Below are positions 1 through 45,109 of a stretch of 45,109 nucleotides of DNA, one piece after another; position 1 is the stretch's first letter; the number at the start of each line of letters is the position of its first letter. The position numbers and the translations under genes were made by a program. Under the pieces are notes generated by a model, which did not search any database, was not told the DNA's origin, and worked only from the letters and a program-made list of their open reading frames with translations. Source of the DNA: Candidatus Hydrogenedentales bacterium. Lineage in GTDB: Bacteria > Hydrogenedentota > Hydrogenedentia > Hydrogenedentales > JAEUWI01. Where the stretch lies: contig JBIKMR010000003.1 in assembly GCA_044359155.1 (NCBI GenBank), forward strand, positions 1 through 45,109, read 5' to 3'.

Positions 1-390
1 GTTACAGCAGGAGACGCCATCGAGGACTTGCTCCCGGTCGCGGGCGATTGCCACGTCCGTATTGATGGGCCGAACGGATTCATGCGCGAACTGCGTTGCC
101 CCGGGAAAGGGGCCTTCCGCGCCGAAGTCCGGGCGGATGGCGCGAACCTCTCACTTACTCTCACCAATACATCGGACGAATCAATCGAGGTCGCCTTGGC
201 GGATGAATCCTATGGCGAGCGGTTTGATTCGATTGCTCTCCAACCCGCCCAATCCCAAACGATCATGGTCTCAACAGCGGCAGGAAAACATTGGTACGAC
301 CTTTCCGCCAGTGCAAAGGAAACCCGCTATCGCTTTGCCGGACGAATCGAGACGGGAGAATGGTCGGTTTCTGATCCTGCTATGGGTTGA
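1..390 (+). CDS. Phosphocholine-specific phospholipase C, C-terminal DUF756 region (5'-truncated by window edge)
   Basis: Frame is open from base 1. The GPNGF.R, WYDL and RFAGRIETG..S.SDPAMG motifs are typical of the PlcN/PlcH C-terminal domains. Confidence 0.8.
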   Translation, partial: VTAGDAIEDLLPVAGDCHVRIDGPNGFMRELRCPGKGAFRAEVRADGANLSLTLTNTSDESIEVALADESYGERFDSIALQPAQSQTIMVSTAAGKHWYDLSASAKETRYRFAGRIETGEWSVSDPAMG

Positions 391-414
391 TGTGTGAGAA
401 GACAGAGAACTTTG

Positions 415-447
415 GGCGCAGCTTTCGGCTGCGCCTTTTCTTTTTTT
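415..447 (+). terminator. Intrinsic terminator
   Basis: GGCGCAGC-tttcg-GCTGCGCC hairpin followed by TTTTCTTTTTTT, about 25 nt after the plc stop. Confidence 0.85.
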
Positions 448-521
448 GCTGCGGCATATATCTGGATCGTCAGTGAATACATTCATCAGACACCATGCTT
501 ATCATCACGGAGGGAACGGGG

Positions 522-1445
522 ATGAGCAGCTCGATTGAGCGGATGCGTTTGCAGGAGCTGGGCTGTGCGGTTGTGCTGTTGGTAATACTCGCGGCGGTTT
601 TCCTGCCTGCATTGCATCGACCGTGGGAAGAGAGGCGTCCTCATGCTAGTTGCCAAAACAACCTGAAACAGATGGGGCTTGTGTTCAGGATGTACGCCAA
701 TGAATCGGTCGGGGGGCTTTTTCCACCGATGATGGTGGCGGATGTTCCCTTGGTGGATTGCGACGCCACGCCCCCAACCGAAACCGGGAAGCGGGGAATG
801 ATGCTGGCGGCTCCTTTGGTTCCTACGATCTATCCTGAGTACATCTCCGATCCCAGTGTCTTTCTCTGTCCAACCGATTCGATTAGTTCTAAGGATGAAT
901 TTACTTCACCCGAAGGTGATTCATACTTCCACGAATACTGTTCCCAGCCGCGCCGGGGTGCGCGTGCGGCGGGGAACAGCTATGCCTATACCGGGTACGC
1001 CTATCGCGCTGGAGATACGGAGGCGCGGGAAGCAGCGCAATTGAAGTCGGTGCTTGGGCCCGTGGTGGAAGCGGCGGGGCGGGGAGAGTGGACGAAGGCT
1101 GAAGGCTTGGTGCAGGAGGATATTTCCGTGCCGCAGGAGATAGTCCCGCCCCGCGCAGCGGAGCCTAAGGTATACCGGTTGCGCGAGGGAATCGAAAAGC
1201 TACTTGTAACTGATGTGAACAATCCTTCGGTGATGGCGAAGGCGCAGTATGAAATCTGGGTCATGCACGAGAAGGTGCATTTGAACTTTAAAGACTTCAA
1301 CCACATCCCTGCCGGATCGAACGTGCTCTTCCTTGATGGACATGTCGAGTACATGCGTTACATGAATAAGCCGACGGACACCCCGCCGGTGAGCACCGCG
1401 ATTGCGGAGGCTTATGCGATGGTGGAGGGCTTGGCGGGGGAGTGA
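522..1445 (+). CDS. DUF1559 / prepilin-associated H-X9-DG domain protein
   Basis: Hydrophobic N-terminal helix followed by SCQNNLKQMGLVFRMYANE, and C-terminal NHIPAGSNVLFLDGHVE. GGAGG precedes ATG 522; the alternative start is 495. Confidence 0.8.
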   Translation: MSSSIERMRLQELGCAVVLLVILAAVFLPALHRPWEERRPHASCQNNLKQMGLVFRMYANESVGGLFPPMMVADVPLVDCDATPPTETGKRGMMLAAPLVPTIYPEYISDPSVFLCPTDSISSKDEFTSPEGDSYFHEYCSQPRRGARAAGNSYAYTGYAYRAGDTEAREAAQLKSVLGPVVEAAGRGEWTKAEGLVQEDISVPQEIVPPRAAEPKVYRLREGIEKLLVTDVNNPSVMAKAQYEIWVMHEKVHLNFKDFNHIPAGSNVLFLDGHVEYMRYMNKPTDTPPVSTAIAEAYAMVEGLAGE

Positions 1446-1502
1446 GGAGAGCACGCTGGGCCAGCGGATGAGGCTCGGCTAAAATCCAAGGCACAGCGCT
1501 GG

Positions 1503-1892
1503 CTAGTGTTTCATCGAGGCAATTTTCTCGACGTGCTGGAGCAGGGAGTCCACCAATTTACAGTAACGCTCACGGTCCAAGGGAACAGTAGGGTCTTCGA
1601 TTTCGTAGCGAAACTTCGTGGCATACGGAAACAAATCTGTCAGGTCTCGATACTGGTCAACATTGACGCCGAGCTTCTCCAGGCGAATCAACAATTCCTG
1701 CAATTCGTGCGTTCTTGGGGCGGGTTCACCAAGGGCCATCAGCCATGCCTTCAAGGACTTCTCCGCCGCTTGCTGCAAGTGGTAGCCAATGCCTTGATCG
1801 GAAAACCGGGATGCATCGCGCATATTAGATGCGTCCATGGCATCCCGTGTAGCCAGTCTCAGAAAGGAATCCAGCAGCCTACGGTCGAACAT
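1503..1892 (-). CDS. HEPN domain protein (toxin of a HEPN/MNT pair)
   Basis: YHLQQAAEKSLKA, RTHEL and RY motifs. ATG 1892 overlaps the end of the MNT gene. Confidence 0.85.
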   Translation of the reverse strand: MFDRRLLDSFLRLATRDAMDASNMRDASRFSDQGIGYHLQQAAEKSLKAWLMALGEPAPRTHELQELLIRLEKLGVNVDQYRDLTDLFPYATKFRYEIEDPTVPLDRERYCKLVDSLLQHVEKIASMKH

Positions 1893-2232
1893 ACAAGGTT
1901 CTACCGGCTGTGAAGCAGTCGTCCAACACGTGTCCTTTTGCTCCCCGCCATTCTTCCGCCTTCGAGCGCGTGTACACGAGAAGGTCCATGGGGTAGTAAT
2001 CATCGCGGAGGGAGTCGAGTATCTTCCTGTATACAGAGTCTGCCCCGCCGTAGGTGTGTGCGCCATCGGGCATGATGACCAGCAGGTCGATGTCAGAATG
2101 AGGACGCGCAGTGCCGTTGGCCTGTGAACCGAAGAGGATGATCTCTTCTGGTTGCACGGCAGCCACGACTCTGCTTGCAATGAATTGCAGCCGATCTTCG
2201 GTGACGATTTCTGTGCGTGCGTTTACAGCCAT
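1879..2232 (-). CDS. Minimal nucleotidyltransferase (MNT antitoxin)
   Basis: LFGSQANGTARPHSDIDLLV matches the GS-x10-DxD motif. 117 aa, directly upstream of the HEPN gene. Confidence 0.88.
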   Translation of the reverse strand: MAVNARTEIVTEDRLQFIASRVVAAVQPEEIILFGSQANGTARPHSDIDLLVIMPDGAHTYGGADSVYRKILDSLRDDYYPMDLLVYTRSKAEEWRGAKGHVLDDCFTAGRTLYVRP

Positions 2233-2274
2233 GGCGCTATGCTGCGGGATTCCGCCGGTTGAATCAAGCCGCCG

Positions 2275-4038
2275 TCATTTCCCCAGCGTCTCCTCCAGCG
2301 ACCGGTTGCCGAGCAGCACAAGGTCGTGGGTGCGGAGTGGGCCGAACTTTATTTTCTCGGCGTAGGCTTCCTGGTGGGGGAAGTCTTTGAGAATCTTCAT
2401 GGTGGTGATGTAGAAGTAGGGGTCGGGGCCGTTAAGGCGCTGCTCGACAGTAGCGGGGTCTAGCTGGATGGGGATGGGGAGTTCAGAGTAGTTGTTGAAG
2501 GCGGCGTATATCTTGGTCGCCTCGATAGGCACGCCCTGCTCGACCAGTTGCTTACAGGCGAGGGCGAGTTCCTTGGGGCTGCGTTCGCCGGTTTGGCGGT
2601 AGCTGCGGGTGAGCAGGCCGCTCAGGATGACGAGCGCCGCGCAGAGGGCCACGCGAAGCACGAGGGTGTGGTTGTTGCGTATGGGCCTGATGCTGAGGGC
2701 CAGCACGGCGACCGCGAGGACGATGCACTCGATGAGCAGTGTGGCGGGGTAGTCGTCGAGCGCGACGGCAATGACCACGCCGACCGCCAACACGGGCAGC
2801 AGCACGCGGAAGCTGCGTGCCCAGCGCTGGAACCACAGGGCCTTGCCGGGTTCGAGCGTGCCATGCACGAACTCGACCACGGGATAGGCGAGCGCGCAAA
2901 GCAGGAAGGGAGCGCAGGGCATGATGTATTCGTATTCCTTGCCCGCGATTAGGGAGAACAGCAGGATGCTGAACCAGGCCATGGCGAGGGAGAAGCGGTA
3001 GAAGGGGGCGGCATCGCGCCAGGCGCGGGAGGAAAGCTGCACGGGCAGCAGCAGGCCAAAGGGGGCCAGCATGACGGGGAGGGCGACGATGTAATACAGC
3101 GGGAAGCCGCTGTTGATGGCGGTCGCCGTGTGGGTGCGGTCGATGACTTCGCTGTTGAGGAGCTTCTGGATGTTCTCCCAGCCCAGCCGTTCGAGCACGG
3201 TCCAAGCCCACGGCACACAGAGTCCGATGCCGATGGCGACGGCGAGCAGCGACTGTGGCAGGGCGGCAATGTTGATGCCCCAGCCGGTGCGCCACAGCAG
3301 CACCAGCCAGCAGGCCACCATGACCATGAGCGCGGCAGGAAAGGGGATGGGCAGAGGATATAGCACAATACCCAGCAAGATGCACCATGCACCCGCGCGC
3401 AGGCCGGATGCGGCGCGGTCGAAGGTGGCGGTGTCGCGGGTGAGCACAAAGGCGACGTAGGCTGCGCCGACAAACAGGTAGGGCACGGGGCCCTTGAGCA
3501 TGGTGGCGGCGGCAAGGCACAGCCCTGCCAGCAAAGTCATTCCCCATTTGCGCAAGCCATCGCTGGTCCATGCGGTGTGCAGGGCACAGACCGTGAGGAA
3601 AGTGAAAAGCAGCAGGGGCTGGTCGAGTTCGGCAAAGCGCGAGCGCTCGATGCAATAGGGCGCTATGGCCAAGGCTAAGGCAGCAAAGAAACCGACGTCT
3701 TCGCCTGCTTTCTTTCTCAAAACGGTATAAACCGCCAGAATTAACAAAACGCCGCAGGTGGCGGTGACGAGCCTGCCAGTAAATTCACTCTGCACACCGG
3801 TGGCGGCATAGACCCCAGCGGTGGCCCAATAGAGCAGGGGCGGCTTGGCGAGGTAGGGGCGGCCATTGAGCTCGGGCACGATGAAGTCGCCGGTGCGCAG
3901 AATGTGCTTGGGGGGGGCGGTGCGCTGGCCCTCGTTCTCGGTGGTCACGTCCATGCGGCCCAGCTCGGTGAAGATGGTAAGGGCCGCGACGACGAACAGG
4001 AACAACGCGCGCAACGGCGGCGATTGCAGCAAGGACAC
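2275..4038 (-). CDS. ArnT/PMT-family (GT-C) membrane glycosyltransferase
   Basis: NEGQR, PELNGRPYLAKPPLLYW, 'SRFAELD' and 'LKGP' motifs plus many TM helices. GTG 4038 has a GGGAG SD; the ORF track starts at 4104. Confidence 0.85.
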   Translation of the reverse strand: MSLLQSPPLRALFLFVVAALTIFTELGRMDVTTENEGQRTAPPKHILRTGDFIVPELNGRPYLAKPPLLYWATAGVYAATGVQSEFTGRLVTATCGVLLILAVYTVLRKKAGEDVGFFAALALAIAPYCIERSRFAELDQPLLLFTFLTVCALHTAWTSDGLRKWGMTLLAGLCLAAATMLKGPVPYLFVGAAYVAFVLTRDTATFDRAASGLRAGAWCILLGIVLYPLPIPFPAALMVMVACWLVLLWRTGWGINIAALPQSLLAVAIGIGLCVPWAWTVLERLGWENIQKLLNSEVIDRTHTATAINSGFPLYYIVALPVMLAPFGLLLPVQLSSRAWRDAAPFYRFSLAMAWFSILLFSLIAGKEYEYIMPCAPFLLCALAYPVVEFVHGTLEPGKALWFQRWARSFRVLLPVLAVGVVIAVALDDYPATLLIECIVLAVAVLALSIRPIRNNHTLVLRVALCAALVILSGLLTRSYRQTGERSPKELALACKQLVEQGVPIEATKIYAAFNNYSELPIPIQLDPATVEQRLNGPDPYFYITTMKILKDFPHQEAYAEKIKFGPLRTHDLVLLGNRSLEETLGK

Positions 4039-4149
4039 GGTATCTCTCCCACGCGCGGATGCCGCGCCAGCTATGGATACAGGGGTAAGGGGTAACGCTA
4101 CCAAAGCCGCCGTGGCGGCGGCAAGCAGGGCGGCACGGAAGGTCGAGGA

Positions 4150-5016
4150 TTATTTCTTGACCGCCACGAAGATATGCCCAATGATGCCTGGCCAGCGCGC
4201 GCCCATCAACGCCCAACCGAAAATGTTTATCTTGTCCAGCACCAGTTGCAGAAAGCCGGTCAGGCCGCCACTGCGACCTTGGGGAGTGCGGCGTATTTCG
4301 AGCATGTTGAGGTTATGTCGTTGCAGCAAGCGACCCATGCCTTCGAGTGAAAACAGCACCGTGTGCCAAGGCGGGCAGATGACCTGGTGCAGTTGGGGCA
4401 GTGGGCGTTTCTTGTCTCCCAAGCGCAACAGGTTACCGAAGAACAGGGGAAAGGGAGCGGTGGGCTGGGAGCTGAGGAACACGCCGCCATTTGCAAGCAG
4501 GGAACTGGCCCTGTCCAGCCAGCCATCGTGATCCACCAAGTGCTCGAATACGAAGGACAGGAGTATGGCATCGAAGGGCCCTTGCAGGCCGGGATGAAAC
4601 AAGTCGCCCTGCACCACGTTTAGGCCGCGCGCCTGGCAGTGTTGGGACATGGAATCGGAAGGTTCGACCGAAACCACTTCATACCCTTGTTCCTTCAGGC
4701 AGGCGCTCAAGCCGCCCCAGCCAGCGCCATAATCCATGACTCTTCCGCCCGCAGGCACGCGCGCCGCGATCGCGTCGATTATCGCCATGTAGTAAGGAAG
4801 GGCTGCGCGGTCCCGCAGGGTGACGTCCTCGATATGCTCGGACTCGGCGTAGTCCTCTTCATATTTCTTGATGAGGAATTCCTGCGTGGGCATGGGCTCA
4901 AGTTGCAGCGAAGCGCACGCTGTGCACTTTACATAGGCATAGCCCAAGCGCTCGCCAAAGCTTTCAAAGGCACCCCCATGGCAGGCGGCACAACGGTATT
5001 TATCGGCAATGGCCAT
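4150..5016 (-). CDS. Class I SAM-dependent methyltransferase with N-terminal Zn-ribbon
   Basis: Two CxxC motifs, motif I 'VMDYGAGWG', 'FDAILLSFVFEHL' and 'PPWH'. Confidence 0.85.
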   Translation of the reverse strand: MAIADKYRCAACHGGAFESFGERLGYAYVKCTACASLQLEPMPTQEFLIKKYEEDYAESEHIEDVTLRDRAALPYYMAIIDAIAARVPAGGRVMDYGAGWGGLSACLKEQGYEVVSVEPSDSMSQHCQARGLNVVQGDLFHPGLQGPFDAILLSFVFEHLVDHDGWLDRASSLLANGGVFLSSQPTAPFPLFFGNLLRLGDKKRPLPQLHQVICPPWHTVLFSLEGMGRLLQRHNLNMLEIRRTPQGRSGGLTGFLQLVLDKINIFGWALMGARWPGIIGHIFVAVKK

Positions 5017-5116
5017 GACGCCCAGGGTGTCCTTATCCAAAGATTATGCCGTGAAAGAAAAAAGGGGGACGAGGTTTCGCATTAGAATACATCATGGGTA
5101 AGCGCCGTTGCCCGCT

Positions 5117-7306
5117 CTATTCCAACACATACCATGCGAAGCCATTTGCTGGAACGGCAACAGGGATGGGTGCGGTGAAGTAGCGGGCGATGGAGATTTC
5201 TTGCTGCTCTCCGCCGGAGGAGACCTGGGCGGTTTCGGTGAGGCCGGTGTAGTAGAGGTTGACGGGGAGAGTGCGCTCGACGGGATCGTTGGTGGGATTG
5301 AAGACGACGATCATTCCCTTGTGCTTGAGGCGGGGATTGACGTGGAGCATCCAGTCTAGGTCGCGGCCATCGGCGCGTCTCCCGTGGATGAGGTCGCTTT
5401 CGAGGATGTCGCGGTATTGCTTGTACCAATCCACCCACCTCTTCACCATGGCGCGGGTGCGGTCGGTGTCGTATAGGCGGGGGCCGCGATAGCAGGCCTG
5501 CACGCCGAGGGCGAGGTTCGAGAAGAGCATCCGCTCGTAGTGGTCAAGGTGTTCGTCGAGCGGCTCGATGGTGGCAGCCTCTCCCCCACCGTGGTATTCG
5601 GCCAGCGGCACGAACATCCATCCCATGCTGGGGGTCTTGTCCCAGGTGCCGTCGTAGATGTTTTGCCGTGTATGGATCACCTGCTGCTCGCGGGGCAGGC
5701 TCCAGTTGGTTTCGCGGTATCCCATGCCGCTCTTGGTTGCGCCTGCAAGGTAGTAATAGTCAGGCACATTCAACGATATGCCGCGTCCCCGGCACCACTT
5801 GTAGTAATCGGAAATGGTGCGCCATTGGGTCCACTGGGAATCCTCGTAACCGTGGTGTCCGGGATGCGCAGTGGACCGGCAGGTGTCTCCGGGGTAGGAG
5901 CCGTCGTGCTCCAGCAAGTCGAAGCCGCTGGATTCGTAGAAGCGGTAAAGGTTGTCGAAGTAGTCTTTGCCCCATGCGCTGCCGATGCAGGGGGAATACC
6001 CAAAGGTGGGCTTCTCCCCCTCGCCCATGACCACGTCGTTCTCCGCATCAATGGCGCGGGAGGCGAGGAGCGAGTATCCGCCCAGCTCGACGCCGCGCGC
6101 TGCGGCGTAGTCGGCGAATTCCTTCATGCGGTCTCGGTTGGCCTTGCGGTTGTTCTCGATATTGAAGCCGCTGCCGAAGGACAGAATCGCCATCTCGAAA
6201 CCCACATCGGCGCATTGGTCGAGCGCGGTGGTGACGGTTTCCTTGTCGCTCTTGCGCACGTGAAGCATGAGGGGGTTCTCGGTAACCCATGGCGCAATGA
6301 CGCGGTACATGCGCCGCTGGGCGAGGCCATTGCGTTCACGGTCGGTGCTGTCTCGCACCAGCACGAAGGCACGGAAGGATTCGAAGGTTTCGCCCGGCGC
6401 AATGTCCACGGCAGGCCCCAGCTTGGGACGCACTTCGAGCAGGCAGGGGGTGAGCTTCTCGTAGTTGACCTGGGTTTCATAGTCCGGGTCGGGCACCCAA
6501 TGCACGGAATGTCGGCTGCTGTCGCGCACGCCCATGCCGCCGAAGGCGTAGTCCGTTTCCACATGCAGGTTGGGTGGCAGGAAGCCGACTCCCCGGTTGT
6601 CCACGTCGGAGCCGTACTCGACCACTGCCAGCAGCTCGCTGGTGAAAGTGTCCAGCCGCACGGGCACAGGGGTGTTGTTGTGAATCGTCATCCATTTCGA
6701 AAGGACGGGAATGCCGTCGTAGAGTTCGTAGTGGATGGAAACGGTGACACCTGCCAGCGTGGCATCGGCATTGGGCGGCAGGGCGTAGTCCATTCGCAGA
6801 TACACGCCCTTTGGCGGCCATACGGAATCCGGCGCGCTGTGGCGTACGCGTTCCCAGCCCATGCGCTCTTTCGGCGCGCCTACTTCAAAGCCGGTGTACT
6901 GCATTGCTCCGGGTTGGGCGGTCAGCGCATCCACCCATTCCTGCTTGAGGAAGGCGTAGTTCGGCTGGCCGGTCAGGCCACCAACATCAAGCGCGTGTCC
7001 ATTCAGGCTAAGGCGCGCCTCCGGCTTGACCCCGCGTAGCAGGGTTTCGCCGGTCATCAGGTTTTCAAAATTCACTGTGGCGGCATTGGGAGCAAGGCGG
7101 AAGGAGCGGCTGATGAGGCCGTTGGACAGGATGAGTTCATTGCCCGACGAAGAGCGGTAGACCCCAGAGGCTTGGGGGATATCCTGCACCAGCCAATCTT
7201 GCGGGGGCGTGGCTTCCGGAGCGGGCAGGGGTGGGAGATTGGAAAGGGGGGCAGCGCTGGCGAGGATGGGGGCTAGCAAAATTGTGAATAAGGCAAGCAG
7301 GCGCAT
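5117..7306 (-). CDS. Secreted glycoside hydrolase-like protein (alpha-galactosidase/GH36-like)
   Basis: Sec signal peptide and a TIM-barrel-like region (SFGSGFN..., EHDGSYPGD, GYRETNWSLPR). Family assignment is from recognition only. Confidence 0.6.
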   Translation of the reverse strand: MRLLALFTILLAPILASAAPLSNLPPLPAPEATPPQDWLVQDIPQASGVYRSSSGNELILSNGLISRSFRLAPNAATVNFENLMTGETLLRGVKPEARLSLNGHALDVGGLTGQPNYAFLKQEWVDALTAQPGAMQYTGFEVGAPKERMGWERVRHSAPDSVWPPKGVYLRMDYALPPNADATLAGVTVSIHYELYDGIPVLSKWMTIHNNTPVPVRLDTFTSELLAVVEYGSDVDNRGVGFLPPNLHVETDYAFGGMGVRDSSRHSVHWVPDPDYETQVNYEKLTPCLLEVRPKLGPAVDIAPGETFESFRAFVLVRDSTDRERNGLAQRRMYRVIAPWVTENPLMLHVRKSDKETVTTALDQCADVGFEMAILSFGSGFNIENNRKANRDRMKEFADYAAARGVELGGYSLLASRAIDAENDVVMGEGEKPTFGYSPCIGSAWGKDYFDNLYRFYESSGFDLLEHDGSYPGDTCRSTAHPGHHGYEDSQWTQWRTISDYYKWCRGRGISLNVPDYYYLAGATKSGMGYRETNWSLPREQQVIHTRQNIYDGTWDKTPSMGWMFVPLAEYHGGGEAATIEPLDEHLDHYERMLFSNLALGVQACYRGPRLYDTDRTRAMVKRWVDWYKQYRDILESDLIHGRRADGRDLDWMLHVNPRLKHKGMIVVFNPTNDPVERTLPVNLYYTGLTETAQVSSGGEQQEISIARYFTAPIPVAVPANGFAWYVLE

Positions 7307-7445
7307 GGAATATCCTTTGCGTAATCAGACCGAGAAGGGCATTGTGGCGGGGGCAGTGCGAAGAATCCAAGCCCTAGTCCCGCGCTCGACTCCGCCTTGC
7401 CGATATGGCATGATTCCCGCTTTCCGAACGAAGGAGGGAATTTCC

Positions 7446-8690
7446 ATGGACACGATTACGGGTACCGCTGCAGCGGGTTTGGCTAAGGAAGCATTGGCGG
7501 CGGGCGAGGGCATTTTGCGGTTGGCGCCGTGCTGGGTGCCGCGTTCTTTCCTGCAGCCGGGCAAGCGCATCAAGCTGCATCCTGCGGATTATTACGCTTT
7601 CGGCAAGCATCGCGGCGGCATCGATGAGCGCTGGTTTGCATCGACCACCCCGGCGGCGAACGACAACCGCGAGGAGGACGAGGGCCTGAGCTATGTGGTG
7701 GTGGGCGGCAAGCGTTTCACGTTGAAGGACGCGGTCGAGGCGTTGGGCGCGGAGCTGATAGGCGACGCAATCTGGAACGCGTACAAGCGTTGGCCGGTAT
7801 ACAGCAAGTTCTTCGACAACATGGGGCCCATCCCCCACCACATGCACCAGAACATGGAGCAGGCCGCGCTGGTGGGACAGGAAGGCAAGCCGGAAGCCTA
7901 TTACTTCCCGCCGCAGTTGAACGCCATTGGCAACAACTTCCCCTATACCTTCATGGGTTTCGAGCCGGGAACGACGCGGGCGGAAGCGCGGGCGTGTATC
8001 GAGAACTGGAACAAGGGCGACAACGGCATTCTGGACCTGTCGAAGGCGTATCGCCTGAAGCCGGGCACGGGCTGGCTGATTCCCCCTTGCGTGCTTCACG
8101 CGCCAGGCTCGCTGGTTACGTATGAACCCCAGTGGGGCAGCGACGTGTTCGGCATGTACCAGTCCCTCGTCGAGGGGCGCGATGTGCCGTGGGCGCTGCT
8201 GGTGAAGGACATGCCCGAGGACAAGCACCAGGACATCGACTTCATCATTGACCAGTTGGACTGGGACCGCAACGTGGATCCGAACTTCAAGGACAACCAC
8301 TACTGCGAGCCGATTGTGGACGCGGCCAACACCGGCGAAGGCTACACCGACAAGTGGGTCTGCTACGGCGACGTGGCGGGCAAGCAATACTTCTCCGCGA
8401 AGGAACTGACCGTGGCCCCCGGCGCGAAGTGCACCATCAAGGACAGCGGCGCTACCGGCATCATCTCCGTGCAGGGCCGGGGCAGAATCAACCACCTGCC
8501 GCTCGAATCCCCCACCATGATCCGCTTCGGCGAGATGACCGAGGACGAAGTCTTCGTGTCCGCCAAGCGCGCGCAAGAAGGCTACGAAGTCGAGAACCTC
8601 GGCAAGGAATGCCCGCTCGTGCTGCTCCGCTACTTCGGACCCGATGTGAACCCCCACGCCCCGAAGGTGGGAGACCACAAGAAGGGGTAG
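7446..8690 (+). CDS. Cupin protein related to class I mannose-6-phosphate isomerase
   Basis: PHHMHQ, GKPEAYYF, LHAPG and YEPQ..SD metal-ligand pattern. AAGGAGG SD before ATG 7446. Confidence 0.65.
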   Translation: MDTITGTAAAGLAKEALAAGEGILRLAPCWVPRSFLQPGKRIKLHPADYYAFGKHRGGIDERWFASTTPAANDNREEDEGLSYVVVGGKRFTLKDAVEALGAELIGDAIWNAYKRWPVYSKFFDNMGPIPHHMHQNMEQAALVGQEGKPEAYYFPPQLNAIGNNFPYTFMGFEPGTTRAEARACIENWNKGDNGILDLSKAYRLKPGTGWLIPPCVLHAPGSLVTYEPQWGSDVFGMYQSLVEGRDVPWALLVKDMPEDKHQDIDFIIDQLDWDRNVDPNFKDNHYCEPIVDAANTGEGYTDKWVCYGDVAGKQYFSAKELTVAPGAKCTIKDSGATGIISVQGRGRINHLPLESPTMIRFGEMTEDEVFVSAKRAQEGYEVENLGKECPLVLLRYFGPDVNPHAPKVGDHKKG

Positions 8691-8720
8691 AATTACTCAC
8701 GGTGCCAACGTAGAATTATC

Positions 8721-8759
8721 ATCGCGGTGAGGTTATGCAAATGCCTTACCGCGATTTTT
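8721..8759 (+). terminator. Probable intrinsic terminator
   Basis: ATCGCGGTGAGG-N11-CCTTACCGCGAT hairpin followed by a T run. Confidence 0.6.
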
Positions 8760-8837
8760 AATTCTAGCGCTGGAAGGATTCACCTCAATCGCTAGATTTC
8801 GGATGAAAGTCTAGGCTGGGCGAGAAGGGGATGGAAA

Positions 8838-10310
8838 ATGAACAGCGAATACTTCGACCTAGTGATTGTTGGCGCTGGTTTGTCCGGCATTGGCATGGCG
8901 TGCCATCTTGCGCAGGAATGTCCGGGGAAGAGTTGCCTGATTCTTGAGGGACGCGATACCCTCGGGGGCACGTGGGACCTGTTTCGCTATCCGGGCATTC
9001 GTTCCGACTCGGACATGTTCACCTTTGGCTATACCTTCAAGCCTTGGATTAGTTCGCAGAACCTTGCGGATGGTGCTTCAATTCTCAACTACATCCGCGA
9101 GGCGGCGCAGGAACATCGAATCGAGGACAAGATTCGATACCACGCCAACGTGAATTCCATCTCGTGGGACAGCACAACCGCCACCTGGACTGTTGCCTAC
9201 ACGGACAAGACCACGGGCGCAGCAAGGCAATTGACGTGCAGTTTCATCAATGGCTGCACGGGATACTACAACTACGAGCACGGCTACGAGCCTGATTTTC
9301 CAGGCCGCGACACTTTTCCCGGCACGGTAATACATCCGCAGAAGTGGCCGGAGAATCTGGACTACACCGGCAAGCGGATTGTCGTCATAGGCAGTGGAGC
9401 CACCGCGGTTACCATCGTTCCTGAAATGGCCCGGACTGCCGAGCATGTCACCATGCTCCAGCGCTCCCCCTCCTACATGGGTGCCATTCCGGACGAGGAC
9501 CGCATCACCACGTTCTTGCGCAAGTACCTGCCCGAGATGTGGGTCTACCGCATCGCCCGGACCATGCGGGTCAGCCTGATGGCCCTGTTCTTCAACCTCA
9601 GCCGCCGCTACCCCGATGCCATTCGCAACTTCGTGCTGAAGGGCGTGCGCAGGGAGGTGGGCCCGGATGTGGACATGAAGCATTTCACTCCAAGCTACAA
9701 CCCTTGGGATGAGCGCTTTTGCGCAGTGAAGGGCGGCGACCTTTTTCGTGCGGTAAAAGAAGGTCGCGCGTCCATCGTCACCGACCACATCGACTGCTTC
9801 ACCGCGAACGGAGTGAAGTTAAAATCCGGCGAAGAACTTCCCGCAGACATCATCGTCACCGCCACCGGGCTGGAACTGCAATTCTTTGGCGGCATAGAGA
9901 TTTTCGTGGATGGAAAGCCCTTCGACGTCACCCAGAGTATGTGCTACAAGGGCGTGATGCTGGAGGATCTTCCCAACCTCGCGTTTACCTTTGGCTACAC
10001 CAACGCATCGTGGACGTTGAAGGCAGACATCACCAGCGAATGGATCTGCCGCGTGCTTAAGCACATGGACCAATCAGGCAAGAAATGCGCGGTGCCCGTC
10101 AACAAGGACAGCGCCATCCAGCACGACGAGTTCCTTGATTTCCAATCCGGCTACATTAAGCGCGGCCTGCATCGCTTTCCAAAGATAGGCAACAAGGCCC
10201 CATGGCGACTCAAGCAGCTCTATCCCTACGACATGATGATGCTTCGATTTAGCAGGATGGAGGATGGGGTGCTGAAGTTCGGCAAGGCGGGCGGAGCAAA
10301 GGCGTCCTAA
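8838..10310 (+). CDS. Flavin-containing Baeyer-Villiger monooxygenase (EthA-like)
   Basis: GAGLSG, GGTWDLFRYPGIRSDSD, the FxGxxxHxxxWP fingerprint (FPGTVIHPQKWP) and GSGATA. Confidence 0.92.
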   Translation: MNSEYFDLVIVGAGLSGIGMACHLAQECPGKSCLILEGRDTLGGTWDLFRYPGIRSDSDMFTFGYTFKPWISSQNLADGASILNYIREAAQEHRIEDKIRYHANVNSISWDSTTATWTVAYTDKTTGAARQLTCSFINGCTGYYNYEHGYEPDFPGRDTFPGTVIHPQKWPENLDYTGKRIVVIGSGATAVTIVPEMARTAEHVTMLQRSPSYMGAIPDEDRITTFLRKYLPEMWVYRIARTMRVSLMALFFNLSRRYPDAIRNFVLKGVRREVGPDVDMKHFTPSYNPWDERFCAVKGGDLFRAVKEGRASIVTDHIDCFTANGVKLKSGEELPADIIVTATGLELQFFGGIEIFVDGKPFDVTQSMCYKGVMLEDLPNLAFTFGYTNASWTLKADITSEWICRVLKHMDQSGKKCAVPVNKDSAIQHDEFLDFQSGYIKRGLHRFPKIGNKAPWRLKQLYPYDMMMLRFSRMEDGVLKFGKAGGAKAS

Positions 10311-10328
10311 AGCACCAAGACCTATCGC

Positions 10329-10589
10329 TTATCGCCGGTAGATTTCTTTGCGATGCCCTAAATCAATGACGATGACCAGTAGAATATTGTCTAGCACATC
10401 GTAAAGGACGCGGTAATCGCCTACGCGGATACGGTACGTGTTCTTGCTTCCCGATAGTTTCTCAGCGCCGAATGGCCGGGGAGTGTCAGCCAAGCTGTCG
10501 ATTACAGGCACGACTCTGCTTTGAACATCGGCGGGAAGTCTTCGTAGCGCGCGCGAAGCGTGCGGGCTGAATTCGATCTTGTAGCCCAC
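10329..10589 (-). CDS. RelE/ParE-family toxin
   Basis: 86 aa with KLSG..YRIRVGDYRVLY...GHRKEIYR. Confidence 0.92.
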   Translation of the reverse strand: MGYKIEFSPHASRALRRLPADVQSRVVPVIDSLADTPRPFGAEKLSGSKNTYRIRVGDYRVLYDVLDNILLVIVIDLGHRKEIYRR

Positions 10590-10838
10590 TCAAAGTCCCA
10601 ACTCGGCCTTCAACTTCTCCCAAGGAACAGTCTCGCCACCCTCGGACTTGACACGCTGAACCATCTCCAAATCTGCGGCATCTTCAATGCGGCGCAAGAG
10701 TTCGTAGTCTTCCGCCGAGACAAGTGCGACCAAAGGCTTCTCAGGGTCTTCGATAACAATAGCCTCGCCGGTGGCAGTTACGCGATCACAGAGCGCGCCA
10801 AACTGCTGCTGCAATTCTTTCGTCGTGACTTTAACCAT
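10590..10838 (-). CDS. Phd/YefM-family antitoxin
   Basis: 82 aa with 'GEAIVI...P.VALVSAEDYE' and 'VPWEKLKAELGL'. GAGG SD; abuts the toxin gene. Confidence 0.85.
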   Translation of the reverse strand: MVKVTTKELQQQFGALCDRVTATGEAIVIEDPEKPLVALVSAEDYELLRRIEDAADLEMVQRVKSEGGETVPWEKLKAELGL

Positions 10839-10982
10839 GCTTAATGATCCTCGTGTCAACATAGCGGAGACCTTGCTCGTGAGTATACCCTGATGCAGGC
10901 AGAGCGGCAATCTCCGAACTGAATGCGCTAGACTGTCCCCACCCATTCCGAGACCAATCATCTACATTGACCAGAGGTACCC

Positions 10983-12125
10983 ATGTCCAAGTCTTTTTAC
11001 ACCGAAGAACACCAGATGTTCCGCGAGAGCGTGCGCAAGTTTTGCCAAGAGGAGATTGCGCCCTATCACCATGAGTGGGAGAAGGCGGGGCAGGTGCCTA
11101 AGGAGTTGTGGCTGAAGGCGGGCGAGAATGGCTTCCTGTGCTTCGATGTGCCGGAGGAATACGGCGGGCTGGGGCTGAAGGACTTCCGTTACAACATGAT
11201 CCTCAATGAGGAGCTGGTAAAGGTACATGCCACGGGCCCGGGCTTCGCGCTGCAAAATGACATTGTGGTGCCGTATTTCCTGAACTATGCGACGGAGGAG
11301 CAGAAGAAGAAATACCTGCCCCAGATGGTGTCGGGCGAGTTGATTGTCGCTATAGCCATGACGGAGCCGAACACGGGCAGCGACTTGCAGGGCATCGAGA
11401 CAACTGCGGTGCGCGTGGGCGACAACTACATCATCAACGGCCAGAAGACCTTTATCACCAATGGAATCTTGAGCGATCTGGTCATAACGGTGTGCAAGAC
11501 GGACCCGAACGCGGGTGCGGCGGGCACGAGCCTGATACTTATCGAGAAGGACCGCGAGGGCTTCGCGCCTCCCCGCAAGCTAGACAAGATGGGCCTGCAC
11601 GCGCAGGACACCGCGGAGTTGTTCTTCAAGGACATCGAGGTTCCGGTGTCCAACCGCCTAGGTGACGAGGGCCACGGCTTCTTCTACCTGATGAACCAGT
11701 TGCCGCAGGAACGCGCCAGCATTGGTGTATTTGCCGTGGCCGCGTGTGAGTCCGCCCTCGAGGCGACCATCAAGTACTGCCAGGAACGCCACGCCTTCGG
11801 CAAACCCATTGGCAAGTTTCAGGTGAACCGCTTCAAGCTGGCAGAGATGAAGACAGAGACCGAGATTGCCCGCGTCTTCCTTAATGACTGCATCGAGAAG
11901 TTGAACGAGGGAGACCTTTCTACCGAGCGCGCGGCCATGCTCAAGTGGTGGACGACCGAGTTGCAGAAGCGGCTCATCGACCAGTGCGTCCAGCTGCACG
12001 GGGGGTATGGCTACATGATGGAGTATCCCATCGCCAAGGCCTACGTAGACTCCCGCGCCCAGACCATCTATGCAGGCACCACAGAAATCATGAAGGAAAT
12101 CATCGGCAAGGCGATGGGATTCTAG
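10983..12125 (+). CDS. Acyl-CoA dehydrogenase
   Basis: IAMTEPNTGSDL, NGQKTFITNG, QLHGGYGYM.EY and IYAGTTEIMK. Confidence 0.95.
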   Translation: MSKSFYTEEHQMFRESVRKFCQEEIAPYHHEWEKAGQVPKELWLKAGENGFLCFDVPEEYGGLGLKDFRYNMILNEELVKVHATGPGFALQNDIVVPYFLNYATEEQKKKYLPQMVSGELIVAIAMTEPNTGSDLQGIETTAVRVGDNYIINGQKTFITNGILSDLVITVCKTDPNAGAAGTSLILIEKDREGFAPPRKLDKMGLHAQDTAELFFKDIEVPVSNRLGDEGHGFFYLMNQLPQERASIGVFAVAACESALEATIKYCQERHAFGKPIGKFQVNRFKLAEMKTETEIARVFLNDCIEKLNEGDLSTERAAMLKWWTTELQKRLIDQCVQLHGGYGYMMEYPIAKAYVDSRAQTIYAGTTEIMKEIIGKAMGF

Positions 12126-12132
12126 GTCGCGA

Positions 12133-13644
12133 TCAACCGCCTTGGTTGGCTATGACATCCACCAAGGCGCGGAGAGTAGGTTGGGCAGGTTCGATGTGAA
12201 CTGGGAATCCGGTCTCGCGCAGGGCTGTGGAGGTGACGGGACCGAGCGAGGCGAAGCGCGCGGATTGGGCCAGGCTGGCAGCAAGCTCCGGTGTAAGCGA
12301 TTGCGCGAAAAGGCGGACCGCTGCGCTGTTGGTGAATACGACAACATCTGGCGCGAAGCGGACTACCTGCGCCGCGCGTTCTTCGGGATGGGCAGCAGGG
12401 TTCGCTTGGTAAGCGGTGACTTCTTCGACGCGATAACCTGACGCCGCCAACGTCGGGGCCAGCGCAGAGCGGGCCAAATCGCTGCGGGGCAGCAAGATGC
12501 TTGCTCCCGCTTTCGTCCCATTGCCTGCAATGCCAGCGACCAGCGCATGGGGATCGTGGCTGTCCACCAGCAGGTCAGCCGCGCCATGGCGCTCAGTCAA
12601 GGCGTTCAGGGTGGCCTGTCCCACCACGGCAATGCGCGCCGAGCCGAGGGCGCGCAGGTCTTGCCCGGCTTCACGCAGCTGATCAAACACAAAGGCTACG
12701 GCGTTCGCGCTGGTCAACAGTAGCCAGTCGAAATGGTTGAACGGCGCGATGGCAGGTGCACCGGGCGCGGGCGAAAAAGCCACACTCGGCAACACCAGAG
12801 TCTCCGCACCGAGCTCGGCCAGGCCTTCGCGCAGTTCATCCTTACCGCGCGCGGTATGCGTGAGTAGGATTCGCTTGCCAAAGAGTGGGCGTTGTTCGAA
12901 CCAGTTCAGCCCGTCGCGCAGGGTTACCACGTCCCCCACCACCAGCAAGGCGGGCGGTTCGATGGCGGCCTGGGCGGTATCTTCGATGATTGCGTCCAGC
13001 GTGGATACGACCGTGCGCTGGCTGGCATAGGTTCCCCACGCCACCATGGCAGCAGGAGTGCTTCCATCGCGCCCCGATTCTTGCAGCACCCGCACCATGT
13101 CGCGCAGTGAACGCACGCCCATGTACACTACAATGGTGCCGCGCTTGGGCAAGTCATCTGCCGTGAGCAGGAAGCGGCCTTTGTCATCGGTGTGGCCGGT
13201 AACCAGAGTGACCCCGCGTGCGAGGCCGCGATGGGTGACGGGAATGCCCGCATAGGCGGGGGCGGCAATGCCCGAGGTGACGCCGGGTACCACTTCGAAA
13301 GGCACGCCGTGCTCGGCGAGGAACAGCGCCTCCTCTCCCCCACGCCCGAACACAAAGGGATCGCCGCCCTTCAGGCGCACCACGTTGCCATGGCGTTGTG
13401 ACAGCGACAAGAGCAGGGCGTTGATGTCAGACTGCGGCAGGCTGTGCCGCCCGGCCTGCTTGCCCGCGTAAACATGCTCGGCCTGCGGGGCCAACTGCAA
13501 CAGCTCGGGATTCACCAGCGCGTCGTAGACCACACAGTTCGCCGCCTCGATGCAGGCCTTGCCCCGCAGCGTGAGCAGGCCGGGGTCTCCCGGCCCCGCC
13601 CCCACGAGGAATACCTTGGCAAGATTGGAGTGCGAAGAAGTCAT
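12133..13644 (-). CDS. cobA: Uroporphyrinogen-III C-methyltransferase / uroporphyrinogen-III synthase fusion (CobA-HemD)
   Basis: VGAGPGDPGLLT and RLKGGDPFVFGRGGEE in the N-half; HemD-type 'LTSANAV' and 'SLGPVT' in the C-half. Confidence 0.92.
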   Translation of the reverse strand: MTSSHSNLAKVFLVGAGPGDPGLLTLRGKACIEAANCVVYDALVNPELLQLAPQAEHVYAGKQAGRHSLPQSDINALLLSLSQRHGNVVRLKGGDPFVFGRGGEEALFLAEHGVPFEVVPGVTSGIAAPAYAGIPVTHRGLARGVTLVTGHTDDKGRFLLTADDLPKRGTIVVYMGVRSLRDMVRVLQESGRDGSTPAAMVAWGTYASQRTVVSTLDAIIEDTAQAAIEPPALLVVGDVVTLRDGLNWFEQRPLFGKRILLTHTARGKDELREGLAELGAETLVLPSVAFSPAPGAPAIAPFNHFDWLLLTSANAVAFVFDQLREAGQDLRALGSARIAVVGQATLNALTERHGAADLLVDSHDPHALVAGIAGNGTKAGASILLPRSDLARSALAPTLAASGYRVEEVTAYQANPAAHPEERAAQVVRFAPDVVVFTNSAAVRLFAQSLTPELAASLAQSARFASLGPVTSTALRETGFPVHIEPAQPTLRALVDVIANQGG

Positions 13645-13691
13645 ACGGGGATTATAGAGAAGTTGGCGAAGCTACCACGAAAGGCTGTGCG

Positions 13692-14591
13692 TTACTGCAC
13701 GGCAGCGAGTGACGTCACGGCTGGCGGGTAGACCTTCGCCAGGAATTCATCCACTACCTTGGTATAGTTCTCGGTGCGCCGTTTCACCAGACGGGTGCGA
13801 TGGGTGGCATCTTTAAAGAGGAACATCTGCTTGGTGGCTGCGGCGCAGGCGGCGAAGAGTTCTTCCGTTTCACTCACAGGAATCTCGGCTTCATTGTCTC
13901 CCGCGAGCAAGAGCATGGGCGTGGTGATGTCGTCCATCCAGTCCAGCGGGCGCAGCTGCTGGTTGTCGGCTCCCGTGAAATATGGGGCTATCCTCCGGAA
14001 GGCCGCCGCAATCCACACCGGCGCGCCCACCATGGTGATGCGGTTATCGAGCGCAGTGTCGATGGTGTAGTAGGGCGATTCCAGAATCAGGAAATCCAGC
14101 GAGGGCTTGTCTTGTGCGGCATAGATGATGGTGGCCGCACCGAGGGAAATGCCGTTCGCGCCGATGTGCTCATAACCCTTCTCCTTGAGGAAAGCAATAG
14201 CTCCGAGTAGGTCGTTCCGCTCATACCAACCCATCGATACCGGGCGGGGTTCAGACTTGCCATGGCCGCGCAGATCGATGGCTAGTCCAGCGTAGCCACG
14301 CGCGAGATAAAAGGCCATGTTGCCTTCCAGCTGGCGACGGTCTGCACCAATGCCATGCGTGAAGATGATGGCTCGTTTGCTGTCAGTTGGCGCATACCAC
14401 CCCGACACACGGCAGCCGTCCGTGGCGCTAAACTCGACCGCCTCGACCTTGTGCCCCTCAAGTTCGGCGATGTCGTCAAAGCTACGCGAATGCGGCAGGG
14501 CGATGCCATAGGCTACAATGGCACTACCCACCAGCCAGATTGCTGGCACCACGATGGCTGTAATCAGTCCAAAGCGTTTCAAACGCTGCAT
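13692..14591 (-). CDS. Membrane-anchored alpha/beta hydrolase
   Basis: N-terminal TM, HG, DLRGHG.S, GISLG nucleophile elbow, and Asp/His in the C-terminal part. Confidence 0.88.
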   Translation of the reverse strand: MQRLKRFGLITAIVVPAIWLVGSAIVAYGIALPHSRSFDDIAELEGHKVEAVEFSATDGCRVSGWYAPTDSKRAIIFTHGIGADRRQLEGNMAFYLARGYAGLAIDLRGHGKSEPRPVSMGWYERNDLLGAIAFLKEKGYEHIGANGISLGAATIIYAAQDKPSLDFLILESPYYTIDTALDNRITMVGAPVWIAAAFRRIAPYFTGADNQQLRPLDWMDDITTPMLLLAGDNEAEIPVSETEELFAACAAATKQMFLFKDATHRTRLVKRRTENYTKVVDEFLAKVYPPAVTSLAAVQ

Positions 14592-14613
14592 GTTTCTCTC
14601 TCCAAACTCTTGC

Positions 14614-15423
14614 TCAATCCGCCGTCAGCGGCCCAAAGAATTCCGCGCGCCGATCTGCGAACAGGTGATTGTATTCATTCAGCTGCTTGGCTTCGGCCTC
14701 GATCAGACTCACCGTAACCATGCAGGTTTCAGGCGCATCCACTGGCGCTTGCGCCAGCGTCTCGCCCTTGGGGCTCATCACCTGGCTTGCACCGGTGAAC
14801 GTGAGCGAACGCCCGGCCTGGGTCTCGGTGCCAATGCGGTTGGCGGTGATGGTGAAAATACGGTTCTCCACGCTGCGAGCAAACATGGCGCGCTGGCACC
14901 AAGGGAGGACAAGGTTCGAGGGATGGGCAATGAGCTGTGCCCCATCCAGCGCGAGGCAGCGCGCCACCTCTGGGAAGAACCAGTCGAAGCACACCATCAT
15001 GCCAATGCGCCCGAGGGCAGTATCCACCGCGCGCGGGGCCAAGTTGCCCCTGTCGAAGAGCGTGGTCTCCCGGTTGAACAGGTGCAGCTTGCGGTAATTG
15101 TGGGCTGCGCCTCCCGGCTCCACCAGCATGGCGCTGTTGAAGAGGTGATCCCCATCGCGCTCGGCATAGCCACATACCAGTGTCAGGCCGGTCTCGTTGG
15201 CCAAGTCTGAAAGCAGGTGTTGGGTAGGGCCGCCCTCGAAGGGCTCCGCCAACCCGGCGAGCGCGGCACGGTCTGGAAAATCGTAGCCGCTCAGGGCCAG
15301 TTCCGGCAGCACCAGCAGGCCCGGCCCAGCGTGTGCCCGCACCTGTTCAGCAATGGTCTGGGCATTGGCTTCCCAGTCCCCGTATTTCACTTCGTATTGG
15401 CAGTATCCCACAAGGATAGACAT
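14614..15423 (-). CDS. Carbon-nitrogen hydrolase (nitrilase superfamily)
   Basis: E-K-C triad in LPELALSGY, YRKLHLF and MVCFDWFFPE. Confidence 0.92.
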   Translation of the reverse strand: MSILVGYCQYEVKYGDWEANAQTIAEQVRAHAGPGLLVLPELALSGYDFPDRAALAGLAEPFEGGPTQHLLSDLANETGLTLVCGYAERDGDHLFNSAMLVEPGGAAHNYRKLHLFNRETTLFDRGNLAPRAVDTALGRIGMMVCFDWFFPEVARCLALDGAQLIAHPSNLVLPWCQRAMFARSVENRIFTITANRIGTETQAGRSLTFTGASQVMSPKGETLAQAPVDAPETCMVTVSLIEAEAKQLNEYNHLFADRRAEFFGPLTAD

Positions 15424-15554
15424 AGCGACTCCGGCACAAGGGTGCGGTTTAATGCCGTAAGTATAGCAAACATCGGGAACAAGCGGGACACCCGCGTTCC
15501 CCCTGTGTTATGCTTCCGCTTCCCAATCCCCCGAGCAAAAAGGAATCGCATCGA

Positions 15555-17234
15555 ATGGCGGACAAGTTCATTTTCACCATGTTGGGCCTCAACAAGAGCT
15601 ATGGCCAGAAGCAGGTGCTGAAGGATATCAACCTGTGTTTCTACCCCGGCGCGAAGATCGGCATTGTGGGTGAGAACGGGTCGGGCAAGACGACGGTGCT
15701 CAAGATCATGGCGGGGCTGGACGATGCCTTTCAGGGACAGGCCGACCTGACCAAGGGTTATACGCGCGGCATCGTGTTGCAGGAGCCGGAGCTGCCGATG
15801 GAGAAGACCGTGCGCGACGTGCTCGAGTCTGCTTTTGGGGAAACGCAGCAATTGCTGAAAGACTTCGAGGCGGTAAGCGCGCTGCTGGGCGAGCCTCTGG
15901 ACGACGACGCCATGCAGAAGGCGCTGGACAAAATGGCCGACTTGCAGGACAAGCTGGACGCGGCGGACGCGTGGAACCTCGACCAGCGGTTGAACCAGGC
16001 CAGCGAGGCCATGTGCCTGCCGGAAGACGACCGGATCATCAGTAGCCTGTCGGGTGGTGAGAAGCGGCGGGTGGCGCTGTGCAAGGCGCTGCTGGAAAAG
16101 CCGGACCTGCTGCTGTTGGACGAGCCGACCAACCACCTGGATGCAGAGACTATTAACTGGCTGGAGAACCAGCTGCGCGAATACCCCGGCACGGTGCTTA
16201 TCGTCACGCACGATCGCTATTTCCTCGACAATGTAACCAAGTGGATTCTGGAACTGGACGGCGGGCAGGGCATTCCTTGGGAAGGAAACTATTCGAGCTG
16301 GATTGAACAGAAGCTGCAGAAGCTGGCGGGCGACGAGAAGAAGGATTCCATACGCGGCAAGGCCCTGCGCAATGAGCTGGCATGGATACGCATGTCCAAC
16401 AAAGACCGCCACAACATGAGCCAGGCGCGCCTCGCAGAATACGAGCAACTGGTGGCACGAGAGAGTGCTGCAAGCAAGCAGGACAACGCCGTCATTACCA
16501 TTGCCCCTGGCCTGCCACTGGGCGACCAGGTGATTGAATTCAAGGGCGTGACTAAGGGCTTTGAGGGACGGACGCTGTTCGACAAGCTGGACTTCCGCAT
16601 TCCCAAGGGTGCGGTGGTGGGTGTGATTGGCCCGAACGGCACGGGCAAGACAACGATGATGCGCCTGATTATGGGCCTGGATTCAGCGGACGACGGCAAG
16701 GTGGCCGTGGGTTCCACGGTGAACCTGTCCTATGTGGACCAGGAGCGCGCCGCGATTAAAGGAGACGTAAGCCTGATCGACGAGGTGGGCCAAGGGCTGG
16801 CCGAGATTCAATTGGGCAAGCTGTCGGTGCCGATTCGGCAATACCTGTCTCGCTTCGGATTTCGCGGGGCGGACCAGCAGAAAATGGCGAAGGACTTGTC
16901 TGGCGGCGAACGCAACCGCTGCAACCTCGCCAAGCTGTTGAAGGAAGGCGGCAACGTCATCCTACTCGACGAACCCACCAACGACCTCGACGTAAACACC
17001 CTGCGCCTGTTGGAAGAAGCCATCATGAACTTCAGCGGCTGCATCATGGTCATCAGCCACGACCGCTTCTTCCTCGACCGCGTCTGCACCCACCTGCTGG
17101 TCTTCGAGGGCAACGGACAAGTGCGCTGGTTCGAGGGCAACTTCCAAGAATACGAAGAATGGCGCATGAAAGAACTAGGCACCAAGCTCTTTGAAAACCG
17201 CCGCGCGCGGTATCGGATGGTGGTGAAGGGGTAG
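15555..17234 (+). CDS. ettA: Energy-dependent translational throttle ABC-F protein EttA
   Basis: Two ABC domains with no TM segments; 'FYPGAKIGIVGENGSGKTT', 'GIPWEGNYSSW' and 'WFEGNF.EYE'. Confidence 0.9.
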   Translation: MADKFIFTMLGLNKSYGQKQVLKDINLCFYPGAKIGIVGENGSGKTTVLKIMAGLDDAFQGQADLTKGYTRGIVLQEPELPMEKTVRDVLESAFGETQQLLKDFEAVSALLGEPLDDDAMQKALDKMADLQDKLDAADAWNLDQRLNQASEAMCLPEDDRIISSLSGGEKRRVALCKALLEKPDLLLLDEPTNHLDAETINWLENQLREYPGTVLIVTHDRYFLDNVTKWILELDGGQGIPWEGNYSSWIEQKLQKLAGDEKKDSIRGKALRNELAWIRMSNKDRHNMSQARLAEYEQLVARESAASKQDNAVITIAPGLPLGDQVIEFKGVTKGFEGRTLFDKLDFRIPKGAVVGVIGPNGTGKTTMMRLIMGLDSADDGKVAVGSTVNLSYVDQERAAIKGDVSLIDEVGQGLAEIQLGKLSVPIRQYLSRFGFRGADQQKMAKDLSGGERNRCNLAKLLKEGGNVILLDEPTNDLDVNTLRLLEEAIMNFSGCIMVISHDRFFLDRVCTHLLVFEGNGQVRWFEGNFQEYEEWRMKELGTKLFENRRARYRMVVKG

Positions 17235-17306
17235 GAAACTTCCTACCGCTTTCGCAGGGCATCGGGCTATGATGTTTTAGGCGATACCAAATCGGAGTAA
17301 TCGAAC

Positions 17307-17555
17307 ATGGACCGTGAAGCGCTGCTTGGGCGGATATCAATCGATCCTGAGGTCTGCTTTGGCAGGGCCTGCATTCGCGGCACCCGGGTGTGGGTCTCCC
17401 TGATTATTGAGAACCTAGCCGATGGCACACCTGAATCAGAAATTCTGGATGAATACCCGCAACTTACACCCGATGACATTCGCGCAGCGCTGGCCTATGC
17501 TGCGGAACTTACTCGTGAGCGGATCATTCCAATCCCCTTGGAGCAGGCGGTCTGA
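17307..17555 (+). CDS. DUF433 protein (putative antitoxin)
   Basis: RISIDPEVCFGRACIRGTRV...EILDEYPQLTPDDIRAAL.YAA. Confidence 0.9.
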   Translation: MDREALLGRISIDPEVCFGRACIRGTRVWVSLIIENLADGTPESEILDEYPQLTPDDIRAALAYAAELTRERIIPIPLEQAV

Positions 17556-17914
17556 TGCAGTTCAAGCTTGACGAGAACCTTGGTTCACGTCTGGTGCCAG
17601 TATTTGAGGAACATGGCCACACTGTGGACACCGTTCTGGATGAGGGGCTTTGTGGAGCACGCGACACGCTCAGCTATAAAGCGTGCCTTCAAGAATCTAG
17701 AACCCTTGTAACCTTGGATCTCGACTTCTCTGATCCGAATCGATTCCCGCCCGGTCCCACCAACGGCATCGTCATCCTTCGGCCCAAGCGTCCACTCATG
17801 AGTTTGATTCATGGATTGCTGAAAGAGGCCCTGCGAGCCTTGGCCACGGAGGAAATAAAGGGTTCGATCTGGATTGTTGAACCGGGGCGTATTCGCGTAC
17901 ACGATCCGAACTAG
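17555..17914 (+). CDS. DUF5615 PIN-like protein (putative toxin)
   Basis: MQFKLDENL, 'TLDLDF' and 'GIVILR'. TGATG translational coupling to DUF433. Confidence 0.88.
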   Translation: MQFKLDENLGSRLVPVFEEHGHTVDTVLDEGLCGARDTLSYKACLQESRTLVTLDLDFSDPNRFPPGPTNGIVILRPKRPLMSLIHGLLKEALRALATEEIKGSIWIVEPGRIRVHDPN

Positions 17915-17926
17915 AGTCGATTCTTA

Positions 17927-19774
17927 TCACAAACAATCCGATTCCGGCGTTGAACGATCTGCTGCGTCTTCTGCTGCGAGCACCGCGCTGAAAACCCCTT
18001 GGGTGGAATCCTGTTTCAGAGTAGCGTCGAACCAAGCCAACAGTAGATTCATCGTCGCGGTCTGCTGGATAGCTGCGCTTACATAGGTGTTGCCGAGGCA
18101 GATGATTTGCCCGAAGTTGCAGATGGTGGAGTTCACCGCGAACTGGCAATGCGAAGCGTCGTCTATTAAAACGTAGTGCCTGCACTCGGAAGCGAGCCCG
18201 TCGTACATTTCACGGACGTTGGTGGCGGGCGGGGCCACGCAATCTTTCTCCCCGCCTATCACCAGCGCGGGAATACTGATGCCGGGCGCGGCGGCGATGG
18301 CGCTGGGGTTGGTGTCAGCTGCGGCAATCGGCACAATCGTAGAGATGTTCGCGCTGTGCTGCACGGAGAGCATGGTCGCGCCACCGCCCATGCTGTGGCC
18401 TGCCACGCCGCTGCGCGTGCCCACGCGGTTAAAAAATATCGACCCCGAATCCGCGCCCTGCAACTGCATCTGGTCCACGCTGAAGGCCAGGTCTTGCCCG
18501 AAGTTGCCGTGACTGGGGGCGGGGAGGGTGCTGGTTTCGGTGTCCACCATCACCACGATATAGCCTTGCGGCACAAGGCCGTTCCAGATGTAGTTGTAGA
18601 AGCTGATACCTATCGAGAATCCATGACCGAACACGACGACCGGAAAGCGGTTGGCATCGTTGCCCGCTATGGGCTGGTTGCTTCCTGCCGTGGTGGCGGG
18701 ATAATAAATCGTAGTGGGTATGCTGCGGTTCGAGCGGCTCGCGTCCACAAAGGTGCGCGTGGTGGAACCCACAGCGAAGGGACCGGGCACGGGCTCCAGC
18801 CCGCCCTCCCCTTCGGTGATACCCTCGGTCGCGCCCTCACCTTCTAATGCACCTTCTCCCTCGATGGCTCCTTCGCCATCGGCCACACCTTCTCCATCTA
18901 CACTCCCTTCGCCTTCGACTACACCTTCTATAATTCCTTCAACGATTCCCTCGGCCACTCCCTCCCCTTCACCCTCGGCTAAACCTTCGATCACCCCCTC
19001 AGATATTCCCTCGAGTACTCCCTCTCCCGCGCCTTCAGATGTTCCCTCAACAATCCCCTCCAACAAGCCTTCGACGACACCTTCCACCTGCCCCTCAACC
19101 ACGCCCTCAATGCTTCCCTCGGTAGTGCCCTCAATAACTCCCTCCAACGTCCCCTCTTGCTCTCCCTCGATTGCACCTTCAACCACTCCTTCCCCAGCTC
19201 CCTCGATGCTCCCTTCCGCAACACCCTCTGTTATACCTTCACCGTCTATTGCACCCTCTCCCTCAAGCAAGCCTTCCGTTACTCCCTCGACACCGCCTTC
19301 TGCTATTCCTTCAACTATTCCCTCGCCCTCGAACATGCCTTCAACCACACCCTCACCTTCACCCTCCTCCTCCGCCTCGGGCAGGCAATCATCCAGCGAC
19401 CCTGACAGCGGGCGGAATCCATCTTCCGAGCCGCTGCAATCCACGGCGTAGGCACCCGCGTTGAAGAACTGAATCAGCCGCAGCACTTCTCCCAGCGAGA
19501 ACCTGCCATCGGCGGGAGAATAATCGCCATCGTGGTAGTTGCCCACGCACAGTGTACCGCCCGCAGTAAAGCCATCTTCCCCCTCACCGCTGCATTCATA
19601 CCCGCCCACGTTGTAGAACTGGATAAGCCGCAGCAATTCCGTGAGGGTAATCTCACCAAACGGCGGTGTGTAATCCGCGCTGTGCGGTTCGGCGCTGGCA
19701 GGCAGTGCCGACACGATGGACGTAAGAAATAGTATCAGCGTCAGCGCAACGCGCCGAATGGCTTGGTCCTGCAT
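17927..19774 (-). CDS. Secreted modular hydrolase: HSAD double-EF-hand-like module, Glu-Gly linker, chlorophyllase/cutinase-like alpha/beta hydrolase
   Basis: Signal peptide from ATG 19774 (GGGGAG SD). Contains PHSADY...LTELLRLIQFYN twice, FGHGF, GHSMGGG, D.VAP and HCQF. Confidence 0.8.
   Translation of the reverse strand: MQDQAIRRVALTLILFLTSIVSALPASAEPHSADYTPPFGEITLTELLRLIQFYNVGGYECSGEGEDGFTAGGTLCVGNYHDGDYSPADGRFSLGEVLRLIQFFNAGAYAVDCSGSEDGFRPLSGSLDDCLPEAEEEGEGEGVVEGMFEGEGIVEGIAEGGVEGVTEGLLEGEGAIDGEGITEGVAEGSIEGAGEGVVEGAIEGEQEGTLEGVIEGTTEGSIEGVVEGQVEGVVEGLLEGIVEGTSEGAGEGVLEGISEGVIEGLAEGEGEGVAEGIVEGIIEGVVEGEGSVDGEGVADGEGAIEGEGALEGEGATEGITEGEGGLEPVPGPFAVGSTTRTFVDASRSNRSIPTTIYYPATTAGSNQPIAGNDANRFPVVVFGHGFSIGISFYNYIWNGLVPQGYIVVMVDTETSTLPAPSHGNFGQDLAFSVDQMQLQGADSGSIFFNRVGTRSGVAGHSMGGGATMLSVQHSANISTIVPIAAADTNPSAIAAAPGISIPALVIGGEKDCVAPPATNVREMYDGLASECRHYVLIDDASHCQFAVNSTICNFGQIICLGNTYVSAAIQQTATMNLLLAWFDATLKQDSTQGVFSAVLAAEDAADRSTPESDCL
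18801..19379 (-). repeat. Low-complexity (EGxx)n coding repeat, about 190 aa
   Basis: Tetrapeptide (12-bp) periodicity EGEG/EGVV/EGIT/EGSI with diversified synonymous codons. Confidence 0.9.
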
Positions 19775-19914
19775 GTCGAGACTCCCCTGATTGCCCAGAG
19801 CGCAGTATACGCCGAAACTCGAAAAAGTGTGAGGGGGCATGAAGGGGGAAAGGGAGGAAGCGGGAGCTTCCTACGCATGGGCATTTCCAAGGAGACCCTG
19901 GAAACGAGGGGGGT

Positions 19915-19960
19915 AAAAAAATCCACCCCCAGTCCAGACGACAGGTCCGGTGAGGGTGGA
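19915..19960 (-). terminator. Intrinsic terminator of the sulfate transport operon
   Basis: Minus strand TCCACCCTCA...TGGGGGTGGA hairpin followed by TTTTTT, about 30 nt after the cysA stop. Confidence 0.75.
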
Positions 19961-19992
19961 GTGCGGGGAAGCGTGTAAGAAGGGCGGATGAT

Positions 19993-21066
19993 CTAGATCA
20001 CGAAGTCCTCTACGAATACACGTGCATCGCGTGCGCTTACGTAGACGCGGTCGTTCTGGCCAATGGCCAGCTCGGAAAAGCGGGCGTGGGAAAGGTCCAC
20101 ACGGATTCGGTCGTTATTGGCGAGCGCCAGCTCAACGCGCACGACGGGGCCGGTGGTTTGCACGCGCAAGACATGGGCTTCGAGATAGCTGCCGTGTCCG
20201 TTGGTGGCCGGGTGCAGGTCGAGGTCGTGCGGGCGGATGAAGGCGCGGCCTTCCTGCCCTTCGGGCGCGCCATCCACAGGCAGGGCCAGCCCGCCAACGC
20301 GCAGGCTGCCTCCCTCGACACGCCCGTGGAAGAGGTTTACTGTGCCAAGGAAGTTGGCAACGAACTCGGTGGCGGGACGGTGGAACAAGTCTTCCGGTTT
20401 GCCGTCCTGCTCGATATGCCCCTTGTTCATCACCACCACGCGGTCGGCCACTTCGAGCGCTTCTTCCTGGTCGTGGGTCACAAACAGGCTGGTGATATGC
20501 AGCTCGTCGTGAAGCTGGCGCAGCCACCGGCGCAGCTCTTCGCGCACCTTGGCATCCAGCGCGCCGAAGGGTTCGTCGAGTAGCAGCACCTTGGGCTCCG
20601 TGGCGAGGGCGCGGGCTAGCGCCACGCGCTGCCGCTGGCCGCCGGATAGCTGAGACGGATAGCGGTGCTCCATGGATTCGAGTTGCACAAGGCCCAGCAG
20701 CTCGCGCACGCGACGGGCTATCTCCGCCTTCTCTGGGCGCTCGCTGCGGGGCCGCACGCGCAGGCCAAAGGCCACGTTGTCGAACACGGACATGTGGCGG
20801 AAGAGAGCATAGTGCTGGAACACAAATCCCACGCGCCTCTCCCCCACGCGCTTGAAGGCGACGTCCTCGTCGTTGAACCGGACAGTGGTGCCGGGCAGCA
20901 CGTCGGGGTATTCCAACCCGGCGATGATGCGCAGCAGGGTCGTCTTGCCCGAGCCAGAAGGCCCAAGCAGCGCCACAAGTTCGCCGGGGTTCACGGTAAG
21001 CTGGACCTTGTCCAGCGCCGTGAAGGAGCCAAAATGTTTGCTGATGTTGTTGACTTCAATACTCAT
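19993..21066 (-). CDS. cysA: Sulfate/thiosulfate ABC transporter ATP-binding protein
   Basis: [30 protein letters not shown] and a C-terminal TOBE-like region; operon context. Confidence 0.95.
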
Positions 21067-21938
21067 GAAACAGTCTCCACAGTCCTTGCTCCCTCGCGTG
21101 AGGTGGCGTGCATTCGCCGCTCAACGATGGCTTTGGCCACCAGCGTGAGCAGCGCCAGAAAAGTTAGCAGCGACGCGGCGGCAAAGGCCGCTACGAAGTT
21201 GTACTCGTTGTAGAGAATCTCTACGTGGAGAGGCAGCGTATTCGTCTTGCCACGTATGTGGCCGGACACCACGGACACCGCGCCGAATTCGCCCATGGCA
21301 CGGGCGTTGCAAAGGATGACGCCATAGAGCACGGCCCAGCGCACGTTGGGCAGGGTCACATGCCAGAAGGTCTGCCAGCCGTTCGCCCCCAGCAGGATGG
21401 CCGCCTGCTCCTCGTCTGTCCCTTGTTCCTGCATGAGGGGTATCACCTCGCGCGCGACGAAGGGGAAGGTGACGAAAATGGTAGCCAGCACAATGCCCGG
21501 CACGGCGAAGATAATCTCGATGTCGTTGGCTTGCAACCACGGGCCGAACCAGCCGTGCGCGCCGAAAAGCAGCACATACACCAATCCCGACACTACGGGG
21601 GAAACGGCGAAGGGTAGGTCGATGAGCGTGATAATAAAGCTGCGCCCTGGGAACTGGAACTTTCCTAAGGCCCAAGCAGCGGCGAGGCCGAAGACGGTGT
21701 TCAACGGCACTGCAATAACGCAGACGATGAGCGTCAGCTTGATGGCAGCAAAGGCCGCCGAGTCATTGAAGCTGGCGAAGTAGGCGTAGACACCCTTGCG
21801 CAGCGCCTCAAAAAATACGGCCCCCAAGGGTGCCACCAAAAAGAGACTGAGGAAAGCGATGGTAATCGAAATGAGCAACCAGCGCACCCAGGCGGGCTCG
21901 GAGATTTGCGCGTTCACGTTCTTGGATATTGCAGACAT
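21063..21938 (-). CDS. cysW: Sulfate ABC transporter permease CysW
   Basis: [13 protein letters not shown] and [36 protein letters not shown] 21938 is coupled to the cysT stop. Confidence 0.95.
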
Positions 21939-22777
21939 CAGGCCATGCTCCCCTGGTAGCGGCGTACGCTCCACCATTGCAGCACGTTGATGAGGAAGAG
22001 CAGCACGAAGGAGAACAGCAGCATGACGACGGCGATGGCAGTGGCGCCGGGGTAGTCGTATTGTTCCAGCTTGGTGATGATGAGCAGGCTGGTGATCTCG
22101 GTCTTCATCGGCATGTTGCCCGCAATGAAGATGACGGAGCCATACTCACCTATGCTGCGTGCGAAGGCCAGCGCAAAGCCGGTGAGCAGTGGCGGAATGA
22201 GCGGGGGCATCAGCACGCGAAAGAAGGTGGCGAAACGGGACGCACCCAGGCTGCTGGCCGCCTCTTCCACTTCACGGTCGAGGTCGGCAATGGCGGGCTG
22301 CACCGTGCGCACCACGAAGGGCAACCCAATGAAAAGCAAGGCGATACCAATGCCAAGGGGGCTGAAGGCAGTCTTGATGCCCAGCGGGGCGAAGAACTGC
22401 CCAAACAATCCGGCGGGAGCATAGAGCGCCGTGAGCGCAATGCCGGAAACGGCGGTGGGCAGGGCGAAGGGAAGATCGATCAAGGCATCAACGATCTTCT
22501 TGCCGGGGAAGGTGTAGCGCACCAGCACCCAGGCGGTAATGAATCCAAAGAATAGATTTACGAGGGCGGCCAGGAAGGATACGCCGAAGGTCAGCTTGTA
22601 GGATGCCACCACGCGCGGGCTGGCAACCGCCTCGAAGAACTCCGCCACCGTCAGCGAACTGGTGCGCACGAACAAGGCCGCCAGCGGCACAAGCACAATC
22701 AAGCTCAGGTAAGTTACCGTGAAGCCAAGCGTCAATCCGAAGCCGGGTAGGACGCTATATGTTTTATTGAGAGACAT
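21938..22777 (-). CDS. cysT: Sulfate ABC transporter permease CysT
   Basis: LPGFGLTLG, DLPFALPTAVSG and GEYGSVIFIAGNMP.KTEI. Confidence 0.95.
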   Translation of the reverse strand: MSLNKTYSVLPGFGLTLGFTVTYLSLIVLVPLAALFVRTSSLTVAEFFEAVASPRVVASYKLTFGVSFLAALVNLFFGFITAWVLVRYTFPGKKIVDALIDLPFALPTAVSGIALTALYAPAGLFGQFFAPLGIKTAFSPLGIGIALLFIGLPFVVRTVQPAIADLDREVEEAASSLGASRFATFFRVLMPPLIPPLLTGFALAFARSIGEYGSVIFIAGNMPMKTEITSLLIITKLEQYDYPGATAIAVVMLLFSFVLLFLINVLQWWSVRRYQGSMA

Positions 22778-22832
22778 GAGACTCTTTCCAGGGCATAGGG
22801 CTTAGAGGACGAACAAGTCCTAATTTTCGATT

Positions 22833-22868
22833 AGCCGGGGGCGGCGTGGTGACGCGCCGCCCCCGGCT
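22833..22868. other. Perfect 14-bp intercistronic hairpin between sbp and cysT
   Basis: AGCCGGGGGCGGCG-N8-CGCCGCCCCCGGCT with no U-tract. Likely stabilises the sbp mRNA segment. Confidence 0.7.
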
Positions 22869-22878
22869 GGTCACGGGG

Positions 22879-23943
22879 TTAGGGCTGGTATATCTGGTCA
22901 AAAATGCCGCCGTCGTTGAAGTGCTTCGGCTGGGCTACTTCCCACCCGCCGAAGTAGTCGTCAATGGTGAACAACGTCAGCTCCTGGAATCGCGCGATGT
23001 CCTCGGGCGCGGCATGCTCCGGGGAGCGCGGACGGTAGTAGTGCTTGCCTGCAAGCTTCTGCCCCTCGGGCGAGTACAGATACTTCAGGTACTCGTTGGC
23101 CACTTCGGTCGTGCCATGCTTCTCGGCGTTCTTGTCCACCAGCGTTACCGGCGGTTCCGTCAAGATGCTGCTGGGCGGATAGACAATCTCAACCAGGCCC
23201 TTGCCCAGTTCGTTGGCTGCAAGGAAGGCTTCATTTTCCCAGGAAAGGAACACGTCGCCGATGCCGCGCTGCAGGAACGTGGTCGTGCTGCCGCGCGCGC
23301 CAGAGTCCAGCACCGGAACATGCTTGTACAGTTCGGAGATGAACGCCTGCGCCTTCGCTTCCGCCGCTGCCAACTTCTCCGGTTCGGCATTGGCGGGCGT
23401 TGTATCGCCCAGTTCCTGTCGCAGCGCCCACGCCCAGGCGGCGAGGTAGTTCCAGCGCGCGCCGCCCGAAGTCTTCGGGTTCGGCGTGATCACCTCGATG
23501 TCGCCCTTGACGAGATCGCCCCAGTCCTTGATCTTCTTCGGGTTGCTCTTGCGCACCAGGAATACAATCGTGCTGGTGTAGGGGGAGCTGTTGTGGGGCA
23601 GGCGGCTCTGCCAGTTCTCGGGCAGCACCTTGGCTTCACGGGATATGGCGTTGATGTCATAGGCCAGCGCCAGCGTGGCGACGTCTGCGGGCAAGCCGTC
23701 GATCACGGCGCGGGCCTGTTTGCCTGCGCCGCCGTGCGACTGGTTAATCGTTACGTCCTGGCCGGTCTTGTCTTTCCAATACTTGGCGAAGGCTGTGTTG
23801 TACTCGACGTACAGCTCGCGCGTCGGGTCGTAGGAGACGTTGAGCAGGGTGACGGATTCGGCATGGGCCGCCGTCAATGCCCCCAGCACCAGGCCAGCAA
23901 CAAGCCCGCGACGCAGCGCGTGTGCAAATTTACTCATCTTCAT
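22879..23943 (-). CDS. sbp: Sulfate-binding periplasmic protein
   Basis: [37 protein letters not shown] and [11 protein letters not shown]. Signal peptide from ATG 23943 with AAGGA SD. Confidence 0.95.
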
Positions 23944-24069
23944 TTCGTTCATTCCTTTTACATCTTGGGTTGTCGTTGGCGGCTTCCCGTCCCGTCCCCC
24001 CTCCTCCCCCTGCGGGAGGGAGGAGAGGGGCGCGTGGGAGGAAGGGTGCATTCAACGCGTCACAGGGGG

Positions 24070-24234
24070 TTACTCTTCTTCGGGCGCAAAGAAGTCGCGC
24101 AGGTCGCCGAAGAAGCCGAGTGCCTCTCCGAGCGCCTTGATGATGCTGCTGGCAACAGTAGCTTTCTGGCCAGTCTCGAGCAGGGATTCAGCCTTGGCGG
24201 GGCGGGCAACGGTGAGGTTCTTGGTGTGTTTCAT
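24070..24234 (-). CDS. Unannotated 54-aa peptide MKHTKNLTVARPAKAESLLETGQKATVASSIIKALGEALGFFGDLRDFFAPEEE
   Basis: Translated by hand. AGAAGGA SD, ATG 24234, TAA at 24070-24072, GC-rich third positions. Co-oriented between the porin and sbp; below the ORF-track cutoff. Confidence 0.7.
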   Translation of the reverse strand: MKHTKNLTVARPAKAESLLETGQKATVASSIIKALGEALGFFGDLRDFFAPEEE

Positions 24235-24303
24235 CTTTTGTAGTCCTTCTAATTGAGTTATTGTTTGTTGTTTGCCAGGTCATTTGCGCGCAGGGCGCGC
24301 AGG

Positions 24304-25774
24304 TTAGAATTCCAACTGGAATCGAGTCTGCAAGGTGCCGAAGTCATCCTTGAACAGCGGGTGGTCAACCTCGTTGTGGATGTAGTTCCAGCTCACCATG
24401 AAGTTCTTGTTCAGGTACCAGTTCAGGCCAAGCGTTGCGCTGGTGTGTTCGCCGCCCTGGACAGGGCCGCTAGACAGGTCAACTTCGCCATAACGCGCCA
24501 GCACTTCCCATGCGCCGGGACCGCGCTTTTCTCCCTTGAAGGAGAAGGGACGTTCCGGGTTGGGACGCTGAATGCGGCCACTGTCGTGGCGATAAACGCG
24601 GTTCTCGCCCGTGATCACATACCCCGCCTGCGCGTACCAGCCGTCATAGGTCAAGTCGCCGCCGAAGGTAGTCTCCACGTCGGAACGTACGTATTCGCTC
24701 TGGAACGAGAAGCCGCCGAAGATGGCCGCCAGTTCAAGGCCCAGCAAGTTCACGTCATCCGCGCGGGCGCTGGCCAGGCGGAAGCCTGCCGGGACCAGGG
24801 CACTATCCGGATTGATGTAACGGAACAGGCCAAGCCGCGTTTCGGGGCGCACGCCGTAGGGAAGCGCAGCGCCATCCGGATTGCGCAGGCTGTAAGCCGC
24901 GCCCACATGGATGAGTTGGCGACCATCGTTCGCGTAATAAGGCAAACCCGCAATGCGTCCGGTGAACTGGTAACCCTGATCCTCGTCTGAGTCGTTGCTG
25001 CTGGGCCAGTCGTCGGTTTCCTTAAACACGCCCAACTGCCAGGACAAGCGTTCCTTCTTGGGTTCGCCAATCAATGAATCGCTCAACTGGATACCAGCAT
25101 TGCGGGAGGGAACCAGCGTGTCGATTAACGGGTTCTCTTGGAACGCGCGGTCGGTGATCGCGTTCAGCTCGTCGAGGCTAAAGGGTTCCTTGAAGTGGCC
25201 AATGCGAACATCAAAGGCGTTGTCCCCAAAGTAGGGAATGCCGTTGTACTGCAGGAACACGTCGCGGAAGCGGGGCGTATCACCGCCATTTTCACCCGCG
25301 AAATCGATCTCCGCCTGGTAAGTTATGTCGGAATAGACCTTACCCGAGAGCGTAAGCCGCGCCGCGCGGAAGCCGGTGCCATCCTGCTCGTCGCCAAAGG
25401 CGGCTTCCAGGTCATCGCCCTGATCGAACCACGCGAAGTCGTGGATCAATCGCAGGCCAATCTTGCTTTCGAAGGCGCCATCGGGCGTGCTGAACTTCAG
25501 GCCGTCCTGGTTGAGTGACAGCTTGGGGGTTGCAGCCGCCTTCTCGGCGTCCTTCTTTACCTGTTCCTGCTGGTCCGTGTCGTAACGTGTCCAAATACCG
25601 TCCACACGGCGCTCGACATCGTCGATCTTTTCGAGCTTTTTCTCCAGCTCCTCTATGCGCTGCTGAAGACGTTCCAGCTCTACCGCATCGGGGGGGAGCC
25701 TTGGACGCGCCTTGCGCCCACGCCGGGCTGCTGCCAGCAAGCAGCACGGCTAGCCCTGTTCGTAGCCATTTCAT
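24304..25774 (-). CDS. OprO/OprP-family anion-selective porin, frameshifted at a C7 tract (25690-25696)
   Basis: FR.ARL...G, GHFKEPFSL, GAWEVLARY, TLGLNWYLN and a terminal F. The signal peptide MKWLRTGLAVLLAGSSPAWA (ATG 25774, GAGGAG SD) lies in a different frame from the barrel. Confidence 0.85.
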
Positions 25775-25904
25775 CAGTCGTTTCTCCTCTTGCAAACTGC
25801 GGCACTCCGGCTGGCCGGTCGTGGTTCCGCTTACCCTGCGTGGTATTGGATTTCTCCGGATGTCCGGGCGAAATGTGAACGGTGGCGGCGACACTTCTTT
25901 GCTG

Positions 25905-26126
25905 TTACTTGCGGCCCGCATCGAGGCGGACGCGTTCGCGCCGGTCGATTTGAACCACGCGTCCGTCGTGGACGGTGACTTCCACGGAGCCGTACTTGAG
26001 GCTGCCGACTGCGGTGAGGATCCGGCGGGCCACGTCCTCATCCACGCTGGCTGCGCCAATGGCGCGCGGGGTTTTGGGTTCCACCGCCTGAAGCGGCACA
26101 AAGGACTGGGGGCTAACGTTTGACAT
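25905..26126 (-). CDS. YezD/DUF2292 (OscA-like) small protein
   Basis: LKYGSVEVTVHDGRVVQIDRRERVRL signature; the family is commonly found with sulfate-uptake genes. Confidence 0.88.
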   Translation of the reverse strand: MSNVSPQSFVPLQAVEPKTPRAIGAASVDEDVARRILTAVGSLKYGSVEVTVHDGRVVQIDRRERVRLDAGRK

Positions 26127-26133
26127 TTTCTTT

Positions 26134-26158
26134 AATTCCTATCTTGTTTATAGGATTT
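26134..26158. promoter_or_regulatory. Palindromic operator-like site 1 (probable Rrf2 box)
   Basis: AATTCCTAT-N7-ATAGGATTT, immediately upstream of yezD. Confidence 0.65.
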
Positions 26159-26201
26159 TAATGCGCACTTTAAGAGCCGCATTCACCTCGGTTTGAAAAA
26201 A

Positions 26202-26660
26202 CTAAATGTAGTACATGGGAACGGCGGGTTCTTTGCCGTGCCTCATCTCTTCAACCAAGTCCGCGAGGGACTTTTTCTCCAACACCTCCGCCATCGCGTC
26301 GCGTACTTCGCGCATGAAGGGCCTGACTACGCAGGTCTCCATGTCGCTACAGCCTTCACACTGAATCGGGTCGCGCGTGCGGGCACAGGGCGTTGGGGCA
26401 AAGGGACCGTCGAGCGTGCGAATGATCTCCGCGAGGGTAATCTCGCGGGGGTCGCGCGCAAGGGTGTATCCCCCCGCCGGACCGCGCCTGCTCCGCAGCA
26501 AGCCGCGCTTTCTCAACTGTGTCAGGGTCGCTTCAAGGAACTTCAGCGGTATGCCTTCCTGCTCCGCGATCTGGTCCACAGCTACAAGGTCGGCGTTTGG
26601 GGCATATGCCCCGAGCACCGCCATGGCTCGCAGACCGTATCGCGCTTTGGAAGAAAGCAT
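26202..26660 (-). CDS. Rrf2-family transcriptional regulator (CymR/IscR-like)
   Basis: LSSKARYGLRA, IP.KFLE, SRRGPAGGY.L, 'ITLAEIIRTLDGP' and a Cys cluster C-x8-C-x2-C-x5-C. Confidence 0.93.
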   Translation of the reverse strand: MLSSKARYGLRAMAVLGAYAPNADLVAVDQIAEQEGIPLKFLEATLTQLRKRGLLRSRRGPAGGYTLARDPREITLAEIIRTLDGPFAPTPCARTRDPIQCEGCSDMETCVVRPFMREVRDAMAEVLEKKSLADLVEEMRHGKEPAVPMYYI

Positions 26661-26666
26661 TCGCGT

Positions 26667-26717
26667 ATTTCCTATCGACTGAGGCGGAAATTAGCATACT
26701 TCAAATGTCATTGTCAA
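26667..26717 (-). promoter_or_regulatory. Putative rrf2 promoter with overlapping degenerate operator (26667-26691)
   Basis: Minus strand TTGACA-N18-TAATTT with an extended TG. Plus-strand site ATTTCCTAT-N7-GGCGGAAAT. Confidence 0.45.
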
Positions 26718-26735
26718 CCCTGAATTGTGGGCTGG

Positions 26736-26969
26736 TTAAATTCCTGAACCGTCTTCCATTTCAAACTCGAAGGGCGGCACGAAGGTCTTTGGGCGCGCCA
26801 CCTGACGAACGGCCTTCTCATAGGCTTCCGCATAGATTTGCTGGCGTTCCCGCCGCTCTTCCGGGGAAAGCTGCCCAAAGAAAACATCCGGTACACGCAC
26901 GAAAGGGTTGTCCTGGTCGAGCTCGTTCTGCCGGGCGGTGCGATCCAATGCGTGCTGTAACTTCTTCAT
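26736..26969 (-). CDS. Hypothetical 77-aa protein, first gene of the Rrf2 cluster
   Basis: GAGGGTG SD, its own promoter, and a helical 'QQIYAEAYEKA' core. Confidence 0.7.
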   Translation of the reverse strand: MKKLQHALDRTARQNELDQDNPFVRVPDVFFGQLSPEERRERQQIYAEAYEKAVRQVARPKTFVPPFEFEMEDGSGI

Positions 26970-26985
26970 GATATCACCCTCTTGA

Positions 26986-27027
26986 AAAGTCTATCGGAAT
27001 TGTAGCTTAAATTACCCGCAATGTCTA
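26986..27027 (-). promoter_or_regulatory. Leftward sigma70 promoter overlapped by operator-like site 3 (26986-27010)
   Basis: Minus strand TAGACA(27027-27022)-N17-TACAAT(27004-26999). Plus-strand site AAAGTCTAT-N7-GTAGCTTAA. Confidence 0.65.
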
Positions 27028-27053
27028 GTACTTTCGTATGTTATTGATAATGC

Positions 27054-27082
27054 TTGACTTACGAATTTTCTTGTGCTATATT
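27054..27082 (+). promoter_or_regulatory. Rightward sigma70 promoter for the Met/Cys-rich gene
   Basis: TTGACT-N17-TATATT with an extended -10 TG. Confidence 0.75.
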
Positions 27083-27197
27083 CCGCTCACCTTACCGAAG
27101 GCACCAGCCACTCTGGCTTACCTATACACACCAATGCTGACGCAACGTCGACGCGGAGATCCCATCGGGGAATCCCTCGAACACTGGGAGACCTCTA

Positions 27198-27668
27198 ATG
27201 AAGACTATGATGATGGAAGGCAATATGATGGGGATGGCGCCGATGGGTATGGGCGGCATGGGGATGGGCGCACCGATGATGAGCGCCCCCGCGGGCATGA
27301 ACATGATGATGATTCCGCGCTGCACGATGATGATGGAGAAGTGCGACGGCGGCATGAAAATGATGTGCACCTGTACGGACGCCACGGCCTGCTCCATGAT
27401 GCAGAACCTGTGCAGCATGATGGCCGGTGGCATGATGAGCTGCTGCATGATGATGAACGGCATGGTGATGATGAACTGCAACATGACCATGGGCATGTGC
27501 AAGTGCGAGATGACCAAGGACGGCATGTGCATGACGTGGACCAGCGGCGACGCGATGTGCTGCGACATGATTCAGGCCTGCTGCGACATGATGATGAAGA
27601 TGATGGAATGCGGCTGCACCTGCTGCATGTGCATGAACGGCACGCCCGTGTGCTGCTGCTCCTGCTAA
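27198..27668 (+). CDS. Extremely Met/Cys-rich hypothetical protein (50 Met and 25 Cys in 156 aa)
   Basis: GGGAG SD, own promoter and terminator, internal two-fold repeat, GC-rich third positions. Residues counted by hand. Confidence 0.85.
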   Translation: MKTMMMEGNMMGMAPMGMGGMGMGAPMMSAPAGMNMMMIPRCTMMMEKCDGGMKMMCTCTDATACSMMQNLCSMMAGGMMSCCMMMNGMVMMNCNMTMGMCKCEMTKDGMCMTWTSGDAMCCDMIQACCDMMMKMMECGCTCCMCMNGTPVCCCSC

Positions 27669-27691
27669 TTTACCTAGCCCAATTCGATATT

Positions 27692-27724
27692 GCCCGCCCC
27701 ACCCTGGGGCGGGCTTATCTTTTT
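27692..27724 (+). terminator. Intrinsic terminator
   Basis: GCCCGCCCCA-ccc-TGGGGCGGGC followed by TTATCTTTTT. Confidence 0.8.
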
Positions 27725-27763
27725 GGGAAGAGTGTCGGCAGACGCTTCGAGAATCGCCCCCGG

Positions 27764-28363
27764 TTACTCCTCAATCACCACAGGAGGAGCCACCTTGAGT
27801 ATGCCGTGCTCTTCGAGCCCGAAGGTCCACACCTGCACGCCTTGCATGGCCATGACCTCTACCACGCCAAAGGTGAGCATGGCCGCGAAGATGCCGAACA
27901 GGAATAGCTGATAGCCCAGGCGCAGGTAACGGAATTTCTTGTGCGCAAGAAACTGGCCGCTTTGGTACATATCCCGCACGACGGCCTCGTAGGCCAGCTT
28001 GGGATCGTTACAGAGGGCCTCCATTTCCTTCACATAATCGTCGTGGTCCATGTCCGCATAGGTACCGAAAAAGAGCAGGTTGTAGTTAGAACTTTTTTTC
28101 GCCACGCGGCTGGTCGGTGGCTGGCTGGGCATAAGCACCACGATGGACGATAAGGCTGTCAGTGCGCAGAAAAGTATCGTGATGACGGCAGGCCATTGAA
28201 GCGCATGCTCATCCAGAAAGGGAATGCAAAAGGTCAGCATCAGGGAAGAGACGGTGAGCAGTATGTTGGCCTTGATGTCGGCCATGGCGTTGAGTTGCAG
28301 GTTCTGCTGGCGCGATTGGCGCAGCATCTGGTCCACATGACCTGCCGGTTCGTTAATATTCAT
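27764..28363 (-). CDS. DUF5706 / Pycsar effector-like membrane protein
   Basis: MADIKANILL, two TM helices, NLLFFG, 'KKFRYLR.GY' and a further TM. GGGGAGG SD before ATG 28363. Confidence 0.78.
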   Translation of the reverse strand: MNINEPAGHVDQMLRQSRQQNLQLNAMADIKANILLTVSSLMLTFCIPFLDEHALQWPAVITILFCALTALSSIVVLMPSQPPTSRVAKKSSNYNLLFFGTYADMDHDDYVKEMEALCNDPKLAYEAVVRDMYQSGQFLAHKKFRYLRLGYQLFLFGIFAAMLTFGVVEVMAMQGVQVWTFGLEEHGILKVAPPVVIEE

Positions 28364-28478
28364 GAGCCCCTCCCCTTCCATACGAACTCCGATGATAGCA
28401 GCCGCCAAGGCCTGAATGGCAAGGGCTTGGCCGGGGGCGTTAGAATGCCCGTCTGAAATCGCCACAAGGAGCTACCCC

Positions 28479-29378
28479 ATGTCTGCCGCAGATACCATGA
28501 CTTTCGACACGCCACCTGCGTTTGGTCCCATTTATCGCAAGGTGTTGTTTGGCAAGAAGCGCCCCGGCCTGCGCGCCGGTGCAACGTTGCCGCAGTTGGC
28601 GGCGGAGTGCAAGGGGGTTCGGATAGACGCGGCCAACCTGGCACTGTATCGCTCGGTGTGCCATATCGAGGGAGGTGCGGCGGTGCCGCTGCTGTATCCG
28701 CACGTGCTCACGGGCTCGCTGCACCTGGCCATCATGACACATGAAGCTTTCCCCCTCTCGATGATGGGCGCGGTTCACCTGCGCAACCATGTGCTGGGGC
28801 GGCGCGTGCTGGACCCGGCGGAGCCTTTCGACATTCATTGCTCGCTCGACGCGCACCGCCCTGCCAAGGCGGGCGTGGAGCTGGACGTGAGTACCACCCT
28901 GACCGATGCATCTGGTGCGCGGGCGTGGGAAAGCATCAGCACCTACCTGGTGCGTGGCAAGTTTGGCGAGGCTGTGGAGCTACCTGCCCGTGTGAACATT
29001 GCGGAGGTGGAGCCGACTGCCGAGGTGGCGGCGTGGTTCGTTCCCTCGGGCACGGGCCGCAAGTATGCCCGCGTGTGTGGGGACTGGAACCCCATCCACA
29101 TTTCCACCATCACCGCGAAGCTGTTCGGTTTCAAAAGCGAAATTGTGCATGGCATGTGGGCGGCAGCGGTGTGCCTGGGCAAGCTGCCCGAGGCGGGCGG
29201 TGCGGAACAGTGTGACCTGTTGTTCAAGGGCCCCACGTTCATGCGATCCAAGGTAAGGTTGTTGCGCGCCGACGCGGATGGCGGATCTCGCTTTGACCTG
29301 TTCTGCGGGTCCAACCCGAAGCCCTCGATTGCCGCATGGCGTCGGCCCGTGAACGCCAGCGCGAAGCTGGTCGGCTAG
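28479..29378 (+). CDS. MaoC-family (double hot-dog) dehydratase
   Basis: YARVCGDWNPIH...AKLFGF...HGMW hydratase motif; AAGGAG SD. Confidence 0.88.
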   Translation: MSAADTMTFDTPPAFGPIYRKVLFGKKRPGLRAGATLPQLAAECKGVRIDAANLALYRSVCHIEGGAAVPLLYPHVLTGSLHLAIMTHEAFPLSMMGAVHLRNHVLGRRVLDPAEPFDIHCSLDAHRPAKAGVELDVSTTLTDASGARAWESISTYLVRGKFGEAVELPARVNIAEVEPTAEVAAWFVPSGTGRKYARVCGDWNPIHISTITAKLFGFKSEIVHGMWAAAVCLGKLPEAGGAEQCDLLFKGPTFMRSKVRLLRADADGGSRFDLFCGSNPKPSIAAWRRPVNASAKLVG

Positions 29379-29382
29379 GCGC

Positions 29383-30606
29383 GTGGGCACTATCAAATAT
29401 ACCCGGCTCGCCGCCCCGCTTACGCTGCCCTGCGGCCATGTGATTCCGAATCGCTTCATCAAGGGGGCGATGACGGAGCAGATGTCCGACCGGCACAACG
29501 CGCCGACCGAAGCCTTGGTGCGCCTGTATGAGCGCTGGGGCAGGGGAGGTTGTGGTTGCTTGTTGACGGGCAACGTGATGGTGGATCGGCGCGCGCTCGA
29601 AGGACCGCGCAACGTGGCGGTGGAAGACGAGCGCGACCTGCCCATGCTGCGCCGCTGGGCGGAAGCTGCGCAGGCGAACGGCAGCCAGCTCTGGATGCAG
29701 ATCAGCCACCCCGGCAGACAGACTCCACGCGGCGTATCGAGCGAAGTGGTGGCACCATCCGCCGTGGCGCTGAAGGGTCAAGTGGGGCTGATGTTCACCA
29801 AGCCGCGTGCGTTGACGGAAGGCGAGATACACGAGCTGATTCAACGCTTCGCCCGCACGGCGGGGATAGCCAAGGAGGCGGGCTTCGCGGGCATACAGAT
29901 TCACAGCGCGCATGGCTATTTGAACAGCCAGTTCCTGACACCCTTGGTGAACCAGCGCACTGATCAGTGGGGCGGTTCGCTGGAAAACCGGATGCGGTTC
30001 CTGCTGGCGGTGGTGAGGCAGACGCGGGAGGCCGTGGGTGCCAACTACCCGATTGCCCTGAAGCTGAACAGCGCGGACTTCCAGCGTGGCGGCTTCACCG
30101 AGGAGGAATCCATGGCGGTGGTGCGGGCGCTGGAAGTAGCGGGCATTGACCTGTTGGAGATATCCGGCGGCAGCTATGAGCGACCAGTGATGGTGGGGAG
30201 CGGGATGCCCGAACAGCGCGACAGCACGCGCAGGCGCGAGGCTTACTTTCTGGAATACGCGGAGAAGGTGCGCAAGGAAACCCGCGTGCCGTTGATGCTG
30301 ATTGGCGGGCTGCGCTCCCCCATGGTGATGGAAGGGATATTGGCAGACGGCGCGGTGGACGTGATTGGCGTGGCCCGCCCGATGGCATTGGACCCAGACT
30401 TCTGCCGCAAGGCCATTGCCGGGGAAGTGGAGCGCGCGCACGAAGCAGACCTGCGCACGGGGCTGCGTTCGCTGGACGACATGCTGCAAAGCCTGTGGCA
30501 CCAGGAACAGTTCAAGCTGATGTCGGAGGGAAAAGAACCCAACCTGCGGCTGGGAAAGTGGGGCGCGCTGGGGCGCGGCCTTGCCAACATCTTTGGCCCG
30601 CGATAA
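29383..30606 (+). CDS. NADH:flavin oxidoreductase (Old Yellow Enzyme family)
   Basis: NRFIKGAMTE, QISHPGRQ, QIHSAHGYL.SQFL.P..N.RTD.WGGSLENR and KLNSADF. Confidence 0.92.
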   Translation: MGTIKYTRLAAPLTLPCGHVIPNRFIKGAMTEQMSDRHNAPTEALVRLYERWGRGGCGCLLTGNVMVDRRALEGPRNVAVEDERDLPMLRRWAEAAQANGSQLWMQISHPGRQTPRGVSSEVVAPSAVALKGQVGLMFTKPRALTEGEIHELIQRFARTAGIAKEAGFAGIQIHSAHGYLNSQFLTPLVNQRTDQWGGSLENRMRFLLAVVRQTREAVGANYPIALKLNSADFQRGGFTEEESMAVVRALEVAGIDLLEISGGSYERPVMVGSGMPEQRDSTRRREAYFLEYAEKVRKETRVPLMLIGGLRSPMVMEGILADGAVDVIGVARPMALDPDFCRKAIAGEVERAHEADLRTGLRSLDDMLQSLWHQEQFKLMSEGKEPNLRLGKWGALGRGLANIFGPR

Positions 30607-30621
30607 CGGGCACGCCACCGA

Positions 30622-30840
30622 CTACTTGTAGCGGTAGGTGATGCGGCCCTTGGTCAAGTCGTAGGGAGACATTTCCAGCAGCACCTTGTCACCCGGCAGA
30701 ATGCGGATGTAGTACTTGCGCATCTTGCCGGAAATATGGGCAAGCACCGTGTGGCCGTTGGCCAGCTTTACGCGAAACATGGCATTGGGCAACGGTTCAA
30801 GCACCGTTCCTTCCAGCTCAATCGCCTCTTCCTTATCCAT
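30622..30840 (-). CDS. infA: Translation initiation factor IF-1
   Basis: [44 protein letters not shown]; AAGGAG SD. Confidence 0.98.
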
Positions 30841-30992
30841 CTTGCTCCTTCGCCCATTCGACCCGTGTTTGCCGATTAGACCCATGCGGCCCGGCACAAT
30901 GCGGCTATCGCCTGTAAACTCTTCGGGGCCGTGAGGATAACACGCGAGACGGGCGGAATGCCAACTAACCCGCCTTCTTCGTTAGCCTGTCA

Positions 30993-31021
30993 TTGACAAT
31001 ATGCCCTGCCTGCTGCATTGT
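30993..31021 (+). promoter_or_regulatory. Putative sigma70 promoter (possibly leaderless transcript)
   Basis: TTGACA-N17-CATTGT, ending 6 nt before ATG 31028, which has no SD. Confidence 0.4.
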
Positions 31022-31027
31022 GTGCGG

Positions 31028-32632
31028 ATGAATATCCACAACCTTTTCGTCATGGCTGCCTTGCTGGCCGCTGCAGGGGCATCTGCCCAGCCCACCTTCT
31101 CTTCCCACGTTGCCCCAATCATTTACAAAAACTGCACCGTTTGCCATCGGGAGGGCGGCGGCGCGCCTTACGCCCTCGTCACGTATGAAGATGTATCGCG
31201 CCGCGCGCGAATGATTGTTGAGGTGACCCAATCACAGCGTATGCCCCCGTGGCTGGCGGTTCGGGGGGAGGTGGAATTCCATAACGAGCGCGGCCTTAGC
31301 GCCGACGAGATAGAAACCCTGCGCGCATGGAGCGAGGCGGGGACTCCGCTTGGAGAAGCGTCCGCCGTGCCGCCTGCGCCGGTCTATCCTTCGGAATGGT
31401 TCCACGGCACGCCGGATATCCTGCTGGAAATGGAGGAGGAAATGGAGGTGCCGGCGGATGGGCCAGATATTTACCGGAATTTCGTGGTGCGCATCCCGGA
31501 TATCCCCGAGGGCAAGTACCTCTGCGGGATTGACTATAAGCCGCGCGCGGTGCAGTCCGCACACCACAGCCTTTTTTCTCTGGACACGAGCGGCGACATG
31601 CGTCGCGCATCGGACGCCGAACCTCGCCCGGGCTTTGGGGGGATGGAGGCCAACCTTATCTCGGGCCGGGTAGGCGGTTGGGCCGTGGGGGCGCAGCCCG
31701 ATTTCTTCCCCGAGGGCGTATCGCTGAAAGTGGCGCCAGGCACCGACCTGATGGTGAATGCGCATTTCCACCCCGTGGGCAAGCCCGAAATGGAGCGCGC
31801 GCGCATTGCGCTTTACCTTACGGATAAGCCGCCTACGCGTCATATGTACGCGCTGGAGATTCCCTTCGGCTTCGGCATTCCCTCGAACCTGCGCATCCCG
31901 CCGGGTGAGGCGAACTACGTCTTGAAAGAAAGTTTTGTATTGCCGGTAGACGTTATGCTTTCCGGCCTTGCCCCCCATGCCCACCTTATCGCCAAGGAAA
32001 TCAAGGCCGAGGCCACCTTCCCTGATGGTCGGTACATCAACCTGATACACGTTCCCAAATGGGATTTCGCGTGGCAGGAGCAATATCACTACAAGGAACC
32101 TATTGCCCTGCCTGCGGGCACGCGGATAGATTGCACCTTTGTCTATGACAACTCGGCAGACAATCCCTTCAACCCGCATAGCCCGCCAGAGGAAATCACA
32201 TGGGGGCCCAACACCACGGACGAGATGGCCTGCGTGACCTTGCGCGTGGTGATGGATAGCCCAGAGCAATTGGCAATGCTGAAGAAGGGTTATGGAGATT
32301 GGGTTAAGGAAGCCTTGACCCATGCCGACTTCGACATCATTGACGATGCCGTGAGCGCCCAGGAGAAAGACCGGCTTGACCTCAACGGCGACGGCAATGT
32401 CTCGTGGGCTGAGTCCATGGCGCTCCTTCGCCGCATACGCCAAATCATCACGGGTTCCCATGATGAACTGGGTATCGTGCACTTTCTGATTTGGCACTTG
32501 GTCAAGACTGAATTGCTGCCTTATCTGATACCAAGGCTTTCGATTGTTTTGCTGGTAATTTTCGGCATTGCATGGTGGAGACGGCGTCGGAGAAGGAACC
32601 GAATTCGAAAGCAATTGGAGCAGGGGACCTGA
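31028..32632 (+). CDS. Cytochrome c / copper type II ascorbate-dependent monooxygenase-like protein with EF-hand and C-terminal membrane anchor
   Basis: Signal peptide, CTVCH, MPPW, AHH, HFH, PHAH, WDF.WQ, DEM, DLNGDGNVSWAE, and a TM followed by WWRRRRRR. Confidence 0.75.
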   Translation: MNIHNLFVMAALLAAAGASAQPTFSSHVAPIIYKNCTVCHREGGGAPYALVTYEDVSRRARMIVEVTQSQRMPPWLAVRGEVEFHNERGLSADEIETLRAWSEAGTPLGEASAVPPAPVYPSEWFHGTPDILLEMEEEMEVPADGPDIYRNFVVRIPDIPEGKYLCGIDYKPRAVQSAHHSLFSLDTSGDMRRASDAEPRPGFGGMEANLISGRVGGWAVGAQPDFFPEGVSLKVAPGTDLMVNAHFHPVGKPEMERARIALYLTDKPPTRHMYALEIPFGFGIPSNLRIPPGEANYVLKESFVLPVDVMLSGLAPHAHLIAKEIKAEATFPDGRYINLIHVPKWDFAWQEQYHYKEPIALPAGTRIDCTFVYDNSADNPFNPHSPPEEITWGPNTTDEMACVTLRVVMDSPEQLAMLKKGYGDWVKEALTHADFDIIDDAVSAQEKDRLDLNGDGNVSWAESMALLRRIRQIITGSHDELGIVHFLIWHLVKTELLPYLIPRLSIVLLVIFGIAWWRRRRRRNRIRKQLEQGT

Positions 32633-32806
32633 GGCCGCAGTACTGATATGGCTTGCTCTATCGAGAAGAACTTGTCGAGATTCAAAAGCGCTTCTCTCTG
32701 CCTTGAAAGGCGCTGCCAGGAACAGTGCCGACAGCGAGAGAAACGCGTGGAATTGACTTTATGGCAATGACCACTAGTTCGTCGATCAGCTGATATAGCG
32801 TGTCGC

Positions 32807-34024
32807 TTATACTAATCCCAGCTCCTGCCACCGGTTCTTCCATTCCTGTGCCCAAGTGAAAACGTCACACGCGGGCATGGGCTTGGCGATGTAATACCCT
32901 TGCCCGTAGTTGCACTTGCGCGAGCGCAAGAAGTTCCAGTCCGTTTCGTCTTCAATGCCCTCGGCCACAACGGTCATGCCCAGTTGCGCGGCCATATAAA
33001 GGTTACCCTCCACAATGGCCCCTTGGGTGGCGTTGCTTGTAGCGCCGTGAACAAAGCTGCGATCGATCTTCAGCTCGGTAAAGGGCAGGTCTCGCAACTG
33101 GGCCAGCGAGGAATGCCCGGTTCCGAAGTCATCTATGGAAAGCGAAATACGCTTGAGGCGCAATCGCGCTAGTATGTCGAGTTGCCGGGTCATGTCCTGC
33201 GTCAGGCGTGATTCGGTAATCTCGAGCACCAGGGCCTCCGGCGGAACGTTGAGACGGTTCAGGTGCTCCTGCACCACGTTGGGAAACTCGAGACGATTCA
33301 GGTTCTCCATCGAAATGTTCACCGCAACGCTTATGTCGAGCCCTTCGCTGATCCAGGTTTGGTATTGCTCGATGGCCTGCACAAGAACAACCGTGGTTAA
33401 TTCTTCAATGAGGCCATGCTCCTCGGCGGAAGCAATGAATTGATCGGGAAACACTAGCCCATCTTCCGGGTGCTGCCAGCGCACCAAGGCTTCTACGCCA
33501 TAGAACGTTGCATCGTCGAGGCGCACCTTCGGCTGGTAATAATTCACGGTTTCATTCCGTGCCAGCGCCTGCCGAATCTCCTCCGCGCCGTATACCTTGA
33601 GAGGACCCTTAGTCCGTCTCGATAGATGGGTCCGCCAGTGATCAATGACCGCGTCGAGCGCGTCATTTTTGACCGGCTTGTTGAGAAACCCAACCACGTC
33701 GAGCTGATGCGCAGAAGCCAGTCTCGCCACGGTGTCTATCACGCGTGCATCTTCACCGCTCACCAGTGCCAATGCCCCGGCATATTTCGTTTCCACCAAC
33801 TTGCGCACAAACTCGACTCCGTCCATCTCGGGCATGTTCAGGTCGAGAAAGAGTAGCGGGTAGTCTCCGCCGTGGCAGGTGATGTGGGCCAGCGCGTCAG
33901 CGCCAATGATAAAGCTCTGCACCTCGGACAAACCATGGCGGGAGAGCTGCCGCGTGAAGAGGGCAATTTGAAAGGGGTCGTCGTCAACGATAAATACGTT
34001 GGGCTCTTCGGTTGTATTCTGCAC
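32807..34024 (-). CDS. REC-EAL response regulator (c-di-GMP phosphodiesterase)
   Basis: VDDD, DLNMPEMDG, YQP, EALVRW, EITES, DDFGTGHSS, AEGIE and QGY. Confidence 0.92.
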   Translation of the reverse strand: MQNTTEEPNVFIVDDDPFQIALFTRQLSRHGLSEVQSFIIGADALAHITCHGGDYPLLFLDLNMPEMDGVEFVRKLVETKYAGALALVSGEDARVIDTVARLASAHQLDVVGFLNKPVKNDALDAVIDHWRTHLSRRTKGPLKVYGAEEIRQALARNETVNYYQPKVRLDDATFYGVEALVRWQHPEDGLVFPDQFIASAEEHGLIEELTTVVLVQAIEQYQTWISEGLDISVAVNISMENLNRLEFPNVVQEHLNRLNVPPEALVLEITESRLTQDMTRQLDILARLRLKRISLSIDDFGTGHSSLAQLRDLPFTELKIDRSFVHGATSNATQGAIVEGNLYMAAQLGMTVVAEGIEDETDWNFLRSRKCNYGQGYYIAKPMPACDVFTWAQEWKNRWQELGLV

Positions 34025-37000
34025 TTAGTGTTTCTCCTTTGACTCGGCAACGGCATTGATGACCTCCACCATGCGCTTTTCAAGGTCCGACAGTAACAAT
34101 TCTATTTCCCTGCGGTCGCCGTGCAGTCCGTATGTTTCAATCTGCTGGTAGCACGCGCCCAGTGCGGCGGCGCCAATCGACTTCGCGGCAGACTTGATCC
34201 GGTGGGCAATGGCCGCCGTCCCCTTGCAGTTGCCTGCTGCAAGGGCTGAGCGGATCTCAAGGTTGCCCGTTTGGGCAGACTGCAAAAAGGAGGATAAGAA
34301 TTCTTCGACGACGTCGGCGTCCGTGCCCACCATGTCTTGAAGTACACGCACGTCGAGAACCGGCGTGGCATCTTTCTTCGGTTCTTCAGCTTCAGCCCTT
34401 GAAACTTCTTGGGTTTCGGGTGGGTTCGTCCATTTTTTTAGTATGCCCTTCAAGTCGGCAACGGCGGCGGGCTTCCTAAGGAAGTCGTTCACGCCCGCCT
34501 CCACGCAACGTTGACGCTCCGCTTCCGTCAAGCCTGACGCAAGCATGATAATGGGCGTGTTGCTGCCTTCCTCCATCCCTCGAATCACCTTGGCCAGCTC
34601 TTTTCCCGTCACTTCGGGCAGGTGCATATCGGTGATCACTACGTCTACAACGTCCCGATTCTTTGCATACAGCTCCTGCGCTTCCTTGGCATAGGCCGTA
34701 GTAATGACCTTATAGCCTTCCGATTCGATGACGCGCGCGACCAGCTCCCGGAATATCTCGTCATCCTCCACAAGCAATATCGTGTTGACTTTCTTGGGCG
34801 CTGGAGCGGCAACTTTTTCTTCTGGCGGGGGCGATTGCCTGGGGGGCTCGACGACTGCGGCTTGGCCCGCCTCGGTGATATTGTCTGGGCTGGACAAGAT
34901 ATCCCGGAGTTTGGTCAACAAGGCTTCGGAGGTGTAGGGCTTGGGTATGAAATGGTTGACGCCCGCCCCGAAGGCCTTGGCATAATTCCCATTCGCAGCC
35001 AATCCGCTGGACCCGATGATGCGCACGTTCGGGTCTACTGCCCTGAGCTCAGTTATCATGCTGGGCCCATCCATTACGGGCATACTCATGTCTGTCAGGA
35101 TTACGGCAATCTCTTTGCGGTGCGCCAGGAACTGCGACAGGCCCTCGCCGCCATGGCTTGCCAGCATTACGCGATACCCATAGCGTTCCAGCGCCCTGCG
35201 CGTTATATCGAGAATGCTCTCCTCATCGTCCACGACAAGTATCAGCTCGCCATTTCCTCGCGGCAACTGCGATTGCGTGATGGAGACGTCTTTCGTGAAT
35301 TCCAAACTGGTCAGGGCCACCCAATAGATCTCGAACTTCGTCCCCTTGCCCGGCTCACTGTATAACTTGATGAATCCGCCATTGTCGCGAATAATCGAAA
35401 ACGTGGTCGAAAGCCCGAGTCCGGTTCCCTTGCCGATATCCTTGGTGGTGAAGAAGGGCTCGAATACTTTCTCCTGAATCTCCTTCGACATGCCGCAACC
35501 CGTGTCTTCCACTTCCAATACGACATAGGGACCGGGCTTTCCTTGCGCATTCATTTGGGACAACGACTCGTCAGCAAACAGGTTCGAGAGGGTTATCGAC
35601 AGCTTGCCGCCGCTGGGCATGGCGTCCCGCGCGTTTACATAGAGATTCATCAACACCTGGTGGAGTTGCGTCGGGTCGGCATTCACGCTCCAGAGGTCGT
35701 CTGCTGCCTCGAATGAGAACACGATGTTTCGCGGAAAGGTGTCTTGCGCAATCTTCTGCACTTCCCGGGCGATATGCACCGGGTTGACCTGGATGCGTTT
35801 CCCCTCGACCCCCCGCGCGAATCCCAGCACCTGCCGAATCAAAGCCGCTCCACGCTCGGCGCTGCGCTTCAGTGTGTCCAGGGTCGCCATCCCATCGACA
35901 GTATGTACATCGTCCTTCAGCACCTCGGCTGCCATGAGGATCGGCGCGAGGATATTGTTTAGGTCATGCGCAATGCCCCCGGCCAGGGTGCCAATGCTTT
36001 CCATGCGCTGTGAACGGAGAAACTGTTGTTCCAGTTTCTTTCGCTCGGTCACGTCGGTGTAGATCGCAAGGATCGACTTGGGCTTCCCTTGGTTGTCGCG
36101 CAGCAAGGTACATCGGGCAAGCACGGTAACGGTCTTTCCCTGCTTGGTGAGGTGCTGCATCTCGCCGGACCAGTCGCCTGATTCCAGTGTTTTTTCCGTA
36201 CACGCCGGCTGGGGCTCAGGTTCCCCGTAGAGGAAGTCCGCAACGGACTTGCCCAATATCTCGTCACCGCTCCATCCGTATACCGCCTCTGCGCCACGGT
36301 TCCAATATAGAACCCGGCCATCCAAATCGCGCACCATGATGGCGTCGCTCGCCTCATCCAGCAGGGCGGCCTGCTCGGCCAGGTGCATCTCTACTTCTTT
36401 GCGTTCCGTCATATTGCGCACGAGCGCAATGTCGTAGCCACGCCCTTCCCACTCGAAGTAGTTTGCATTGACCTCAACGGGAAACACGCGATGATCCTTG
36501 CGGCGGCACATGGATTCGAAGTTGCTCGAACCATTCTTGATAATAAATTCCCAGTGGTCTTGCCACTGAGATTCGGTAAACTCGGGGTCGATGTCGAAGA
36601 CGCGCATGGTGAGCAGTTCTTCGCGGCTGTAGCCCAGCGAGCGGCACGCGCCCTCGTTCACGTGCAGAAACCGCGCATTGGAATCGATCAGGTACATGGC
36701 CTCATGCAGGTGGTCTTGCGCGAACTCGAGCATGGCAAGTCTCTCTTCGCTGCGCTTGCGCTCACTGATGTCACGAAAAGAGACAACCGCCCCGGCTAAT
36801 CTGCCGGTCTCATCTTTCACCGGAGAACAGGTGTACTCCACCGGGAAGCTGCTTCCGTCCTTACGAAAGAACACCTCTTCGTTCACCATCCGTGTTTTGC
36901 CGTCTTGCAGGGTCCGATGTAACGGGCATTCTTCTATCGGGTTTTTGCTGCCATCGGCGCGGTGGTGATGAATCAGCTCATGGGCTTTTTGCCCCAACAT

Positions 37001-37681
37001 CTCCCCCTCGCTCCAGCCAAAGAGCGCAACGCCGGCGGCATTCTCAAACAGGATGCGCCCATCGAGATCGATGCGGTGGACCCCCTCGGCGATCGATCCC
37101 AGGATGAGGCGCAACTCCTCCTTCGTTTCGGACAATAGGGATTCCCTGGCGCTTAGTTGAATCTCGGCCAGCTTTCGGTCGGTGATGTTGATGTGCATCA
37201 CCACGGCGCTCGCGCGTTCTTCCTGATCGAGCGGCGTGGCTACGAGCCGGAACCAGCGTTGTTCCCCGGGCGAATGGCAGGGGTATTCCAGCGCGAAATG
37301 GGGGGCCGACTTGTCGAGCACAGAACGAATGCCCGCCGCTGCGGCAGAGGCTTCCTCGGAATATTCCCCCTTGGCGCCGTCGCATATATGGAGGTAGTTG
37401 TCGCCCATGCAGGAATCGGGATCATCAAGCGCATTGGCAGAGCCAAACTGCTCCCACGCTTCGTTTACGTTCATGATGACGCCATCCGGGTCGAGCAACG
37501 CAATCTGTGTAGGCACGGCATTGAGCATGGCTGCGCCCTGTTCCGCTCGCCGCGTCTTGGCAGCATTCATTTGATCGAGAGGTATCATCCCTGCAGCCGC
37601 ATGGGATTCCAGCGCGTCGTCCAGATGAACGTCATGTTCCGACGCCGCGCCATCCTGTTGTGCTTTTTCCCCTGACTTCAT
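34025..37681 (-). CDS. Hybrid sensor histidine kinase (4 PAS, HisKA, HATPase, 2 REC, Hpt)
   Basis: Four PAS/PAC repeats, GIAHDLNNIL, NLYVNARDAM, D.G.G, GTGLGL, two receiver domains and AHRIKSAA.SIGA. Confidence 0.92.
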   Translation of the reverse strand: MKSGEKAQQDGAASEHDVHLDDALESHAAAGMIPLDQMNAAKTRRAEQGAAMLNAVPTQIALLDPDGVIMNVNEAWEQFGSANALDDPDSCMGDNYLHICDGAKGEYSEEASAAAAGIRSVLDKSAPHFALEYPCHSPGEQRWFRLVATPLDQEERASAVVMHINITDRKLAEIQLSARESLLSETKEELRLILGSIAEGVHRIDLDGRILFENAAGVALFGWSEGEMLGQKAHELIHHHRADGSKNPIEECPLHRTLQDGKTRMVNEEVFFRKDGSSFPVEYTCSPVKDETGRLAGAVVSFRDISERKRSEERLAMLEFAQDHLHEAMYLIDSNARFLHVNEGACRSLGYSREELLTMRVFDIDPEFTESQWQDHWEFIIKNGSSNFESMCRRKDHRVFPVEVNANYFEWEGRGYDIALVRNMTERKEVEMHLAEQAALLDEASDAIMVRDLDGRVLYWNRGAEAVYGWSGDEILGKSVADFLYGEPEPQPACTEKTLESGDWSGEMQHLTKQGKTVTVLARCTLLRDNQGKPKSILAIYTDVTERKKLEQQFLRSQRMESIGTLAGGIAHDLNNILAPILMAAEVLKDDVHTVDGMATLDTLKRSAERGAALIRQVLGFARGVEGKRIQVNPVHIAREVQKIAQDTFPRNIVFSFEAADDLWSVNADPTQLHQVLMNLYVNARDAMPSGGKLSITLSNLFADESLSQMNAQGKPGPYVVLEVEDTGCGMSKEIQEKVFEPFFTTKDIGKGTGLGLSTTFSIIRDNGGFIKLYSEPGKGTKFEIYWVALTSLEFTKDVSITQSQLPRGNGELILVVDDEESILDITRRALERYGYRVMLASHGGEGLSQFLAHRKEIAVILTDMSMPVMDGPSMITELRAVDPNVRIIGSSGLAANGNYAKAFGAGVNHFIPKPYTSEALLTKLRDILSSPDNITEAGQAAVVEPPRQSPPPEEKVAAPAPKKVNTILLVEDDEIFRELVARVIESEGYKVITTAYAKEAQELYAKNRDVVDVVITDMHLPEVTGKELAKVIRGMEEGSNTPIIMLASGLTEAERQRCVEAGVNDFLRKPAAVADLKGILKKWTNPPETQEVSRAEAEEPKKDATPVLDVRVLQDMVGTDADVVEEFLSSFLQSAQTGNLEIRSALAAGNCKGTAAIAHRIKSAAKSIGAAALGACYQQIETYGLHGDRREIELLLSDLEKRMVEVINAVAESKEKH

Positions 37682-37836
37682 GCAGCTCTACCTTTACCCT
37701 TCCCGCCGTCGAGCATTCGCAAGGTGGCCCGACACCAAGATTGGCCGTTCGCCCAACCTTTGAATTCTTATATAAACTCAGCAATTGGAATATATGAATT
37801 ACTCCAATAGGATATGCCTCAACGCTACTCCGAAGA

Positions 37837-37869
37837 GGTAAAGCTTTGGTAAAGTTTTGGTAAATCTTT
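37837..37869. repeat. Three tandem 11-bp direct repeats in a divergent intergenic region
   Basis: GGTAAAGCTTT / GGTAAAGTTTT / GGTAAATCTTT. Confidence 0.75.
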
Positions 37870-37959
37870 TGAGTTAAACCCTTCGCGACAAGGCCAAACC
37901 TCCCGTCCACCCTTTAGTGCTCTTGGTGAAAAAAACTCTTTCTTCCCGCATTTCCCGGA

Positions 37960-37988
37960 TTGACACCCAACCCGACCAGTGGTACCCT
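37960..37988 (+). promoter_or_regulatory. Sigma70 promoter for the dockerin/cohesin cluster
   Basis: TTGACA-N17-TACCCT with an extended TG, 19 nt before ATG 38008. Confidence 0.55.
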
Positions 37989-38007
37989 TTAGGTATTGAG
38001 GGAAACC

Positions 38008-38526
38008 ATGTTCTGGCAACGGGTTATCACGGCATCACTTACCATTGCCCTGCTGCTTGCGGGCCCTGTACCGTGGGTGATTGCCGCCGCCATGCCTGCC
38101 GATACCAACGGCGACAATCAGGTGGACGTGCTGGACCTGCAACGCGCCATTGCCGCGCTGATGTCCCCCAACGCCAAGGCCCAACTGGCAGATGTAAACA
38201 ACGACGGCGCAGTCGATATCCTCGACGTGCAGCGCATCCTCAGCCAGACCAGCGAAACTTCGGCTCCCGTTCCTCCAGAGCAAGAACACCCTGCCCCCAC
38301 GGCCGTGCCGATACTCGGCACGCCACAGCCCATGCTGGCGAACCTGAACGAGCTTCGCCTTGCGCTGGCGCTGCCGCCACAGCCCTTACTCGCTCGCCCC
38401 CTTCCGGTGGACACGGATACCGTGCCGCCTCCCTCCGAGTATCGACTCACCTGTGGACTCTCGCCGCACGGTCCGCCAAGTCTGCAAGCGGAGCAACCAC
38501 GCCTTCACGCGGCACAAGCCGCCTGA
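38008..38526 (+). CDS. Small secreted dockerin-domain protein with Pro-rich tail (HGPP motif)
   Basis: Signal peptide; duplicated Ca-loop/helix ADTNGDNQVDVLDLQ and ADVNNDGAVDILDVQ. Confidence 0.8.
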   Translation: MFWQRVITASLTIALLLAGPVPWVIAAAMPADTNGDNQVDVLDLQRAIAALMSPNAKAQLADVNNDGAVDILDVQRILSQTSETSAPVPPEQEHPAPTAVPILGTPQPMLANLNELRLALALPPQPLLARPLPVDTDTVPPPSEYRLTCGLSPHGPPSLQAEQPRLHAAQAA

Positions 38527-38778
38527 AGGTATCCCCTTCGGCTGTATGATTACGGCATTGCCGCGTGTCCTGGGCAGGACACGCACAGGGCCATGCCGCA
38601 GGCAGGGGCAGCCAAGGGAACCGTTGCTTCGCACGCCACACGGCGCGCTTCCTGGGCGGGAACCGCGCCGCAACTCCGGTGAGAATAATTAGGGAAAAGT
38701 CGAATAACTTAGAGACATGCAAAACGCAGTGCGGCCCCGGGTGAAAACGCCTGGGGCGGATACTGAAGGACAGTGACC

Positions 38779-40074
38779 ATGAATACGATAGAGACACGGA
38801 TAAGGCTGCGGCCAGGGGTGTGGCTCGCCGCCGTGTGTTTTGCCTTGGCCTGTGGACCACCGGGCCATGCGCAACCTGAAGGGCTCTACGGCGACGTGAA
38901 CCGTGACGGCAGCATCGACATCCTTGATGTGCAAGGCACGGTGAACATGGCGCTTGGCGCAGCCACGTCCAACCCTGAAGCGGACGTGGACCTGAGCGCC
39001 GCCGTGGACGTGCTCGACGTGCAGAACATCACCAACACCGTGCTCGGCACGGGCGGGCTGGTGCAGCGGGTAGAGGGCAGCGTTGCCCTGCCCGAAGGCA
39101 GCAGCGCGCTCAAGGCCGTGGCGGTATCGGAAGATGGCCGCGTCGTCGAGACCAACGCAGACAGTGCAACCGGGGAATTCACCCTGGCCCTGCCCGTGCG
39201 CACCGCGTGGAGCCTTGCCTTCCTGGCAGGCGTTCCCGGCGCGGAAGGCTCGGTCGGGTCCGTGGTGTTCCCCATTGAATCCGGCGCCTCGGTGTCGCTG
39301 CCGCTGCCGAACCTTTCGCGCGGCAACACCCTCGACCTCGGGGCCGTCAACCTTGCGCCCGGCTCCGCCATTGGCGAAGACGTGCGCGACCTGCTGGCGG
39401 AAACCGCCGACCCGATTACGTTCGTGGACCTCAACGGCAACGGCGCGCCGGATGTCGTGGAAGAATGGCTGATACCGCTGCCCTTGGGCGATGCCGCCAT
39501 CCTCGGCTTGAGCGTGGACGACGAGGACGTGATCGAGTTGCTGGCGGTGCTGGCGGACTGTGCAGAGAGCCAGGGGCTGGAAGACTATGCCCCCAACCTG
39601 GGCGAGTACAGCAATGGCATTCCCATTGCCGTGCAGCCGCTGCTCGAATGCGTACCGCCGGTGCTTGAAGAATGGATTCGTGGCGAGGTGGATATCCAAT
39701 CCTGGATGGAACCCCTGCTCGATTCCATCGTGGCGAAGATCAGCCAGGAGATTGAGGAAGAGATCGAGGACTGGTTCGACGAGACGGAAATCCCCGAACT
39801 GGCCGATGGCAACAACAACGAGGTGCCCGACTTCATCGAGCCTGAGTTGTGTGTGGCTGCCGCGCCCGTGCCCGGGGTGGACCCCTCGTGCGTGCTGGAC
39901 GCCAATGGCGACGGTCTCCCCGATTTCAGTGCGGACGACAACGAGAACGGGACGGCCAACATCCTGGACCCCGAGTCGGCCCCCGACGACGCCGATGGCG
40001 ATGGCGTGCCTGACGCCATCGACATCGACGACGACAACGACGGCTTGCCTGACTACGCAGAAACGCAGGGGTAA
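38779..40074 (+). CDS. Secreted dockerin-domain protein with acidic Ca-binding (TSP3-like) repeats
   Basis: Signal peptide; GDVNRDGSIDILDVQ / ADVDLSAAVDVLDVQ; D.NGDG.PD and DADGDGVPDAIDIDDDNDGLPD repeats. Confidence 0.82.
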   Translation: MNTIETRIRLRPGVWLAAVCFALACGPPGHAQPEGLYGDVNRDGSIDILDVQGTVNMALGAATSNPEADVDLSAAVDVLDVQNITNTVLGTGGLVQRVEGSVALPEGSSALKAVAVSEDGRVVETNADSATGEFTLALPVRTAWSLAFLAGVPGAEGSVGSVVFPIESGASVSLPLPNLSRGNTLDLGAVNLAPGSAIGEDVRDLLAETADPITFVDLNGNGAPDVVEEWLIPLPLGDAAILGLSVDDEDVIELLAVLADCAESQGLEDYAPNLGEYSNGIPIAVQPLLECVPPVLEEWIRGEVDIQSWMEPLLDSIVAKISQEIEEEIEDWFDETEIPELADGNNNEVPDFIEPELCVAAAPVPGVDPSCVLDANGDGLPDFSADDNENGTANILDPESAPDDADGDGVPDAIDIDDDNDGLPDYAETQG

Positions 40075-40083
40075 GCAGAAGAC

Positions 40084-40884
40084 ATGAACACCACCCGGCG
40101 CATAGCGAGCACGCTTCTATCCCACTTGTTGGGATGGGCGTGTCTCGTCGCGCCGGGTGGTGCGGCCTTTGCCGCATCGCTCACGTTGGGCAGCGCGGTT
40201 ACCCAGCCCAGCCAGGACTTCAGCCTGCCGCTGGTGCTGACCCACTCCGAGGCCGAACCGGTCGCCGCCATCCAGTGCGACGTGACCTTCGACCCCAGCC
40301 GCTTCACGCTGACGGGCGCAACCGCCACCCAGTTACTCACCGACGCGGACAAGCAGCTAAAAACTTCTGAACTCAGTGCCGGGCGCTGGCGCATTGTGGC
40401 CTTTGGTTTTAACCAGAACATCATCCCCGCCGGGCAGGTGGCCAGCATCCTGTTCACCACCACAGCCGGGGCACCTGCGGGCGAGAATCTTATCCCCATC
40501 GAGAGCCCGATTCTCAGCAACACCAACGGCCAGCCGATACCCGTGACCACCAACCCCGCCACGGTGACAATTGGCCAGCCGAGTTTCCATAGCGCAGACA
40601 CCAACCAGAACCTCGTCATTGATCTGAACGAGCTTCTGCGTGGCATACAACTTTTTAACGCGGGCGAATACTTCTGCCAGCCCGGCAGCGAAGATGGCTA
40701 TGGCCTGTTCTCAGGAACGCGTGATTGCACGCCGCACAGCAGCGACTACAAGAACGGCGCGGACTGGCGTATCAACCTGACGGAGTTGTTGCGCCTCATC
40801 CAGTTCTTCAACCTGCGCGGCTACGTGCCCAGCAGTACCACCGAAGACGGCTTCGACCCGGCGGTTCCCAAACATGGGAACTAA
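40084..40884 (+). CDS. Secreted cohesin-domain protein with C-terminal HSAD module
   Basis: 'LPLVL...VAAIQCDVTFDPSRF...IPAGQVASILF...LSNTNG' cohesin pattern, then FHSADTNQ..IDLNELLRGIQLFN and HSSDY...INLTELLRLIQFFN. Confidence 0.75.
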   Translation: MNTTRRIASTLLSHLLGWACLVAPGGAAFAASLTLGSAVTQPSQDFSLPLVLTHSEAEPVAAIQCDVTFDPSRFTLTGATATQLLTDADKQLKTSELSAGRWRIVAFGFNQNIIPAGQVASILFTTTAGAPAGENLIPIESPILSNTNGQPIPVTTNPATVTIGQPSFHSADTNQNLVIDLNELLRGIQLFNAGEYFCQPGSEDGYGLFSGTRDCTPHSSDYKNGADWRINLTELLRLIQFFNLRGYVPSSTTEDGFDPAVPKHGN

Positions 40885-42121
40885 CGCCCGAAAAATATCC
40901 CGCCGCTTCGGGGCTTTCCTCCGCCTCGCAGCATTACTAATACTCCTCCTGTCAACCCCGCTTGCCCATGCGGCGCAGCTTACCTTGGGCGCGCCGCGTA
41001 TTGGGGCGAATGGATGGGAAGCGCCGCTCACGCTTATGCCCGGTTCGGGTGAGAACGTGGCCAGTATGCAGTTCGACTTGCTGGTGCCGCCGGGCATTAC
41101 CAATGCCGCATCGGCACAGGCTTCTCAAGCCGCCGCGCTGGCAGGCAAGCAGGCCATCTATTCCGTGGTGGGACCCGGGCAAGTGCGCGTGGTGATTGCC
41201 GGGCTGAACCAGTCCGCCCTGCAAGGGGGCGAAGTGGCCACGCTCTACCTTGGCCCAGCGGCCGAAGGGCAGGCCGCCCCAAGTGCATGGCTGGCCTCCC
41301 CCGTGCTGGCATCGCCGGCGGGTGAACGCGTGCCGGTGGAAACCGACAACCCCACCACCGAGGGCGAGGAGGACGACGAAGGCGAAGTAGCGGAAGACCC
41401 GGACGATGATCCTGACACCACGCCTGAGGGGGAAGCGGACCCCATTGACGATGACGACCCCAAGAGCACCGAGGGCGAAGCCACCGACGACGAGGGAAGT
41501 GGCGGAGGTGGCTCGCTGAATCCCTACTACCCCGGCGGCATGGGGGGAGGAGGCGGAGATTTCTCCAACGATGGCACTGCAAAGGCGAAGGCCAAAAAGA
41601 AGGCCAGCGCCGCCCGAACGAAGACTGCCGCCAACACCGCCGCTGCGGCCAAAGGTGCGAAGCCCGGTGGCAACCTGAATCCGCAGGCCGCACCGTACCG
41701 AGACCCCGGCGCGCCCAGCAAGGGCAAACCAGCGGCCCCGCCCGGTGGGCAATTTGGGCCGATACCTTTTGGCAAGGGAGCAACGGCAAGTGACTCCGCT
41801 ACGGAGGCCACACTGCCAACAGAAGTAGCGGCCTCCGAAGACTTCTCCACACAATTGGCTCAGCGTTCTGGCAGCAGCACATCGAATGGCGCAGCCCCCC
41901 CCCCGATTTCCACCGGGGGAGGAGGGGGGTTAGCCAATCCGCCAACTTTGATTTTGCTTCGGCAGGTATCCGGCCTTGGTTGGTGGGGCGGCCTTCTAGC
42001 CGTCCTGCTCGCCGCGTTGGCATTTTCCCTGATTATCAATCTCCTTCTTCGCGGGGAGGAACACTTCTTCCAAAAGGCCGTGAAGAAGATGAAAAAGCGC
42101 TCGCGTTCCAAGCAGCCCTAA
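40874..42121 (+). CDS. Cohesin-domain protein with acidic/low-complexity stalk and C-terminal TM anchor
   Basis: Signal peptide; 'VASMQFDL...AGKQ...VRVVIAGLNQ..L.GGEVATL...LASPAG'; a TM followed by KKMKKRSRSK. Confidence 0.72.
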   Translation: MGTNARKISRRFGAFLRLAALLILLLSTPLAHAAQLTLGAPRIGANGWEAPLTLMPGSGENVASMQFDLLVPPGITNAASAQASQAAALAGKQAIYSVVGPGQVRVVIAGLNQSALQGGEVATLYLGPAAEGQAAPSAWLASPVLASPAGERVPVETDNPTTEGEEDDEGEVAEDPDDDPDTTPEGEADPIDDDDPKSTEGEATDDEGSGGGGSLNPYYPGGMGGGGGDFSNDGTAKAKAKKKASAARTKTAANTAAAAKGAKPGGNLNPQAAPYRDPGAPSKGKPAAPPGGQFGPIPFGKGATASDSATEATLPTEVAASEDFSTQLAQRSGSSTSNGAAPPPISTGGGGGLANPPTLILLRQVSGLGWWGGLLAVLLAALAFSLIINLLLRGEEHFFQKAVKKMKKRSRSKQP

Positions 42122-42249
42122 ACTTCCGACGATCTGGACTACGTCCGCTTGCTGCCACTCTCAGGATTTTCCTGTTTTTAATTACGGAGTGGAGGCTGCT
42201 TAGTTGCCAATTGGAAATTAGGCGTTCTTACTTGAGCTTGAAACCCGGC

Positions 42250-42278
42250 TTCACTGTGCAAGCGAAAAAGGGTATTAT
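42250..42278 (+). promoter_or_regulatory. Putative sigma70 promoter
   Basis: TTCACT-N17-TATTAT, 50 nt upstream of GTG 42329. Confidence 0.4.
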
Positions 42279-42328
42279 CTGGGGTGCCGGTGGCGATTTG
42301 GCCGGGGCGCTTTCAGGGGAGATTTCAC

Positions 42329-45109
42329 GTGGGCAACACATTACGTATTATCATGGCGGGCGCGGCATTTTTGCTGGCGGGGGCCATGGCTCAGGCGGCG
42401 GAGATTCCCGTAACCAGCACGGCGGACAGCGGCGGGGGCTCACTGCGCGACGCCATCTTTGCGGCGAACCTCACTACGGGCGATGACATCATCGTGATTG
42501 AGCTGGCGGCGGGTTCGATCATTTCCGTGGATAGCGACCTGCCCGCGATATCGCGTCCCTTGCGGATTGAGGCGGACAACCCGCGCATCCAGTTGCAGCC
42601 CAGCCTTGTCAGCAGTGCATCGCGCGGGTTGCAGGCGAACAGTTCAACGGGGTCAGTAGAGTTTGTGGGGCTGGACATCAGCGGCTTCCCGGTGGGCGTG
42701 GTGGTGGCAGAAGGCATCATTGGCATGTACAGCACGGTGGTGCGAGACAATGACGGCGACGGTGTGCAGGTGAACAACGGGGTGTCCGGGGTCATTGGCA
42801 ACGAGGTGGACGGCTCTGAGGGCTGCTACATATATGGCAATGGGGGAGTGGGTATTCGGCTGGGCGCGGGCGGCAAGATGCCGAACGTGACCGTGCGCAA
42901 CAACCGCATTGGCGTGGGTCCGCTGGGCGAGGTGGACGGCAACTCGGGCGCGGGTCTGCTGGTGACCGGAACCGAGGCGGACGTGGAATTCTATATCTTG
43001 CGCAACCTGATTGCGGGCAATGGTGGCGCGGGTATTTCGGTGGAGAACGCGGAAGCGGGCTTCCTGATTGTGGGCGGCAACACCATTGGCCTTGGCGCGG
43101 ACAACGCGCCCGCAGGCAACCTTGGCGGCGGCATCAGCATCACCAACACGAGCACGCTGCTGGTGGGCGCAGCGGGCGGCGAATTGCCGGGGCGCGAACC
43201 GAATACCATTTCCAGCAACTTGACGTTCGGCGTGCAATTGACAGTGGAGTCAACCGGTTGCAGCATTAGCCGCAACGACATCGTTAGCACCGATGGCCCT
43301 GGCGTTCTGCTCACGGGCGGCGCTTTTGAAAACGTGGTGGTGAACAACACGCTCACCTCGAATACGGGTGCAGGCATTGAGGTTGCTGCAGCGGATTGCA
43401 TTGGCAACAACTTCACCGCGAATGAGTTTCGCCTGAACGGCGACCTGGTGGTGCTGGCGGAGGACGCACATGGCGGCCAGTTTCCCCCGGGAGTGAACGC
43501 GCTGTTTGACCGGCTTGAAGTTGCGGGGGCGCAGGGAGGCCAGTCTTTTGAATGGTATGCAGACGATGGCTCGGGCGAAGTGCTGCCCGCAGGCACAGGC
43601 ATATCGCAGCTATTCCTAGAAGACCTGAGCAGCCTTTACGGGCAGACCATCCGTGTGGCGGTGACGGATATCGACGATGGCACATCGGAACTGTCCGATG
43701 CTTACGAGATTCAACCCCCTGCCACGGTGACCGAGGACAGTTGCCCGGCGGGCGTGGCTTATGACGATGACGACGCTACGACCAGCGTGCAGCTTCCGGT
43801 AGAGGCGGAGGTCGGCGGCTTTGTGATGTTGTTCGAGCCACCTTCCGCGCCGTTCCACGTGCAGCAGGTCTGCCTAAAATTGCAGGCCGCTGGCACGGGC
43901 CCGCTGTTGGGGGCCGTGGCGTTTTACCAGAACCAAGGCGGCACGCCGGGCGCGCTGATTACGCGGGTACCCTTTGGGCTGCAATTGACGGAAGACCTCA
44001 CGTATTACAGCATCGACGTTACCGATCCGCGCATCAGCATCGAGTCGAGCAGCGTGTTCATTGGTTTGCTCTATAACAAAGACGCCGCGCCGAACGTGGC
44101 GCTGGCGGCAGACGCGGGCGAGGGCGTGACGGCGCGCCCCCTGTTCCGCCAGTTGACCAGCAACGGAGCGTGGGATTCCTTTGGAAGTGTGCCACTGGAG
44201 TTTGACGTGATCGGCGTGCGCGCATCGGGCGAAGAGACGGGCTGTAACGCGGGCATCGCGTTTGATGATGGCACCTTCGAGGGAAGCTTTGGACCTACGA
44301 GTGTCATCGCCGGGTTTGGGCTGGCTGCCACGCCGCCCTCGTATCCTTATGAATTCAGCGGCATGTGTATGCGCCTGTTTGCCAGCGATCGTCGGGCCAC
44401 GTTCAACGCCACGCTGAACGTGTATGGCTACGACCAAGGCACACTTGGCTCGCTGTTGTTGAGCACCCCTCTGGAAGCAGTGCCCCTAACCACATCACCC
44501 AGCTGGTTTTACTTTGCCCTTCCCAGCGGGGTCACCATTACCGAGAATCAGGCCTTCTTTGAAGTTGAATGGACACTCACTCAACCTGGCGTGGTCAACG
44601 AGGTGATGGGGTATGACGCGAACCCAGCCACACCGTTGCAGGATGCCTTTGCAAAGGCGGCGATTGATGGTTCTTTCGTTGCCATGAACCTGGTCGTCCC
44701 CGGTTCTCCATCGGTGCCCGCGTTCCGTTCGTTTGGGTGGCGCATTGATGGCGCTCCCGCAGGCGAGGGGGAAGGTACCGTGGACGGAGAGGGATCGATT
44801 GACGGAGAGGGCAGTGTGGATGGTGAGGGGAACATCGACGGCGAAGGCGACCCCACGGAAGGCGAGGGAGAAGGCGAAGGCGCAGTTGGTGTCCCCCACT
44901 CTGCTGACCCCGACGGCAATTTCATTATCGACTTGTCGGAAGTGTTGCGCGTGGTGCAGTTGTACAACGCGGACGGCTTCGGCTGCGATGCGGGCGAGGA
45001 AGACGGTTTCAGCACAAACCCCGCCGACCGCACCTGCGCGCCGCACAATGCAGACTACGATACTCAGGATTGGTTGTTGAGTCTGAGCGAGATGCTGCGC
45101 ATTGTGCAG
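42329..45109 (+). CDS. Large secreted protein (3'-truncated): CSLREA-like cap, parallel beta-helix, two tandem beta modules, EG linker, HSAD module
   Basis: Absent from the ORF track because no stop falls in the window. GGGGAG SD and GTG; MGNTLRIIMAGAAFLLAGAMAQA|AEIPVTSTADSGGGSLRDAI...; GN..G repeats. Frame +2 is still in register at GEGEG...PHSADPDGNFIIDLSEVLRVVQLYN. Confidence 0.85.
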   Translation, partial: MGNTLRIIMAGAAFLLAGAMAQAAEIPVTSTADSGGGSLRDAIFAANLTTGDDIIVIELAAGSIISVDSDLPAISRPLRIEADNPRIQLQPSLVSSASRGLQANSSTGSVEFVGLDISGFPVGVVVAEGIIGMYSTVVRDNDGDGVQVNNGVSGVIGNEVDGSEGCYIYGNGGVGIRLGAGGKMPNVTVRNNRIGVGPLGEVDGNSGAGLLVTGTEADVEFYILRNLIAGNGGAGISVENAEAGFLIVGGNTIGLGADNAPAGNLGGGISITNTSTLLVGAAGGELPGREPNTISSNLTFGVQLTVESTGCSISRNDIVSTDGPGVLLTGGAFENVVVNNTLTSNTGAGIEVAAADCIGNNFTANEFRLNGDLVVLAEDAHGGQFPPGVNALFDRLEVAGAQGGQSFEWYADDGSGEVLPAGTGISQLFLEDLSSLYGQTIRVAVTDIDDGTSELSDAYEIQPPATVTEDSCPAGVAYDDDDATTSVQLPVEAEVGGFVMLFEPPSAPFHVQQVCLKLQAAGTGPLLGAVAFYQNQGGTPGALITRVPFGLQLTEDLTYYSIDVTDPRISIESSSVFIGLLYNKDAAPNVALAADAGEGVTARPLFRQLTSNGAWDSFGSVPLEFDVIGVRASGEETGCNAGIAFDDGTFEGSFGPTSVIAGFGLAATPPSYPYEFSGMCMRLFASDRRATFNATLNVYGYDQGTLGSLLLSTPLEAVPLTTSPSWFYFALPSGVTITENQAFFEVEWTLTQPGVVNEVMGYDANPATPLQDAFAKAAIDGSFVAMNLVVPGSPSVPAFRSFGWRIDGAPAGEGEGTVDGEGSIDGEGSVDGEGNIDGEGDPTEGEGEGEGAVGVPHSADPDGNFIIDLSEVLRVVQLYNADGFGCDAGEEDGFSTNPADRTCAPHNADYDTQDWLLSLSEMLRIVQ

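Follow-up and report, generated by a model that had tools for sequence, protein, structure and literature searches.

What does a bacterium do with a protein of which nearly half is methionine and cysteine, encoded back to back with genes for sulfate uptake? The question is posed by an open reading frame at 27198-27668 on the plus strand of the DNA analysed here, a stretch of 45,109 nucleotides that we call the window. A preliminary description of the window had counted 50 Met and 25 Cys among the 156 encoded residues, with His absent, and translation confirmed that composition: Met and Cys make up 48.1% of the product (hereafter the MC protein), a load of 75 sulfur atoms per 156 residues. The Met codons are all ATG (50/50), 24 of the 25 Cys codons are TGC, and the Cys residues are arranged in CC, CxC and CCC runs. 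When all ATG-initiated open reading frames of at least 100 aa from the same genome were ranked by their Met+Cys fraction, the MC protein came first of 9059 (0.48, with the runner-up at 0.23; median 0.042, 99.9th percentile 0.175), a composition far beyond chance. The assignment of the frame as a coding sequence draws on this composition together with dN/dS, the protein family and a structural model.

Putative expression signals flank the frame, as had been noted from the letters. A sigma-70-like promoter site on the plus strand (TTGACT-17-TATATT, with TG before the -10; 27054-27082) matches the consensus at 10 of 12 positions, and its TTGAC and TATA(T/C)T are retained in L031 and L043, the loci nearest to that of the window. 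A Shine-Dalgarno-like GGGAGA (27186-27191, plus strand) ends 6 nt before the MC start codon, and an intrinsic-terminator-like hairpin with a 10 bp stem (9 GC; 27692-27714) and a T-run (27692-27724 overall, plus strand) separates the MC gene from a convergent PycTM-like gene. A second sigma-70-like consensus match, TAGACA-17-TACAAT at 26999-27027, faces the genes on the minus strand, leaving 26 bp between the two -35 hexamers. GC3 of the MC gene is 92%, and with Met and Trp codons set aside it is 0.90, compared to 0.65-0.80 in 16 neighbouring genes; this high GC3 could reflect foreign origin instead of high expression.

Selection on the frame was evident from dN/dS, which was between 0.08 and 0.48 in seven of seven pairwise comparisons, and the frame is under purifying selection at the protein level. 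Two other open reading frames overlap it, one rich in Asp and His (27038-27907, plus strand) and one rich in Ile and His (27122-27568, minus strand), and both are shadows of the ATG-rich MC frame. A low-complexity artefact or non-gene was ruled out by dN/dS, by conserved columns other than Met and Cys, by the confident predicted fold and by these shadow-frame readings; the GC3 contrast with the neighbouring genes and the number of relatives also speak for a real protein.

The MC protein belongs to a widespread family that carries no name. Scans against Pfam-A and NCBIfam at E<=1 returned no family, a profile search of the PDB returned a single match at chance level (E 0.16), and the ESM Atlas yielded unnamed planctomycete clusters only. 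Relatives were nonetheless plentiful: 323 of 335 candidates matched at E<=0.01, and at least 188 matches were found in species genomes, with Planctomycetota predominating. A phylum sample of 301 genomes, searched for low-sulfur homologs, gave five matches; the four strongest proved to be either sulfur-rich members of the family or the carrier genome, and the weakest (L103) had an E of 1.5e-4. In the 40 closest relatives searched, of which 33 have a completeness of 90% or more, the gene was not found, and it is therefore dispensable and patchy in its distribution. A tblastn search of plasmids and phages gave no match with the low-complexity filter on, a setting under which the query may have been masked.

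Across the family the Met+Cys content ranges from 5% to 48%, and it includes forms that are rich in Met alone (33% Met, 3% Cys) as well as forms rich in Cys alone (20-27% Cys, the extreme having 27% Cys and 2% Met). In the family alignment (A3), columns that hold Met in the window protein hold Leu, Ile, Val or Phe in the low-sulfur homologs. When Met columns are replaced, Cys accounts for 13% of the replacements against a BLOSUM62-derived expectation of 2.1%, and Met accounts for 16% of replacements in Cys columns against an expectation of 3.3%, so that swaps which keep the sulfur are over-represented. Conservation reaches 90% or more at 13-14 Cys columns of the sulfur-rich subfamily, CC and CxC pairs included, a pattern that looks like ligand or structural use and would go beyond selection on composition only. 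Three cysteines (C42, C142 and C152) are kept even in low-sulfur homologs, which argues that the domain has a function independent of bulk sulfur. Two metagenome scans for contigs carrying low-sulfur homologs gave none that was usable: in one scan no match was confirmed, and in the other a single 1.4-kb contig matched the C-terminal extension only.

Structure prediction, proposed as a check in the preliminary description, returned a confident folded domain. The AlphaFold model of the MC protein has pLDDT >90 over residues 40-156, which form a duplicated hairpin-helix-hairpin (eight strands and two helices, in the order bb-a-bb, bb-a-bb), preceded by a disordered tail rich in Met, Gly and Pro (residues 1-36, pLDDT <50). 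Judged by eye and from this model only, the protein appears to lack a signal peptide. Met and Cys occupy both faces of the modelled strands. A homolog with 5% Met+Cys (P0163), modelled from seven low-sulfur sequences only, repeats this succession of strands and helices, its block pLDDT being 77-94; in these models, the fold is kept with and without the sulfur-rich composition. No clear solved relative emerged, and missing matches do not make the fold new: the MC model had a best E of 0.5 by Foldseek against the PDB and a best Z of 5.2 in a wide VIA search (90 aligned residues, rmsd 3.4), and the P0163 model reached a best E of 0.02 by Foldseek, while its VIA list was occupied by the C-terminal coiled coil (Z <=6.8), so that VIA barely probed the low-sulfur domain. 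The twice-repeated bb-a-bb order hints at swapped-hairpin or cradle-loop barrels (AbrB, MazE, MraZ); none of these was among the listed Foldseek and VIA matches of the MC model, an absence that does not exclude such a fold.

We then turned to the genes around the MC gene. The minus-strand neighbours named in the preliminary description were borne out by profile searches: an Rrf2-family transcription regulator (26202-26660; PF02082, 133 bits against a cut-off of 30; TIGR00738, 118 against 73), a small DUF2292/OscA-like protein (25905-26126; PF10055, 61.8 bits against 22), a porin of the phosphate-selective O/P family lying in the sulfate cluster (24304-25740; PF07396, 175 bits), the sulfate ABC transporter substrate-binding protein gene sbp (22879-24051; NF008022, 469 bits against 288), the permease genes cysT (21938-22777; TIGR02139, 405 bits against 246) and cysW (21063-21977; TIGR02140, 415 bits against 329), and the ATPase gene cysA (19993-21066; TIGR00968, 371 bits against 342.75). 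The Rrf2 protein scored under the cut-offs of the equivalogs CymR, IscR and NsrR, and the small protein scored 49 bits for the OscA equivalog NF033785, under its cut-off of 85. In IscR- and NsrR-type proteins the cluster ligands sit in a region that, by alignment, contains four Cys in the window Rrf2. Three to four Cys are kept at the ligand position by the Rrf2 proteins of the window and about nine other loci, and half of the MC-adjacent Rrf2 proteins have none of them; several Isosphaeraceae and Gemmataceae loci have such Cys-less Rrf2 genes 640-790 bp upstream, on the strand of the partner gene described below. The orthologous Rrf2 gene in the related genomes G001 and G003 adjoins a DASS anion symporter instead.

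The preliminary description had made linkage of homologs to sulfur genes a test of its reading. When the window and the best 80 of the 188 genome matches were inspected (81 loci), one or more of the sulfur genes enumerated below lay within ~6 kb of the MC gene in 30 loci. Within this distance an Rrf2 regulator was found in 19 of the 81, a cysteine-dioxygenase/FAD fusion in 10, a cystathionine beta-synthase-like PALP enzyme in eight and a Cys/Met PLP enzyme (gamma-lyase) in four. A sulfate ABC transporter was present in six, with differing gene orders: the window, L026 (Fimbriiglobus), L050 (a MAG labelled Alcaligenaceae), L056 (Planctomycetaceae), L067 (Isosphaeraceae) and L080 (Gemmataceae). 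The remaining 51 loci, many of them short contigs, had no such gene within ~6 kb. Carriers have few of these genes overall: five of their genomes, of 6-9.8 Mb, each contain one sbp, four to seven Rrf2 genes above cut-off and no cysteine dioxygenase, from which we estimate a chance expectation of about 0.1-0.2 loci for sbp and at most one for Rrf2; raw neighbour counts overstate the independence of these cases because the loci are phylogenetically related. A link between the MC module and sulfur metabolism is supported. Among the recurrent neighbour clusters that were annotated (those present in at least three loci with a coding-like GC3 pattern, a rule that single cases may escape), no family for metal resistance, metal sensing or metal homeostasis was found. 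In 19 of the 81 loci a conserved, secreted protein with a single Cys is encoded downstream of the MC gene.

The gene nearest to the MC gene on the minus strand had been overlooked. The preliminary description placed Rrf2 at the head of the sulfur cluster; however, a 77-aa open reading frame of an unnamed family (orf77; 26736-26969, minus strand) comes first and heads the string rrf2-oscA-porin-sbp-cysTWA. Members of its HMM-defined family, about 70 aa long, are encoded divergently within 900 bp of the MC gene in 55 of the 78 loci that have at least 500 bp of upstream sequence, and in L056 the stop codon of the partner overlaps the start of cysT by 4 nt. Database relatives number 51, all annotated as hypothetical; none of 46 partner sequences matched a Pfam family at E<=0.01, the Pfam scan of orf77 alone gave sub-threshold noise, and a PDB profile search gave nothing usable. 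Along with this conserved partner gene, the widespread family, the folded domain with its low-sulfur homologs and the 13-14 conserved Cys columns are additions to the preliminary description.

The two proteins are predicted to bind one another. Three predictions of the MC/orf77 complex gave ipSAE values of 0.72, 0.66 and 0.73, with at least 75% of contacts in common and a partner pLDDT of at least 66, while the best of three controls gave 0.00. In calibration, 58 of 80 solved complexes and two of 110 mismatched pairs reach the ipSAE mark used; because our own alignments were employed, this calibration is only roughly valid here. In these models the orf77-family partner docks on the MC protein at its conserved first helix and its 'PRC' strand. 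The predicted interface, which spans residues 36-41 and 59-75 of the MC protein and residues 21-31 and 42-57 of the partner, consists of conserved motifs of both families.

What, then, might such a pair of proteins do? Bacteria are known to keep reserves of carbon, nitrogen, phosphorus and iron, each in polymers or proteins dedicated to the purpose. The reading that we favour, tentatively and with somewhat less than even confidence, sees in the MC protein a reservoir or buffer for reduced sulfur, paired with the small partner and wired to sulfur assimilation; a storage role is plausible. According to this proposal, most hydrophobic positions of a pre-existing duplicated hairpin-helix-hairpin scaffold would have been replaced by Met and Cys, yielding a folded, cytoplasmic protein that works together with the divergently transcribed partner of ~70 aa (orf77 in the window) in a conserved module of two genes. 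The module would be coupled to sulfur assimilation and to Cys and Met metabolism, probably via Rrf2-type regulators. The store would fill when Met and Cys are plentiful, and the partner, co-transcribed with the sulfate-scavenging genes, may control its mobilisation in the manner of an NblA-type proteolysis adaptor. The direction of regulation, the cytoplasmic location and the role of the partner are points that we infer. Against a store, the back-to-back promoters shared with the sulfate-scavenging cluster could mean that the MC gene is induced by starvation.

Parts of this proposal have counterparts elsewhere. The sulfur-rich storage proteins of seeds are eukaryotic, are deposited in protein bodies, have an all-alpha prolamin-type fold and contain at most ~20-30% Met+Cys. 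As is proposed for the MC protein, the amino-acid composition of 2S albumins and of delta- and beta-zeins is itself the sulfur reserve, and their accumulation is tied to sulfur supply; they differ from the MC protein in being eukaryotic, far lower in Met+Cys and all-alpha compared to beta-rich. Membership of the MC protein in the prolamin superfamily was rejected, as there was no Pfam match and the predicted fold is beta-rich. NblA is a small starvation-induced adaptor of cyanobacteria that hands nutrient-rich phycobilisomes to the Clp protease. By analogy, orf77 would resemble it in size (~70 aa), in co-transcription with starvation genes and in its predicted binding of a nutrient-rich protein; the absence of Pfam families among the 46 partner sequences led us to reject membership in the NblA family itself. 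Under sulfur starvation, low-sulfur paralogs are made in a process known as sulfur sparing (cyanobacterial phycocyanin; sulfur-assimilation enzymes of yeast and E. coli). Sulfur sparing and the MC family have in common selection on sulfur content with the fold kept, but the direction is reversed in the MC family, where a scaffold with 5% versions has been enriched up to 48%.

The main alternative named in the preliminary description, which we consider unlikely but the strongest rival to a sulfur store, is that the MC protein sequesters soft metals, with thiolates and thioethers as ligands for Cu(I), Ag(I), Cd(II), Zn(II) or Hg(II), in the way of a metallothionein or a copper-storage protein. 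Met-rich motifs capture Cu(I), and the Met/Gly tail of the MC protein is similar to such 'Mets' motifs and might act as one; the sulfur-gene neighbourhood would then mirror the cysteine demand of MC synthesis. The CC, CxC and CCC runs, the relatives rich in Cys alone and above all the highly conserved Cys columns keep metal binding alive as a reading. The genomic context, however, argues in the other direction: metal sensors, efflux pumps and chaperones were not found among the annotated recurrent neighbours, the genes that were found there act on sulfate, Cys and Met, and the nearby regulators are of the Rrf2 type, with the metal-sensor families ArsR/SmtB, MerR and CsoR not seen. The protein itself lacks His, has relatives rich in Met with only 3% Cys, and carries Met and Cys on both strand faces, beyond what would line a cavity.

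The fold of metallothioneins is short and templated by metal, and that of Csp proteins is a four-helix bundle with a Cys-lined core. The MC protein shares with metallothioneins (SmtA/BmtA, MymT) and Csp its Cys-rich CC/CxC pattern, its few aromatics and a probable cytoplasmic location, but differs from them in being one-third Met, in having a confidently predicted, beta-rich duplicated domain even without metal, and in having sulfur-gene rather than metal-gene neighbours. A bacterial metallothionein of the SmtA/BmtA type was rejected, there being no Pfam-A or NCBIfam family at E<=1 and no metal-responsive context in the annotated clusters, as was a Csp copper-storage protein, since the model has eight strands and two helices instead of a four-helix bundle and there was no Pfam match.

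A second alternative, to which we assign a low probability, retains the sulfur link and changes its purpose. Because 50 Met and 25 Cys codons need charged tRNAs, the amount of MC protein could report the sulfur status of the cell; as a translational gauge, it would titrate the partner and thereby switch an Rrf2-controlled sulfur regulon. Consistent with a gauge, the predicted binding partner is conserved and co-transcribed with Rrf2 or sulfate genes (orf77 followed by rrf2 in the window; the cysT overlap in L056), the Cys-less Rrf2 genes of several Isosphaeraceae and Gemmataceae loci lie upstream and share the partner's orientation, drift in composition between Met and Cys has left the fold and the binding surface intact, and the word TCGGAA(TT) is enriched between the MC and partner genes (see below). 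Such a costly protein would not be needed for a gauge, however, nor would a strong promoter-like site and codon bias; Rrf2 is missing within ~6 kb in 62 of the 81 loci, and low-sulfur homologs would be unable to gauge sulfur. If the MC protein is a gauge, the logic of the leader peptide has been shifted to a partner switch operated by a folded protein; if the module is instead a polypeptide store of sulfur that brings along an NblA-like adaptor for its mobilisation, this slightly less exotic device would be new for bacteria too.

It is improbable, in our assessment, that the MC protein serves as a sink for reactive species, with surface Met and Cys that scavenge HOCl or H2O2, or carry persulfide or sulfane sulfur, and are recycled by reductases. 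The extreme Met and Cys content on both strand faces would suit this role, and the cysteine-dioxygenase fusions (10/81) and the secreted single-Cys protein (19/81) hint at thiol chemistry; on the other hand, no Msr, thioredoxin-reductase or peroxidase family is among the annotated recurrent neighbours, and both the linkage to sulfate uptake and the dedicated partner would be left unexplained.

Sulfur-starvation encapsulins carry cysteine desulfurase as cargo. IssA is reported to be an archaeal thioferrate store from Pyrococcus (PMC5524996). Like IssA and the encapsulins, the MC protein would be a dedicated prokaryotic device for holding or mobilising sulfur, but those devices hold an Fe-S polymer or an enzyme cargo, whereas the sulfur reserve of the MC protein would be the polypeptide itself. 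An IssA-like purpose, in which the MC protein would store or scaffold iron-sulfur or other inorganic clusters sensed by a cluster-binding Rrf2, is highly improbable: the ligand-position Cys of Rrf2 in the window and about nine loci, the many conserved Cys of the MC protein and the standing of IssA as the sole prokaryotic 'sulfur storage protein' in the titles and abstract openings searched (PMC5524996) speak for it, but the annotated recurrent neighbours include no isc, suf or nif genes, the Cys are missing from half of the Rrf2 proteins encoded next to the MC gene, and the richness in Met would go unexplained.

The preliminary description knew of no comparable system, and its view stands, with no Pfam or NCBIfam match and, in the titles and abstract openings of the literature, no bacterial protein that uses its own Met and Cys as a sulfur reserve. 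The MC protein may be the first bacterial protein that stores or gauges sulfur, since it is conserved, rich in Met and Cys, partnered and encoded among sulfur-uptake genes. With a conserved family, a partner, a Cys/Met/sulfate neighbourhood and a fold that has no clear solved relative, the question is directly testable in cultured planctomycetes, among which Singulisphaera acidiphila DSM 18658, Limnoglobus roseus PX52, Paludisphaera soli JC670 and Gemmata algarum JC673 are carriers by their record titles. Whatever its function, the family shows strikingly how selection can act on a protein's elemental composition; a natural, stable domain made largely of Met and Cys bears on protein design and on metal and redox chemistry, and the MC loci hint at unstudied control of sulfur metabolism by Rrf2-type regulators in Planctomycetota and their neighbours.

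Finally, the intergenic regions between the MC and partner genes contain a candidate regulatory word. In k-mer enrichment, promoter-like words were recovered together with TCGGAA(TT). TCGGAA occurs in 21 of 56 such regions (mononucleotide shuffles: mean 7.2, maximum 16), and the exact 8-mer TCGGAATT in five of 56 (shuffles: mean 0.6, maximum 2); these counts are not independent, as the intergenic sequences are related, and with mononucleotide shuffles as controls they amount to a lead only. In the window, TCGGAATT lies at 26994-27001, where it shares letters with the -10 of the promoter site facing the minus-strand genes, and is a candidate operator half-site. An Rfam search of 26600-27800 at E<=1 for known RNAs and riboswitches gave two chance-level matches, far under gathering scores, and the MC leader of ~110 nt folds no better than its shuffles (z -1.4). 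A few short hairpin blocks are common to the window, L031 and L043.

The open reading frame singled out in the preliminary description for its Met and Cys content (27198-27668, + strand; hereafter the MC gene) encodes 156 residues, of which 50 are Met and 25 Cys (48% Met+Cys) and none is His. It has the highest value (0.48) of the 9059 ATG-initiated ORFs with 100 aa or more in this 4.37-Mb assembly; the second-ranked ORF has 0.23, the 99.9th percentile is 0.175 and the median 0.042. The promoter, Shine-Dalgarno sequence and terminator described for it are present as sequence matches: a TG-extended sigma-70-like site (TTGACT-17-TATATT, 27054-27082, + strand), a GGGAGA 6 nt before the ATG, and, 3' of the gene, a GC-rich 10-bp hairpin with a T-run (27692-27724). 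A second promoter-like site lies on the other strand (27027-26999), and the spacing of the two opposed -35 hexamers is 26 bp, as had been noted. GC3 of the MC gene is 92%, or 0.90 when Met and Trp codons are removed, and by the latter measure all 16 neighbouring genes fall below it (0.65-0.80). Pairwise dN/dS values against seven homologs range from 0.08 to 0.48. The MC gene is thus a real gene and represents a real family. Because its ATG-rich frame leaves two other frames without stops, it is overlapped by two long shadow ORFs, one D/H/R-rich (27038-27907, + strand, 289 aa) and one I/H/M-rich (27122-27568, - strand, 148 aa); three database "homologs" (P0179, P0194 and P0208) were called with a frameshift into a shadow-type frame. 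The leader of about 110 nt (27089-27197, + strand) shares short hairpin-forming blocks with the homologous loci L031 and L043; it has no match in Rfam, and its fold is not unusually stable (z -1.4).

Of 335 candidates from a word-indexed search with the MC protein, 323 reached E<=0.01, and the 120 matches listed are 56-83% identical and all unnamed or "hypothetical". A profile run against 1.84 billion representatives yielded 201 homologs at E<=1e-3, and a one-genome-per-species scan found 188 relatives, the best 80 of which underlie all locus analyses. These 80 belong mostly to Gemmataceae and Isosphaeraceae, and a few are labelled Hydrogenedentales, Roseiflexaceae, Alcaligenaceae or Gammaproteobacteria. 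Several non-sulfur columns are fixed in the alignment (P40, R41, E47, G52, N87, G88, G109, D118 and G139), and 13-14 Cys columns are kept at 90% or more. No Pfam or NCBIfam family matched the MC protein at E<=1, and a PDB profile search gave no usable match. A search of the 40 nearest relatives of the window's genome, 33 of which are 90% complete or better, did not find the gene; it is patchy in this lineage and was probably acquired there.

AlphaFold2 (79 sequences) predicted a disordered Met/Gly/Pro tail (residues 1-36) followed by a confidently modelled domain (residues 40-156, pLDDT >90) that is an internal duplication, with one strand-strand-helix-strand-strand unit in each half (E41-49, E52-58, H62-75, E80-86, E89-95; E100-106, E109-115, H119-137, E141-146, E149-155). 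Neither Foldseek (best E 0.5) nor a structural search of all against representatives (best Z 5.2) found a convincing solved relative, which by itself does not make the fold new. Homologs of ordinary composition (5-12% Met+Cys) were found in the representative search (P0163, P0171, P0177, P0229, P0146, P0155 and P0239), together with Met-only forms (P0232, 33% M, 3% C) and Cys-only forms (P0192, 27% C, 2% M). In a joint alignment, L, I, V and F of the low-sulfur forms occupy the Met columns of the window's protein, and near-invariance across the forms is limited to C42, C142, C152 and three Gly. A model of P0163 built from seven low-sulfur sequences alone has the same strand and helix order (block pLDDT 77-94 in the domain), then a long coiled coil. 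Within the sulfur-rich subfamily, C makes up 13% of M replacements (2.1% expected from BLOSUM62) and M 16% of C replacements (3.3% expected), sulfur-keeping swaps thus being about five times commoner than expected. We read these patterns as selection on sulfur content, superimposed on a domain with some further function linked to the three Cys. The coiled coil is one of three different conserved C-terminal extensions among low-sulfur homologs (P0163 and P0171; P0146, P0177 and P0229; P0125 and P0184), and P0184 carries the domain twice.

The divergent minus-strand cluster had been described as Rrf2-led; its sulfur genes stand, but the first gene is instead a 77-aa ORF (26736-26969, - strand) with its own Shine-Dalgarno sequence. 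A profile HMM seeded with this ORF and a neighbour cluster, iterated on six-frame translations of the loci, located such a partner in 61/81 loci; of the 78 loci with at least 500 bp of upstream sequence, 55 have it divergent from the MC gene and no more than 900 bp upstream. Four motifs are common to the partner proteins, which are about 60-80 aa long: N-terminal M-F-x-N-R-F, central A-F-V-x-C-P, a helix with Q-x-x-Y-x-x-A-x-E-x-A and, in most planctomycete copies, C-terminal W/S-N. Pfam has no family for any of 46 members, a PDB sequence search gave no match, and all database relatives are "hypothetical". Complex prediction for the MC protein and its partner, run with alignments of both, gave ipSAE values of 0.72, 0.66 and 0.73, whereas the highest of three controls was 0.00. 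In the calibration of the tool this mark was reached by 58/80 solved complexes and 2/110 mismatched pairs; it applies only roughly here, since we supplied our own alignments. The runs agreed in at least 75% of contacts, with partner pLDDT of at least 66, and in the predicted interface (MC 36-41 and 59-75; partner 21-31 and 42-57) conserved pieces of both proteins meet, which supports, without proving, binding of the partner by the MC protein. Between the two genes, TCGGAATT (26994-27001) coincides in part with the -10 hexamer of the minus-strand promoter; it or its reverse complement also lies in the MC/partner intergenic regions of the distant loci L030, L031, L065 and L072, and exact copies are present in 5 of 56 such regions (shuffle mean 0.6).

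Linkage of homologs to sulfur genes had been named as a test of the storage proposal. All ORFs within about 6 kb were clustered for 80 loci and the window, and recurrent clusters were annotated. Rrf2 regulators occur near the MC gene in 19/81 loci, a cysteine-dioxygenase/FAD-binding fusion in 10, a cystathionine beta-synthase (CBS)-like PALP enzyme in 8, sulfate ABC transporter genes in 6 and a Cys/Met-metabolism PLP enzyme in 4. At least one of these five kinds is found in 30 loci and at least one transporter or enzyme in 20. Against a sulfur link, 51 loci show none, and kinship of the genomes inflates these counts. Five carrier genomes (6-9.8 Mb) have one sbp each, with 4-7 Rrf2 and 0-2 true CBS copies above cut-off, and CDO_I was not found in them; by our estimate, chance alone would give far fewer than one locus with sbp and roughly one with Rrf2. 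The sulfate-transporter loci differ in gene order and taxon label; L056 is one in which the stop of the partner gene and the start of cysT overlap. In the closest named relative, L031, a PALP enzyme follows the partner and an Rrf2 follows the MC gene; in Singulisphaera and Limnoglobus, a CBS gene and Rrf2 genes are 5-12 kb away. One of the ten fusions (L075:4585-6585, - strand) is a 666-aa protein joining cysteine dioxygenase type I to a FAD/NAD(P)-binding domain; the five genomes in which CDO_I was not found are other carriers.

Two types of Rrf2 were seen. One, which includes the window's, has 3-4 Cys in the region where IscR/NsrR-type proteins carry their cluster ligands; the other, found immediately behind the partner gene, is Cys-less. 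The orthologous Rrf2 of the window's kin adjoins a DASS anion symporter, and an Rrf2 of Singulisphaera adjoins the single sbp, placements that suit a regulator of sulfur assimilation. In two kin that lack the MC gene (L090, 8670-10961; L091, 9248-11652; Rrf2 73% and 61% identical), the symporter, of about 596 aa, follows Rrf2 in place of the oscA-porin-sbp-cysTWA string. The window's porin (24304-25740, - strand), is of the "phosphate-selective" O/P family, and no homolog of it was found next to the MC gene in any of the 80 remaining loci; its placement between oscA and sbp suggests a sulfate-specific outer-membrane channel.

A link to sulfur metabolism, a two-gene module and composition-driven evolution of a scaffold are supported, though not proven, and we consider it likely that the function of the MC protein is tied to sulfur metabolism. 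The best single reading, held tentatively, is a polypeptide sulfur reserve or buffer: an abundant protein would hold reduced sulfur in its own Met and Cys, and the partner, being co-transcribed with scavenging genes, could trigger mobilisation of the store on starvation, a direction of regulation that we propose. Abundance would fit the strong expression signals and codon bias, and Met-rich and Cys-rich variants would both make sense. A main objection to a store is the ligand-like appearance of the conserved Cys columns. That same feature would favour a soft-metal binder, which we think unlikely; no metal-homeostasis family was found among the annotated recurrent neighbour clusters. A translational sulfur gauge with the partner as its switch is more doubtful, an oxidant or sulfane-sulfur sink improbable, and an Fe-S type store very improbable.

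Neither Pfam nor NCBIfam has a name for the MC family, the partner family or the module, and literature searches turned up nothing like them in bacteria, in line with the earlier remark that no such system had been described. The nearest known systems are analogous and not related: sulfur-rich storage proteins of plants, metallothioneins and Csp, NblA, sulfur-sparing paralogs, and IssA.

Other recurrent neighbours are a transposase and DUF1559, PSCyt/PSD/DUF1501 and sulfatase genes, the latter three groups being very common in planctomycetes. An unnamed protein of about 220-260 aa without a Pfam match, absent from the window, is encoded 3' of the MC gene in the same orientation in 19/81 loci (L006, L009, L012 (1279-1950, + strand), L019-L021, L029, L030, L032, L034-L036, L040, L042, L044, L047, L048, L069 and L071), at 0-280 bp in most and about 800-1070 bp in L021 and L040; we take it to be a secreted protein, with a hydrophobic segment at the N-terminus and a single-Cys motif that is conserved. 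In the window, the ORF at 28416-29378 (+ strand), which has no NCBIfam match, comes next after a gene convergent with the MC gene (27764-28465, - strand) that encodes 233 aa with a PycTM domain (Pycsar effector, transmembrane; Pfam 78 bits, cut-off 27).

Follow-up and report, generated by a model that had tools for sequence, protein, structure and literature searches.

What purpose do neighbouring cohesin and dockerin genes serve in a lake bacterium that belongs to the little-known phylum Hydrogenedentota, a diderm and non-clostridial lineage? We addressed this question in one stretch of 45,109 nucleotides (hereafter the window; contig JBIKMR010000003.1 of Candidatus Hydrogenedentales bacterium, assembly GCA_044359155.1), for which the original prediction had proposed a non-cellulolytic cohesin-dockerin assembly in a porin-bearing diderm. 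That setting was confirmed: the taxa given in the ESM Atlas agree with an assignment to Hydrogenedentota, the window holds a Porin_O_P gene (Pfam), the genome has seven secretin matches, and no glycoside hydrolase family was matched by Pfam in genes A to D. The features concerned are:

Gene A: 38008..38526, + strand; signal peptide, classical dockerin and a Pro-rich tail of ~90 aa
Gene B: 38779..40074, + strand; signal peptide, dockerin, beta-rich and helical Cys-bearing domains, and acidic TSP3-like repeats
Gene C: 40084..40884, + strand; signal peptide, cohesin and the module here called HSAD
Gene D: 40874..42121, + strand; signal peptide, cohesin-family domain, stalk, membrane helix and basic tail
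Terminator-like hairpin with T-run: 42162..42174, + strand; 41 nt 3' of the stop of D
Gene E: 42329..45109, + strand, cut by the contig end; signal peptide, right-handed beta-helix, GE-rich linker and HSAD from ~44897
PETase-like HSAD protein: 17927..19840, - strand; signal peptide, HSAD right after the predicted cleavage site, then a PETase-like alpha/beta hydrolase

In the ORF list, genes A to D are co-directional, all carry a signal peptide, and together span 38008-42121. The start of A is an ATG at 38008, preceded by a Shine-Dalgarno-like GAGGGA. Read directly, the junctions bear out the predicted run of four secreted genes with a 9-nt gap and an 11-nt overlap: the TAA stop of B ends at 40074 and is followed after 9 nt by the ATG of C at 40084, and the ATG of D at 40874 precedes the C stop at 40884. 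Alternative starts are present for A (TTG at 37996) and B (GTG at 38773). The hairpin may mark the end of the operon, a weak indication given four such sites in the region against a mean of 5.0 in shuffles. Gene E has a Pfam Beta_helix match (1.7e-12) and an HSAD of 88 bits; its similarity to the relatives' loci is limited to the HSAD part, and it is a neighbour of the operon, outside its conserved members. A large HSAD protein also adjoins the operon in three relatives' loci and adjoins a D-like gene in a fourth. The PETase-like ORF carries HSAD at residues 63-155 (87 bits) and a Pfam PETase domain (2.8e-21).

Gene A is the small dockerin protein it was predicted to be, with Dockerin_1 at 34.3 bits in Pfam (cut-off 22.9) and 36.7 bits in a six-frame genome search; the dockerin, at about 38098-38238, has two F-hand loops. 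Its orthologues lie upstream of B in relatives' operons, some with only one F-hand. For B, predicted as a dockerin joined to an acidic Ca-binding part, the dockerin at about 38887-39045 stood, though with 18.6 bits in hmmscan it falls below the cut-off: it reaches 23.3 bits, above the cut-off, in the six-frame search, Dockerin_1 is found at E <= 0.01 in 8 of 10 B orthologues, and the B family profile matches solved dockerins at E 0.0015-0.06. The acidic C-terminus stayed sub-threshold (TSP3_bac, E 0.067, Pfam), and its TSP3-like repeats weakly match BamM (24 bits, cut-off 315; PDB 9n2d_D at E 0.016). Across ~400 aa, B shares 34-48% identity with its orthologues in nine loci.

The cohesin of C, as predicted, scores above the Pfam cut-off (32.6 bits against 24.1) at about 40180-40572, and its predicted model (pLDDT 85.9) retrieves cohesins in all top rows of a Foldseek search of the PDB, the best being 6kgf_C (E 3.3e-14; TM 0.82, rmsd 2.4 A, 144 columns). 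After a link of ~5 residues follows HSAD at 40585-40881, which scores 157.7 bits against the HMM built in this analysis and belongs to a subtype, conserved among C-type HSADs in the orthologue alignment, that lacks the last Cys pair. For D, the predicted cohesin is upheld by homology to that of C and not by Pfam, where no family matched at E <= 1; likewise, the D-family profile matched no solved structure at E <= 0.01. Residues 31-162 of D align to the C cohesin (BLASTP 33% over 134 aa, E 7e-13), the two families align in hhalign (99.8%, E 2.3e-28, 142 columns), and Pfam Cohesin is found in 2 of 15 D-family members (best 2e-6). These alignments indicate that the N-terminal domain of D is homologous to the C cohesin.

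The layout proposed for D was seen both in D and in its orthologues, and is common to seven homologues. Behind the signal peptide lies a domain of ~127 aa (about 40973-41353), then a stalk of ~210 residues (41354-41983) made of a 55-aa acidic stretch (25 D+E) and a 155-aa G/A/P/S-rich stretch, then a hydrophobic membrane helix of 22 aa (41984-42049) and a 23-aa tail with 9 K+R. By our own heuristic, a TM helix and basic tail end 45 of the 64 cohesin ORFs in relatives' loci. Within the phylum, 97 of 121 genomes encode D-like proteins, which makes these nearly universal, and paralogues of D occur as membrane-anchored cohesins on contigs C211, C264 and C21. Because such a helix at the C-terminus, followed by a basic tail in the cytoplasm, points to the inner membrane in a diderm, the cohesin of D would start in the periplasm, and its surface display is an assumption. 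The genome census gave about seven cohesin modules but only three classical dockerins, so some sockets would be left without a known plug.

The A-B-C-D order is kept in 9 of 20 relatives' loci fetched; these nine loci represent nine genomes and four families of the order. The recurrent order is small dockerin, B orthologue, cohesin-HSAD and cohesin-stalk-TM, often with a third small cohesin gene next, and this recurrence argues for an operon rather than a chance neighbourhood. In genome G015, a B-like body, cohesin, stalk and TM helix lie in one 954-aa frame, and this fusion suggests that B and D are functionally linked. Among the nine genomes with the cohesin-HSAD gene, eight have at least 22 HSAD matches. 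The original prediction is partly supported, by the modules, their tight coupling and the conserved operon; surface display of the assembly is an assumption, and each putative scaffoldin (C, D) has a single cohesin.

In C, HSAD represents a distinct, so far unnamed family that has no model in Pfam or NCBIfam. Its 95 residues form two repeats of ~49 residues, each repeat combining a loop with a 13-residue helix and a beta-hairpin, and the module has conserved Cys pairs (predicted model: pLDDT 93.3, pTM 0.83). The first loop fits the 12-residue pattern DxD/NxD/N...I...E, has Glu at position 12 and leads into an exiting helix; the second is 1-2 residues longer. Sub-threshold EF-hand_6 matches occur in 12 of 23 HSAD modules, and EF-hand loops are the best matches among PDB sequences (E 0.04-1). 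Judged by the predicted model, the nearest known fold would be that of dockerins, reached by three routes, all below significance. Dockerin chains make up about half of the Foldseek rows listed (best E 1.5) and 11 of 42 VIA-align rows, including rank 1 (2ozn_B; best Z 3.6), and in the ESM Atlas dockerin clusters are the first rows outside the family (score 0.88, TM 0.39-0.45). Against the operon's own dockerins, hhalign gave a 28% probability over 19 columns, in the first loop only, and Pfam Dockerin_1 touched 1 of 23 modules (E 0.003).

HSAD is no private appendage of C: our HMM found the module in 81 of 48,354 stop-to-stop ORFs of the genome (E <= 1e-3), and this census changes the probable purpose of the cluster. 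A Candidatus Hydrogenedens genome has 116 matches, and in public protein data HSAD occurs in 2,913 of 1.84 billion cluster representatives at E <= 1e-3 (979 at <= 1e-30). In 71 of the 81 ORFs no more than 25 aa separate the module from the end of the frame, and it is N-terminal in eight, seven of which begin it 2-4 residues past the predicted signal cleavage site; the best 149 representatives comprise 126 C-terminal, 12 N-terminal and 11 internal cases, and 17 are multi-copy. A signal-peptide-like start was seen in 54 of 60 testable HSAD ORFs (own heuristic). A Pfam family was matched at E <= 1e-5 in 27 of the 40 HSAD ORFs scanned, and glycoside hydrolases are absent from these families; the partners include proteases, a sulfatase, a nuclease, a lipase, dehydrogenases and adhesin-like repeats, with giants of up to 2,382 aa. 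Cohesin is the only recurrent HSAD fusion partner in a conserved operon. Across 121 genomes of the phylum, the presence of HSAD is unrelated to that of the operon's cohesin family (both in 53, HSAD only in 12, cohesin only in 44, neither in 12). Genomes G023 and G031 have at least 38 HSAD matches and no C orthologue, with only a weak cohesin-like match, which implies that HSAD proteins do not need C.

Our preferred explanation, to which we give an even chance, is that this conserved Hydrogenedentota operon encodes a small, non-cellulolytic cohesin-dockerin envelope assembly with HSAD as attachment module, C as adaptor and D as tether. It builds on what the analysis shows directly: the modules, the cohesin fold of C, the homology of D to C, a conserved operon, and the census and cargo of HSAD. 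The products of A to D would be exported via Sec, and the C-terminal helix of D would anchor it in the cytoplasmic membrane, leaving the basic tail in the cytoplasm and one cohesin socket at the tip of a disordered stalk of ~210 residues. C would be a soluble cohesin socket fused to the 95-residue HSAD, and A and B would be classical Ca-binding dockerin plugs that we infer to insert into the sockets of C and D. By analogy with other modular tags, HSAD may be an attachment module that gathers its bearers at one common envelope site, presumably through a receptor there; C would carry its cohesin, and hence A and B, to this site, and D would tie the assembly to the cell, putatively in the periplasm or at the surface. 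Several points count against this explanation: an inner-membrane D might keep the assembly from ever reaching the surface, the B dockerin is below the hmmscan cut-off and D has no Pfam match, HSAD-rich genomes can lack C, and HSAD and the cohesin family are unrelated across the 121 genomes.

On one hand, HSAD could itself be a dockerin analogue, forming a plug class of its own that binds membrane-anchored cohesins, namely D and its paralogues; in that case cohesin stalks would display some 80 HSAD-bearing enzymes and adhesins, as in a cellulosome-style exoproteome, and the C-type subtype would dock adaptor C onto D, like a type II dockerin. The dockerin-like fold found by three sub-significant routes, the two-repeat logic of Ca-loop plus helix, the fusion to cohesin in the operon, the surplus of sockets, the conserved absence of the last Cys pair in C-type modules, and a membrane-anchored cohesin-like protein in HSAD-rich G023 all speak for this idea. 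We nevertheless consider it rather unlikely, as the profile similarity to dockerins is confined to one loop and to a single Dockerin_1 match, the phyletic association is absent, genomes free of HSAD have D-like proteins on their own, and ~81 plugs would face a handful of single-cohesin anchors. On the other hand, HSAD could be an outer-membrane export tag, for example of a secretin-based system, with the operon proteins handling or retaining the cargo. The exported proteins that bear it number from dozens to over 100 per genome, mostly with the module at the extreme C-terminus as with T9SS and PEP-CTERM tags; a compact module with conserved Cys pairs would fit the transport of proteins that have first folded in the periplasm, and secretins are encoded. 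Because HSAD also occurs behind signal peptides, internally and in tandem, it is unlike known terminal sorting signals, and in the loci examined the operon has no linked secretion gene; we find this improbable.

A purely periplasmic assembly, in which inner-membrane cohesin stalks and the TSP3-bearing B form a Ca-dependent tether or spacer across inner membrane, wall and outer membrane, with HSAD proteins as periplasmic residents, would fit the topology of D, the many cohesin ORFs that end like it, the wide occurrence of D-like proteins, and the BamM match of B, far below cut-off as it is. The cargo looks typically extracellular, including the PETase-like hydrolase and the giant adhesin-like proteins, and the disordered stalk exceeds the usual need of a periplasm, so that we see little chance for this version. 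Cohesin- and dockerin-like modules are common outside cellulosomes, and A to D might then be unrelated neighbours that share widespread extracellular modules; given the conserved order, the translational coupling of B, C and D, and the fusion in G015, we regard this as very improbable indeed.

Compared with known systems, the first HSAD loop has the canonical 12-residue EF-hand Ca-loop pattern, but the module has no entering helix or paired EF-hand domain, and its matches are below Pfam cut-offs. Exoproteome tags such as the T9SS C-terminal domain, PEP-CTERM and SLH resemble HSAD in marking dozens to hundreds of exported proteins per genome and in being lineage-restricted and strongly expanded; unlike them, HSAD is a double repeat of helix plus hairpin with an EF-hand loop and Cys pairs rather than a beta-sandwich or TM signal, and its position varies. 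In the cellulosomes of Clostridium thermocellum and Acetivibrio cellulolyticus, type I and type II cohesin-dockerin pairs form tiers with adaptor and anchoring scaffoldins. The operon is similar in that it encodes cohesin sockets and Ca-binding dockerin plugs side by side, C joins a cohesin to a second docking-type module, D is a cell-anchored cohesin, and a large enzyme set shares one small terminal module. It differs in having no glycoside hydrolase, CBM or multi-cohesin scaffoldin, in anchoring D to a diderm cell through a membrane helix at its C-terminus, where monoderms use SLH or sortase, and in that the enzymes share HSAD, whose cohesin binding is putative, and not a dockerin.

Non-cellulosomal pairs are known from Clostridium perfringens NagH/NagJ (PDB 2ozn) and the Archaeoglobus fulgidus cohesin (PDB 2xdh), and both structures are among the matches of the C cohesin and HSAD models. 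There too, single cohesins and dockerins join secreted non-cellulases, but as isolated pairs on enzymes or toxins, whereas the system described here is a conserved operon with a membrane anchor and a further, third family of modules. For PVC-type bacteria, a cohesin-dockerin machine that is not cellulolytic has already been published as a hypothesis, the "planctosome" of freshwater Planctomycetes (Andrei et al., ISME J 2019, PMC6461901). In the parts of that paper available to us, the hypothetical model places classical dockerins on peptidases with an LTD anchor, and includes neither HSAD, nor a membrane-helix cohesin, nor a conserved A-B-C-D operon (PMC6461901). As far as those parts show, both cases concern lake bacteria of a PVC-like lineage, and the lamin-tail, proprotein-convertase P, TSP3 and M14 peptidase domains of the planctosome recur here, in HSAD cargo and in B (PMC6461901).

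Four consecutive genes on this contig form an operon of dockerin and cohesin proteins. One of its cohesin proteins also carries a module of ~95 residues, which we call HSAD. The four genes and their downstream neighbour are listed here.

Operon genes A to D and neighbouring gene E
38008–38526, forward strand: A, small dockerin protein
38779–40074, forward strand: B, larger dockerin protein
40084–40884, forward strand: C, cohesin followed by HSAD
40874–42121, forward strand: D, cohesin, stalk, transmembrane (TM) helix and basic tail
42329–45109, forward strand, cut by the contig end: E, beta-helix and HSAD module

In translation, all four forward-strand frames within 38008–42121 begin with a signal-peptide-like start (basic, then hydrophobic). 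Direct reading places the end of the TAA of B at 40074, followed by 9 bases and the ATG of C at 40084, and places the ATG of D at 40874 ahead of the stop of C, which ends at 40884, giving an overlap of 11 nt; the spacing between A and B is ~250 nt. The original prediction of four consecutive secreted proteins, the last three coupled by a 9-nt gap and an 11-nt overlap, agrees with these junctions and starts. A promoter and terminator scan of the region gave site counts not above those of shuffles.

A search with the D protein found matches in 36 of 41 genomes, including the genome of the window (G000), and 20 regions around the best matches were scanned with custom HMMs and a dockerin-loop pattern; these regions were picked for D-like matches and hence are no random sample. 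Synteny across relatives, proposed earlier as a check, was found: nine of the 20 regions have the A-B-C-D order, with a small dockerin protein, a dockerin protein of ~430–520 aa, a cohesin-HSAD protein of ~265 aa and a cohesin-stalk protein of ~400–500 aa, and often a third small cohesin gene downstream. The nine regions (L049, L051, L054, L056, L060, L061, L063, L064 and L065) come from genomes G001, G036, G021, G030, G005, G037, G039, G033 and G026, in families f1, f8, f10 and f13; for the L061 operon, the long D-like gene is found at another place in that genome (L062). Seven further regions belong to another cluster type, with three tandem cohesin genes and neither HSAD nor dockerin, and the other four are of mixed type or truncated at contig ends. 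The best-conserved member of the operon is B (34–48% identity over ~400 aa across nine loci), and every operon cohesin protein has a single cohesin. A D-like protein occurs alone in HSAD-poor or HSAD-free genomes (G035, G029, G018 and others). In G015, a dockerin and a B-like body are joined to TSP3 repeats, a cohesin, a stalk and a TM helix in one open frame of 954 aa (L122, contig C181, 5247–2386, reverse strand). This fusion is a functional tie between B and D; the genome that carries it has only one HSAD match.

Other features of the window
495–1445, forward strand: protein with a DUF1559 (SBP_bac_10) N-terminal match
1503–2180, reverse strand: HEPN-domain protein (E 5.3e-13)
19993–25740, reverse strand: CysA-like ABC transporter (ATPase, two permeases, binding protein) adjoining a Porin_O_P porin
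27038–27907, forward strand: frame overlapping or adjoining the next, no Pfam match
27764–28465, reverse strand: frame with a PycTM domain (Pycsar effector, PF18967, E 7.2e-22)
32807–37681, reverse strand: 1,218-aa hybrid histidine kinase (four PAS, HisKA, HATPase, two receivers, Hpt) and a receiver-EAL protein, upstream of A and divergent

The hybrid histidine kinase (34025–37681) was considered as a regulator of the operon and rejected, as it is not syntenic in relatives; in the relatives' loci, synteny with the operon was found neither for this upstream kinase and the receiver-EAL protein nor for downstream gene E. The PycTM frame and its partner may be a cyclic-nucleotide defence system. 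DUF1559 N-termini are common in PVC-type bacteria. The Porin_O_P gene (24304–25740) and seven secretin matches in the genome support a diderm envelope, in line with the porin-bearing diderm first proposed, and the ABC transporter beside the porin also supports it. The assembly is 4.37 Mb in 430 contigs and 89% complete. DNA of the window is common in lake-water metagenomes, with 23 runs holding at least half of the sampled words, five of which are possible sources. One freshwater metatranscriptome run gave two small identical contigs (38456–38618 and 39793–39990), which, as RNA-library contigs, are no proof of transcription; stretches lacking cover carry no information either way.

The cohesin of C was identified both by profile and by fold. 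Its residues 33–163 span positions 3–139 of the 139 in the Cohesin profile (PF00963) and score 32.6 bits, above the cut-off of 24.1; scanning the genome gave 34.6 bits. A full-length AlphaFold model of C, built from 19 orthologues, has a pLDDT of 85.9 overall and 94–98 over residues 31–160. Its best Foldseek match in the PDB is 6kgf_C (E 3.3e-14, TM (target) 0.82–0.85, rmsd 2.0–2.4 Å over ~142 columns), and all of the matches listed, among 291 at E <= 0.001, are cohesins. The N-terminal domain of C is thus modelled as a nine-stranded jelly-roll cohesin fold, and the original assignment of C as a cohesin stands. A search for longer fused forms of this cohesin (467–2000 aa) returned none at E <= 0.001, which is weak evidence according to the search tool.

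The domain of D reaches no Pfam family at E <= 1. BLASTP aligns it to the C cohesin at 33% identity over 134 residues (E 7e-13), and the two families align in hhalign with 99.8% probability (E 2.3e-28, 142 columns); two of 15 D-family members reach Pfam Cohesin, the best at 2e-6. The D-family profile, which was diluted by full-length stalk sequences, has no match among PDB sequences at E <= 0.01. We accept the D domain as a divergent cohesin by homology. Of the earlier description of D, the layout of stalk, TM helix and basic tail holds, along with homology to C, while a direct Pfam match is missing; of the two beta domains expected to have a cohesin fold, C has it in the model and D would have it by homology. 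The cohesin is followed by 55 acidic residues (25 D+E), 155 residues rich in G, A, P and S, a hydrophobic helix of 22 residues and a tail of 23 residues that includes 9 K+R. Seven database homologues and the orthologues of relatives have the same layout, and the stalk sequence varies freely. Two database proteins match D at 84% and 82% identity overall but diverge from it over its last ~90 residues, which comprise the pre-TM stretch, the TM helix and the tail. In one lake run that is not a source, contigs over the C-terminal part of D (41617–42121) are broken and show many differences; strains appear to vary in stalk and anchor.

Genome-wide, we counted ~7 cohesin modules, in C, D and four further proteins, and a C-terminal TM helix with a basic tail is present in at least four of these proteins.

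Further cohesin proteins in the genome (three end in a TM helix and basic tail)
Contig C264, 10387–12081: cohesin protein
Contig C162, 2847–5141: two cohesins, then HYR-like repeats, cut by the contig end
Contig C21, 4625–5872: cohesin protein
Contig C211, 1357–2526: cohesin protein

A quick tree of 64 cohesin domains was tried for sorting C, D and the third cohesin into orthogroups; it supported 13 of 61 branches, did not separate the types cleanly, and was set aside.

The dockerin of A, predicted from the start, was confirmed by Dockerin_1 (PF00404) at 34.3 bits against a cut-off of 22.9, and its translation has both F-hand loops with Asp at position 12. Several A orthologues (in L049, L051, L057 and L061) have a single F-hand loop, or half dockerin, before a Pro-rich tail, whereas A of the window has two. 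B scores 18.6 bits in hmmscan, under the cut-off of 22.9, and 23.3 bits, above it, in the six-frame genome search. Eight of ten B orthologues match Dockerin_1 at E <= 0.01 (best 9.6e-6), the B family profile reaches solved dockerins at E 0.0015, and both loops are kept in the B alignment. Judged on this sequence evidence, the dockerin of B is probably real despite its hmmscan score. The original prediction for B, a dockerin with an acidic calcium-binding part, is supported for the dockerin by the six-frame score and the orthologues; for the acidic C-terminus, Pfam offers only a sub-threshold TSP3_bac match. Leads for B in the ESM Atlas were limited to TSP3 and dockerin, all under 0.8, and the Atlas model of B is poor (pLDDT 0.51). 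NCBIfam gave no name to A-D, its only match being B to BamM at 24 bits against a cut-off of 315. The six-frame census of the genome has only three classical dockerins above the cut-off, those of A, of B and of a metalloprotease-like protein (contig C319). Two weak census matches (on C53 and C369) fall inside HSAD modules.

Two sets can be told apart among the homologues of C. One consists of twelve full-length cohesin-HSAD proteins, and members of the other match residues ~168–260 only, behind unrelated N-terminal domains (Ig-like, PMP repeat, lysyl oxidase, Kelch and dockerin). The module shared by both sets, HSAD, is an internal duplication of a ~49-residue unit, in which H-S/T-x-D is followed by a loop, a helix (L-x-E-L-L-R-x-I-Q-F/L-F/Y-N), a Cys and a hairpin containing E-D-G-F/Y. 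Residues that are invariant in the module are D9, E20, R23, Q26, D41, D58, E71, R74 and Q77. The 12 residues of loop 1 follow the canonical EF-hand pattern, including Glu at position 12, and loop 2 is longer by 1–2 residues. The AlphaFold model (pLDDT 93.3, pTM 0.83) shows two copies of a loop, a 13-residue helix and a hairpin. The HSADs of C orthologues are all of one subtype, which lacks the last Cys pair. In the C orthologue of L060 (G005, contig C103, 6853–7188), HSAD is substituted at otherwise invariant positions in helix 1 and the first E-D-G motif, which may reflect relaxed constraint.

No Pfam family of its own was found for HSAD with 23 modules searched. Pfam EF-hands are touched by some modules (EF-hand_6 by 12 of 23, EF-hand_1 by 10 and EF-hand_5 by 7; best E 1.2e-5), and the window's own HSAD scores 13.5 bits against an EF-hand cut-off of 25; a sequence profile search of the PDB likewise returned only EF-hand loops (E 0.04–1). 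Dockerin_1 is touched by one module of 23 (E 0.003), and hhalign against the operon dockerins gave 28% probability over 19 columns, in loop 1 only. By fold, nothing in the PDB was significant: the best Foldseek E is 1.5, and the best VIA-align match among 48,161 chains has a Z of 3.6 and an rmsd of 2.7 Å over 54 residues, below significance. Dockerin chains are the commonest named entry and rank first in both fold lists, again below significance, and HSAD differs from them in its extra hairpins and its length (~95 aa vs ~60 aa). Its ESM Atlas neighbours are unannotated and mostly from Candidatus Hydrogenedentota, which agrees with Hydrogenedentota as the lineage of this genome; dockerin clusters below trust levels come next. 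HSAD, compared by sequence, is not a member of the dockerin family, and it may be a distant structural cousin of it. NCBIfam flexitail (NF041520) was rejected as the identity of HSAD, since it matches one of 23 modules at 19.3 bits against a cut-off of 40 and nothing genome-wide at E <= 0.01; it may be a distant relative, and serves only as a lead. In the portion of the literature retrieved, the term flexitail belongs to antibody engineering. The strictly C-terminal position of sorting signals such as T9SS CTD and PEP-CTERM is contradicted by the N-terminal, internal and multi-copy placement of the module. The family is unnamed in Pfam and NCBIfam, and it may bear a name in another library such as InterPro or CDD. 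The accessible parts of the Hydrogenedentes literature on dockerin, cohesin and EF-hand gave no account of the A-B-C-D operon or of HSAD.

An HSAD HMM built from 24 modules was searched against the 48,354 stop-to-stop ORFs (>= 50 aa) of the genome at E <= 1e-3. It found 81, with a near-complete module in 70; two of the 81 are inside the window: gene E and a frame at 17927–19840 on the reverse strand. The latter encodes an exported protein with a signal peptide, HSAD directly after it, and then a PETase-like alpha/beta hydrolase (PF12740, E 2.8e-21). HSAD lies within 25 residues of the ORF end in 71 of the 81 and is N-terminal in eight, seven of which start 2–4 residues past the predicted signal cleavage site. 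By a crude custom heuristic, 54 of 60 testable HSAD ORFs have a signal-peptide-like start, the other 21 being cut by contig ends. Forty of the 81 were scanned with Pfam, and 27 of these have a family at E <= 1e-5. The cargo includes repeat and structural domains (proprotein-convertase P, PKD, Ig, LRR, lamin-tail and beta-helices), CotH, and enzymes (endonuclease/phosphatase, BNR/sialidase-like, sulfatase, glucose/sorbosone dehydrogenases, M64 and M14 peptidases, trypsin-like protease and GDSL lipase). As originally predicted for A-D, no glycoside hydrolase was recognised by Pfam there, nor was any glycoside hydrolase or CBM found in A-E or in the 40 scanned HSAD ORFs. A cellulosome was rejected as the identity of the system, given no glycoside hydrolase or CBM in these proteins, no multi-cohesin scaffoldin in the operon and only three classical dockerins genome-wide.

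Beyond this genome, the HSAD profile matched 2,913 of 1.84 billion cluster representatives at E <= 1e-3, 2,288 at <= 1e-10 and 979 at <= 1e-30. Of the best 149 of the 2,913, 126 have HSAD at the C-terminus, 12 at the N-terminus and 11 internally; 17 have several copies, and five have a cohesin as well. The module is present in 65 of 121 sampled genomes of the phylum: families f1, f8, f10, f11 and f13 each have it, and it is mostly absent from f5 (5 of 48 have it) and f3 (3 of 13). First-look candidates reach 235 per genome (G104), the scored counts reading as at least 41 at the top. Elsewhere, 116 matches occur in a Candidatus Hydrogenedens sp. genome, with 19 weaker ones in an Opitutaceae MAG and three in a Verrucomicrobiota MAG. 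Three matches on short contigs of a 0.6-Mb MAG labelled Paceibacterota (G124, L012), one at E 2.9e-40, suggest contamination by a Hydrogenedentota genome during binning rather than genuine presence.

We propose that the cluster would be a conserved envelope assembly of cohesin sockets and dockerin plugs, with D as its membrane tether. HSAD would be a separate attachment module common to the exported enzyme set, and C would link the assembly to that set. The pairing of plugs and sockets, the location of the assembly and the binding partner of HSAD are all points that we infer. In the main alternative, HSAD would itself be a new dockerin-like plug and, with membrane-anchored cohesins, would provide a cellulosome-style display of ~80 to >200 exoproteins per cell, A-B-C-D being the adaptor and anchor core. 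Cohesin is indeed the sole conserved fusion partner of HSAD, eight of the nine genomes with a cohesin-HSAD gene are HSAD-rich (at least 22 matches, the exception being G005 with six), and the ~7 cohesin modules of the genome stand against three classical dockerins. However, the two families are independent across the 121 genomes, with cohesin in 97 and HSAD in 65 (53 genomes have both, 12 HSAD alone, 44 cohesin alone and 12 neither), although these are related genomes and the counts are no statistical test. In addition, G023 and G031 are HSAD-rich (at least 38 matches) without a C orthologue, having only a divergent cohesin-like membrane-anchored protein. We consider the plug role of HSAD the less likely of the two readings and prefer a separate attachment module.

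The target of HSAD, once found, would show how these bacteria organise their extracellular digestion of proteins, sulfated polymers and lipids, and the module could add a small, calcium-dependent, disulfide-stabilised tag to the protein-assembly toolbox. If HSAD does bind cohesin, it would be a second, independently evolved type of plug for the cohesin socket, and the display reading, if true, would mean tethered proteases, sulfatases, nucleases, lipases and adhesins in a diderm phylum.

To our knowledge, work on cohesin-dockerin assembly has been confined almost entirely to Gram-positive bacteria that degrade cellulose. Non-cellulosomal cohesin-dockerin modules are already known. The general idea of the original prediction is therefore not new in kind, since a "planctosome" for peptide degradation has also been put forward, as a hypothesis, for lake Planctomycetes (PMC6461901). 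As far as our searches reach, what is new is the conserved A-B-C-D operon in Hydrogenedentota, the single cohesins anchored by membrane helices on long stalks in a diderm and, above all, the large unnamed HSAD family, which marks the exported proteome and is fused to cohesin in the operon. In the present case such sockets and plugs are encoded by a conserved operon in a freshwater diderm phylum that is uncultured, beside a module family, large and unnamed, that is a mark of much of the enzyme set exported by the organism.
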